From an uncultured delta proteobacterium (GTDB taxonomy: Bacteria; Desulfobacterota; Binatia; UBA9968): a DNA stretch of 43,714 bases. Both the position numbers and the translations under genes were made by a program. Of the stretch, positions 1 through 43,714 are shown piece by piece (the first letter of the stretch is position 1; every line of letters begins with the position of its first letter). The stretch lies in the NCBI GenBank assembly GCA_963755715.1, contig CAVWLW010000047.1, positions 1 to 43,714 on the forward strand. Reading direction: 5' to 3'. Under the pieces are notes generated by a model that had not been told where the DNA came from, did not search any database, and was given only the letters and a program-made list of their open reading frames with translations.

Positions 1-246
1 CGGCGCCGGGAAGCTGTAGGGCTGGTTGGAATCGTCTTGACGGTGATCGGGCTGTACCTTCATAGTCCCACGCCCGAACAACTCTTCGCTGCTGATTTAC
101 CCATGACACAATTGATTCTCAATCATGTGTCCAAAATCTGCCCATGGAGCTAGTTAATTCCGAGCTTGCTCAACTGGCAATCCCGTAAATGGCAGTTTAT
201 TTAGGTGGTATTATCTGACAAAAACTGCCATAATTTACTATTCGCT

Positions 247-292
247 ACTACGAATCTGGGAATGGAGGGTTCGAATCCCTCCGGGCGCGCCA
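247..292 (+). pseudogene. 3' half of tRNA-Arg(ACG), degenerate; possible att-site remnant
   Basis: ACTACGAAT anticodon loop, T-arm agggTTCGAATccct, acceptor 3' strand ccgggcgcGCCA; no D-arm or 5' acceptor strand upstream. Confidence 0.75.
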
Positions 293-343
293 ACCAATGA
301 GGGTTGCGATCAATAAATTTTCACATGCCGATGTTTTCGACCG

Positions 344-637
344 ATGCTGGAAATGCCGTTCGGGGCATCGCCTAAATTCCCTACTGTTTGTTTCCTTCTT
401 TCCCTCGCGGTCCCTGGCTGTGAGACGACCACCACCACGATGCCTGGTCCTTCAAGCGGCTCCACCGGTAGAAGAGAAGCGCCGCGCGGCTTTTTTGACA
501 AATTGACCGATGCAATAACCGAGCGGGAATGTAGCGTTGCCCATTTCACATGTCCCTACGGTTTCGGGCCCGCCGACGAACCTTGTGACTGTACGGACCC
601 GCGTGGAGTTGTCTTACAAGGTCGTACGGTCAAGTGA
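344..637 (+). CDS. small putative lipoprotein with 4-Cys C-terminal domain
   Basis: Hydrophobic stretch ending LAVPG-C (lipobox-like), T/S/G linker, then C-x6-C...C-x-C; start uncertain. Confidence 0.5.
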   Translation: MLEMPFGASPKFPTVCFLLSLAVPGCETTTTTMPGPSSGSTGRREAPRGFFDKLTDAITERECSVAHFTCPYGFGPADEPCDCTDPRGVVLQGRTVK

Positions 638-854
638 CACTAAATGTGAATTGTACTTTTTTGTAACTAGCCTTTAAAAGTCAGGCAAGAGCCTGCCATG
701 TGACCTTTTTTAGTGAACGCGGCCAATTCATAGTAGTTTTCACCTCATTCTAGTAATTTTTCGCATACGTCGTTGGCTTGAACACGATACCAACGTCGCA
801 CGCCCCTTAGGTATAGTTGTTGCTCTGGCGAATCGTCTGAGGTGATCGCAAAAA

Positions 855-1262
855 ATGGTGAACGCATCGCGTCACAAAATATTGATCATCGAGAAACAGC
901 CCAACTATACCCAACTCTTGGTCAAGCAGGTTCTCTTTGCCGGATTGCTTCCGTTGATCGCGGTGACCGGGGAAGGAGGGCTGCGAAAAGCGATCGAGCA
1001 TCATCCGGATTTGATCTCCTTCGAGTTGGACCTTACGGATATGGACGGCCTGGAATTCGTGTCGCTACTTAAAGAAAAACCTCAACTTGAACAAATTCCT
1101 ATCATTGCTATGAGCATCTTTCCGTACATGAAGAATGCTGCGTTGTATGGGGGGTGCGATGATTTTCTAAAAAAACCGGTGAAAATGATCGATTTGATGG
1201 GCCACATCAGGCGATTCCTATACGAAGCTCCATCCGTCTCTCCGAAACGATTGGCTCGATAA
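855..1262 (+). CDS. single-domain response regulator receiver (CheY-like), atypical
   Basis: KILIIE, PDLISFEL..MDG, IPIIAMS, GCDDFLKKP; the phospho-acceptor Asp position holds Glu. Confidence 0.85.
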   Translation: MVNASRHKILIIEKQPNYTQLLVKQVLFAGLLPLIAVTGEGGLRKAIEHHPDLISFELDLTDMDGLEFVSLLKEKPQLEQIPIIAMSIFPYMKNAALYGGCDDFLKKPVKMIDLMGHIRRFLYEAPSVSPKRLAR

Positions 1263-1482
1263 GCCGGCCTTCCTGCATTTTTTCCTGTAAATATTTGACT
1301 CGTTGATGCCAGTTTGCTTTTCCTGCGACCTTTGATCGCCCCTCCGCGACGGCCGAAGAAAGGCCTTGTCGTGTTCCTAGGAAAGATGTACTAGAACGAT
1401 AGAGATCATATTGCGTTTTGATTGCAGAGTGTTACGAGACATTTCTAGCCAAACGGACTAAATCGTAAAGGAGGCCAGGGCC

Positions 1483-2301
1483 ATGTCAGTTGTAACCATT
1501 GCTCACGCAGCCTTCAGTGGCGGGAATGCAATAGCTGAGAAGGTCGCATCCCTGTTGAATTATCGCTCGGTTGCTCGGGAAGTCCTAATCGAAGCGAGTA
1601 AACGCTACGGCATACCCGAGGCGAAGTACACTGAAGTGCTCGAAGGCGAGGGGCATTGGTGGGAACGTTGGCGAGAAAGCGTTCGGCTTTACCGCATCAC
1701 TCTGCAAGCCGCCATGTGTGAAGTCGCCGAAGAAGGCAATTTGGTTTATTACGGGCGTGCCGGCCAACAATTGCTGCCTGGCATTCCTCATGTGCTCAAA
1801 GTCCTGATCGTTGCGCCGGTGGAGTATCGCATCGAATTGGTGCGGGCGCAGCAAGGAATGGATAGCGAAAGCGCGCGGCAGTATGTGCGCGAGTTGGATC
1901 GAGTGCGCAGCCGACGTTTTCGCGCGGTCTTCAACGCCGACTGGCAAGATCCGATTGGACACGATTTGGTATTGAACAGCGGTAGGTTCTCCCCGGAGGT
2001 GGGCGCAGCGCTGATCGCCGACACGGTGCGACGGCCGGAATTTCAACCGACGCCGGAATCAATAAAGGCATTTCAAGATTTGGCCACGACGGCGCGCGTC
2101 CAAGCCGCATTGATCACCTCGGCGAAAACTCGCAACGTTGTATTGAACGTTAAGAGCGACAACGGTACGGTCACCATCTCCGGGATCTTGGCCGATCCTG
2201 ATTTGGAAAAAGAGATCGTGCGTATCGCCAAGAGCGTTGCGGGGGTGTTGGAGATCGTTACCGACATCGAACCGCCGCCGATCGAATACATGCATCCGTA
2301 A
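1483..2301 (+). CDS. cytidylate kinase-like family protein with C-terminal BON domain
   Basis: VVTI...SGG.IAEKVA N-terminus, VYYGRAG, HDLVLNS; C-terminal V...NGTVTISG...AKSVAGV BON pattern; RBS AAGGAGG. Confidence 0.85.
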   Translation: MSVVTIAHAAFSGGNAIAEKVASLLNYRSVAREVLIEASKRYGIPEAKYTEVLEGEGHWWERWRESVRLYRITLQAAMCEVAEEGNLVYYGRAGQQLLPGIPHVLKVLIVAPVEYRIELVRAQQGMDSESARQYVRELDRVRSRRFRAVFNADWQDPIGHDLVLNSGRFSPEVGAALIADTVRRPEFQPTPESIKAFQDLATTARVQAALITSAKTRNVVLNVKSDNGTVTISGILADPDLEKEIVRIAKSVAGVLEIVTDIEPPPIEYMHP

Positions 2302-2338
2302 AGCGCGCCGAACGCAATTGTTTTTCCGGTAACAGGAC

Positions 2339-2857
2339 ATGTCGGAATTCGAAGCTCACGATATTGATTTTATGAAGCTCGCTTTGGCCGCCGCCAAAGA
2401 AGCTGCCAGCCGTTGGGAAGTTCCGGTTGGGGCCGTTGTCGTGGCGGCTGGAGAAGTAATCGGCACGGGTTATAACTGCCGCGAAGAGCGCCAGAGTCCG
2501 CTCGGACATGCCGAAATCGTGGCCGTCGAAGAAGCGTCCAAGCAGTTGGGTACTTGGCGTCTCGATCAATGTGATATCTATGTCACGCTCGAACCCTGCC
2601 TCATGTGCATGGGCGCGATCTTGCAGGCGCGAATTCGCAAGTTAGTGTTCGCCTCTCTCGATCCGAAGGCCGGCGCGGTTGAATCTCTTTATCGATTATG
2701 TGAGGATCAACGACTCAATCATCAATTACCGGCGCTAGGCGGCGTTCTAGCCGATGAATCCGCGGCTTTACTTGCGGATTTTTTTGCGCGCCTAAGATCG
2801 CGCAAACGAGATACACGAAAAGCGGAGAGGTGGCCGAGCCCGGTTGAAGGCGCTTGA
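2339..2857 (+). CDS. tadA: tRNA adenosine(34) deaminase
   Basis: EVPVGAVVV, HAE, TLEPCLMCMGAI, DPKAGA, RLNH motifs. Confidence 0.95.
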   Translation: MSEFEAHDIDFMKLALAAAKEAASRWEVPVGAVVVAAGEVIGTGYNCREERQSPLGHAEIVAVEEASKQLGTWRLDQCDIYVTLEPCLMCMGAILQARIRKLVFASLDPKAGAVESLYRLCEDQRLNHQLPALGGVLADESAALLADFFARLRSRKRDTRKAERWPSPVEGA

Positions 2858-2915
2858 CTCGAAATCAAGTTTACCCGTAAGGGTAACGGGGGTTCGAATC
2901 CCTCCCTCTCCGCCA
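2824..2915 (+). tRNA. tRNA-Ser(CGA)
   Basis: GGAGAGG/CCTCTCC acceptor stem, anticodon arm cttga-CTCGAAA-tcaag, long variable arm, GGTTCGAATCC, encoded CCA. Confidence 0.97.
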
Positions 2916-3079
2916 ACTATTCTCCATAACCAATCTTCTACTGTGGGGCGCGAGGTTTCGCTTTTGCAAGATTTGTACGAGAGTAGATCGCAGCGATTTT
3001 GAAAGGTGGATTGTTTAGCAGTCTGAAAGTCTAGCGAAGAAATTGCTTGAAAGCTTTTGCCGCGAAGTCTGCGAATCCG

Positions 3080-3361
3080 TCAAAAACTTTTTTTTAGGTC
3101 CCAGGACCAGGCCCCCCGGTCGTCGAAAACTGCTTCCTTGAACAGGACATCATAAAAAACTTCGATCATCTCGCCGTTACCACGCATGCGCGCAACTCTG
3201 AGGGACGTCCAAATATCTTCCCAGGGAATCAACTTGGCGGGTCGGCTGTGTTCGGGTGCGTTTTCGCTCGCAATTCTAGACTCAATGCGGTCCCTGATTG
3301 TCGAGATCGTCGGCGTCGACCTTTTGTGATTGCGGTTGTTGCGATTAACACGCTGAGTCAT
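3080..3361 (-). CDS. hypothetical protein
   Basis: 93-aa ORF with protein-like C-terminus, preceded by a sigma54-like motif. Confidence 0.5.
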   Translation of the reverse strand: MTQRVNRNNRNHKRSTPTISTIRDRIESRIASENAPEHSRPAKLIPWEDIWTSLRVARMRGNGEMIEVFYDVLFKEAVFDDRGAWSWDLKKSF

Positions 3362-3447
3362 TTCTGTCTTGCTCTTTGCAAATGTGTAAGTCTTGTGAAC
3401 AAAATTACGGATCAGCGCGATCTGACGAACCGATTTCGCGGTTGTTT

Positions 3448-3465
3448 GAGCAAGTGCAATGCCAG
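3448..3465 (-). promoter_or_regulatory. sigma54 -24/-12 promoter-like motif
   Basis: Minus strand cTGGCAttgcacTTGCt, exact GG-N10-GC spacing. Confidence 0.6.
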
Positions 3466-3792
3466 GCTTTAGAATTATGTAGATTCAGTGGCTTGGCGAT
3501 CTTTTTCTAAACCCAAAATCGTAAACGGTCTTAACACATTACAGCGAGGTTAAATTCCGACACGATCACCGCTAAATTAATTCCATTTGAATCAACATTT
3601 AAGCCATATTTTTAAAGTAATATCTTGTGTGTAAATAAACGTAAGATGATTTGACACTGAAGAAAAAATGGTCGCACCAAGGGAGACGATAAAAAGATAA
3701 TTCGAAGCAAGTCACCAATTTGTAGAAAATCGAGCGGCACTATGATAGCGTCGAACTATTCGCCGGCTAGCGTTGAGGATGCACGCTGAATC

Positions 3793-3886
<94 letters not shown>

Positions 3887-3960
3887 AAGCCGGATTTTAA
3901 TCGAACACAGCGATTTTAGTAACGACCGCAAGCGAGTAGGCAGCAATTCTGTCGATAGCA

Positions 3961-4092
<132 letters not shown>

Positions 4093-4161
4093 TTAAAAAA
4101 TCTGCGGCGCCAAGCCGAGGCGTGAATCTGCCTCGTCCATTGGCCGCTTCGCTTCAAACCT

Positions 4162-5834
4162 ATGTCGTATCTGGTGATTGCACGGAAATGGCGTCCGCAA
4201 ACCTTTGCGGATATCGCCGGGCAGGAGCATATTACCCGAACCCTGCAGAACGCCATCCGCGCCAATCGGATTCCACACGCATTTCTGTTCACCGGCGTGC
4301 GCGGAGTAGGCAAAACAACCGCAGCGCGAATTCTCGCCAAGGCGTTGAATTGCGATAATGGGCCAACCGCTACTCCGTGTGGCGTCTGCGCTCAATGTCA
4401 TGAGATTGCCCAGGGCAATTCGATCGACGTTCTCGAAATCGACGGTGCGTCCAATCGCGGCATCGATGAGATTCGCCAGATCATCGAAAATGTCCGCTAT
4501 CAACCGGCTCAATGCCGATTTAAGATTTACATCATCGATGAAGTTCATCAGGTCACCAAAGATGCGTTCAACGCGTTGTTGAAGACTTTGGAAGAACCTC
4601 CGCCATCGGTCAAATTTATTCTCGCGACCACCGAACCGCATCGCCTGCCGGCGACCATTCTTTCGCGTTGCCAGCGTTACGATTTTCGCCGCATTAGTTT
4701 GCGGGAAATCGTCCAGCGGCTCGACGCGATCGCAAAAAGCGAAGGTCTTAAGATCACCGAAGGAGCGTTGGTTTTGCTGGCACGCGAGGCTGACGGCAGC
4801 ATGCGCGACGCGCAATCTCTGTTGGAACAGGTGCTCGCTTTCGGGGCGCCCATGCAGGATAGCGCGGTGCAGGAAGTCGATGAAGTTCTCTTGCAGGAGA
4901 TTCTCGGCCTGGCGCAGCGGCGCACACTTTACGAAATTTCAGCGGCGGTGCTTCAGGCCGACGCGCGAAAATGCGTCGAGTTGGTAGCCCAAACTGTGCA
5001 CCAAGGTTGCGACATCGGCCGTCTGGCGCGCGATCTGGTGGAACATTTCAGAAATCTTCTAGTCGTGCGACTTGCGCCGGGCGGCGGCACCAGCCCATCG
5101 GCTGCGCTCCAAACGTTTGCTGGTGGTGGACAGCTGTTGGACTTGCCCGACCAGGAGATGGTCGATCTGGCCGAGCAGGCGCGGCCGATCTCGATCGACA
5201 CACTGCTTGACTATTTCGACTTTATGGCGGCCGGTGAAGAGGAGATTGCCCGTTCCACGACGCCGCGATTCGCCTTGGAAAGTACTTTGATTCGTCTAGC
5301 CGGTTTGCCCCAAACGCTGCCAGTGACAGAATGGATCGAGCGTTTAGAACGGTTGGAGGCAAAAGCTTCATCGGGCGGGCGCACCGAAAGCTTAGCGCCG
5401 CGTAGAGAGAAGGTCGCGGCGCCAGCCGAGCCGTCGGCGGTGATTGCCGGGACCGTCGAGCCGGACGCTGGCGCGACCGGCGGCTGGCGTGAGTTTATTG
5501 CTTTTGTCGGTCGTGAAAAAAAATTCTTGGCATCGCATCTCGAATCCGGCGTGCCGCTTGAGTTAGCCTCCGGGCATATGAAGATTGGCGTGGCCGAACG
5601 CCAGCATTTGGCTTTTTTGCTCGACAGCGATAATCTTTCGAGCCTGCGCGATCTGGCCAAAAGATTTTTCGCGCAGGACGTCACCGTGCAAATCGTCAAT
5701 CTTGCCGCCGACGGCGTGCCAAAGTCGGCCGACCCGTTCGGGCCTGCGGCCGGAGGTACGGCGACGAACGCAGCCCGATGGTTAAAGAAGCGCTGCGTAT
5801 TTTCGGCGGCTCCGTGCGCAACGTGCGGCGATAA
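4162..5834 (+). CDS. dnaX: DNA polymerase III subunit gamma/tau (apparent 1-nt deletion near 5760)
   Basis: ARKWRPQTF, GVRGVGKTT, IDEVH, SRC; the family-like C-terminus SPMVKEALRIFGGSVRNVRR* is in the -1 frame ending TAA 5834. Confidence 0.9.
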
Positions 5835-5889
5835 AACAATTAGCGTTTGCACTTTTCGTAAAGGACGGTCAGAGGCGAGGAGAAAGACA

Positions 5890-6213
5890 ATGGCGAGTAT
5901 CGGCGCGATGGGCAATCTGTTGAAACAGGCTCAAGACATGCAGGCGCGAATGGCCAAGATACAGGAAGAGCTGGCTAACAAAACCGTCGAGGGATCGGCC
6001 GGCGGCGGCATGGTCCAGGTCACCGTCAACGGTCAGTTCAACGTCACGGCGGTTAAAATAGAAGCGTCGGTGATCAACGCCGCGGAAAAGGACATGTTGG
6101 AAGATCTCATTCTCGCGGCGGTCAACGACGGCGTGCGCAAAGCGCGTGACTTGGTGTCGTCGGAAATGAGTAAAATCACCGGAGGACTGAAGATCCCAGG
6201 ACTGATGCCATGA
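5890..6213 (+). CDS. ybaB: YbaB/EbfC nucleoid-associated protein
   Basis: MGNLLKQAQ.MQ...GSAGGGMV...LEDLILAAVND; own ATG with GAGGAG RBS; between dnaX and recR. Confidence 0.93.
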   Translation: MASIGAMGNLLKQAQDMQARMAKIQEELANKTVEGSAGGGMVQVTVNGQFNVTAVKIEASVINAAEKDMLEDLILAAVNDGVRKARDLVSSEMSKITGGLKIPGLMP

Positions 6214-6830
6214 GTTTGTATCCCGCCCCGCTCGCTCGCCTCGTCCAGGAATTATCGAAGCTTCCCGGCATCGGAGAAAAAACCGCGGCTCGTTTGGCCT
6301 TTCACATGTTGAAGGGAACAAGGGATGATGTTTTACGTTTGGCCGACAGCATCGGCAAGTTGCGCCAGGAGATGGGACTCTGTCAAGGCTGCTTCGGTTT
6401 TAGCGAAATCCACGCGCAAAACGAAGACGGCACGCGCTGCGATATTTGCCGCAATCTCGAGCGCGAACGCGACAAGATTTGCGTGGTCGAAGAACCGTCT
6501 GACTTGATCGCCGTCGAAAAGTCGCATGAGTTCCGTGGGCTCTATCACGTTCTGCATGGGACGATTTCGCCGCTCGACGGCATGGGGCCGGACGCCTTGC
6601 GCATCAAAGAACTGCTCGAGCGATTGCGTGACGGCGGCGTGCGCGAGGTAATTGTCGCGACCAATCCGACCATGCAAGGCGAAGCGACGGCGCTTTACCT
6701 CTCGAAGGTCATCAAGCCGATGGGTGTTTCGGTCACGCGCATCGCGCGCGGTCTACCAATGGGCGGCGATCTTGAGTACACCGACGCCGTAACTTTGGGA
6801 AAAGCTTTGGAAGGAAGGCGGGAAATCTAA
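6210..6830 (+). CDS. recR: recombination mediator RecR
   Basis: LPGIGEKTAARLAF HhH, C4 zinc finger, YHVLHG, TOPRIM ATNPT.QGEATA, GLPMGGDLEY. Confidence 0.97.
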   Translation: MSLYPAPLARLVQELSKLPGIGEKTAARLAFHMLKGTRDDVLRLADSIGKLRQEMGLCQGCFGFSEIHAQNEDGTRCDICRNLERERDKICVVEEPSDLIAVEKSHEFRGLYHVLHGTISPLDGMGPDALRIKELLERLRDGGVREVIVATNPTMQGEATALYLSKVIKPMGVSVTRIARGLPMGGDLEYTDAVTLGKALEGRREI

Positions 6831-6859
6831 GCATCCGTTTGTTCGACGACGTTTTTACC

Positions 6860-7894
6860 TCAGCGCAAAATCTTTCTCGCGATATCGATCGCCACCCAGC
6901 ATAACATCGCGATCAACGCCGATGCCGGGATCGTCAAGACCCACGCCCAAACAATTCTTCCGGCGACATTCCAGCGCACCGAGCGAAGCCGTCTAAGCGA
7001 GCCGACGCCGACGATAGCGCCAGTGATTGTATGAGTGGTCGAGACGGGGATACCGAAATGAGCCGCGCTGAAAAGCGTCATCGCCCCCGCCGCTTCGGCG
7101 GCGAAACCGCCGATGGGTTGCAGGCGGGTGATCCTCGATCCCATCGTGTGAACGATGCGCCAGCCGCCCGACAGAGTGCCGAGACTGATGGCAGCGTGGG
7201 CGAGTAACACGATCCAATACGGGATGGCAAGTTTGCCAACAGCGTCACTGACCAGGTAGCGATATTCGGGCACGATAAACAGCGCTCCAGCGATGATCCC
7301 CATGGTCTTTTGCGCGTCGTTGGTGCCGTGACCGAGGCTATACGCCGCCGCGGAGATCAGCTGGCCGCGGCGAAAAATGTGATCCACGTTGGACGGGATC
7401 GAACGTTTAAATATATTAAGAATGAGGACGAGATTCAGCATTCCCAGTCCCATGCCCAATAACGGGGCCAGTACGATGAAGATCAGCGTGTTGACCCATC
7501 CGGCGGGAATAATGACACCCAGGCCGGCTTTGGCGATTCCCGCGCCGGCATAGGCGCCGATCAGCGCGTGCGAGGAACTGGTCGGCAAACCGACGTACCA
7601 GGTAATCAGATCCCAAGCGATCGCGCCGAGCAGCCCGGCGAGAATCACATAGGCATCCACTTGTTGAACGTCGAGCAGGCCGCTGCCAATGGTTTTGGCG
7701 ACGGCGGTGCCAAAGGTAAACGCCGCGACAAAGTTCCAGACCGCCGCCCAAGCGACCCCTTGGAGCGGTGTCAGCACGCGGGTGGAAACGACGGTCGCAA
7801 TCGAGTTTGCGGCATCGTGAAAGCCATTGACGTAATCGAAGATCAACGCGATCGCGATGATCAGAACGGTCAAAACGAAAATCGGATCAGCCAT
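6860..7894 (-). CDS. pit: inorganic phosphate transporter, PiT family
   Basis: NGFHDAANSIAT, GLPTSSSHAL, HGTNDAQK, PVSTTH signatures. Confidence 0.95.
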   Translation of the reverse strand: MADPIFVLTVLIIAIALIFDYVNGFHDAANSIATVVSTRVLTPLQGVAWAAVWNFVAAFTFGTAVAKTIGSGLLDVQQVDAYVILAGLLGAIAWDLITWYVGLPTSSSHALIGAYAGAGIAKAGLGVIIPAGWVNTLIFIVLAPLLGMGLGMLNLVLILNIFKRSIPSNVDHIFRRGQLISAAAYSLGHGTNDAQKTMGIIAGALFIVPEYRYLVSDAVGKLAIPYWIVLLAHAAISLGTLSGGWRIVHTMGSRITRLQPIGGFAAEAAGAMTLFSAAHFGIPVSTTHTITGAIVGVGSLRRLRSVRWNVAGRIVWAWVLTIPASALIAMLCWVAIDIARKILR

Positions 7895-8516
7895 TTTTGA
7901 TCACGACTCGTTGCAATACGTCGGCCACGTCTTCCATCGTGTCGGTGGTTTCCTCGAGCATCTCGTAAATTTCTTTCCAGCGAATTAAATTATAGAGGTC
8001 GTCCTTGTGGTTGACGATTTCCACAAGCGCTTCGCGCAGGATCCGGTCGCCGTTGTTCTCGATCGTATTGATTTCCTTGATATGCTCCGTCACGAGGCGA
8101 AAATTCTTTTTTTCTCGAAGGTTGGGCATCGCCATATGAAGTTCGCCGGCGCCGCTGCGGATCAGATGCCCCAGTTGACGCGCCTTTTCTGTCGGAGCCT
8201 CGATGCGAAAAATCAGCATGCGCACGGCCGTCGCTTCGATTTTGTCTACCGAATCGTCGAGAGCGGAGATCAGTCGTTCGACATCTTCGCCGTCCAACGG
8301 AATGATGAGCGTGTGCATCAGCAGATGCATGACCTCGTGCACGATAAAATCGCCGCGGTGCTCCAACTCGGTGATCCGGGCGACTTTGCTTTCTACCTGC
8401 TCGTAGTGGTCCAAAAGATCTTCCAATGCCTCCGCCGCCTCGAGTAAATTGCCGGTGGCTTTTTCGAACCACTCGTAGAATTTCGTCTCAGCTGGCAGGA
8501 ACTGAAATTTTGCCAT
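7887..8516 (-). CDS. DUF47 phosphate transport regulator (PhoU-like)
   Basis: ELEHRGD, IENNGD, IRWKEIYEMLE..TD..EDVAD; overlaps pit start. Confidence 0.93.
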   Translation of the reverse strand: MAKFQFLPAETKFYEWFEKATGNLLEAAEALEDLLDHYEQVESKVARITELEHRGDFIVHEVMHLLMHTLIIPLDGEDVERLISALDDSVDKIEATAVRMLIFRIEAPTEKARQLGHLIRSGAGELHMAMPNLREKKNFRLVTEHIKEINTIENNGDRILREALVEIVNHKDDLYNLIRWKEIYEMLEETTDTMEDVADVLQRVVIKNG

Positions 8517-8626
8517 GTTCGCTCCAAAAATCGGCTATGAGATGGAAGTTTGAATAAAAGGAATCGGGACGCGATGGAATCTAGCATGCGTCCAGAGTGG
8601 CTTCAACCGAAACGAGTGGTCGAGGA

Positions 8627-10843
8627 TCAGGAAAACAGCTGGCGCACGCGGGTCTGAATGTCATCGCGGGTGGCGCGAAAAGCGCTTATGACTTGTTGCT
8701 CGTCGCCGACCGCTCGGGTGGGATCGGCGAGCGGCCAGCGACTATGCTTGGCTCGGGGCGCCAGCGCAGCGCACGGTTCGTCCGCGTCGCCGCACAGCGT
8801 CACGACGTGATCAATCCTGTCGAGCGGGATCGCGTCTACGGCTTTGGCGTACTGCTTGGATATATCGATACCGGATTCGTGCATCACCCGGATGGCGAGC
8901 GGATGAAGCGATTTCGGCTCTGTTCCCGCGCTGTAGATCTTATATCGATCCGATGCCAATTGGCGCGCGAAGCCTTCCGCCATTTGGCTGCGGCAAGAGT
9001 TGGCCACGCAGAGAAATAGGATCGCTTCTTGATCCTTTTTGATTTCCGCCGCGATCGGCAAACGGACGCGTACCGTGGTACCTTTTTTCAGCACGCTTTC
9101 GATCGTTAGGTCGCCCTTGTGCGCTTGGACGATATGCTTGACAATCGCCAACCCTAACCCCGTGCCGCCGAGATCGCGCGAGCGTGCTTTATCGACTCGA
9201 TAAAATCGTTCGGTGAGACGTGGCAAGTCCTTTTCTGGGATGCCCGGTCCAGTGTCGCTCACGGTGATTTCAATATAGCGGTCATGGTTGGTGTTCTGGT
9301 TCGCGCTGCTCGTGGCGGTCAGCGAGACTTGGCCGCCGGCCGGCGTGTACTTGATCGCGTTGTCGACTAGATTGATGAACAATTGCTGCAAGCGGTCGAG
9401 GTCGCCGGCGAGTTTCGGCAGCCCCGGTGTAACTTTGTGCGCCACGGTAATTTTTTTTCTGGCAGCCTGGTCCCAAAACACTTCCAGCACGCGCTGGATC
9501 AGGTGGCCAGCGTCGACGGCTTGAACGGCCAATTGAATTTTGCCGGATTCTAAATCCGACAAAGTGAGCAAATCTTCGGTTAAGCGGCTCAGTCGCTCGG
9601 AGTGACGATCGATGATTTCGAGAAACTGCCGGCTATCTTCAGGGTCCGACGGCGGCGTGTGCAGCAAAGTTTCGACGTAGCCGCGAATGGCCGTCAGTGG
9701 AGTGCGCAGTTCGTGCGAAACGTTTGCCACGAAATCCGAGCGCATCGATTCGAATCGTTTGATGTTGGTCGTATCATGGAACACCAGGATGGAGCCGAGA
9801 AAATCGCCACGAGTGTCGCGCAAGCGCACCGCGTTGACGTGAAACCAACGGTCCTCGTCGAGCTCGATCTGCTTTGAATAGAGCTGCGCGGAGAAATCAA
9901 ACATCAGCACTTCTTCGAGAATCCTATGCACCTCCGGATGGCGCGAGATTTCAAGAATCGAAACCCCGTGAACATCCTTGCCGGCGGGAACATGAAACAT
10001 CGACAACGCTTGCTCGTTCATGACTAAAACCCGCCCCCTGGGATCCAGCACCAGCACCCCTTCGATCATGCAGCGTAAGATGGAATCGGCTTTTTCTTTT
10101 TCCGCCATCACTTGCTGGAGATTGTCTCGAATCTTGAGACTCATCTCATTCAGGTGTTGTTCGACCAAGGCAATCTCATCCTTGCCGTGGGTGAGAAAAA
10201 AGTTCTGTGGAAAGGAGCCGCCCGCCACCTGCCCGGAAAACTGCACCAGACGTTGAAAACGCCGAGTCAAACGCCGGGAAAAAACCCAGGCTAGAACCAG
10301 CCCGGCCGCGGCAGCGACTGCGAGGCCGGCAAGAAGCGAGCGCCGAAAAGAATCGATCACATTATCGATATCCGTGAGCGGTACGGCCACGCGGACGATT
10401 CTTTCCTGGCCGGCGCCAGTTTGATGGAAGGCGCGATAAAGCATGTTGTATCGGACGGTAGTGCTGTAGCGAGTCGCGCGTCCGGTTCCGGAGCGCATGG
10501 CCTCGATCACCTCGGGACGGTTGGCGTGGTTCTCCATCTGCGCCGAGACTTCCGCAGAATCGCCGAGCACGCGACCGTCAGGAGCGATTACTGTGATGCG
10601 TGAGCCGAGCTCGCCGGCGAGTTGGCGGCAGACAGCGTCGAGAGTGACGCCGGTGAGATCGAACGGAACCACGCGCGCGAGCAGGTGCGCTTCCTGCTCC
10701 ATCCGTTCGCTCAGGGAGTCGATATAGAAGTTGCGCAGCAGCGCGTTCGAAGAATAATAAAGACCCAGGAAGAGCAGCGCGATGACGGCAAGATAGGAAA
10801 GGAAGATTTTTGTGACGAGACTACTGTTCCAAAGCCTTTTCAT
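8627..10843 (-). CDS. phoR: PhoR sensor histidine kinase with C-terminal ArsC/LMW-PTP domain
   Basis: 2 TM, HAMP, PAS, NVSHELRTPLT, N/G boxes, FYRVDKARSR, then ILFLCVANSCRSQMAEG...TLCGDADEPC...WPLADP (8627-9025); start may be 10861. Confidence 0.92.
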   Translation of the reverse strand: MKRLWNSSLVTKIFLSYLAVIALLFLGLYYSSNALLRNFYIDSLSERMEQEAHLLARVVPFDLTGVTLDAVCRQLAGELGSRITVIAPDGRVLGDSAEVSAQMENHANRPEVIEAMRSGTGRATRYSTTVRYNMLYRAFHQTGAGQERIVRVAVPLTDIDNVIDSFRRSLLAGLAVAAAAGLVLAWVFSRRLTRRFQRLVQFSGQVAGGSFPQNFFLTHGKDEIALVEQHLNEMSLKIRDNLQQVMAEKEKADSILRCMIEGVLVLDPRGRVLVMNEQALSMFHVPAGKDVHGVSILEISRHPEVHRILEEVLMFDFSAQLYSKQIELDEDRWFHVNAVRLRDTRGDFLGSILVFHDTTNIKRFESMRSDFVANVSHELRTPLTAIRGYVETLLHTPPSDPEDSRQFLEIIDRHSERLSRLTEDLLTLSDLESGKIQLAVQAVDAGHLIQRVLEVFWDQAARKKITVAHKVTPGLPKLAGDLDRLQQLFINLVDNAIKYTPAGGQVSLTATSSANQNTNHDRYIEITVSDTGPGIPEKDLPRLTERFYRVDKARSRDLGGTGLGLAIVKHIVQAHKGDLTIESVLKKGTTVRVRLPIAAEIKKDQEAILFLCVANSCRSQMAEGFARQLASDRYKIYSAGTEPKSLHPLAIRVMHESGIDISKQYAKAVDAIPLDRIDHVVTLCGDADEPCAALAPRAKHSRWPLADPTRAVGDEQQVISAFRATRDDIQTRVRQLFS

Positions 10844-11546
10844 CGAATTTATAGCCGACACCTCGGAGCGTGAGTATCCATTTCGGTTTGCTGTCGTCCT
10901 TTTCGATCGCTTTTCTCAAGCGGCGAATATGGACATCGACCGTGCGCGGAGTGACGTAGGTTTCGCCGCCCCAGACCCGATCGAGCAATTGATCGCGGCT
11001 CAACACCCGGTTGGGATTCTGGACCAAAAATCGCAGAAGCTCAAATTCTTTTAATGTCAGCTTGATATTGTTTCCACGGGCGAAGACTTCATAGGTGCTG
11101 AAATCGATTTTTAGACCGCCTTTGTCGTAGGCCGGTAAATTGTCCGTCGGCTTGGCGCTTTCCACCCGTCGCAGGATGGCCCGCACCCGCGCGACGAGCT
11201 CGCGCGGGCTGAAAGGTTTGGTCAGATAGTCGTCGGCGCCCATTTCAAGACCGACAATGCGGTCCGCTTCGCCCGCTTTGGCGGTAAGCATGAGCACGGG
11301 CAGTCTTTCAGTCTCTGAACGTTCGCGAAGGATCTTGCACAGTTCCATACCGGATAATCCGGGCAACATCAGATCCAAAATGACCAGATCCGGTTTGTCC
11401 CGCTGGACGATCTTTAACCCTTGCTCGCCGTCTTCGGCTTCCAGAACCTTGAAGCGCTCTTGAGCCAGGTTGTAGTTGACGAGCTTGCGGATATCCGGCT
11501 CGTCTTCGACGATTAAAATCTTTTGTCCGGTTTTTGCCATTTTCAC
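10821..11546 (-). CDS. phoB: phosphate regulon response regulator (OmpR/PhoB family)
   Basis: REC (VEDE, ILDLMLP, KPF) plus winged helix (RTVDVHIRRLR, RGVGY); in pst operon. Confidence 0.93.
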   Translation of the reverse strand: MKMAKTGQKILIVEDEPDIRKLVNYNLAQERFKVLEAEDGEQGLKIVQRDKPDLVILDLMLPGLSGMELCKILRERSETERLPVLMLTAKAGEADRIVGLEMGADDYLTKPFSPRELVARVRAILRRVESAKPTDNLPAYDKGGLKIDFSTYEVFARGNNIKLTLKEFELLRFLVQNPNRVLSRDQLLDRVWGGETYVTPRTVDVHIRRLRKAIEKDDSKPKWILTLRGVGYKFDEKALEQ

Positions 11547-11552
11547 ACGCTA

Positions 11553-12239
11553 TTATATTGACGGTGGCAATTCTTTCATGTGACGGATGCTTTTGCCTTT
11601 GACCATGAAGATGACCATTTCCGCGATATTCGTCGCGTGGTCGGCCATGCGCTCGAGGTATTTCGAAATCGCGCTGATTTTAATCGCGCGACTCACGGTG
11701 TGCGGGTCCTCGATCATGAAAGTGATGACTTCGCGGAAGATCTGGCTGTTGAGCTGATCGATCTCTTCGTCATCCTTGCAGACCTTGAGAGCGAGGCTCG
11801 TGTCCTCGCGCACGAAAGCGTCCAAGCTTTCGCGGGTCATTCGTTGGGCGATACGGGCCATACGCGGGATATCGATATAGGGTTTGAGCTGCGGCTCCTG
11901 GTTAAGCTCCAGGGCTCGCTCGCAGGTGTTAACGGCCATGTCGCCGATCCGTTCGAGATCGGTGGTGATTTTCAAACCCGTCGTGATGAAGCGCAAATCC
12001 TTTCCTGCCGGTTGATGCAAGGCGAGCAGACGAATGCACAGATCGTCGATTTCCACGTCCAGACGATTTACTTCGTGGTCGCGCTCGATGATGATCTTCG
12101 CCAGCTCGGAATCGCGGTCGACCAGCGATTTGACGGCTTTTTGGATCTGATCCTCGACCAGCCCGCCCATGTAGAGAATCTCCTCATGGAGCTTTTTCAG
12201 GTCTTCTTCGTATTTCTTGTCGGTATGTTCCGCTTTCAT
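11553..12239 (-). CDS. phoU: phosphate signaling complex protein PhoU
   Basis: QPAGKDLR, DLERIGD, LERMADHATNIAE. Confidence 0.97.
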   Translation of the reverse strand: MKAEHTDKKYEEDLKKLHEEILYMGGLVEDQIQKAVKSLVDRDSELAKIIIERDHEVNRLDVEIDDLCIRLLALHQPAGKDLRFITTGLKITTDLERIGDMAVNTCERALELNQEPQLKPYIDIPRMARIAQRMTRESLDAFVREDTSLALKVCKDDEEIDQLNSQIFREVITFMIEDPHTVSRAIKISAISKYLERMADHATNIAEMVIFMVKGKSIRHMKELPPSI

Positions 12240-12249
12240 GGCGCACCTC

Positions 12250-13122
12250 TTAGCCGAATCGGCCAGTGATGTAATCTTCAGTCTGGCGTTTTTGCGGCGT
12301 CGTGAACAGCGTTCCGGTTTCGCCGAACTCGATCAACTCGCCTACGTAGAAAAAAGCGGTGTAATCCGATACCCGGGCCGCCTGTTGCATATTGTGCGTG
12401 ACGATGACAATGGTCACCGTTTCCTTCAGCTCGTGAATAAGCTCCTCGATCTTGGTCGTGGCGATGGGATCGAGCGCGGAGCAGGGCTCGTCCATCAGCA
12501 GGACGTCGGGATCAACTGCCAGCGCCCGCGCGATACAGAGTCGTTGCTGTTGGCCGCCGGAAAGACTTGTTCCGGGCTGCTTCAGCTTGTCTTTGACTTC
12601 GTCCCATAGCGCGGCGTTTTTGAGGCTCTTCTGGACTTTTTCCGCGATGAGCTGGTGGTCGCGAATGCCATTTAATTTATAGCCCGATGCAACGTTGTCG
12701 TGGATCGACATGCTAGGAAACACGTTCGGTTTTTGAAATACCATGCCGACGCGCCGGCGGACGTCGACGGGATCAACCCCGGGTCCGTAAAGATCCTGGC
12801 CATCGAGCAGCACTCTGCCTTCGACGCGGCCACCGGGTGTGACTTCGTGCATTCGGTTAAGGCACCGGATAAAAGTCGACTTGCCGCAGCCCGATGGTCC
12901 GATCAAAGCCGTTACTTTGTTCGTTCCTATCGAAAGATCGATGTCCTTAACGGCTTGGAAGTCTCCGTAATAAACATTCAATTGCTCTACTTTGAGCCGT
13001 AGCTGTTCCGGCGCAATCGAAGGTTCAGTCTTCGAAGAACGAGATTCATCGTCGCTTTTTCGGCTTTTCCTTTCGCCGGATGTGAATCTTTCTTCCTTCA
13101 TCTGCAGTCCCCCGTTATTCAT
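12250..13122 (-). CDS. pstB: phosphate ABC transporter ATPase
   Basis: [40 protein letters not shown]. Confidence 0.97.
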
Positions 13123-13981
13123 GTGATTTCCCCCTCAAGAATGCTCGGGTCATGACGCTTGTCACCAATACTACCATCATCAATACGAAAGAGGCAGCCC
13201 AGGCTTTTTGGTGCCAGTCGTCATAGGGACCGGTCGCGTAAGTATAGATCAGCATCGGTACGGTCGCGATGGGCTTGCCGAGATTCAAATTCCAAAACGG
13301 ATTGCCGAACGCGGTGAACAGCATCGGCGCCGCTTCTCCCAGGGCTCGGGAAAAAGCCAAGACGGCGCCGGTGAGTAACGCCGTCCGCGACACGGGTAAC
13401 ACGACACCGAGGATCGTCCGCCATTTCGGCACGCCGAGAGCTAAAGAGGCTTCGCGCAAAGACGACGGAACCAGCCGGAAGGCTTCATGGGATGTGATCA
13501 GTATGATCGGAACCATGATGAAGGCATAAGCGATGGACCCCGATAATCCGGAGAACGAACCCATGGGTCGAACCACCATTTCGTACGCGAACAGACCAAC
13601 AACGATGGACGGTACGCCGGTCAGGACTTCCGCCATGAAGCGCACAGTTCTGCCGAGTCGCGCGCTGGGAAATTCGTTGACGAAGATCGCGGCGCCGAGA
13701 CCAATGGGCATCGCGATCAGTACGGCGCATGCCACAACCAGCACACTGCCAACCAGCGCATTGGCAATACCGCCACCGGACTCGCCGGGAGGCAAGGGCA
13801 AACCGGTAAGAAAGTTCCAGTCGATCGCCGACGCGCCGTTGTAGATCACGTAGCCGAGAATCATAAATAGAAAAAATACCGTCACGGCGGTGCAAAGCAC
13901 CATACCCGCGCCGGCCAACCGTTCCGTGGCTCGGCGGAATTGATAGTGGCGGCGCTCAGCTGCGCTATGTTGGTTGACCAT
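13115..13981 (-). CDS. pstA: phosphate ABC transporter permease
   Basis: [27 protein letters not shown]. Confidence 0.95.
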
Positions 13982-13992
13982 GATTCAGCCTT

Positions 13993-14985
13993 TCATTCAA
14001 ACACGGCAACATGCCCTTTCGATAACCGCCAGATGAGATACTGCGCACACAAACTAATGATGATGGTAATGCCGAATAGAACCAATCCGACGTAGATCAG
14101 GGAGGAAACATACAGGCTATAGGTTGCTTCAGTAAATTCACTGGCGATTTGACTGGCCATGCTGTGCACCGGATCAAAAAGTGAATGGATCATCGCGAAA
14201 GAATTGCCACCGACCATCGTTACGGCCATCGTCTCGCCAATGGCTCGGCCAAGACCGAGAATGACTGCGCCAAATAGCCCGACCCGGGCGTAAGGTAAAG
14301 CGACCTGCCAGATTGATTCCCATTTGGTCGCGCCCAAGGCCAGCATGCCCTCGATCTGCGGGCGCGGCACGGTTAGTAAAATATCCCGCGAGACAGCGGT
14401 GATAATCGGAATGATCATGATCGCGAGAATCACGCTGCCGGAAAGCACGCCGACACCGTAAACCGCCGGACCGTCGAACAGGAAAAACCAGCCGAAATTT
14501 GCCTTGAGCCAGATTTGCAATGAGCGGATCACTGGCACCATAATGAACAAAGCCCACAGGCCGAACACGATACTGGGAACGCCGGCCAGTAATTCGATCG
14601 GATACGAAATGAAGGGGCGGAGCCATTTCGGTAGATAGAAGCTGATGAAAACCGCCGAACCGATACTGATAGGCACGGCAAGCAAGAGGGCGATGAAAGC
14701 CTTGACCAGTGTGCCAATGATAGTCGGCAGTGTGCTGAACTCGCGCTTAACGGGGTCCCAGGTAGTTCCGACCAGGAATTTCAGGCCGAAAGTCTGAATC
14801 GCCTCCCACGCGCCGCGGAAGAGATCGAACACCAACAAGAAAGCTAGAAGGATTACAATAAGAGCAAAGGCTTGCGTTACGCGGTAGAATAATCGATCGC
14901 CGACATTGATGACTCGCGTGTCATGGTGTACGACTCTCGCCGCGCTCCCGGTAGAAAATGTGCTATCGATAGTTTGGTCGCTCAT
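13993..14985 (-). CDS. pstC: phosphate ABC transporter permease
   Basis: ELLAGVPSIVFGLW, LALGATKWE, GRAIGETMAV; ATG 14985 with GGGAG RBS. Confidence 0.95.
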   Translation of the reverse strand: MSDQTIDSTFSTGSAARVVHHDTRVINVGDRLFYRVTQAFALIVILLAFLLVFDLFRGAWEAIQTFGLKFLVGTTWDPVKREFSTLPTIIGTLVKAFIALLLAVPISIGSAVFISFYLPKWLRPFISYPIELLAGVPSIVFGLWALFIMVPVIRSLQIWLKANFGWFFLFDGPAVYGVGVLSGSVILAIMIIPIITAVSRDILLTVPRPQIEGMLALGATKWESIWQVALPYARVGLFGAVILGLGRAIGETMAVTMVGGNSFAMIHSLFDPVHSMASQIASEFTEATYSLYVSSLIYVGLVLFGITIIISLCAQYLIWRLSKGHVAVFE

Positions 14986-15008
14986 TAAGCTTCTCCCGGG
15001 AAAAGTTA

Positions 15009-15044
15009 TGCGCAGCCGACACACCGCTCCATGCCGGCTGCGCA
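15009..15044. terminator. pstS-pstC intergenic stem-loop
   Basis: 10-bp inverted repeat tgcgcagccg/cggctgcgca flanked by A/T runs. Confidence 0.6.
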
Positions 15045-15062
15045 GAAAAAAACGAAGATGGC

Positions 15063-16127
15063 TTACTTCAAAACGATCTGGTTGTTGACTTTTATCTTTT
15101 TTGTCAGGGCTTCAGCTTTTTTGACCGCGACTCCCTTCAACGCCGCGTAGTCCAACGGTGTCGCGTACTTCTGGCCATCATGAAGCATCCACCACGCGAG
15201 ATTTGCCACCGCATCCCCCTTCGCAGCATCGGTTTGATTTTCGTACACCAGCAGCCACGTGAAGCCGGAAATCGGGTAAGCGCTGGGGTTTGCGCTATCG
15301 GTAATGGAAACTTCCATGTTGTCTGGAAGATTGGCGACGTCGGCCGCTGCAGCCGCGCCTTCCAGGCTTGGATCGAGAAATTTCTTCGCCTTATTTTGCA
15401 TCTGCGCCCATGGGATTTTGTTCTGCTTGGCGTAAGCCACTTCGACGTATCCGATCGCGCCGGGAATTTGCTTTACGGAGTTTGCGACGCCCTCATTTCC
15501 CTTACCCCCCACGTCTCCTGGCCAGTTGACTGAAGTCGCCGAACCCACTTTCTCTTTCCACTCGGAGCTGACTTTCGCGAGGTAATCCGTGAAGATGAAG
15601 GTTGTTCCGGAACCGTCCGAGCGGTGTACTACGGCCACGGTCAAATCGGGAAGTTTGACACCCGTGTTTGCGGCCGCAATCCGCTTATCGTTCCAGTTAG
15701 TAATTTTCTTTAGATAGATGTCGGCCAGAACGTCTGGGGTGAGCTTTAGTTGGCTTGTGTTAACACCCGGCAGATTAAAAACCACCGCCACGGCGCCTGA
15801 AACCATAGGGATATGTAGCACCGCGCCACCTTTGGCAGCCGCTTTTTGCTTTTCATCCATGATGCCGTCCGATGCGCCAAAATCCACAGTCATTTCACTG
15901 AGCTGTCGAATTCCGCCGCCCGAGCCGATCGATTGATAATTTACTTTCACACTGCATGCTTTATCGTACTCACTAAACATCTTTGAGTAGAGCGGATAAG
16001 GAAATGTAGCGCCCGCTCCCGTCATCTCTTTGACGCCCTTGGCCGGGCATCCTGCCGCCAAGACCTGCGTCGCGCTTACGGATAGCGCCGCGATTGCAAA
16101 CCCTAGCAAAATCTTCTTAACGCTCAT
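15063..16127 (-). CDS. pstS: phosphate ABC transporter substrate-binding protein
   Basis: Signal peptide, GAGATFP, YQSIGSGGG, DFGASD, RSDGSGTT, YPISGFTW. Confidence 0.97.
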   Translation of the reverse strand: MSVKKILLGFAIAALSVSATQVLAAGCPAKGVKEMTGAGATFPYPLYSKMFSEYDKACSVKVNYQSIGSGGGIRQLSEMTVDFGASDGIMDEKQKAAAKGGAVLHIPMVSGAVAVVFNLPGVNTSQLKLTPDVLADIYLKKITNWNDKRIAAANTGVKLPDLTVAVVHRSDGSGTTFIFTDYLAKVSSEWKEKVGSATSVNWPGDVGGKGNEGVANSVKQIPGAIGYVEVAYAKQNKIPWAQMQNKAKKFLDPSLEGAAAAADVANLPDNMEVSITDSANPSAYPISGFTWLLVYENQTDAAKGDAVANLAWWMLHDGQKYATPLDYAALKGVAVKKAEALTKKIKVNNQIVLK

Positions 16128-16168
16128 TCAATTACCCTCCTCTTTTTCTTGTTAATTAAGCGCCGATT

Positions 16169-16207
16169 GTTACGGCAAGGTTACGGAATCGTTAAGCTTG
16201 GGATAAC
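16169..16207 (-). promoter_or_regulatory. Pho-box-like array upstream of pstS
   Basis: GTTAC/GTTAC/GTTAA/GATAA at 16169, 16180, 16191, 16202 (11-bp period). Confidence 0.7.
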
Positions 16208-16300
16208 AGCGCAGGGGCTTCGACAACGGGACCGGATTTTCATAGACTGGCTTGCAATGCTTCTCATTGTCGCTTTCGACGGAAGAGTTATTGTTCGGTG

Positions 16301-16339
16301 GTGAATGCTGTGTTAAGGAACGGTAAAAAACCTGTTAAT
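16301..16339. promoter_or_regulatory. second Pho-box-like array in the pstS / TMK-like divergent region
   Basis: GTGAA/GTTAA/GTAAA/GTTAA at 16301, 16312, 16323, 16334 (11-bp period). Confidence 0.55.
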
Positions 16340-16485
16340 AAAAGTACGAAATTGGCGGATTACAGTCGCGGCGTAATCTAAATTTAACGGAACGGCTGGC
16401 AAATTACGTATGCAAAAAGCCGTTTCCTTTGATACGTTGCTTCGCCGTGAATGGTAACTTTTGGGAGTGATTGGATAGGACGACT

Positions 16486-17220
16486 ATGGCTGGTGGAATG
16501 AAAATGTACGGCAAACACCGCTTTCCCGGGCGTCTGTTTATCGTCGAAGGGATCGACGGCTCGGGCAAAAGCACGCAGTTAATGCTGTTGCAGAAATGGC
16601 TCGAGTCCGAAGGTTATGTGGTTTATTTCAGCGAATGGAATTCCTCGCCGCTGGTGCATGAGGTGACCAAGCGCGGCAAGAAAAAGAAGATGTTAACCGG
16701 GATGACGTTTAGCCTGATTCATGCCACCGATTTCGCGGACCGCACCGAGCATCATATCATTCCGCCCCTCAAAGCCGGTGCGGTGGTACTCGCGGATCGG
16801 TACATTTACACGGCGTTCGCGCGCGACGTCGCGCGCGGTGTGAGCCCCAAGTGGGTACGAGATCTATACGCTTTTGCGGTAAAACCGACCGTAGCCTTCT
16901 ACTTTCGCACGCCCTTGGATGTGGCAATGAAGCGCATCCTTGGCGGCCGCGACGCGCTTAAATACTATGAGGCGGGAATGGATCTCGGCTTGAGCGACGA
17001 TATCGAAGAGAGTTTCGGCCTGTTTCAAAGCCGAATCATCGAAGAGTACGAAAAGATGATCGACGAGTTCGGCCTGGTGGCCATCGATGCGACGCGCTCG
17101 ATCGAGGAACAGCAAGCGGAAGTACGCCGTATTGTATCCGAAGCATTGGCCGGCACCAAAAAGACGAGGATTAGACGATGGCTGGATTTAGCTTCTTTGG
17201 CGAAGGGCTCGCGGGCATAG
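16486..17220 (+). CDS. thymidylate kinase-like protein A (candidate polyphosphate kinase subunit)
   Basis: VEGIDGSGKSTQ P-loop, ADRY, YYEAGMDLGLS; divergent from pstS. Confidence 0.88.
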   Translation: MAGGMKMYGKHRFPGRLFIVEGIDGSGKSTQLMLLQKWLESEGYVVYFSEWNSSPLVHEVTKRGKKKKMLTGMTFSLIHATDFADRTEHHIIPPLKAGAVVLADRYIYTAFARDVARGVSPKWVRDLYAFAVKPTVAFYFRTPLDVAMKRILGGRDALKYYEAGMDLGLSDDIEESFGLFQSRIIEEYEKMIDEFGLVAIDATRSIEEQQAEVRRIVSEALAGTKKTRIRRWLDLASLAKGSRA

Positions 17221-17879
17221 ATCTCGCGGAGCTCAAGGGCAAACTGATCGTTTTGGAAGGGACCGACGGCGTCGGCCGTTCGACGCACATCGGCTTGTTG
17301 AAACAATGGCTGGAAAATCACGGTCATGCGGTTTTGGACACCGGCATGACCCGTTCGGCGTTGGCGGGAAAAAGGCTCAAGCAGGCAAAAGAAGGGCATA
17401 CCCTCGGAGGCATTACTATGAGCCTGTTCTACGCCACCGATTTCGCCGATCGTTTGGAGAACGAGATTATTCCGGCGCTGCGCGCGGGATTCGTCGTGTT
17501 GACCGATCGCTACATTTATTCGCTCATAGCGCGCGCCATCGTGCGCGGCTCGGATCCGGAATGGCTGCGTGAAGTCTACGGCTTTGCGCTGAGGCCCGAC
17601 GCCATTTTTTACTTGCGCTTGCAAATTGACGATCTCGTCACGCGCGTTTTACAGAGTCGGGGATTCGACTACTGGGAATCGGGAATGGATATGCACATGG
17701 GCGAAGACATGTACGAGAGCTTTGTCCGCTATCAGAAATGGCTGCTTGCTGAATTCGACAAGATGGTCGAGACCTTTGGCTTTCAAATCGTCGATGCTTC
17801 CGGTTCCGTCGAAGAGGTGTTTGAGAACTTGCGCGATCGAGTCGATCGGGTGATCGCGCGCAACGGTTACGGCTCCTGA
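17178..17879 (+). CDS. thymidylate kinase-like protein B (candidate polyphosphate kinase subunit)
   Basis: LEGTDGVGRSTH (P-loop Lys to Arg), TDRY, YWESGMD; overlaps gene A by 43 nt. Confidence 0.88.
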   Translation: MAGFSFFGEGLAGIDLAELKGKLIVLEGTDGVGRSTHIGLLKQWLENHGHAVLDTGMTRSALAGKRLKQAKEGHTLGGITMSLFYATDFADRLENEIIPALRAGFVVLTDRYIYSLIARAIVRGSDPEWLREVYGFALRPDAIFYLRLQIDDLVTRVLQSRGFDYWESGMDMHMGEDMYESFVRYQKWLLAEFDKMVETFGFQIVDASGSVEEVFENLRDRVDRVIARNGYGS

Positions 17880-18796
17880 GCGGCTGGTTCGGCCGAGGAT
17901 TCGCTCAAGCCGAGGTCGGTGGAGTCTTCGGCAAGCTTTTCTGCTTTTGCGATGAACTCGTCGATCGTCGCCTGATCGCGCTGTTTCTCTCGCTCCATTT
18001 CCAAAAGGAGAGCGCGGCACATGCCCGGCTCTTCCGCCAAAAAATCAGGCCGGCCGATAAATTCAGCCACATAGCGGCGCAAGACCGAGCGATCGCGCCA
18101 ATCGCCGAGATCATCCTGCAGAGCTTTTAGACCCTGCACTAATTTTTTTACCGAAGTATCGCCGAGCTCGGCAATCGATTCGGCTTGATAGCGCAAGCGT
18201 TTGCCGGAAATACGAAAGGCATGAATTTGTTCGTTTTGGGGCTGTGCTTTCGCCGAGACGAGCGCATTGCGCCATTCGGCAAGCGCTTCTCTCGAGCGTT
18301 GCCAGAGCGGATCAGCGCCCTCGGGTTCCTGATCGATATTTTCAATGCGCGCTTGGACGCGCCCGATGAATTCGATCAGGTCATGTCGTTTTAGCTCGGC
18401 GCAGGCTCTGTCGATCTCCGTGGCGCGCTTTTCCTCAAGCCAAAGTCGCACCGCGTCCCAGGAATGGCGCATCGATACCGCGGTCGTCGCTTCGAGTTTT
18501 GCTTGAATCAAGCCTATGCAGGCATCGACATTGCGGCAGGCGCCGAAGGCGCGACGAACTCTGCGCAAGACCTTAAAGAGTTTTCGGTTGACCGATTTCG
18601 AATGGGGCGGCAACACCCGCAGCGCCTGCTGGAGGCGGCGGCTGGCGACGCGCAGGTCATGGACGATTTCCGGATCATCGCTTACTAGGGCTTTGGGGTA
18701 GAGCGTAACGAAGCGCTCGAGACGTTTGCGCGCCAATTTTACCAATTTGCTTTTTAGCGCAGGATCACGAGTCAGTTGAGCTGGAAGCGCATTCAC
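17867..18796 (-). CDS. CHAD domain polyphosphate-binding protein
   Basis: VHDLRVASRRL, RNVD, IHAFRISGKRLRY, LQDDLGDWRD. Confidence 0.92.
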   Translation of the reverse strand: MNALPAQLTRDPALKSKLVKLARKRLERFVTLYPKALVSDDPEIVHDLRVASRRLQQALRVLPPHSKSVNRKLFKVLRRVRRAFGACRNVDACIGLIQAKLEATTAVSMRHSWDAVRLWLEEKRATEIDRACAELKRHDLIEFIGRVQARIENIDQEPEGADPLWQRSREALAEWRNALVSAKAQPQNEQIHAFRISGKRLRYQAESIAELGDTSVKKLVQGLKALQDDLGDWRDRSVLRRYVAEFIGRPDFLAEEPGMCRALLLEMEREKQRDQATIDEFIAKAEKLAEDSTDLGLSESSAEPAAQEP

Positions 18797-18819
18797 TGTG
18801 AATAGGTCCTGTAGCGAGG

Positions 18820-19365
18820 TTAGCCAAGCTGCCGCAACTGTTTAGGTGTCAAAAACCAATGAAGTTTACCGGGTGCGGCAACTGGGAGCGTGTCGATTTC
18901 AATGCGGCAGAGGCCGCCTTTTTTGAATTCAAAAACAAGATTAGCGGGTTTCCGCCCGCCCAGCAAATAGGCCGCTGTATTGGATAACAAAGGCTCGTGC
19001 CCCACCATTAGCACGTGCTGCCGATCTTGATAGCGCGTCAAGCCAAACATCAGATGTTCCACCGTGCTCTCGGGCGCCAGCCCGGAGATTTCTTCGAGCT
19101 GGGCTTCCATGCCGAGAGTGCTGGCGACGATGTCCGCGGTCTGGCGCGCGCGCGATAAAGGACTGGTCAATATAGAATCGAACCGGATGGCAAGCTCGCG
19201 CAGGCCCTTGGCGGCCTTGCGCATTCGTTTCACGCCTTTGCCGGTGAGCGGGCGTTCGGCATCATGGGCGACGGATGGATCGTCACGCGTCAGGGCAATG
19301 CCATGCCGCATCAGATAAAGATTCATGATCCGGTCCGGAGCGTGCGGTGTCATCGAGCCGTTCAT
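18820..19365 (-). CDS. sixA: phosphohistidine phosphatase SixA
   Basis: LYLMRHG, RPLT..G, TSPLSRARQTA, VGHEP, FKKGG; start may be ~19326. Confidence 0.92.
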   Translation of the reverse strand: MNGSMTPHAPDRIMNLYLMRHGIALTRDDPSVAHDAERPLTGKGVKRMRKAAKGLRELAIRFDSILTSPLSRARQTADIVASTLGMEAQLEEISGLAPESTVEHLMFGLTRYQDRQHVLMVGHEPLLSNTAAYLLGGRKPANLVFEFKKGGLCRIEIDTLPVAAPGKLHWFLTPKQLRQLG

Positions 19366-19802
19366 GCATTGTTGCGCCAGTGATCGAGAAACAGCGCGAA
19401 TACGCGCTTATCGATCTCGTCGCGCTCTTCGCGCAGCTCCGAAATCGGCGCGCCGTCAACGCGCTCTGTAGGATTCGCGGCGCGCACGGGCCAGTTTTCG
19501 ACCTTGACTCGTCCGGGCAAATTGGCGCATTTTTTATGAGCGTCGCCAAAGCTCACGACTAAATCGATGTCTTGGATCGGCACTTCCGCCAAGCCCTTGC
19601 TGGTTTGGCCGCTCATGCTGATGCCAAGCTCTTGCATCGCCTGAACCACCCGCGGCGGAATGGAGCTAGGCTTGACACCAGCGCTGAAGATTCGCGTGCG
19701 CGGCGGCGCCAGGTGCTTGGCGGTTGCTTCGGCCATTTGGCTGAGGCACGCATTGTCCTCACAGAGAAAGAGAATGTTTCGATCGATATGTCCACGTCGC
19801 AT
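19362..19802 (-). CDS. ArsC/LMW-PTP fold protein with degenerate active site
   Basis: ILFLCEDNACLSQMAE, SAG..P, MQELGISMSGQTSK; GGGAGGA RBS before ATG 19802. Confidence 0.85.
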   Translation of the reverse strand: MRRGHIDRNILFLCEDNACLSQMAEATAKHLAPPRTRIFSAGVKPSSIPPRVVQAMQELGISMSGQTSKGLAEVPIQDIDLVVSFGDAHKKCANLPGRVKVENWPVRAANPTERVDGAPISELREERDEIDKRVFALFLDHWRNNA

Positions 19803-19815
19803 AGGATCCTCCCGT

Positions 19816-21365
19816 TCAAGATCGACTGCGGTTTGAATTTCCTTTTTGGATGACGAGTTCGGTGTTGAAGACTTCTTGTACAAGCTTGCCTTTTTTTGTC
19901 GCCCATTCGATTTCATCTTTGACGTTGTCCGCTGCGGCAATGGAGATGGCGAGACGTTTCGAATTCACTGTGCAACTGACCGACTCGACGCGCTGTTCCC
20001 GGCGAAAATCCAAAGCGTCGGCGACGCGCAGCAGCGAGCTCAGCTTGCGCACCACGTCCTGGTTGGCCGGGCTGAGTTGGCTGAAGCCGAGATGTTTTTG
20101 GCTGGGATGAGCCTTGCGGTGATAGCGAGCGATGTTGGCGACCAGCTCAAGGTCGAGCTTGTTGAACGATTTCATGCCGGAGCTCTTGATCAAATAGTAA
20201 GAATGCTTGTGATGTTTGGGCCCGGCGATAAACAGGCCGATGTCATGCAGCATCGCCGCGGCATGAAAAATACTCGTGTATTTCTCGGGCAGCTTGTGCA
20301 TTTTCTGTAGTTGATAAAACAGGCTAAGCGCGAGCTGGCTCACATGTTGCGGAATGGGCGGCGTCGTTGGAATACTTCTGGCAGAATTGTTCGAGAGATT
20401 CGGAGCGGTCGGCGTCCGGATGCCACGCGCCGGAATTCGCATATTGGCGCTGCAGCAGGTCGACCATCAGTCCGTCGCGCAGGCCGCGCGCCGAGACAAA
20501 TATATAATCGAGACCGATCTCGGACATGATCTCGTGCAGCACCAGTCCGCCTGCGACGATGATGTCGGCGCGCTTCGGGTCGCCGCTGATCATGTCGGCT
20601 CGTTCCGCCGTGGTGCGGCTCATGAGCAAGTCGAGCAACGCTTTCAGGCGCTGGCGCCGCAAGACGGTCAACGAACCGGCTTTGCCATCGCCTCCCGCTC
20701 TTGTATCGGTTTCGGCGAGCGCCGTGATCGTGCCGCCGCTGCCGAAGGCCATGGTGAATTTTTCTTTTTGAATGCGCCGCGCCACGGTCTTCACTTTGTC
20801 GCGAACATGCTGGCGCAGCTCTTTCACCTGCTTGTGTTGGGGCGGATCGTTGGTCAGAAAGTTTTTCGGTGAGACGCACGGCGCCGAGCGGCAGACTAAA
20901 TAAGCAGAACGTATTGGTCGGATCGGCTACCGTCATCTCGACGCTGCCGCCGCCGATATCAAGGAATAAGCCAAGCGGCAGGTGAAAATGCAGGCCGCTC
21001 ATGATTCCTAAACTGATGAGCCGCGCCTCTTGTTCTTCCGGCAATACTTCAAGCGGCACGCCCAGGGCGTGCGCGCGTTTCAAAAAGCTCCGCCGGTCGG
21101 AAGCTTCGCGCATCGCGCTCGTGCCGACGGCGCGAATCGCTTTGGCGCGATAGCGATCGGCGACGGTCTTAAATTCGCTCAGAACTTTGAGCCCCGCTTC
21201 GGCCGATTTTGGACTCAACTTGCCGGTTTGAAAAACTTCCCGGCCCAAACGAACAGGGTGGCGCTCCTGCGCGAGAATTCGGTAGTGTTTCGGATGATCG
21301 ACTGCGGCGATCTGCCATCGTATAGCATTGCTGCCGACGTCGATTACCGCAAAATGATCAGCCAT
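19816..21365 (-). CDS. ppx: Ppx/GppA exopolyphosphatase with HD domain (two apparent +1 indels, ~20865 and ~20350)
   Basis: IDVGSNAIR, TSAMREA, DIGGGSVE, GSGGT, RADII, GLRDGL, LHDIG, ARYHRK across three consecutive frames. Confidence 0.9.
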
Positions 21366-21414
21366 TATAGCACTCTATCATATCATAGAACGTCAGCAGG
21401 GGAGCTAGAGCTTC

Positions 21415-21452
21415 GTTACAAGATTATTAAATCTTGATTAACTTTTTCATAA
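21415..21452 (-). promoter_or_regulatory. Pho-box-like array upstream of ppx operon
   Basis: GTTAC/ATTAA/ATTAA/CATAA at 21415, 21426, 21437, 21448 (11-bp period), same orientation as at pstS. Confidence 0.6.
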
Positions 21453-21834
21453 AACGCGGGCTTGCCATCGACAAAACGTTGGTGTCGATTCTGTTTGATA
21501 TTGAAATTGTTCTTTGGTTTATGCGCAGGTTGCCCCCTTATTCGTAACAATTTTTTATGTAATTGCAAAGCTATTTGAGGAAAAACGAACGACTTCAATC
21601 GGAAGACTGTGAGTTAAACAAACAGCACCTGTTCGTTCATAGTCAGTCGGGCTCATATGACCTAGCGACTGATTGTCTGCGCTGGCAATTGTAGAACACC
21701 TCGATGTATTCTAGGATCGCCCTTCGACCTTATCCCGAGTCCTAAAAGAGCCATGATGAATGAGCACGTTTTTCATTGACCTGAAGAAACTTTCGGCCAC
21801 AACGTTGTCGTAACATTTTCTCCCGCCCGCTCAT

Positions 21835-21921
21835 GGTGGTCTGATATCCTACGGATGTGCCAAACCGACTGATTTACCGGTGCAGGAGGCAACAAAGTTT
21901 GAATCATCAGTAAACCTTAAC
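21835..21921 (+). pseudogene. remnant of ABC substrate-binding protein gene (ABC_sub_bind type)
   Basis: Translates GGLISYG-C-AKPTDLPVQEATKFESSVNL, matching the family C-terminus GGLxSYG...GAKPxDLPVEQPTKFELVINL with an internal deletion. Confidence 0.65.
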
Positions 21922-22042
21922 GGTTGGTTGGGCCGAAAACTTTTTCGGTCAGCACGGTTGGCAGCATAAAATATTAGAGATAAATTCTGAGACTTCGGAC
22001 CGTAAGAAGCCAAAATATCGAAATACTATTGGGAGGTGAACC

Positions 22043-24287
22043 TTGGGATTTCGCACCATAGGAAAGTCGCTGCCCCGCATCGAAGGGCGAAGGGAAAGTC
22101 ACCGGTCAGACTAAATACGCGGCGGACTTGCCGTTCGAAAATCTACTGTGGGCTAAGGTGCTGCGCGCTTCGGTGCCGCACGCGCGAATTGTTAATATCG
22201 ATATCTCCAGAGCAAAGGCGCTGAAAGGTGTGCGCGCCGTGCTGACCGGCGCAGATGTTAAAGATATTTACGTCGGCACGCGCGTGAAGGACCAGCCGGT
22301 TTTGGCTTACGACAAAGTCAGGATGAGCGGCGATGCGGTGGCGGCAGTGGCGGCCGATAGTGAGGAGATCGCGGAAGAGGCGATTGGACTGATCGATGTT
22401 CAGTATGAGGAATTACCGTACGTAGAGGATCCCATCGAAGCATTGAAACCGAGTGCGCCGTTAATTCATGAGGACCGGAACAAATATCGGAATGCCGCCA
22501 AACTGCCTGAGGGCATGCCTGGCCACAACCTGCAGTCCTACGTGCTGTGGAAAAACGGCGATATCGAAGCGGGTTTTCAAAAAGCGGCGCGGATTTTCGA
22601 GCACACTTTTCGCACGCCGCTCTCGCATCACGGCTACATCGAACCCTGTGCCTGTACCGTACAAGTTCACTCAGACGGACGGGTCGAAGTTTGGCCGTCG
22701 AACAAAGGGCCTTGGGGTTTGCGCGAGCAGATGGCGGAAGACTTCGGCGTGCCACAGGACAAAATCAAGATCCACATCGTCCACGTCGGCGGCGATTTCG
22801 GTGCCAAGGCGTCGTTGATCGACGTACCGATCGCTTACTACTTGTCGAAAGCTACGGGCCTGCCCGTGAAATTGGTTTTCGATTACACCGACGAGCTTCT
22901 CGCCGGTGGCCACCGCCATCCCGCGGTACTTTCGCTACGAACGGGCGTAGATCAGGACGGACATTTTACCGCTATCAAAGCGACAATTCATTTCAGCGGC
23001 GGCGCCTATGGCTCGCAAAAGGCCAATCCCCAAGTGACGGTGCTTGGAGGGCGGCGCCTGGCGAGCATGTATAGAGTGCCGGCGATCAGCTGCGAGACTT
23101 ATTGCTCGTATACCAATCAGGTTCCTTGCACCCAAACGCGCACGCCGGGCAGTCCGCAGGTCGTGTTCGCGTTTGAGTCGCAGGTCGAAATCATCGCCAA
23201 AGAGATGGGCATCGATGCTCTCGAATTGCGCCGAAGAAATATTCTGCACGACGGCGATGCCAATCCCATGGGGGAAAAGTGGAGCGATATTCTCATGAGC
23301 GAAGTGCTGGAACGCGTCGTCAAAACTTCCGGCTGGAAGAAAGGCGGAGCGAGGAAAAACCGCGGCTGGGGTATGGCGCTCTATGATCGCGGCACGCCGG
23401 AAGGGAAAGCGAGCTCGGCATTAACGCTGGAGGCCGATGGCAAGGTCAACATCCTCACCGGCGTGCCCGATGTCGGTCCTGGATACTATACTGTTAGCCA
23501 ACAGATGGTTTGCGAAACGCTCGGGCTGCCGCCGGAAAAAGTCGGTGTGGTTTTCAAAGACACCGATAGTTTGCCTTTCGATCCCGGCACGGGCGGCAGC
23601 AAACAGACGAATACTTCCGGTCACGCGGTCAATCAGTCCGCGCATGAGGTGCGTGAGAAATTAGTCGCCTTGGCGGCGCGCGAGTTGGGTTGTCAGCCGG
23701 AGGAGATTCAGCAACAGGGCGGCAAGCTCACGGCGCCGAACAAAAAGTCGACGACGACGCAAAAGATGATCGAGCTGGCTGTCAAAGAAAACGGTGGCCC
23801 CGTCTTTCACCTAACTAATTATGTCCCCAAGGACATGCCGAAGGTCACGGGGTTCGCAGCACAGGTGGCTGAGGTGGAAGTTGATCCGACTACCGGCGGC
23901 GTGAGTGTTTTGAATTTGACCACGGCGCACGATACTGGCACGGTGCTCAATCATCTCACCCTGACGGGGCAGATCGAAGGGGGCGTCGTGACCGGCTTTG
24001 GCTTCGCATTAATGGAAGAAAATCCAATGGTTGACGGAAAGATAGCAACATTAACTTTAGGTGAGTCCAAGTTGCCGTGCATCGCCGACGTGCCGCCGTT
24101 GAAGACGGTATTGGTCGAGAGCCCCACCGGACCGACGCCGTACGGCGGCAAAGCGATCGCGGAGAATCCTAACGTGCCGACGGCGGCGGCGATAGCGAAT
24201 GCCATCGCGGACGCCTGCGGTGCGCGATTGTTCGAGCTGCCATTGAGCGCAGAGAAAATTTATTGGGCATTGAATGGAAAGAAGTAG
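22043..24287 (+). CDS. xanthine dehydrogenase family molybdopterin-binding subunit (apparent +1 indel ~22086)
   Basis: TTG start after GGAGG gives MGFRTIGKSLPRIEG..KVTG..KYAADL; HGYIEP, GGDFGAK, GQIEGG, GKAIAE. Confidence 0.9.
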
Positions 24288-24299
24288 GTCACAAAGAAC

Positions 24300-24323
24300 G
24301 TAAGGGCACGGCACGCCGTGCCC
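24300..24323. repeat. REP-like palindrome
   Basis: GTAA-gggcacggc-ac-gccgtgccc, 9-bp perfect inverted repeat, intergenic. Confidence 0.6.
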
Positions 24324-24342
24324 GCAAAGCGCCATTGAGGAA

Positions 24343-25489
24343 ATGACAATGCGCCGATTGATAAAGGCACTGCTGATCCTACAGGTTTGTCAGGTCATCG
24401 GATTTGCACGCTCCCTTGGTGCAGGGGAAGCAAAACCGAATTGGCAGGCCGAATGGGACAGAACGGTGCGCGCGGCGGAGCAAGAAGGACAGGTCATGGT
24501 CTCTATCGGCGGTTACGGCGCGATCATCGATTCCGGCGTGTTTCAAAAATTATACCCTAAGATCAAGATAACTCACATTACGGGTGCCGGAACTGACCTC
24601 ACGCAGCGCATTTCGGCCGAGCGCCGGGCCGGCAAATATCTTGTCGACGTTTACAACGGCGGTGGCAATTCGCTGTTTCAGGTTCTTTATAGTCGGAAAA
24701 ATGCTCGACCCGATCAAGTCGACGTTGATCCTGCCGGATGTGACGGATGCGACGAAATGGTGGGAGGGCAAACAGAAGTACGCGGACAAAGAAGGTCAAT
24801 ATATTTTTGTCTACGAGGGCAACGTGTCGGCCGGCGCGGGCGCGTCTTACAACAGCCAATTGCTTGATCCGCGCGAGTACAAGAGCTACTGGGATTTCCT
24901 CAATCCTAAACTTAAGGGAAAGATTCTTTCGACCGATATTCGCAAAGTGCGCGGCGCAGGTATTCCCTGGCAGTTTCTTTACTATAGCTCCGACCTCGGT
25001 CCCAAATATCTCCGCCGCCTGTTCGGCGAGATGGACGTCACTTTAACCGCCGATCTTCGTCAAGCCGTTGACTGGCTTGGCACGGGGAAATTCGCCGTGG
25101 GTATGCCGATACAAGGCGGAACGGTCTATAAAGCAAAAAACCAGGGTTTGCCGGTGGATGAGTTCAGTCCCTACCACTTCAAGGAAGGCGTCAATCTTTC
25201 TTCGGCTTTCGGTTCCATCGCGCTCATGAATCGCGCGCCTCATCCGAACGCGGCGAAGGTTTTTATCAACTGGTTGTTGTCGCGCGACGGCCAAGCGCTA
25301 TTTCAAAAGACGATCAGCGTGCCCGGCGACGCGCGCAACTCGCGCCGAGTGGACGTGCCGAAAGATCATATTCCGGCCGACGAGCAGCGCCGCGACAAGA
25401 TGAGCTACTTTGACACCGACGATCCGGACACCAAAGATCTCAACCCGGCGATGAAGTTACTGGATGAAATCTTGGCGGGGAAGAAGTAG
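24343..25489 (+). CDS. ABC substrate-binding protein (Fe3+/polyamine-like fold; apparent +1 indel ~24690)
   Basis: Signal peptide, W..TVRAAEQEG, APHPNAAKVFINWLLSRDGQ; two overlapping ORFs join into one protein. Confidence 0.85.
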
Positions 25490-25509
25490 CGAACGTCAAT
25501 TAGGAATTG

Positions 25510-25538
25510 TCTCGCGCAAAGACGCAAAGGACGCCAAG
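25510..25538. repeat. short intergenic repeat unit (CGCAAAG tandem)
   Basis: tctcgcgcaaagacgcaaaggacgccaag. Confidence 0.4.
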
Positions 25539-25580
25539 AGAAAGCTTGAAGGAAGCCGTTTGGGTCTGGAGGATGGCGCC

Positions 25581-26746
25581 GTGAAACGACGATCCTTAGT
25601 GAATCGAAACGGCCGGAACTTCGTAGCGGCCGTTTCCGTGTCGTTGCTTGGATGTCTGATTCCCGTTGGAGCCGCTCACACAGCGGACGCAAAGCCTTCT
25701 TGGCAAGTCACGTGGGAGAATACGGTTGCGGCGGCAAAGAAAGAAGGACGGCTGAATTTCTACGTCGGCCGCTACGGCAGCGAGCCATTGCTCGACGAAT
25801 TCCGCAAAGAATTTCCCGAGATCAAAATATTCAGCACCAACGGCGCCGGCAACTCACTGGGCACGCGCATCGTCGCCGAAGCGCGCGCCGGCAACGTGCT
25901 GGCGGATCTTTACAGCGGCGGGGCGGTGACGAATTTTGAGATCCTTTACAAGGGAAAGGTCCTCGGTTCGCTCAAGTCGGCGTTGATACTTCCCGAAGTT
26001 CTTGATCAGTCCAAGTGGTACGGCGGCAAGCACTGCTACAACGACGCCGAACAGCAGCATGTGTTCATTTACCTCGCCAATCCGACTTCGACGAGCCTTT
26101 ATTTCAATACCAATCTGGTCAATCCGAAAGACTTCAAGTCCTACTGGGATCTCGTCAACCCCAAGTGGAAAGGGAAATATGTCTCCCAGGAGCCGACCAG
26201 CACCGGCATCGGCCCTTCGCTGCAGTTTTTCTTTTACCATCCGGACCTTGGGCCGGATTTTTTAAGAAAACTTTTCATCGATCAGCAGCCGGTTTACGGC
26301 CGGGACCGGCGCCAAATCACGGATTGGCTCGCTCAAGGAAAGTTTGCCCTTTGCCTCGGCTGCCGCGATTCTGATAGAGCCAAGAAGCAGGGTCTGCCCG
26401 TGGACGATATGGACATGGTGGATTGGAAGGAAGGTTTGCCAATCTCTCCCGGCGGTGGTTCGATGAGTCTCATCAAGGGCGGGCCGCATCCGAACGCCGC
26501 CAAGGTCTTTATCAACTGGTTCTTGTCGCGCCGCGGGCAAATCGCGCTGCAAAAGTACGACGATCTCTACGGGCAAGAGCCGCCCAACTCCCGGCGCGTC
26601 GATATCCCAAAGGAGATGCTGCCGCCGAGCAGCCGGCTGGTCGAGGGGCGGCGCTATTTCGATTTTACAGATCCGAAATACGCGGACATGACGCCGATCT
26701 ATCAAGTTGGCCAAAGAATTCATGAAAGGACGTGAAGGAGAAATGA
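25581..26746 (+). CDS. ABC substrate-binding protein, paralog 2 (indels near 3' end)
   Basis: AAAKKEGRLNFY, GPHPNAAKVFINWFLSRRGQ; alternative frame reads KLAKEFMKGREG like the paralog 3 end. Confidence 0.85.
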
Positions 26747-26749
26747 GAC

Positions 26750-27889
26750 ATGAAAAAGATTCCTTAGGGTCGTCATTTTAATTTTCTTCGGCGTGATCCT
26801 GACTATTCGCGGGTTCGTCTTTCGCCGCCGGAAGCAAAGCCTTCGTGGCAAGCCACTTGGGAAAAGACGCTTGCCGCGGCAAAGAAGGAGGGCAAGCTCA
26901 ATTTCTATGTCGGCCGTTACGGCACGGAGCCACTGCTCAACGAGTTCCGCAAAGAGTTTCCCGAAATTCAACTGGTCAGCGTCAACGGCACGGGCAACAG
27001 CCTGGGAACAAGGATTACCGGTGAAATGCGCGCCGGCAGGGTAGTCGCCGATCTTTTCAGCGGCGGGGCGAATACTAATTACGAAGTCCTTTACCAGGGC
27101 AAAGCGCTCGATTCGATCAAGTCTGCGCTGATCCTGCCGGAAGTCCTCGACGAGAGTAAATGGTATGAAGGACGGCATCGTTACACCGACCCGGAGCAAC
27201 GCCATATTTTTGTCTACATCGCCAACCCATCGTCGTCAGGATTTTATTACAACATGACTTTGGTGAACCCGAAGGAATTTAAATCCTATTGGGATTTGGT
27301 CGCGCCGAAGTGGAAGGGCAAATACGTTTCCCAGGATCCGCTGAGCACGGGTCTCGGCGGCGGTCTTCAGTTCATGTACTATCATCCCGAGTTGGGACCG
27401 GAGTTTATCAAACGGCTGTACGGCGACATGCAGCCGACCTTGGGACGAGACCGCCGGCAAATTACCGACTGGTTGGCGCAAGGAAAATTTCCGCTTTGCG
27501 TCGGGTGCCGTGAGGCGACGAAGGCAAAAAACCAGGGACTGCCGGTCGATGAGCTCGACAACGTCGACTGGAAGGAAGGATTGGAGTTGACCACCGGCGG
27601 CGGCTCGATGAGCCTGATCAAGGGCGGACCCAATCCGAACGCGGCAAAAGTCTTTATCAACTGGTTCCTGTCGCGCCGCGGTCAAACCGCAATGCAAAAA
27701 TATAACGATCTATACGGCGAAGATGCGCCGAATTCGCGGCGCATGGATATTCCCAAAGAAATGCTCGTACCGAACAACCGCATGGTCCCAGGCAAAAAAT
27801 ATTTTGATGTTTCCGATCCCAAATACGCCGACATGACGCCGATGTTCAACCTCGTCAAAGAAATCATGAAGGGAAGAGAAGGGAAGTAA
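26750..27889 (+). CDS. ABC substrate-binding protein, paralog 3 (indels in signal peptide region)
   Basis: In frame from ~26830 EAKPSWQATWEKTLAAAKKEGKLNFY; close paralog of the preceding gene. Confidence 0.85.
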
Positions 27890-27925
27890 CGATAAATATT
27901 CAGGTGACGAGCTTTGTAGGATGAC

Positions 27926-28405
27926 ATGACTGAAGGGACCCGCGGTCTACAAACCAGGACTGACACGGGGGGCAAAATGGCATCTTCGATGGTGTGTTTC
28001 GAAATCTCCGCCAATGGAAAAAGTTTGAGCAAAGCTTGTGTTGGAGAAACTGATCAATTCGAAGTCGCTTTAGCAAAACCAATAGGCGATCGGGATACCA
28101 CTTTGAGCGTCACTGTGTTTGCCGCTCGGTCTCGTTATCACAATAAGAATATATCTTGGGAAACCGACCAGGTTGCAGTCGGAGACGAAATCGTTATTCG
28201 AATCATCGAAGATAACGAAGGCATCGAACCGTACGTGAAGTCAAACGAAGATCTCGAAAAGGAAAAGGAGAGTGCTACGTTTTGCTCATTCTGTGGGAAA
28301 GGGGACGGTGAAGTAGGTTCGATGATTACGGGTAAAGAAGGTGTGTTTATAGGCAACGAATGCGTGGAACTAGCAGTCGATATCATTAACGCTGAGAAGA
28401 GATAA
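27926..28405 (+). CDS. protein with C-terminal ClpX-type zinc-finger domain
   Basis: FCSFCGK..GEVGSMITG.EGVFIGNECVELAVDII; start may be 27977. Confidence 0.75.
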   Translation: MTEGTRGLQTRTDTGGKMASSMVCFEISANGKSLSKACVGETDQFEVALAKPIGDRDTTLSVTVFAARSRYHNKNISWETDQVAVGDEIVIRIIEDNEGIEPYVKSNEDLEKEKESATFCSFCGKGDGEVGSMITGKEGVFIGNECVELAVDIINAEKR

Positions 28406-28424
28406 CAGCTGAAATCTCTCGATT

Positions 28425-28510
28425 CGTCATGCCGGCGCACGCCGGCATCCAGGTTCTCCGTCTAGAATCAAGGGAGAAAAGCCGGGATTCCGGCTTCCGC
28501 CGGAATGACG
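28425..28510. repeat. REP/REPIN-like inverted doublet
   Basis: cGTCATgccggc-gcac-gccggcATCC ... GGATtccggc-ttcc-gccggaATGACg between convergent genes. Confidence 0.75.
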
Positions 28511-28569
28511 GAGTAGAGAGCCGACTCCTAATCAAACACATTCAGTCTTTACCTTCGAGCCGAGGATGG

Positions 28570-30807
28570 TTAGATGATGACCTTCCCGTTCAGCGCCGCA
28601 TAAACCTTCTCCGACGTAAGCGGTAGGTTGTGCAAGCGCACGCCGACGGCATCCTCGATCGCGTTCGCAATCGCCGCTGCCGTTGGGACGTTGGGGATTT
28701 CGGCTATGGCTTTGCCCTGATACGGCGTGGGGCCGGTAGCGTCCTGCATCAATACAGTCGTGAGCTTAGGGACATCCGCGATCGTCGCCATTTTGAACTC
28801 ACCGAGATTGGCAGTTGCCATTTTCCCATCGATCAACGAATTGTCTTCCATCAGGGCGAAACCCAAACCGGTGACCACTCCGCCGTCGATTTGTCCCTGG
28901 TAGCTCAAATGATTCAAGACGGTGCCGGAGTCGTGGACGGTCGTGAGTTTCTTGACCTTTACTTGGCCAGTGCCGGAGTCGACCTCGACCTCCGCCACCT
29001 GCGCCGCGAAGGACGTTATCGCGGCACGCGACGGTTCATACACGCTCAGGTGAGTGATAGCTCCATGATTTTCTTCGACGGCGAGCCGCATGAGATCGGC
29101 AAACTGCACCGGTTTTTGCCCGGGAACGGTGAAGCCGCCGTTTACGCCTCGTAGATCCTCGGGTTTGCAACCCAAACGGACCGCGGCGGTCGCAACGATT
29201 TTATCTTTGATCTCGACGACGGCCTGATAAGCCGCGGTTCCGACGCTGTTGGTTGACTTGCTACCGCCTGTCCCAGAATCAAACGGCGACTTGTCAGTGT
29301 CTTCCACGCGCACGCTGACGCGCACCATCGGGATATCCAGCACTTCGCTAACAATCTGCTGGACGACCGTGTGAATACCGGGACCGACGTCGGGCACGCC
29401 TAGGTGCACGTTAACGCGGCCATCGGGTTCAATAGTGATCGCCGCGCCGGATTTTCCCGCGCCCGACGGTCGCTCGTAGACGGCCACGCCGCGGCCTACG
29501 TTTTTTCCCTTGGGTTTTTTCCAGCCGGAAGTATCGAGCGCTTTCTTCAAGATATCTTTGACGACAATGCCTTTCAGTTTTTGACCGAAGGGCGTCGCGT
29601 CGCCGTCGTCGAGCAGATTTTTCATGCGAAACTCGACGGGGTCCGTACCCAGCTCGCGCGCGATAATGTCGATCTGCGACTCCATGGCGAAAGTCGTCTG
29701 CGGGCTGCCCGGCGTGCGCGTCTGCGTGCAAGGAACCTGATTAGTATAAGCGCAGATCGTTTCGACCTGGATCGCGGGAATCCGATAGTAGCTGGCGACG
29801 CGACGGGGTCCTTGCACTGTGACTTCGGCATTTGCTTTCAGTGCCGCGTAGCCGCCGCCGCTGAAAATAGCCCGCGCGTGCAACGCGCAGAGTTTGCCGT
29901 CGTCGTCCACGCCGGTGCGCAAAGTGATAACGGCAGGGTGGCGATGTGAGATGGCCGTCAACTCCTCGGTATAATCGAGCACCATTTTAACGGGCTTACC
30001 CGTGCGCCGCGCGAGGAAGTAACAGACCGGCGCTTCGACCACTGAAGTTTTGCCGCCGAAATCGCCGCCGACGGGAAGAATATGCACTTTAACCTTCACG
30101 GGATCGAGACCGAGATCGCGCGCAAAGCGATCGCGCAACGTGAACGGCGCTTTATTCGAAGCCCAGATTTCGATCTGGCCATCGTCATGGACCTGTACCG
30201 TACACGCGTGCGGCTCGATATAGCCGTGAAATCCCAACGGCGTGCGAAAGGTATGCTCGAAGACCCGCGCCGCTTTTTTGAATCCTGCGTCGACGTCGCC
30301 ATTGCTCCAATGACCGTAGGATTGAATGTTGGGCAGTTCGGTCGAGCGCTCCGGAGCGTTTTTATACGCTCCGGGATTATCGTGCAGCACCGGCGCGCCT
30401 GGCCGTATCGCCTCGACGGGGTCGGTGACGTAGGGCAACGCTTCGTATTGAACGTCAATCAGGTTCATCGCTTCTTCGGCGATCTCAGCGCTGTCCGCCG
30501 CCACCGCTGCGACCGGTTCGCCAACGTAGCGCACCCGCTCAGTCGCCAACAGGGGCATGTCTTTCATTCGCAGGCCAACCATCACCGCAGGTATGTCGGC
30601 GCCAGTGATAATTGCGCGGACGCCCGGCAATCGCTCGGCCTTTGACTTATCGATCTTAACGATGCGCGCATGCGGCAGTGAGCTGCGCAAAATCTTTGCG
30701 CAGAGAGAGCCGGGAATTTCAAAATCTGCCGCATAACGCAGCTTGCCGGAAACTTTTTCCGCGCCTTCGAGTCTCGGAACCGCTTTGCCGACGAATTTGT
30801 ATGCCAT
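28570..30807 (-). CDS. xanthine dehydrogenase family molybdopterin-binding subunit, paralog 2
   Basis: MAYKFVGKAVPRLEGAEKVSG, HGYIEP, GGDFGGK, GQIDGG, GKAIAE; GGAGG RBS. Confidence 0.92.
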   Translation of the reverse strand: MAYKFVGKAVPRLEGAEKVSGKLRYAADFEIPGSLCAKILRSSLPHARIVKIDKSKAERLPGVRAIITGADIPAVMVGLRMKDMPLLATERVRYVGEPVAAVAADSAEIAEEAMNLIDVQYEALPYVTDPVEAIRPGAPVLHDNPGAYKNAPERSTELPNIQSYGHWSNGDVDAGFKKAARVFEHTFRTPLGFHGYIEPHACTVQVHDDGQIEIWASNKAPFTLRDRFARDLGLDPVKVKVHILPVGGDFGGKTSVVEAPVCYFLARRTGKPVKMVLDYTEELTAISHRHPAVITLRTGVDDDGKLCALHARAIFSGGGYAALKANAEVTVQGPRRVASYYRIPAIQVETICAYTNQVPCTQTRTPGSPQTTFAMESQIDIIARELGTDPVEFRMKNLLDDGDATPFGQKLKGIVVKDILKKALDTSGWKKPKGKNVGRGVAVYERPSGAGKSGAAITIEPDGRVNVHLGVPDVGPGIHTVVQQIVSEVLDIPMVRVSVRVEDTDKSPFDSGTGGSKSTNSVGTAAYQAVVEIKDKIVATAAVRLGCKPEDLRGVNGGFTVPGQKPVQFADLMRLAVEENHGAITHLSVYEPSRAAITSFAAQVAEVEVDSGTGQVKVKKLTTVHDSGTVLNHLSYQGQIDGGVVTGLGFALMEDNSLIDGKMATANLGEFKMATIADVPKLTTVLMQDATGPTPYQGKAIAEIPNVPTAAAIANAIEDAVGVRLHNLPLTSEKVYAALNGKVII

Positions 30808-30840
30808 CTGCCTCCTCCAACGGGTCGGATTGCTGGATGG

Positions 30841-30888
30841 TGGAGTATTGGAGTGATGCGCTCCGAAACCCAACACTCCAATACTCCA
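30841..30888. repeat. TGGAGTA-type intergenic palindrome
   Basis: 15-bp perfect inverted repeat tggagtattggagtg/cactccaatactcca; related half copy at ~33885-33906. Confidence 0.7.
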
Positions 30889-30902
30889 TTATCCCATTCT
30901 TT

Positions 30903-31884
30903 TTAGATTTTGACCTTGGTAAAAACTTTGAGGGGATTCTTCTGAAAGATTTTCAGTTTATCCTCGGCGCTCAGGAATCCCAGGCTGTCGATGATGGGAA
31001 CGAGATCGTCCGAGGGCTTGCCCGTTTCTGGACGAACGGCGCCGCCGGAGCCGGGGGATTCGCTGCCGAAGAGCATCTGATCGACTCCGCGCTGCTTGAT
31101 GGCGGCTTCTAGATAGTTAACGTCATAGCAGCAGGCATCATAAAAAAGATTGGTGTTAAGCCCCGCCTTACCGACGTGGTGATCGGTGGGAATAAATCGA
31201 TTCAGGCCGCCGCCACAATGGCAAATGACAATTTTGAGCTTGGGAAAAGTTTCGAAGACTTTGCTGTGCGAATAGAGCTGCATGGCGACGAACTCTTCGA
31301 GGTAATTGTTCATCTGATAGTTCGCCGGGATGATTTCCAGACGTTTGTCGTAGCTGATCGACGGGTGAACCATCAGCGGCACATCCAGCTGGATCGCCTT
31401 CTCGTAAAGAGGATACCAGTACTCTTCGTGTACGCCCGGCGTTTGCTTGTCGCCAGCGGGATCGGGATTCAAATATGCCCCGACGAAGCCCAATTCTTTG
31501 ATGCAGCGCTCGAACTCGGCTAGACAATGGCGCGTGTCTTTGTCCCTGGATTGCGGCAGCTGCGCCATGCCGCGGAAGCGGTCGGGATGGAGCTTGACGA
31601 TGCGCGCGATTACGTCGTTGGTCGTCTTCGCCCAGAACTCTTGCAAGAAGGGGCCGCATCCAGTGCCACATGGCGATCGGCCGCGGGCCGATCAATTGGA
31701 CGTCGATGTTACGATCGTCCATGAATTTCAGATGGCGTTGCTGGGCGGCTTCCAGTTGCTCATCGGTGACTTCCAGTTTTCTGCCGGGTGTATTCTGTGA
31801 AACGATCTCGGCGAGAAACTGGCGAAATCCCGCCGGGGTAGTCATGTGACCGTGAACATCGACGACTTTTTGTCCATTATGCAT
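30903..31884 (-). CDS. amidohydrolase_2 family protein (LigJ/ACMSD-like; apparent +1 indel ~31650)
   Basis: VDVHGH, WYPLYEKA..LDVPLMVHP, FPKLKIVICHCGG, MLFGSE.P. Confidence 0.88.
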
Positions 31885-31947
31885 AAAAGTCTCCTTTTGG
31901 GCTTTTCTGATTTAGTGCAATTCTGAATTCACGAATGTGGGAACGTG

Positions 31948-32031
31948 TGTCATCTCGAGCAGAGCGAGAGATCCTTTCCTAGTTCTTCACTAGCGATCTA
32001 AGAAAGATTTCTGCCTAGGGTCGAAATGACA
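31948..32031. repeat. TGTCA-ended REP-like inverted doublet
   Basis: TGTCATctcgag...gagAGATC ... AGATTTC...tcgaaATGACA. Confidence 0.65.
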
Positions 32032-32047
32032 GAGCAACTCCAAATAC

Positions 32048-33263
32048 TCAATCCTCTTCCGGCGCGGGCACCTGGTGCTTCAAGAAGATTTCCTTGCGTT
32101 CCTTGCGCCGATTGTATGAGCGCCAGACACACTTCCAAGGTCGCCATGCCCCAGGGGCCGGTATGGCGGATCGGCTTGTCGAGCACGACGGCATTGTAGA
32201 GCTCCATCAGCTCACCACGGCGCGAGGGTCCACCGCCGCCGATGAGCGGAACATCTTTGGTGCCTTCGTCACTGTGAACGAACAGGCCGAATTGCGATTG
32301 GCGGATATCGCCCTTCTCGCAAGTCGCGACAAGGATGCCGAGATCGTTGGGCAGCCACGGCTTGGCTTTGCTACGGTCGCGGACTTCCCGCTCATGCGCG
32401 CCGCCGATGCGCATCTCGTCTTTGTCGGCGTTTTCGTTACGCGTGCCATCTAAGAGTGACTTTCGGATCGCCGCGCGCTCGGCTTCGCTGTAACGGCTGT
32501 TCTGGCCGCCCCAGGGCACCAGTTCTGACGCGAGGAAGTAGCCGTAACCATTGTGCATCAGCGTCGCTGGCGTGCCGTCTTCGAATTCTAAAAATCCCGA
32601 ATAGTAACCGGCGATCGGCCGTCCTTTAAACCATTGTCCGGTCGAACCGCGCACACTGCGCACCAAGCCACCGCCGAGCAATCGCAGTGTATCGATTTGG
32701 TGCGGCCCTTGGCGGTAAGGGACGCCGCCGCCTTGGTTGATGTCCAGCTCTTCCGCCGTGCGCGGCCGGAGCATCCAATCCGTGTACGCCCAGACGTGCA
32801 GCGCGCAAAGCCTGCCCAATTCGCCGGAGCGAATGATCTTGCGCATGGTGCGAATATGCGGGCCGAAGCTCTGCGTGTGGCCGCACAGAAGCTTGACCTT
32901 GTTCTTGATCGACGCCTCGATCATCTGCTCCGCTTCCTGAAGCGAAATCGCCATCGGTTTTTCGACGACGACATGTTTACCGGCATTGGCAGCGATGATC
33001 GAGTGCGGCGCGTGAAATCGGTTTGGCGTGGAGATCCAGACCGCTTCGACGTCTGGATCGGCGCAGAGCTTGTCGACGCTGTCATAGGTCTTCGCGCCAT
33101 AGCGTTGGCGGAATGTTTCCAGCACGCGCGGGTTGATGTCAGCCGCGGCGACCAATTCAAATTCGGCCATCTGTTCCATCGCCGGCAGGATTTCTGATGC
33201 GCCGACGCCGATACCGACGATACCGAGCCTTAACTTTCGTCCCGTGCTTGATTCAGGCATCAT
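32048..33263 (-). CDS. Gfo/Idh/MocA family oxidoreductase (apparent +1 indel ~32105)
   Basis: GIVGIGVGA, ISTPNRFH, GKHVVVEKPM, RQGPHQID; corrected end SAKERKEIFLKHQVPAPEED*. Confidence 0.9.
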
Positions 33264-33407
33264 TTTTCCCGTTCGTAGCTTTAGAATCATCTTTACTTAA
33301 CAGATGAAGGGGCGCGTCTGTCAAGCTGATCGCAAACGTAGCTCGACAGGCGCTTCCCTGAAGTTAGTCCATTTGTTAGATTAGCCCCGTCTTTGGAGGC
33401 CAATTAT

Positions 33408-33872
33408 ATGAATCGATTGTTAAGAGTTGTGGCAGCATTGATTTATCTGAGCCTGGCGCTGTCGCCGGTTATGAGTTACGCGCAGCCAAGGACTCCTGCT
33501 CCGACGATTACCGTCTACAAGACACCGACCTGAGACTGTTGTGATGGCTGGATGAGCCATCTCGAAAAGAACGGCTTCAAAGTCGAAAAGAAAATTGTCT
33601 TTGGCAAAGGCTTCACGGACCTCAAGCGCAAGCACGGCGTGCCGGAAAAGCTTTTCGCCTGCCACACTGCGCTGATCGAAGGCTACATTGTCGAGGGCCA
33701 TGTGCCAGCGGATCTGATCTACAAACTGTTAAAGGAAAAACCGCAGGTGCTCGGACTCGCGGTCCCGGGCATGCCCGTCGGTTCACCGGGCATGGAAGGC
33801 GGCAAGCCTGAGCCCTATGAAGTTTTGACCTTCGACAAGAGCGGCCGGACGACTGTGTATGCGATGCGGTAG
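33408..33872 (+). CDS. DUF411 family secreted metal-binding/thioredoxin-like protein, probable selenoprotein (UGA 33531-33533)
   Basis: GGAGG RBS, signal peptide, VYKTPT-UGA-DCCDGW aligns to family VYKxPxCGCCxxW; CHTA, EGHVPA, GLAVPGMPVGSPGME. Confidence 0.88.
33543..33561 (+). promoter_or_regulatory. bacterial SECIS-like hairpin
   Basis: GATGGCT-GGATG-AGCCATC, 7-bp stem, loop starts with G 16 nt after the UGA. Confidence 0.75.
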
Positions 33873-33900
33873 AAGAACGAAGTGTTGGAGTAATGGAGTG

Positions 33901-34902
33901 ATGGGAAATCTGAAGATTGCTCGCCTGATTGCAGCCATAGTGTTGGCGCTCTGCGCCGCTGCGCCTTCACTGGCTCAGGAGAAAAAGAACATTCGCATGG
34001 TCTTTGTCAGCCTGGCGTGGAATAGCGAGCTGCCGTTTCGTGCGGCGCTGGCGCGCGGCTATTTCAAATCCCAGGGACTGCAGATCGAGCCGATTCTGAT
34101 TCGCGGCGGGCCGGCAGCAATCGCCGCCTTGATTTCCGGGGAAGTTGATTTTGCCAGCATCGGCGGCGCGCAAGCGATTTTCCGCGGCAAGGCGCGCGGT
34201 TTGGATTTGGCGATTATTGGCTGTATTTCCAGCACGACCAATTACATCCTGCTCGGCAATAAACAGACGCGCACGGTCGAAGAACTGAAAGGTAAGCCCA
34301 TCGGCATTACCGGCGCCGGCACCTATTCGGAATTCGCCGTTAAGGCGTTTTTGAAAAAGAACAATATCAATCCGGATAAAGACGTCGTACTACGCGCCAT
34401 CGGCGGCACGGTATTGCGCGCGGCGGCGATCGAGAAGGGGATCATCGCGGCGGCGCCGTTTTCGACGGAAGACGCGGTGCGGCTCATCAAAGCCGGCTAT
34501 TCGGTGATCAGCAACATGAACGAATCTTTGGGCATCCCGCAAAATATCATTGTCACCCGCAATGAAGTCCTGGAGAAGTACCCGGAAACCAGCAAGCGGG
34601 TTTTGAAGGCGTATATCCAAGGTATCCAACTCGCCAAGTTCAACAAGAAAGAAGCGATCAAAGCGGGGTATGACTCGGGGATGCAGGGTGAGCCCGATGT
34701 CGTCAGCGCAGCTTGGGATCTCTACTCGCCCGGCCTGACCGCCGATTTGTCGATCGCGGTGCCGGGTATCCAACAGATGCTCGACGAAGATATTCGCGCC
34801 GGCTTCGTCGACAAGAACTTCACCGTCGATCGGGTGATCAACGACCGACTCTTAAAGGTCGCCCAACAGGAACTAAGGGCCGAAGGAAAGCTCAAACAGT
34901 AG
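33901..34902 (+). CDS. ABC substrate-binding protein (NMT1/SsuA/TauA-like)
   Basis: Signal peptide, RGYFKSQGL, AALISGEVDF, ELKGKPIG. Confidence 0.88.
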   Translation: MGNLKIARLIAAIVLALCAAAPSLAQEKKNIRMVFVSLAWNSELPFRAALARGYFKSQGLQIEPILIRGGPAAIAALISGEVDFASIGGAQAIFRGKARGLDLAIIGCISSTTNYILLGNKQTRTVEELKGKPIGITGAGTYSEFAVKAFLKKNNINPDKDVVLRAIGGTVLRAAAIEKGIIAAAPFSTEDAVRLIKAGYSVISNMNESLGIPQNIIVTRNEVLEKYPETSKRVLKAYIQGIQLAKFNKKEAIKAGYDSGMQGEPDVVSAAWDLYSPGLTADLSIAVPGIQQMLDEDIRAGFVDKNFTVDRVINDRLLKVAQQELRAEGKLKQ

Positions 34903-34906
34903 GGGC

Positions 34907-35920
34907 GTGATGAAGCTTTGCAGTTCGGTTATTCGGCTCTCCGTATGGGTCCTATATGTCCTATTGGCCCTATACGCCGGCGCGTCATCCGCGCAGGAAA
35001 AGAAAAATCTGCGGGTGGTATTTACCGGCCTAGCGTGGAACAGCGAGCTACCGTTTCGCGTCGCGCTCGCGCGCGGCTTTTTCAAGGCGCAGGGACTAGA
35101 AGTCCAGCCGATCTTCGTGCGCGGCGGGCCGGCGGCTCTGGCCGCGCTTTCTTCCGGCGAAGTCGATTTTGCCGAGATCGGCGGGGCCCAAGCCATCATG
35201 CGCAGCCGGGCCCGCGGCCTCGACGGTGTCATCATCGGCGCGATTTCGAACGCGACGAACTACCAGATCGTCGGCAGCAAGTCGACGCGGACCCTCGAAG
35301 ACATGAAAGGCAAGATCGTCGGAGTTACCGGAGCAGGCGCGTTTTCCGATTTTGCAATGCGAATATTTCTACGGAGAAAGGGCATTGATCCTGACAAGGA
35401 TGTTACGTTGCGCGCCATCGGTGGCAGCAACCTACGCGCCGGCGCGTTGGAAAAGGGCATCGTGGCGGCGGCGCCGTTCGCGCCGGACGATACCGTGCGA
35501 CTCACGCGTCTCGGGTTCCCGATGCTCGCCAACTTGAGCGACACGCTCATTATCCCACAAACAATCTTAACCTCGAGAGTCGATTTCTTGGAGAAAAATC
35601 CGGAGACGAGTAAGCGCTTTTTGAAAGCGCTGATTCTTGGAATCCAGCTCGCTAAATTCAACAAGGCCGACGCGATCAAAGCAGGATTCGACGCCAAGCT
35701 GCAAGGCGAAATCGAGCTCGTCAACCAAGCCTATGACTTGTATGCGCCCGCGCTGAGCGGCGATTTGTCGGTCAATGTGCCGGGTCTTCAGTTTATGCTC
35801 GACGAAGATAAGCGCAACGGCTTGGTCGACGGCAAGTTTACCTTGGAGCGCGTCGTCAACGACAAGACTCTCAAATTGGCGCAGCAAGAGCTGCGCGCGG
35901 AAGGTCGGCTCAAGCCGTAG
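34907..35920 (+). CDS. ABC substrate-binding protein (NMT1/SsuA/TauA-like), tandem paralog
   Basis: Shares LAWNSELPFR, RGGPAA.AAL.SGEVDFA and AQQELRAEG with the previous gene. Confidence 0.88.
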   Translation: MMKLCSSVIRLSVWVLYVLLALYAGASSAQEKKNLRVVFTGLAWNSELPFRVALARGFFKAQGLEVQPIFVRGGPAALAALSSGEVDFAEIGGAQAIMRSRARGLDGVIIGAISNATNYQIVGSKSTRTLEDMKGKIVGVTGAGAFSDFAMRIFLRRKGIDPDKDVTLRAIGGSNLRAGALEKGIVAAAPFAPDDTVRLTRLGFPMLANLSDTLIIPQTILTSRVDFLEKNPETSKRFLKALILGIQLAKFNKADAIKAGFDAKLQGEIELVNQAYDLYAPALSGDLSVNVPGLQFMLDEDKRNGLVDGKFTLERVVNDKTLKLAQQELRAEGRLKP

Positions 35921-35923
35921 GCC

Positions 35924-36340
35924 GTGGAAGCGGAAACGATCGCACCGGCGATTGCATTGCGACAGGTGTACGCGCACCGGCACCCCACGACGGACGACTG
36001 GAGCATCGGCTGGACTGTCGAAAACAAGAAGGCTCAATCACTTAAAATTTCTTCCGTGCGCTTGCCGCACGGACAGTTCAAAGCGCAGGAACGAAAGTTC
36101 GAGCCCGCGCTGAATTTGACCGGCGGGGCCAGCGCGGAATTTGAAACTTTAGTTCATTGCAAAGAGCCGCCTGGGCTGGTCACTGAGAATGCTTTTGTGA
36201 TTTTCTACGTCAGTTGGTTGAATGCGTCGTGGCGGATTTTTGTGCGCGTCCGGGTCGAGGTCGATGCGCAATTGGCCCCCGCAACAGCGGTCGAATCGAT
36301 TACCACGCAGAGAGTCGGATTCTCGGAGAGCACCGCGTGA
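35924..36340 (+). CDS. hypothetical protein (beta-rich)
   Basis: 138-aa ORF starting 3 nt after the previous stop. Confidence 0.7.
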   Translation: MEAETIAPAIALRQVYAHRHPTTDDWSIGWTVENKKAQSLKISSVRLPHGQFKAQERKFEPALNLTGGASAEFETLVHCKEPPGLVTENAFVIFYVSWLNASWRIFVRVRVEVDAQLAPATAVESITTQRVGFSESTA

Positions 36341-36377
36341 CCGCTTAAACAAACTATTGAAAGGATCGGATGCGATC

Positions 36378-36599
36378 GTGGCTGGCAAAGAGGAAGATCT
36401 CTATATCCTGAAACGCATGCGTGGTTGACACAGCAACTGAGGCCTCGGCTTCGAAGAGACCACGGGTATGGTCTCCAACACGGTGAAGATGGATCAGAAG
36501 GATGTCGTCGCAGCGCTCAAACGCTTGAAGGCAAATCATAGCGACGATCCGGAATACAAAAAGCTAAGAAAAGATTTGCCGAGGGAGTGGCCGATTTAA
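36378..36599 (+). CDS. putative 73-aa selenoprotein with two in-frame UGA (U-H-S-N-U)
   Basis: GTG start; MAGKEEDLYILKRMRG-U-HSN-U-GLGFEETTGMVSNTVKMDQKDVVAALKRLKANHSDDPEYKKLRKDLPREWPI-TAA; fills the gap between flanking genes. Confidence 0.65.
36456..36475 (+). promoter_or_regulatory. bacterial SECIS-like hairpin
   Basis: GAGACCA-CGGGTA-TGGTCTC, 7-bp stem, G-rich loop 22 nt after the second UGA and 34 nt after the first. Confidence 0.6.
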
Positions 36600-36632
36600 T
36601 TCAGTTTCCAGTTTCGAGTTTTCACTGATTGG

Positions 36633-37406
36633 CTAAACACGCGCCTTGGTCAGACGTACTTTTGGTTGGCGAAGCTTTAAATCTGATACACCACTCCAGA
36701 ATTCTCTTTTTCCCGTCATCGCCTGCACATGACCATCCCATTCCAGCGTGAATGCGGTTAATCCTAGCTTCACTGCGGCGCGGACTTTGTTTTGTGTTGT
36801 TTCGTCTATTGCTAACTGGCGAATCGCATCGATCTGTCGGCTGCCATGGCCTTCGTCTTCTTCGGCATGAAGTTGGTAGGTTTCCGCTGCGCGCGCCGAG
36901 AAACCGTAGTGGCCCGTAAGCTCGCGGTAGACCTTTTCGGATATTTTGCCGGCGCCGCCGAGTTGGCTTTCGACAAAGGCGAGCATGGCGACGCCTTCGA
37001 GCGCAGAACGGCGCTGGCAACAGCCGATGATCATTTCGATTGCGGCCAAGGTTCCCGGCGCAGGCTCGGCATTGTCGGCTTCTTCCCGCGCAATCCCGCC
37101 CTCCTCAAGAAACTGCAGCATGATATCGACGTGGGTGCGTTTGCCGCCGAGCTCTTCCATGAAATTTTCCAGAACCGTGTTCATCACGGCGTATGCTTTA
37201 TCGCTGACCGCATTGACGGCCATATAACCGAAAAAGATCGGGTTAGTGCGGACTCTTAAATAGTGTTGAACTTCACCTAAAATAATCTGCTCCCGCGACC
37301 AGCGGTGCTTGATGATGCCGTCGAACCAAGGATGCTGCTCCGTCGACACCTCGGCGGCGTATCCCCAAAGCTCATCGACAAATTCATCTGGCGTCATAAT
37401 ATGCAT
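36633..37406 (-). CDS. TenA/PqqC/CADD-like heme-oxygenase-fold redox protein
   Basis: HPWF, ENFMEELGG..THVD, VE.Q, LHAEEDEGH putative di-iron ligands. Confidence 0.85.
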   Translation of the reverse strand: MHIMTPDEFVDELWGYAAEVSTEQHPWFDGIIKHRWSREQIILGEVQHYLRVRTNPIFFGYMAVNAVSDKAYAVMNTVLENFMEELGGKRTHVDIMLQFLEEGGIAREEADNAEPAPGTLAAIEMIIGCCQRRSALEGVAMLAFVESQLGGAGKISEKVYRELTGHYGFSARAAETYQLHAEEDEGHGSRQIDAIRQLAIDETTQNKVRAAVKLGLTAFTLEWDGHVQAMTGKREFWSGVSDLKLRQPKVRLTKARV

Positions 37407-37575
37407 CTAGCTCACATAAGCGCGAATGTCCATCAGGATCCCGCCCGAATGCATCGCTGCACCGCGCCTATCGCATGCTACTAATTTATAACTTTGAAAG
37501 TACCAAAAAAGTAACTAGTTTTATTGGAAATAAGAATGTGAGTTTCTCTTTTTTCTCTCGCCAATATTGCTCATC

Positions 37576-37881
37576 TTATTCCTTAAGCGCGCGCACCATC
37601 GTGACCACGCTCTTGTTGACCGCTAAGAACGGCGCATCCCATTTCATGTCAGGGTCCGGCAGCACTTCGACACAGACGTTAGTCAACGCCAGAAAAGTCT
37701 TCTCGGGGTTATTCAAAAAATCCGATAACCTAGCGCTGTAACCGTCCTTGCCCGCCAACGGTACGAACAAAGTCCCGCGAATTTTATAAGTATCGGTCAA
37801 AATCTCTACTTCAACCTGTTTGCCTTTGAATCTCGATGCTGCTGCTTCCGCCATTGCCGCCTCCTGCGCGAACTTTATCAA
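37576..37881 (-). CDS. conserved hypothetical protein (DUF6812-like)
   Basis: IRGTLFVP...RLSDFLN...FLALT...FLAVNK; likely start 37854 after CAGGAGG. Confidence 0.75.
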   Translation of the reverse strand: MIKFAQEAAMAEAAASRFKGKQVEVEILTDTYKIRGTLFVPLAGKDGYSARLSDFLNNPEKTFLALTNVCVEVLPDPDMKWDAPFLAVNKSVVTMVRALKE

Positions 37882-38136
37882 GCTTGGCGCGCCATTATTG
37901 TTTCACTTCGCTGGATAAAAAGAAATATTTACCTCCATTAGCACCAGCTCGCATGCTCCGTGCGTGGCTGTCGAGCGGTTTCGCAGCATAGGCGGCTTCA
38001 AAGGCCAAATGGTTTCTGTTAGCTGTGAAATCATGGTTGGACGCTGCTCGCACGGGTATCTTTCGAGAAATCTCGGGAAATTCTTTCGCCGCGATGAGGG
38101 ATTCCGATTGACTGGTCAGCAAAATATAATCTGGCC

Positions 38137-40522
38137 GATGTGGGCAGCGGGCCGATGGTTTTCGGTCGGTGCTTTCATCGCGGTAATGTTTGCGATGGCC
38201 GCTCTCGCGCCTGGAGCTTTAACGGCGGAGTCTTCGCCGGGCCCTGCGAAACCGCCACTCGCCGCAATCCCGCTCACCGACGTCGCTTCCGAAGCGGAAT
38301 CGGTCACCTTCGCATTGCGCGACATACAGTCGGATCTATCATTCGATCGCAGCACCAAGGCGATCGCCGATCAGTTGCCGGCGCTGACCCGTGAGATCGA
38401 CGGTCGCTTGGTTGAGAGCCGCAAGATCCTTGGGCAAAATCCGTCGATCGAAATGCTCCTCAGTCTTGAGGGAGAGTGGCAGCGTCTGCGTCGTGAGTTG
38501 TCCGAATTAAACAGCGCTTTGACTGGCCGGATCAACGACCTCGAACGCTACGTCGCGCAGATCGATCAGCTCGGCAAGATCTGGGATGAGACCTTAGCTT
38601 CGGCCAAGGAATCGAACACGCCGCCGGAAATACTTGAGCGCATCCAGAACGTCATCAACGAGCTCCGACAAGGACGTGCAAGCGTAGACAAGCAACGATC
38701 GCGCTCGTTGACGACGCAAAATCGCGTGGGGGTTCAGGATGCGCGGATCGCCGGCGTGCTGAGAGCGATAAGTCAGGCACGCGAGCATGTGCTGGATCGT
38801 CTGTTTCTCCGCGACGGCGCTCCGCTCTGGAACCGCGCCCTCTTTTCCCGCAGCGCGCAAGAACTGCAAGAAGAAAGCCTCAGCTCGTTTTCTACGCAAT
38901 GGACCGCGCTGAGCTCGTACGCCGATCGCCAGGCGGTACGCCTTGCGCTCGGCATCGCCGTTTTCATCGGATTGGCGGCGGGGTTTTATTGGACACGCCG
39001 GCGGCTACGCCGGTTGTCGGCCGAAAACAACAATCACATTCTGAAGACGTCCATGTTCGAAACGCCGATGGCCACGGCTCTTCTCCTATCGCTGCTCGGG
39101 AGCCGCTGGCTCTACGCGCAAGCGCCGCGGCTATTGTGGGTCCTAGTTGGCGCGCTCGCGCTGATTCCGAGCGTGATCATCGTCGGGCGCCTCATCACAC
39201 CGGCGCTGCGTCCGCTGCCCTATGCATTGATCGCGTTCTTTTTTATCGACCAGCTTCGCTTGCTTGCCGCCGCGATACCGTTCTTGCCGCGCCTGCTATT
39301 CCTAGTGGAAATGCTCGGCGCGATTCTGCTTTCGCTCTGGCTGGTCCGCTCGCCAAAGCGGCGGCAATTGTGGATTTCGGCGGAACCGGACGCGCGCCCG
39401 TGGACCACGTTTGTCGGCTACATGGCATTATCGATCTCGTTCACAGCTTTTCTGGCCAATGTCCTGGGGTACGTCACATTGGCGAATCTGCTCGGCAACG
39501 GCTTGCTCAAAAGCAGCTACCTAGCGTTGATACTGTACGCGTTCGTCGTGGTTTTAGACGAGCTCGTGCAGATGGCGCTGATCTCGCGGCCGCTTGCCGC
39601 CCTCGGCGCAGTCAGCCGGCATCGGCCGCTGCTGCATCGTCGGATACACCGCGGCCTGCAGCTGCTGGCCGTCGTTTTATGGGTGTTGGGAGTGCTGCAA
39701 CAGCTTTTGCTGCGTGACCTATTGTTCAGTGCTGCTCAAGAATTTTTAACCGCCGAGCTCAGCATCGGATCGATTCACATTTCGCTCGGTGACGTGCTGG
39801 CCTTTTGCATCACCGTCTGGGCCGCTTTCGCCCTGTCGCGCTTTGTTCGTTTCCTTCTGGAAGAAGATGTGTATCCGCGGGTTCACCTCAAGCGTGGACT
39901 CTCCTACGCAATCTCCAATACGCTTCATTATTGCATCTTGGTGGTCGGCTTTTTTTTCGCGGTGGCGGCACTGGGATTCGACATGACCCGAGTGACGATT
40001 CTCGCCGGAGCTTTCGGCGTCGGAGTGGGTTTTGGATTGCAGAATATCTTTAATAATTTCATCTCGGGCCTGATCGTGCTGTTCGAGCGCCCGATCAACA
40101 TCGGCGACGTGGTCCAGATCGACGATGCTTCGGGCGTGGTCGAGCGAATCGGCATTCGCGCCAGCGTCATTCGCACCACAAACGGTTCTGAAATCATCGT
40201 GCCCAACGGAAAACTGATTTCCGAACGTTTGATCAACTGGACGCTTTCGAATCGGCAACACGGGATCGAACTGCCCGTCGCAGTGGCGCAGGACAGCGAT
40301 CCCAAACGAGTGATCGCGTCATTGGAAGGAGCGGCGGTCGCGCACCCTCTGATTATTAAAGATCCTCCGCCTCAGGCCCTGGTCGTGAAGCTGGGACCCG
40401 ATTCCCTCGGCTTTGAGTTACGCGCCTGGACCGACCACAGCGAGGAGTGGATGCAGATCCGCAGCGACCTGGTCATTGCCATTAGCTCCGCGTTGGCGGC
40501 GGAAAAAATCGCGATTCGCTGA
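38137..40522 (+). CDS. large mechanosensitive channel protein (MscS/MscK-like)
   Basis: Coiled-coil N-domain, multiple TMs, GVGVGFGLQNIFNNFISGLIVLFERPINIGD, IIVPN; start uncertain. Confidence 0.9.
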
Positions 40523-40710
40523 TGGGGAATGCCGTCTTAGGATGAGGTCAATGGGCGGATTGATAGCGACCAAACTGAATAAGACTGAACCGTTTGATTT
40601 CCTGAAGAGATTTAAGAGTGTTTTTCTTGTGCTAACCCGCATGCAATGCGCGGGTGTGAAATCAGGGAAGATAGCTTTATACTTTGACGCTACGCGGTTT
40701 AAGGGGTGCC

Positions 40711-40959
40711 TTACACCGGAGGGCGGCCCGTGAAAGCCCACTGTTCGTCGACCCATCTTTCACCGACCTTTAAACCGAAGTCATTGGCTTCTGATTCAAC
40801 TTGAAACTTTTGTGAAGCTGCCAGGATCATAGCCCGCCGTTCGCTTTTATCATTTACCCAAACTTCAACTATCGCCGTCCGCCGCTCGGCATCGTTCTGC
40901 GCAAATCGCAGCGACACTGAGATGGTATAGTCTCGATATGATTCTTTCGTGCCGTTCAC
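40711..40959 (-). CDS. hypothetical protein
   Basis: 82-aa protein-like ORF downstream of a sigma54-like motif. Confidence 0.6.
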   Translation of the reverse strand: MNGTKESYRDYTISVSLRFAQNDAERRTAIVEVWVNDKSERRAMILAASQKFQVESEANDFGLKVGERWVDEQWAFTGRPPV

Positions 40960-40991
40960 GGTTAAAAACCAACGAATTTGATTCTGTGATT

Positions 40992-41009
40992 AAGCAACCA
41001 CGATGCCAA
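40992..41009 (-). promoter_or_regulatory. sigma54 -24/-12 promoter-like motif
   Basis: Minus strand TTGGCAtcgtggTTGCTT, GG-N10-GC. Confidence 0.65.
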
Positions 41010-41195
41010 AACATTCCGCGGCTAAAAAAGGCGCGAATATACTATCCTAGAGGACTTGAGGTGAAATCATCCGCACCTCAACGTTCGGTAATTTTTATCC
41101 AGATGATTCCATTTTACAGGCCGATTTTTCGTTGATCGCGATAGCAAATTGTCTATAGCGGTCGCGCCAGGGGCGTCTTCGGATTTATGTAGACC

Positions 41196-41250
41196 TTGGA
41201 AGGGTCTGCCCGTGCACCCTCTGATGAACAAAGATCCTCCGCTTCAGGCA
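41196..41250 (+). repeat. degenerate copy of mscS 3' segment (40322-40378)
   Basis: ttggaagg...gcaccctctgat.a..aaagatcctccgc.tcaggc present at both sites. Confidence 0.7.
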
Positions 41251-41515
41251 CCGATCAAGCAGCTGAGGCTTGATGATGAAAAAACCAAGTAGAAACGTAT
41301 TTCGTCCCAGCCGCAGGCATAATTGCGAGCCTAGAACGAAAGGAGGTAACGAACAGGTTCTAATGCCAAAGCGAAAGGTTTTCCGAAAATTGTTTGGGCG
41401 CGGCCAACCGATTACACGGCGGACACGATATAGCTAGCGGATCAGCGGGCCGTGTTTGCGGGATTTTTAACTTGCTGGTTTACCGAACCGGATTGCAAAG
41501 AAAATTAGTGATTCT

Positions 41516-41930
41516 CTAACAAACTGAAACTCGGCAGTCCGTCTCAGATGGTATTCGCAGCGGAGATAGATAGCGGCGCACCACTTCTTCAAGGGCTTTC
41601 AAACTGACAGCTTGTGCAATATCTCTGCGGCGCCCGCGGCGATAGCGCTCTCGACAAAGGGTCCCTTATGAAAGGCAGTGTTGACGATCACAGGTATATC
41701 TCGCGTGGATGGATCTGCTTTGAGACGCGCCGTTGCTTCATATCTCGGCATCTTAGGTAAAGCGAGATCCATGAGTATCTGATCAGGATGCACCGCATGG
41801 GCTTGATCTAAGGCCTCAAGCCCGCTTGCTGCTTCAAAAACCTCATAGCCCAAGCGCCTGATGTACAGAGCGAATAGCTCTCGGCCGTGGCATTATCTTC
41901 AACGATTAGGATTTTCTGTTTGTGAGCCAT
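41516..41930 (-). pseudogene. single-domain response regulator with two frameshifts (pseudogene or errors)
   Basis: MAHKQKILIVEDN / GRELFALYIRRLGYEV...ILMDL...ATARLKADPSTRDIPVIV / VSLKALEEVVRRYL in three frames. Confidence 0.7.
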
Positions 41931-42456
41931 ATACCCCCACTAACATTAACAGTGCCAATCGAGGCTGTGCTGTATTTTTTGGTCACGGCGAGGGAGGCGT
42001 TACGATGTTCTTTGGCCAGATTGGAATATTCTTTCTCTTTAAAGGAATGATTTGATTTTGATAACAATTGTTATAGATGCGAAGCGTTCATTCTTGTATA
42101 TGCGAAATTTGCGCAGCAGTTTACCTCTTAGGACAACTGAAGGTTTAATACGGCCGCAGACAAAATACCGTTTGCAGCCGGCAGCAACGGAGGAACCCGC
42201 CGTTCGATACGCCTCTCGACGATCTGCCCGAAAGCGATTTGGGCCCGCTCAAGCGCCTAAAGCAAAACGAGAAAAGAGCTAGAAAAGCCCCAACATAATC
42301 CCGAATATGCTCGGCTTTTTTATTTCTACCCAATCATCGATCATCCCGAATATTCCCGGATTCAGTGAAAATCGTCTGCGAAAGTAAAATGGATTCAGTC
42401 ATTTCAGTTTGGAAATTGGCAAGAGAAATAGCCCCCCGTGTTTTCAGAGAGCGTCG

Positions 42457-42717
42457 TCAGAGAATCTTTTTCGGGTTTTCCAAGGGCAAGCCTGCAGAAC
42501 GAAACGCCTTATGTATCGAAGCGATCACGCCCGGGCAATGGCCGGCATAGAGCAGCAAATTCCGCGCTTCGGCTTCCTCGCAGCTGAGGACGGCGTTGCT
42601 GCCGAAACGCTCCAAGTGAACGGCTTTCTCAATAATCGATTTGGAGCGTGAGCCTGAAGGAATAGATTGTTTGAGACAATGAAAGCTCTTGTCATCAAGA
42701 AAAATTTTGAGAATCAT
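42457..42717 (-). CDS. hypothetical protein
   Basis: 86-aa ATG ORF, protein-like composition. Confidence 0.6.
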   Translation of the reverse strand: MILKIFLDDKSFHCLKQSIPSGSRSKSIIEKAVHLERFGSNAVLSCEEAEARNLLLYAGHCPGVIASIHKAFRSAGLPLENPKKIL

Positions 42718-42732
42718 TATCAGCGAGGAGAG

Positions 42733-42855
42733 TCAGTCTCTGTTGCGATCGTCCTGGTTGTCTTTGTGGGCGTTAATCACACTGACAATTGCCGCGACCA
42801 ACCAAAGGAGAAAGGCAACAAGCAACACCGCTGCGTAAACTAGTAATATGCTCAC
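42733..42855 (-). CDS. 40-aa single-TM small protein
   Basis: MSILLVYAAVLLVAFLLWLVAAIVSVINAHKDNQDDRNRD*, GTG start, below the ORF-track cutoff. Confidence 0.55.
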   Translation of the reverse strand: MSILLVYAAVLLVAFLLWLVAAIVSVINAHKDNQDDRNRD

Positions 42856-42883
42856 GCAAAAGCTCTGTCATTCCGAGCCCGTG

Positions 42884-42956
42884 AAAAAGGCGCTGAGGTA
42901 AGGAAGTTCAAAAGGATGTCGTATCGAAGCTGCGGTTTCCTTACCTCAGCTGGAAG
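42884..42956 (-). ncRNA. candidate sigma54-driven small RNA or leader hairpin
   Basis: 14-bp perfect inverted repeat gctgaggtaaggaa/ttccttacctcagc followed by T5 on the minus strand; promoter motif immediately upstream. Confidence 0.4.
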
Positions 42957-42964
42957 GAACCCTT

Positions 42965-42982
42965 GAGCACAGATTGTGCCCT
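42965..42982 (-). promoter_or_regulatory. sigma54 -24/-12 promoter-like motif
   Basis: Minus strand agGGCACaatctgTGCTc, GG-N10-GC. Confidence 0.5.
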
Positions 42983-43269
42983 AAGCTCAACAGGACTTTG
43001 GAGAGATCTGGTCAATGCGCGGGAGTTGAAGGCTCGTGAGATCGGCGGCAACTTTGCCTGCTAAAAGGCTCGGAGCGATGAATCAGGTCAAATTGTCGAC
43101 GCGCGCAGAGCGATGAGGCGTCTACTTGTGACGCCTGTGCAATCGCTTTTTCGGCACTTTTCGCGGCGGCGGATTGACGTCGGTAGGATTATGCTTCTTT
43201 GGAAAGACGAGCGGCTGGCCCAATGCCCATTCGGTAGATTCCTTCTTTGTTTTTTTTACCATCCCGGCA

Positions 43270-43677
43270 CTAACAATGGCCATTGGAGATGCCGTCCGGT
43301 TGGTAGTCCAGTGATAGATGTTGCTGCACTACGAGACGAAGCGATTTCAATTCGAGAGGCTTGTGCATTATTTCGTCCGCCCCCGCGCTAATAGCGCGAT
43401 CGATAAGCGGTCCATAGGAAAAGGCGGTGGTTACGATGACGGGTATGTCCCGCGTGGATGGGTCTGCCTTGAGCCGCGCCGTTGCTTGATCTCCGGTCAT
43501 CGCGGGCATGCCGAGGTCCATGATGATCAGATCGGGACGGGTCACACGTGCTAGACTTACCGCCTCAAACCCCGTCGCCGCTTCAACAGTTTCGTAGCCC
43601 GACTGTCGAAGAAAGAATCTAAGGAGTTCTCGACAATCGGAATCGTCTTCAACAATAAGGATCTTGTGCTTACCCAT
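43270..43677 (-). CDS. single-domain response regulator receiver (CheY/DivK-like)
   Basis: KILIVEDD, PDLIIMDLGMP, IPVIVTTA, HKP; all canonical residues present. Confidence 0.9.
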   Translation of the reverse strand: MGKHKILIVEDDSDCRELLRFFLRQSGYETVEAATGFEAVSLARVTRPDLIIMDLGMPAMTGDQATARLKADPSTRDIPVIVTTAFSYGPLIDRAISAGADEIMHKPLELKSLRLVVQQHLSLDYQPDGISNGHC

Positions 43678-43689
43678 GCCCGTTCTAGC

Positions 43690-43707
43690 GAGCACAAACG
43701 GTGCCGT
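43690..43707 (-). promoter_or_regulatory. sigma54 -24/-12 promoter-like motif
   Basis: Minus strand acGGCACcgtttgTGCTc, GG-N10-GC. Confidence 0.5.
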
Positions 43708-43714
43708 TCGAGTT

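Follow-up and report, generated by a model that had tools for sequence, protein, structure and literature searches.

A PhoR-type sensor kinase fused in frame to an intact-looking thioredoxin-type ArsC module in a family of uncultured soil bacteria

The window, by which we mean the whole 43,714-nucleotide stretch of DNA analysed, encodes a PhoR-type histidine kinase that runs without a stop codon into a complete thioredoxin-type ArsC module. The fusion is real and inherited, and within a family of uncultured soil bacteria it appears to unite phosphate sensing and arsenate handling in a single polypeptide. Arsenate is a toxic mimic of phosphate that enters cells by the same transporters, and because of this shared route it should be most dangerous under phosphate starvation. 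We tentatively favor the reading, to which we give close to an even chance, that the fusion protein is a membrane-tethered arsenate reductase expressed from the Pho operon. Our literature search, which covered few subscription journals, turned up neither PhoR-ArsC nor PhoU-ArsC/LMWPc fusions. Hitherto, the known interplay of the Pho regulon with arsenic genes was confined to transcription (PMC4563254).

The fusion gene is a single open reading frame on the minus strand (8627..10861), with 744 residues when counted from a GTG codon; residue numbers throughout refer to this 744-residue frame. ATG 10843 is the likely start codon of a 738-residue protein, because a database cluster 100% identical to the fusion protein (P0002) is 738 residues long and the consensus start of 83 homologues is MKRLW. 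With this start the coordinates of the original prediction, 8627-10843, are exact. The domain order is TM-sCache-TM-HAMP-PAS-HisKA-HATPase_c, followed by a linker of ∼10 residues and the ArsC module. The HATPase_c domain ends in GTTVRVRLP, and the module contains ILFLCVANSCRSQMAEG, VVTLCGDADEPC, and WPLADP; all of these strings, and the Met-free linker, had been quoted originally and were found in the translation. Features of the locus are listed in Table 1.

Table 1. Positions of the fusion gene, its domains and catalytic codons, neighboring genes, and contigs spanning the junction
Feature	Position	Strand	Details
phoR~arsC fusion gene	8627..10843	-	738 aa from ATG 10843 (likely start); ORF open from GTG 10861
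sCache-like sensor domain, periplasmic	10430..10732	-	Residues 44-144; Pfam PF16736, 45.4 bits
Hydrophobic segments either side of sCache		-	About residues 12-43 and 174-197; hydropathy scan
HAMP and PAS	9764..10282	-	HAMP residues 194-245, PAS residues 260-366; Pfam
HisKA/DHp	9542..9745	-	Residues 373-440; Pfam PF00512, 83 bits
Phospho-acceptor His383 in SHELRTPL	9713-9715	-	Codon checked
HATPase_c, ATP-binding	9053..9406	-	Residues 486-603; Pfam PF02518, 112.9 bits
Linker AAEIKKDQEA	9023..9052	-	Residues 604-613; no stop, no Met
Thioredoxin-type ArsC/LMWPc module	8633..9022	-	Residues 614-743; PF01451, 81.9 bits (cut-off 23.2)
Cys618 codon	9008-9010	-	Checked
Arg624 codon	8990-8992	-	Checked
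Cys690 codon	8792-8794	-	Checked
Cys697 codon	8771-8773	-	Checked
Asp713 codon	8723-8725	-	Checked
phoB-type response regulator	10821..11546	-	Response_reg + Trans_reg_C; overlaps phoR start by 23 nt
phoU	11553..12239	-	PF01895, 164.4 bits
pstB	12250-13122	-	Pfam
pstA	13115-13981	-	Pfam
pstC	13993-15024	-	Pfam
pstS	15063-16127	-	Pfam
DUF47/PhoU_div	7887-8516	-	Pfam; 110 nt downstream of fusion gene
Pit/PHO4 phosphate transporter	6860-7894	-	Pfam
Candidate Pho box	16169..16186	-	Perfect 7-4-7 direct repeat CCGTAAC-CTTG-CCGTAAC; 59 nt upstream of pstS
Bridging contig X12 record 4	8632-9500
Bridging contig X14 record 9	8500-9138
Bridging contig X8 record 23	8500-9142

The junction at 9020-9070 is bridged with 0 gaps by contigs of three runs, each from a separate outside metagenome study and without a flag as potential source. 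PF01451 occurs together with histidine kinase domains in 120/120 of the best 120 database clusters for residues 480-744, and a stop-free match across the junction is present in 37 of the 90 genomes of the family. The two checks put forward with the original prediction, one of domain architecture and one of coverage at the junction, thus both came out in favor of a genuine fusion. An indel artefact, which was to betray itself by a stop codon and a separate arsC start at the junction, is ruled out for the source genome by the bridging contigs, the fused database clusters, and the in-frame relatives.

We class the kinase as a membrane PhoR-type sensor, predicted to govern the phosphate response of the Pho genes. 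It has both a HisKA domain with its phospho-acceptor His, invariant in 83/83 homologues, and a HATPase_c domain, and it is encoded together with a PhoB-type regulator and pstSCAB-phoU, an arrangement conserved in relatives. Its scores are under the cut-offs of all the curated PhoR/PnpS models: 312.8 against 334.2 for TIGR02966, 378.9 against 400 for NF046044 (PnpS), 226.6 against 500 for NF053855, and 193.7 against 390 for NF008235. The regulator is likewise below the cut-off of the PhoB model TIGR02154 (275.6 bits; cut-off 296.2).

The fusion gene closes a compact pstSCAB-phoU-phoB-phoR array, the genes of which are spaced by -23 to 38 nt. The synteny of the array is conserved across the genus, and the DUF47-Pit pair downstream is the same in relatives. 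From gene order, its sole basis, we infer Pho control of the operon; the Pho box is a candidate. The Pho-box scan picked out 4 overlapping windows, compared with 0.5 ± 1.1 for shuffled sequence. The 7-4-7 repeat is not enriched genome-wide at ≤2 mismatches (33 sites versus 83 for the reversed control), and of the two sites in the genome with 1 mismatch, one lies within ORFs and the other is not ahead of a clear gene. A promoter and terminator scan of 6700-16600 stayed near the shuffle level (8 versus 5.7 ± 2.1 and 17 versus 11.2 ± 3.3) and yielded no usable site. A contig from an RNA library (X15 record 17) matches 8717-8959, within the module, at full identity, which is not proof of transcription; five other RNA runs shared only about 0.21-0.22 of words. 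A gene for a SixA phosphohistidine phosphatase is found 10 kb away, adjoining another LMWPc-like gene.

The module covers the LMWPc profile (PF01451) over its full length (1-144 of 144). Its best structural match is B. subtilis ArsC (1jl3; E 4.5e-35), aligned over residues 4-133 of that protein, and in the alignment Cys-618, Arg-624, Cys-690, Cys-697, and Asp-713 lie opposite 1jl3 chain residues 10, 16, 82, 89, and 105. The CX5R(S) oxyanion loop (C618-VANSC-R624-S625, opposite residues 10-17), the pair of resolving cysteines (C690 and C697, in TLCGDADEPC), and the Asp-Pro motif (D713-P714) are all present. The Pfam matches and this alignment bear out the pairing originally proposed, a PhoR kinase with an ArsC domain holding these three elements. 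Judged by its sequence, the module is an intact-looking thioredoxin-type ArsC of LMWP fold, in the class of the S. aureus pI258 and B. subtilis enzymes. The module alone scores 147.8 bits with TIGR02691 (arsC_pI258_fam), under the curated equivalog cut-off of 174.3, a shortfall that counts against an arsenate reductase, and 123 bits with NF010053 (cut-off 215). The complete C-R-C-C-D set is kept in 110/121 fused homologues, with Cys-618 in 117, Arg-624 in 120, Cys-690 in 116, Cys-697 in 115, Asp-713 in 120, and Pro-714 in 121. In the predicted structure the module is folded confidently (block-mean pLDDT about 81-93) apart from the C690-C697 loop, its least confident part (block 691-700, mean pLDDT 57), and linker residues 606-610 have pLDDT <50.

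The module could instead be a signaling phosphatase that resets the pathway by hydrolyzing an acyl phosphate or a phospho-protein, such as phospho-PhoB, the phospho-His of PhoR, or a phospho-Tyr/Arg substrate. The LMWPc profile, the CX5R(S) loop, and Asp-Pro are common to LMW phosphatases, the SixA gene beside an LMWPc-like gene would suit such a role, and solved LMW phosphatases do match the module (E 1.6e-8 for 1p8a, 2.7e-5 for 2cwd, and 1.7e-4 for the arginine phosphatase 4pic), but far more weakly than arsenate reductases. By far the best matches are 1jl3 and TIGR02691, and this much closer fit to ArsC, together with the conserved Cys pair, places the module outside the LMW phosphatase class. 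Both resolving cysteines are required by the redox relay and unnecessary for a phosphatase, so their near-invariance argues against a plain phosphatase; PhoR-type kinases, moreover, dephosphorylate PhoB themselves. We regard this role as improbable, and equally so that of a thiol-redox sensor unrelated to arsenic, in which the Cys relay would inform the Pho system of thioredoxin or oxidative status. The conserved relay of three cysteines, which thioredoxin recycles in the known family, fits a redox sensor, but Arg-624 and Asp-713, which a pure redox switch does not need, are as conserved as the cysteines, and the association with phosphate transporters recurs and is specific.

The in-frame fusion is present in 38/90 genomes of the family, spread over 16 genera, and in 0/33 genomes of two sister families; the PhoR of a sister family aligns to the fusion protein only over residues from about 168 to 605. 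A split form, in which arsC is an ORF of its own behind phoR, occurs in one genome (G487, locus L106) and at two metagenome loci (L111 and L112), in each case within a pstB-phoU-phoB-phoR array. The original question of whether orthologues are also fused is therefore answered yes for much of the family and no for the split forms and the sister families. Free-standing ArsCs of 134-145 residues with their own Met nest within the fused clade, and with the split forms they indicate that the module also works separately, with no need for covalent coupling. Three genomes have ArsC remnants behind phoR, with a stop in the P-loop (G014), internal deletions (G018), or frameshifts (G515). In a tree of the histidine kinase core, absent and remnant states are nested among fused ones, implying at least 4-5 losses; the polarity from split to fused to lost depends on our own rooting of this tree. 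The split forms and the decayed remnants in "unfused" relatives point to an operon neighbor that was fused and later repeatedly lost. The comparison largely establishes that arsC stood directly behind phoR at the end of a pst-phoU-phoBR operon and was fused on loss of the phoR stop codon; that much of one uncultured soil family, whose relatives are labeled Binatia or "Deltaproteobacteria" MAGs, goes back to a fused ancestor; and that the catalytic residues are conserved in most lineages while the module decayed independently in others. A profile search of genome contigs with the ArsC alignment returned, among the matches listed, only free-standing ArsCs of ≤52% identity, mostly from Bacillota and also from other phyla, and no fused locus.

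Decay or deletion of the module in many relatives, with frame changes also in G003 (a frameshift) and G019, might suggest that the module is a nearly neutral passenger in the course of being lost, or the product of an assembly or indel error. Both are very improbable given the three independent assemblies that cross the junction, the in-frame relatives, and the intact catalytic set, and module identity is still 56-62% in seven more distant fused relatives from the genus (93% in G001).

According to the tethered-reductase reading, phosphate starvation would activate PhoR-PhoB and raise expression of pstSCAB-phoU-phoBR, so that the reductase would be made in step. Tethered at the membrane, next to Pit and the Pst/PhoU/PhoR complex, the module would reduce arsenate that comes in via the phosphate transporters. 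Cys-618 in the CX5R loop would attack arsenate, Cys-690 and then Cys-697 would resolve the adduct, giving a surface disulfide, Asp-713 would serve as the acid, and thioredoxin would recycle the enzyme. Arsenite would leave by separate routes, for example the MIP or MFS protein of an ars operon located on a different contig. The state of the module might feed back onto the kinase, though this reading does not need it.

The complete architecture and catalytic set, with both resolving cysteines kept, favor a reductase, as does the place of the gene at the end of a tight, syntenic pst-pho array. The split forms would deliver the module as a separate product of the operon, repeated loss suits a conditionally useful detoxifying enzyme, and a well-folded module behind a low-confidence linker is what a tether might look like in a structure prediction. 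At the fusion locus the neighbors are pst, phoU, phoB, DUF47, and Pit rather than ars genes. Neighbors of ars type were found only for more distant free-standing relatives, ∼37-50% identical to the module, which lie beside ArsR, Acr3/SBF, ArsB, ArsP, MIP, ArsM-like, or DUF6428 genes at 22/70 non-Pho loci examined; this too supports a reductase. Of the three functions originally offered without a choice (a cytoplasmic sensor, a tethered reductase, and a signaling phosphatase), the operon position and the split forms favor the co-expressed reductase, and the plain phosphatase has lost ground.

Elsewhere in the genome, contig C44 carries an ArsR-type HTH gene, an ArsC-like gene with the full catalytic set, MIP, and MFS together, separate from the fusion locus. 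Acr3 and ArsB were not found in the source genome (93.6% complete), in which ArsP_1 gave one partial match and ArsA only a 34-residue match. Within the genus Acr3 shows no association with the fusion (3/16 fused genomes, 4/15 others), and both results weigh against a reductase. The argument that there is no arsenite exit and hence no reductase was dropped in view of the C44 locus, whose MIP and MFS genes could provide an exit. The dedicated ArsC on C44 would make the fused copy redundant for plain detoxification. Sensor kinases, moreover, are usually scarce proteins and thus a poor chassis for a bulk enzyme, and the Pho control that the reading assumes is drawn solely from gene order, with a Pho box lacking genome-wide support.

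Other observations tell against a tethered reductase and for a regulatory role. LMWP-fold modules elsewhere look regulatory, being attached to PhoU (about 45 clusters), to ArsR, and to a PAS regulator (P0310), and three fused proteins (P0101, P0105, and P0076) hold the module, with its P-loop Arg and Asp-Pro, despite the loss of two or three cysteines. The ArsC module might thus be an input of PhoR, with a Cys690-Cys697 disulfide switch driven by arsenate turnover or by an oxyanion bound in the P-loop. The switch and the accompanying loop rearrangement would alter the work of the ATP-binding domain with the DHp helix, so that Pho output would track arsenate brought in by Pst and Pit; the response might, for example, be to damp uptake or to put right a false "phosphate-replete" signal. 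The covalent linker directly behind the CA domain, variable in sequence among homologues but constant in length at 10-13 residues, suits this alternative, as do the conserved redox set and the dedicated ars-operon ArsC, which could leave the fused copy free to specialize. The redox loop is mobile in solved ArsCs, with which the low confidence of the C690-C697 loop in the predicted structure agrees. PhoBR responds to arsenic in other bacteria (PMC4563254). Against a sensor, the split forms show that covalent coupling is not essential, sensor domains do not usually lie behind the CA domain, the losses are recurrent without visible compensation, and the Cys-less variants may be mere early decay. 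A complex prediction for the kinase core dimer (residues 366-606, two copies) with the module (residues 612-744), run without controls, reached scores of 0.01 and 0.00 where the mark is 0.32, and so counts neither for nor against contact between them. An input role is in our view the main rival of the tethered reductase, though rather unlikely.

A broader proposal, to which we give slightly less credence still, is that LMWP/ArsC-fold modules are an unrecognized cytoplasmic input of the phosphate-signaling complex, a live enzyme acting as sensor on PhoR and a dead oxyanion-binding regulator on PhoU. On the current view, the Pho signal is perceived only indirectly, via Pst transport. If the proposal were true, the pathway would have a direct ligand-sensing element, and a disulfide switch beside the ATP-binding domain of the kinase, thrown at each arsenate turnover, would enable Pho signaling to distinguish arsenate from phosphate and to adjust uptake. 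Were the module only a tethered enzyme, it would be a tidy pairing of detoxification with uptake; were its state to influence the kinase, it would represent an enzyme as sensory input, a rare case, and would offer a handle on the old question of what PhoR senses. The fused, split, decayed, and Cys-less variants provide a ready natural series of mutants.

The module shares the LMWP fold and length (∼130 residues) of the ArsCs of B. subtilis (1jl3, 1z2d/1z2e) and S. aureus pI258 (1ljl, 1jf8), to which CX5R(S), Cys82, Cys89, and Asp105-Pro all align (E 4.5e-35 and 2e-25, respectively). Their K+ site, which we take to comprise Asn13, Glu21, Ser36, and Asp65, is also matched in the alignment. Those enzymes are free-standing products of ArsR-controlled ars operons, whereas the present module is the C terminus of a histidine kinase in a pst-pho operon. 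PhoR and PnpS kinases have the same HAMP-PAS-HisKA-HATPase_c core and are encoded after phoB with pstSCAB-phoU; the fusion adds the periplasmic sCache-like domain and the ArsC module. PhoBR controls arsenic genes at low phosphate in Halomonas sp. HAL1 (aioBA) and A. tumefaciens; this cross-talk is transcriptional and concerns separate proteins and arsenite oxidase, with no enzyme fused to PhoR (PMC4563254). In ArsR-ArsC fusions (P0255, P0321, P0358, P0381, and P0387) an ArsC module is likewise attached covalently to a regulator, but the partner is a DNA-binding ars repressor rather than a two-component kinase and has no link to phosphate. The PhoU-LMWPc proteins (48 proteins: P0303, P0392-P0437, and P0439; loci L174, L177, and L182) likewise carry an LMWP/ArsC-fold module at the C terminus of a phosphate-signaling protein encoded next to pstB. 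In these the C-R-C-C-D set is complete in 2/48, Asp replacing the nucleophilic Cys in 40 and Phe replacing Cys89 in 39, and so most cannot be redox arsenate reductases. A second, independent family has thus joined a related module to the phosphate-signaling machinery, the partner being PhoU there and PhoR here.

The fusion gene lies in one uninterrupted frame of 744 codons, in which residues are numbered here. Its probable start codon is the ATG at 10843, giving 738 amino acids, because the identical cluster P0002 is 738 aa long and MKRLW opens the consensus of 83 homologues; the coordinates originally predicted, 8627-10843, are exact. A hydropathy scan placed a membrane segment on each side of the Cache domain. 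As predicted, the linker to the C-terminal module (AAEIKKDQEA) is free of Met, and it contains no stop. The DNA encoding this linker bears, exactly where the domains join, a short inverted repeat (AGGATC...GATCCT); with the overall scan close to chance, the repeat is probably meaningless.

Features of the fusion protein (residues, res; counts, fused proteins keeping the residue) and of other loci (nucleotides)
Feature	Position	Strand	Detail
Fusion gene frame	8627..10861	-	744 codons
sCache_like	res 44-144		Pfam
HAMP	res 194-245		Pfam
PAS	res 260-366		Pfam
HisKA	res 373-440		Pfam
HATPase_c	res 486-603		Pfam
LMWPc	res 614-743		Pfam
C618	res 618		117/121
R624	res 624		120/121
C690	res 690		116/121
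C697	res 697		115/121
D713	res 713		120/121
P714	res 714		121/121
Inverted repeat	9018-9036		
dnaX + YbaB/EbfC	4162-6213	+	one 683-codon frame; YbaB/EbfC res 587-676
Thymidylate-kinase-like pair	16471-17879	+	overlapping, tandem; 249 + 233 aa
Operon-like row of the next four genes	17867-21365	-	
CHAD-domain protein	17867-18796	-	
SixA phosphohistidine phosphatase	18820-19365	-	TIGR00249 112.5 bits, above 74.5 cut-off
Degenerate ArsC-like LMWPc	19362-19940	-	P-loop Arg to Leu; without Cys82 equivalent or Asp-Pro
Ppx/GppA exopolyphosphatase	20340-21365	-	
Second ArsC locus (G000 contig C44, L023)	3-2375	-	ArsR-type HTH_20, ArsC-like LMWPc, MIP channel, MFS transporter, consecutive

The C-terminal 135 residues scored 147.8 bits against the NCBIfam model of thioredoxin-type ArsC (TIGR02691), under its cut-off of 174.3, and their nearest solved structure is B. 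subtilis ArsC (1jl3, E 4.5e-35). C618, R624, C690, C697 and D713 align with 1jl3 chain residues 10, 16, 82, 89 and 105, which in the ArsC literature serve as nucleophile (10), P-loop arginine (16), resolving cysteines (82 and 89) and catalytic aspartate (105). The CX5R loop, resolving cysteines and Asp-Pro (D713-P714) claimed for the module were all found. In an AlphaFold2 model built from 83 sequences (mean pLDDT 79, pTM 0.37) the module folds confidently, with block means of about 81-93 except for block 691-700 (mean 57), the loop with C690 and C697. Linker residues 606-610 fall below 50, and with so low a pTM the model does not fix relative domain placement.

The complete C-R-C-C-D set is present in 110 of 121 fused proteins. 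In three, two or three of the Cys are gone and the Arg and Asp-Pro remain (P0101, S-R-S-S-D; P0105, T-R-S-S-D; P0076, C-R-S-S-D). The linker varies in sequence and keeps to a length of 10-13 residues. Seven genus orthologues share 56-62% identity with the window protein in the module and 64-75% in the kinase part; the values for G001 are 93 and 95%. An arsenate reductase needs the complete redox relay, and we tentatively place first a Pho-operon-expressed, membrane-tethered putative arsenate reductase. That the module is a plain phosphatase is improbable, given its conserved resolving cysteines and much weaker phosphatase matches; an equally low probability attaches to a pure redox sensor, since Arg and Asp are equally conserved.

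The kinase/ArsC junction, which the original prediction proposed to check by read mapping, is real. At least 93% of sampled words from positions 8500-9500 of the window were present in 14 DNA runs, and contigs from three runs of three studies, none flagged as a possible source, cross the junction without a gap (X12 record 4, 8632-9500; X14 record 9, 8500-9138; X8 record 23, 8500-9142). In a 5.8-billion-protein collection, all of the best 120 clusters for residues 480-744 (120/120; 62-100% identity) combine PF01451 with HK domains; the fused proteins are named plainly 'PhoR' or 'ATP-binding protein'. A 207-residue query across the junction, run against each of the order's 123 genomes, gave stop-free matches in 37/90 genomes of the window's family, covering 16/31 genomes of the genus and 16/23 genera. 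The fusion is likewise present in G465, where the linker is longer by about 36 residues, bringing the family to 38/90; without four genomes flagged as unpublished (G493, which is fused, G005, G482 and G485) the counts are 36/86, or 37 with G465. Orthologues, whose state the original prediction proposed to check, are fused in part of the family: the junction-spanning query found no fusion in the 12 genomes of genus g276 or in two sister families (0/5 and 0/28). An artefact or a neutral passenger is very hard to reconcile with this spread, the uniformly fused clusters, the conserved catalytic set and the gap-free contigs.

In an even sample of 401 phylum genomes, the junction-spanning match occurred in the window's own genome alone. 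A further 47 genomes matched in the ArsC part only, except G274, whose match (residues 9-205) contains a TGA. The module alone, searched exhaustively against 1.84 billion representatives, returned among the best 150 just one full-length protein of about 740 aa (P0244) and a few HATPase_c+LMWPc fragments. Sources of close relatives are named Candidatus Binatia/Binatota (Binatia being a class within Candidatus Binatota), 'Deltaproteobacteria' or other MAG labels.

In the window, pstS, pstC, pstA, pstB, phoU, phoB and the fusion gene are consecutive and separated by -23 to 38 nt, and DUF47-Pit follows 110 nt past the fusion gene; the order pstB-phoU-phoB-phoR(-arsC)-DUF47-Pit is conserved in the genus. 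A perfect 7-4-7 direct repeat, CCGTAAC CTTG CCGTAAC, 59 nt upstream of pstS is a candidate Pho box, having the layout given in PMC4563254; as a regulon motif it gained no support from a genome-wide search. The module would be expressed in a Pho-dependent manner and may be located at the Pst/PhoU/PhoR complex.

A separate arsC start is absent from this genome's junction; it does occur in split forms, in G487 (L106) and metagenome loci L111 and L112, where an intact arsC ORF stands right behind the phoR stop within a pstB-phoU-phoB-phoR array. In the module tree, free-standing ArsCs that begin at a Met of their own (134-145 aa) are nested in the fused clade, and the smallest clade with 115/119 fused sequences includes 51 others. 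Past the phoR stop, G014 has a remnant (...ILLM*SSDSWRSQ...) whose P-loop is interrupted by a stop, G018 has lost the middle of the module and keeps a fragment from either side, and G515 has a frameshifted copy of about 30% identity. G003 has a single frameshift with both halves otherwise good; G011, G013 and G008 have no ArsC remnant at the phoR locus. In a kinase-core tree of 22 loci, absent or remnant states fall among fused ones in at least 4-5 places, and split forms are basal. The simplest history is that arsC, which closed the phoBR operon, was fused once to its neighbour and then repeatedly lost; we infer this polarity (split, fused, lost) from a root of our own choosing, the short-form kinases of L111 and L112. 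Conditional usefulness would account for repeated loss.

Neither Acr3 nor ArsB was found in the window's 93.6%-complete genome. Across the genus, Acr3 scores above cut-off in 3/16 fused and 4/15 other genomes; in G015:C11, G014:C29 and G018:C4 it lies about 14-19 kb from phoR on the same contig, a position where the window's genome shows none. The gene row on contig C44 points to a separate arsenic-resistance-like operon with a possible arsenite exit, presumably resembling the AqpS type of Sinorhizobium; its ArsC has the full C-R-C-C-D set.

Other genes of the window deserve mention. The degenerate ArsC-like gene, also found about 10 kb from phoR in G004, G013, G019, G045, G471, G474 and G477 (39-45% identity), is a pseudo-ArsC in polyphosphate/phosphohistidine surroundings. 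Between the CHAD/SixA/Ppx row and pstS sit the paralogous Tmk-like P-loop kinases of the phosphate cluster, slightly below the TIGR00041 cut-off of 83.25 (81.1 and 76.3 bits). The dnaX frame (DNA_pol3 gamma/tau domains) has an odd-looking stretch before YbaB/EbfC; the two may be truly fused, a stop may be missing, or the frame may run on through an intergenic spacer.

We surveyed 107 flanking ORFs at 70 metagenome loci with free-standing relatives and no Pho genes, excluding four ORFs of L128, L142 and L180 that duplicate neighbours. Classic arsenic neighbours (ArsR, Acr3/SBF, ArsB, ArsP, MIP, ArsM-like methyltransferase, DUF6428) occur at 22/70; from these, free members of the module's family are ordinary ars-operon reductases. 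At 12 of the closest non-Pho loci (L113, L114, L118, L120, L125, L127, L130, L134, L137, L143, L151, L156) an MFS_2 transporter of 426-470 aa (452 aa in 10/12) precedes ArsC, a recurrent cluster; at several, the gene after ArsC is His_Phos_1 (full-length, phosphoglycerate-mutase-like) or LysE.

Long proteins retrieved with the module include ArsR-LMWPc, tandem LMWPc, LMWPc-PAS (P0310) and PhoU-LMWPc (P0303). P0310 (300 aa, truncated) has an intact-looking ArsC module N-terminal on a PAS-containing regulator, a position usual for a sensor domain; its end resembles the beginning of a sigma-54 activator domain. The main rival to the tethered reductase, in which an arsenate-driven disulfide switch in the module would tune the kinase, is possible if rather unlikely: it draws on such LMWP-fold modules in regulators (PhoU, ArsR, PAS), the second, dedicated ArsC of the genome and the conserved linker length. 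We keep the tethered reductase first; the split forms suggest that the module works as an operon product of its own. PhoR-type kinases and ArsC are both textbook families, and the novelty, of moderate interest, is their union; the bolder sensor reading is compatible with the evidence. Neither PhoR-ArsC nor PhoU-LMWPc was described in the literature searched, which left most subscription journals out of reach.

A search with P0303 gave about 45 PhoU + LMWPc clusters of 32-43% identity to it, a diverged family (P0303, P0392-P0437, P0439). At metagenome loci L174, L177 and L182 the fusion follows pstB, with Pit next in one. Among 48 aligned proteins C-R-C-C-D is intact in two; Asp stands in for the nucleophile in 40 and Phe for Cys89 in 39, and 36 keep the Arg. 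PhoU-LMWPc is an independent, mostly non-catalytic recruitment of the LMWP fold to the phosphate-signalling complex, differing from PhoR-ArsC in that the fold is borne by PhoU and its catalytic set is mostly lost.

Follow-up and report, generated by a model that had tools for sequence, protein, structure and literature searches.

Two conserved in-frame UGA codons, proposed to encode selenocysteine, in a small four-helix protein gene next to a CADD-like oxygenase gene in Binatia

SelL is an animal selenoprotein with two selenocysteines (Sec, U) in a UxxU diselenide redox motif on a thioredoxin-like fold. The canonical bacterial SECIS, as represented by E. coli fdhF and the bSECISearch consensus, is a stem-loop that lies directly 3′ of the UGA and inside the coding sequence. 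Its spacing in E. coli fdhF is 11 nt. Known bacterial double-Sec families include the metal-binding family NF041115 (UxxU), FmdB TIGR02605 (UxxU), TsoB NF045694 (UxxxxU) and MbdU NF045648 (CU) (PMC13188914). The same article describes a bacterial SECIS (bSECIS) model with a loop of 3–9 nt, a stem of 4–16 bp and a G within the first two loop positions, placed 16–37 nt from the UGA and with an MFE of −7.5 kcal/mol or lower (PMC13188914).

We analyzed a 43,714-nt stretch of DNA, here called the window, from an uncultured delta proteobacterium of the Binatia (contig CAVWLW010000047.1). Read from the window sequence, a 73-codon frame runs from GTG (36378–36380) to TAA (36597–36599). The frame opens with GTG and has 16 sense codons before the first TGA; CAC AGC AAC, the second TGA, 52 sense codons and TAA then follow. 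The preliminary description of this locus had reported a frame with UGAs at 36426 and 36438, and it is present as reported. Our read-through peptide agrees with the one given there in everything but the start codon, which is GTG. The 7-bp hairpin that it placed at 36456–36475 is also present, with a loop that begins 34 nt past the first UGA (UGA1) and 22 nt past the second (UGA2). A scan of positions 35700–36800 for promoters and terminators found nothing. The features are listed in Table 1.

Table 1. Features of the locus, in window coordinates
Feature	Position	Strand	Remarks
Gene of 138 residues, no Pfam/NCBIfam match, predicted 8-strand beta-sandwich	35924..36340	+	AF2 pLDDT 92; TGA stop
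Shine-Dalgarno-like AAGGA	36361..36365	+	12 nt before the GTG start; sequence reading
Small-protein CDS, Sec proposed at codons 17 and 21	36378..36599	+	GTG start, TAA stop
UGA1, proposed Sec17 (codon 17)	36426..36428	+	TGA in 123/123 homologous DNAs; aligned with an invariant Cys of the Cys forms
UGA2, proposed Sec21 (codon 21)	36438..36440	+	TGA in 123/123; aligned with the second invariant Cys
Hairpin A: UGAGGC / loop CUCG / GCUUCG, 6-bp stem, variable 4-nt loop	36438..36453	+	RNAalifold; −7.5 kcal/mol
Hairpin B, proposed SelB-binding SECIS: GAGACCA / loop CGGGUA / UGGUCUC, 7-bp stem	36456..36475	+	−9.2 kcal/mol
Gene of 257 residues, heme-oxygenase-like dimetal enzyme, CADD-like (PF14518/PF03070)	36633..37406	−	Family match; convergent

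No Pfam or NCBIfam family matched the window protein at E ≤0.01, for NCBIfam with the UGAs read as Cys, and 10 homologues with Cys at the UGA positions (Cys forms) had no credible match at E ≤1. The preliminary description had likewise not recognised the family, and it had expected a small helical redox or metal-binding protein. The AF2 model has four helices (pLDDT 87.6), of which helix 1 covers residues 4–21 and has U17 and U21 at its end. In the model, the two Sec of U-x-x-N-U would be separated by a single helical turn where helix 1 ends. A Foldseek search of the PDB with the small protein gave no significant match (best E 0.8, TM ≤0.57). Helix-turn-helix regulators appeared only among these non-significant matches, and a helix-turn-helix DNA-binding domain of the LysR, MarR or Lrp type was rejected. 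The ESM Atlas returned nothing usable for a Cys form.

Like NF041115, TIGR02605, NF045694 and NF045648, the small protein has two close Sec, as proposed, in a short motif, and Cys homologues of it exist; a SECIS structure just downstream is presumably a further likeness. However, the motif here is U-x3-U and lies in a helix of a small all-helical protein, and none of these NCBIfam models matched. With SelL it shares two Sec close enough for a diselenide, so that a low-potential redox couple is conceivable. It differs from SelL in fold (a four-helix bundle here), spacing, domain of life and SECIS type, and the likeness is one with no homology shown. UxxxU is absent from the table of 119 families of prokaryotic selenoproteins printed in a 2026 article (PMC13188914). 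The main texts of three articles (PMC13188914, PMC12013277 and PMC13326102) have 0 occurrences of the string "UxxxU". Among the articles listed for UxxxU, for selenocysteine in Binatia, and for 4LQX or heme-oxygenase-like diiron enzymes together with selenocysteine, none was seen to describe the family. We regard the small proteins as a new family of an already known type, a putative and so far undescribed selenoprotein family with the rare double-Sec motif U-x3-U.

A word-indexed search of 5.8 billion proteins returned 166 relatives of the small protein. Of 301 genomes from the same class, searched in all six frames, 43 carry the frame at full length, each with exactly two TGAs, and these stand at the same two positions in 43/43. 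The 43 carrier genomes belong to 12 genera and 5 families, with matches at 42–79% protein identity. An extra weak match in genome G047 (E 0.003) was unrelated. A metagenome scan confirmed 459 relatives; the best 80 of the 459 have TGA at both positions (80/80). The 43 genomes and these best 80 of 459 metagenome loci make up the 123 homologous DNA sequences referred to in this work, and no indels were found across the TGA region in any of them. The motif common to the 43, also free of indels, is [G/S]-U-x-x-N-U-[G/S]-x-[G/S]-F-E-E-T-[T/A]-G-M-V-S. The homologues have a Met start 12–16 codons upstream, with AGGAG- or GGAGG-type motifs preceding the ATG.

Codon-level analysis was performed on the 113 unique sequences. 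Before, between and after the TGAs, amino acids are conserved while synonymous sites vary. The invariant Asn between the TGAs is written AAT 87 times and AAC 26 times. Synonymous entropy is 1.98 bits for the Leu at −6 and 2.40 for the invariant Arg47, for which at least five codons are used. Such protein-level conservation with free synonymous change on all sides argues that the frame is translated across both UGAs. It is the conservation across homologues, rather than the single sequence, that takes this beyond chance, and the Sec-form sequence is under strong purifying selection. The preliminary description had looked to homologues with TGA or Cys at both positions, and to coding-type conservation on both sides of the TGAs, for support; both were seen, with TGA in the 123 DNAs and Cys in the distant homologues described below.

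Contigs of soil metatranscriptomes from two studies span both TGAs, with no change listed there; DNA carry-over is possible for these libraries. A diverged relative was also seen in RNA-library contigs of two soil studies (X16 record 7, 385 nt, and X20 record 14, 1079 nt) at a depth of 17–21. Its loose-end consensus reads ...U-R-S-N-U-R-R-D-F-E-E-T..., and it aligns to the window at 36449–36480 only, which is the ultra-conserved stretch of hairpin B.

A profile built from the 43 proteins was searched against 1.84 billion representative proteins and gave 127 matches. Among the 24 of these 127 that were fetched, 22 have a C-x3-C aligned exactly to U17/U21. In the Cys-form alignment both Cys columns are invariant, as are F25, T28, M31, R64, P68 and P72 (window numbering). 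These Cys forms come from Chloroflexota, Sulfolobaceae and Hodarchaeales. We also collected 56 archaeal Cys-form loci, mostly of soil Thermoplasmata, plus one of Nitrososphaerales and one of Bathyarchaeota. The Cys homologues are continuous proteins over the UGA stretch and keep the same spacing.

The preliminary description had proposed a search of the genome for selA, selB, selC and selD. We found selA (617 bits), selB (416 bits), selD (over the cut-off, with one TGA) and, by aragorn, a tRNA-SeC(tca). The genes selD, selB and selA adjoin on the minus strand of contig C3 (71086–75411), and the in-frame TGA of selD reads G-U-A-A-K. Among the 43 carrier genomes selA was found in 41; the other two have fragmented assemblies with a completeness of 92% and 96%. 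Because selA occurs widely in the class (247 of 301 genomes, a tally that includes two flagged unpublished), its co-occurrence with the small gene is only weakly informative. TGA has kept its meaning as a stop in these organisms. It is the small gene's own terminator in 49 of the 123 sequences, so it is not globally reassigned, and the gene upstream in the window also ends in TGA (36338–36340).

A second gene in the window has an in-frame TGA. This DUF411/CopG-like gene (33411–33872, plus strand) has its TGA at 33531–33533, and the part after the TGA matches Pfam at E 7e-26. The part upstream has a signal-peptide-like N-terminus and reads ...VYKTPT-U-DCCDGW..., in which the Sec would stand at the first Cys of a C-x-C-C motif. 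A 7-bp hairpin with the loop GGAUG starts 9 nt after this TGA. The gene is a candidate Sec-containing DUF411.

Two hairpins emerged from RNAalifold on 43 sequences and from pair counting on all 123. The 5′ arm of hairpin A opens with UGA2, so that this codon is also the first 3 nt of the hairpin; hairpin A was absent from the preliminary description. The loop of hairpin B is CGGGNA across the Sec forms, with C, G, G, G and A invariant. Hairpin B taken alone has a folding energy that was equalled by 1 of 200 shuffles. The fold of the whole 81-nt region is unexceptional (z −0.94). In the Sec forms full pairing was found in 123/123 for hairpin A and 122/123 for hairpin B, and in the archaeal Cys forms in 0/53 and 1/53, respectively. 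Overall 99.9% of cells are paired, compared with 29–53% when the 3′ partners are slid.

The preliminary description had suggested a covarying hairpin as support. The hairpins are conserved, but no covariation was seen: compensatory double changes occur in 0 of 13 pairs, in stems that are nearly invariant. In the shuffle control 464 of 500 reach the observed value, and this control is uninformative because the stems barely vary. One-sided changes preserve pairing in 26 cases and break it in one cell; all those in hairpin A preserve pairing.

Synonymous sites in the stems behave differently from those around them. The stem B codons GAG, ACC, ACG and GTC have zero synonymous entropy, and the stem A codons GGC, GGC and TTC are nearly frozen. 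At four-fold sites within the stems the same codon was found in 113/113 (ACC), 112/112 (GTC), 96/96 (ACG), and 106/107 and 108/109 (GGC). In contrast, variation is seen in the codons that directly flank the stems (GAA/GAG, TCN) and in those of the loop (GGN). The stem conservation partly overlaps the conserved peptide FEETxGMVS. The persuasive RNA evidence is that of the frozen synonymous sites in the stems; further support comes from the single changes that preserve pairing and from hairpins that are not fully formed in the Cys forms. A competing hairpin picked out by eye (GGCCUC...GAGACC) is not conserved in loci L028, L052, L054, L057 and L058 and was rejected. An Rfam scan of 36200–36800, SECIS models included, gave only a chance match to a CRISPR repeat (E 9).

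We compared hairpin B by its values with the bSECIS constraints as published in PMC13188914. Its loop has 6 nt with G in second place and lies 22 nt from UGA2 and 34 nt from UGA1, its stem has 7 bp, and it folds at −9.2 kcal/mol, all of which lies within the constraints for both UGAs. One SECIS for both codons had been raised as a possibility in the preliminary description, and the fit at both distances agrees with it. Like the canonical bacterial SECIS, hairpin B is a stem-loop directly 3′ of a UGA and inside the coding sequence, with a G at loop position 2 followed by another G, and stem, loop and distances of this size. Unlike in the canonical arrangement, a single SelB-type hairpin here stands behind a pair of UGAs separated by 12 nt, another conserved hairpin that includes UGA2 lies between, and no Rfam SECIS model matches.

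Judged from its anatomy, hairpin B would be the SelB-binding SECIS. The loop of hairpin A in the window, CUCG, is without a G in its first two positions and falls outside the bSECIS rule given in PMC13188914; the role of hairpin A is a conjecture for this reason. It is probably a foldable spacer that holds UGA2 in a stem. With the ribosome at UGA1 and hairpin A folded, 9 + 2 = 11 unpaired nt would lie between UGA1 and hairpin B. With the ribosome at UGA2 and hairpin A unwound, 15 nt would lie between UGA2 and hairpin B. With these two spacings, one SECIS could serve both codons.

The two UGAs could also be read as another amino acid, for example as Trp by a near-cognate tRNA-Trp or through a local code change. 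UGA read-through by tRNA-Trp is an established phenomenon. Three JGI proteins (P0002–P0004), on contigs of 920–1130 nt, have Trp at both positions, and the preliminary description had counted Trp homologues as evidence against Sec. Such proteins do exist, but TGG was found at neither position in any of the 123 homologous DNA sequences. We read the Trp forms as gene-call artefacts for this reason: they look like calls made with TGA as Trp, and such proteins are what gene calling under a TGA=Trp table would yield on these contigs. Distant homologues, moreover, have Cys and not Trp at both positions, TGA ends the same gene in many of its homologues, the full Sec machinery is present, and the conserved downstream hairpin fits a SECIS. 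Taken together, these observations make a reading of the UGAs as another amino acid, such as Trp, very improbable.

Two further database proteins, from ENA (P0022 and P0215), read CAVDGAIEG or CAVDAAIEA at the UGA stretch. They look like frame-hopping gene calls because these peptides match the +1 frame of the TGA stretch, as compared with locus L023. No collected locus encodes P0002–P0004, P0022 or P0215 under table 4.

Most database relatives are shorter, with 43 residues (from Met31) or 51 residues (from just after UGA2); two of the 43-residue forms stand in NCBI as "hypothetical protein [Candidatus Binatia bacterium]". These lengths would be expected if only the downstream frame were translated and the UGA stretch were a leader or short uORF with a regulatory RNA, such as an attenuator. 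The extreme nucleotide conservation of the hairpins is also what a regulatory RNA would show. However, entries of this kind are the standard output for any unrecognised selenoprotein, since gene callers stop at a UGA that they do not recognise. Protein-level conservation, with synonymous variation and without indels in the 123 sequences, extends over the first 16 codons and over the 3 that separate the TGAs, and the Cys homologues cover the same stretch continuously with the same spacing. The AF2 model is confident over the full length, helix 1 included, and a ribosome-binding motif precedes the upstream start. The hairpins, furthermore, are not fully formed in the Cys forms. A leader with a separate downstream frame is consequently a very unlikely account of the locus. 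Two in-frame stops in a short frame ordinarily suggest decay, but a pseudogene or an assembly or sequencing error is a negligible prospect when 123 independent assemblies and the RNA-library contigs of two studies share both TGAs and the sequence is under strong purifying selection. Both UGAs, on the sequence evidence, very probably encode Sec.

The small gene has conserved neighbours on both sides. In 42 of the 43 bacterial loci the gene directly upstream, in the same orientation, is a homologue of the 138-residue gene. The fold search with this protein returned only generic Ig-like or beta-sandwich matches (E ~1e-3, low TM), and the ESM Atlas returned unnamed clusters. The CADD-like gene, a conserved neighbour that the preliminary description did not mention, lies downstream in convergent orientation in 40 of the 43 loci, with 66–90% identity. 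Because it is convergent, the enzyme is not in the same transcript as the small protein in bacteria. In the archaea, the Cys form is directly followed in 56/56 loci by a distant homologue of the enzyme gene, which is on the same strand and starts within ~40 nt of the small gene's stop. The bacterial and archaeal enzymes are distant homologues with 26–38% identity. In locus L178 the archaeal enzyme matches PF03070 (TENA/PqqC) and PF14518 (Haem_oxygenas_2) and has a C2H2 zinc finger in its N-terminal part; among solved structures PDB 4LQX (E 8e-93) is the nearest to it.

Several other genes were noted nearby. Two tandem genes for SsuA/NMT1-type periplasmic substrate-binding proteins lie upstream in the window (33859–35920, plus strand). 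Homologues were found in 3 of the 43 loci only, the window's own included, which places them outside the conserved module. In four loci of genus g10 (L030, L032, L034 and L037), a frame ~0.5–1.5 kb upstream resembles, by eye, a UbiD-type decarboxylase and stands upstream of the 138-residue gene. The window also has an 852-residue MscK/MscS-type mechanosensitive channel gene (37964–40522, plus strand), which is not conserved beside the module: none of the 43 loci has it in flanks of ~1.5 kb.

The best solved-structure match of the window enzyme is CADD/CT610 4-aminobenzoate synthase (PDB 1RCW, 8VA9) with E 6.5e-12, and the 257-residue enzyme has 1290 relatives at E ≤1e-10. The family of the window enzyme shares with CADD the pattern E...H, E, H-x3-D-x2-H, which is conserved in 38/38 relatives. 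The residues are E85, H92, E146, H180, D184 and H187, which we take to be the CADD metal ligands. In contrast, the sacrificial Tyr27 of CADD aligns with F28, which is invariant in 38/38 relatives of the window enzyme. According to PMC9522330, the Y27F change in CADD abolishes pABA formation. We therefore rejected a CADD-type self-sacrificing pABA synthase acting through Tyr27; with Phe at that position, and given the loss seen in CADD, the window enzyme is not of the CADD type with respect to this residue.

A functional partnership is likely because the small gene and the enzyme gene are linked in both bacteria and archaea, and from the gene neighbourhood we consider the small protein a probable partner of the CADD-like oxygenase. 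A complex prediction with the window enzyme and a Chloroflexota Cys form as stand-in scored 0.00, which is no answer and speaks neither for nor against binding. The most likely role of the small protein would be that of an electron donor with a diselenol/diselenide pair (a dithiol in the Cys forms), or of a metal-handling partner for the oxygenase cofactor. The Sec/Cys pair might serve as a reductant for the dimetal site, as a metal chaperone or as a cluster ligand. Any one specific chemical role among these, suggested by the neighbourhood, is doubtful.

As a whole, we regard it as highly likely that this is a real gene in which both UGAs are Sec, and that its product is a four-helix protein, which probably works with the adjacent oxygenase. 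A further reading is speculative and rather unlikely to hold in full. It would have one SelB hairpin serve both UGAs by means of a collapsible hairpin A, and a diselenide/diselenol mini-protein reduce or metallate the dimetal oxygenase. Jointly with this, the module would be old and would span two domains; its Sec forms belong to Binatia-like soil bacteria, and its Cys forms to Thermoplasmata, Sulfolobaceae, Asgard archaea and Chloroflexota.

The gene is consistently misannotated in public databases, where it is truncated at Met31, truncated after UGA2, given Trp at both UGAs or frame-hopped. The proteins described here would form a new selenoprotein family that is abundant in soil bacteria and has U-x3-U on one face of a helix. 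The locus would offer a natural test case of a bacterial SECIS with two nearby UGAs and may be useful for engineering proteins with multiple Sec. It also provides a lead on a large and uncharacterised clade of CADD/PqqC-like oxygenases, for which the small protein would be a dedicated partner. If the further reading above is right, selenocysteine would for the first time be tied functionally to heme-oxygenase-like dimetal oxygenases.
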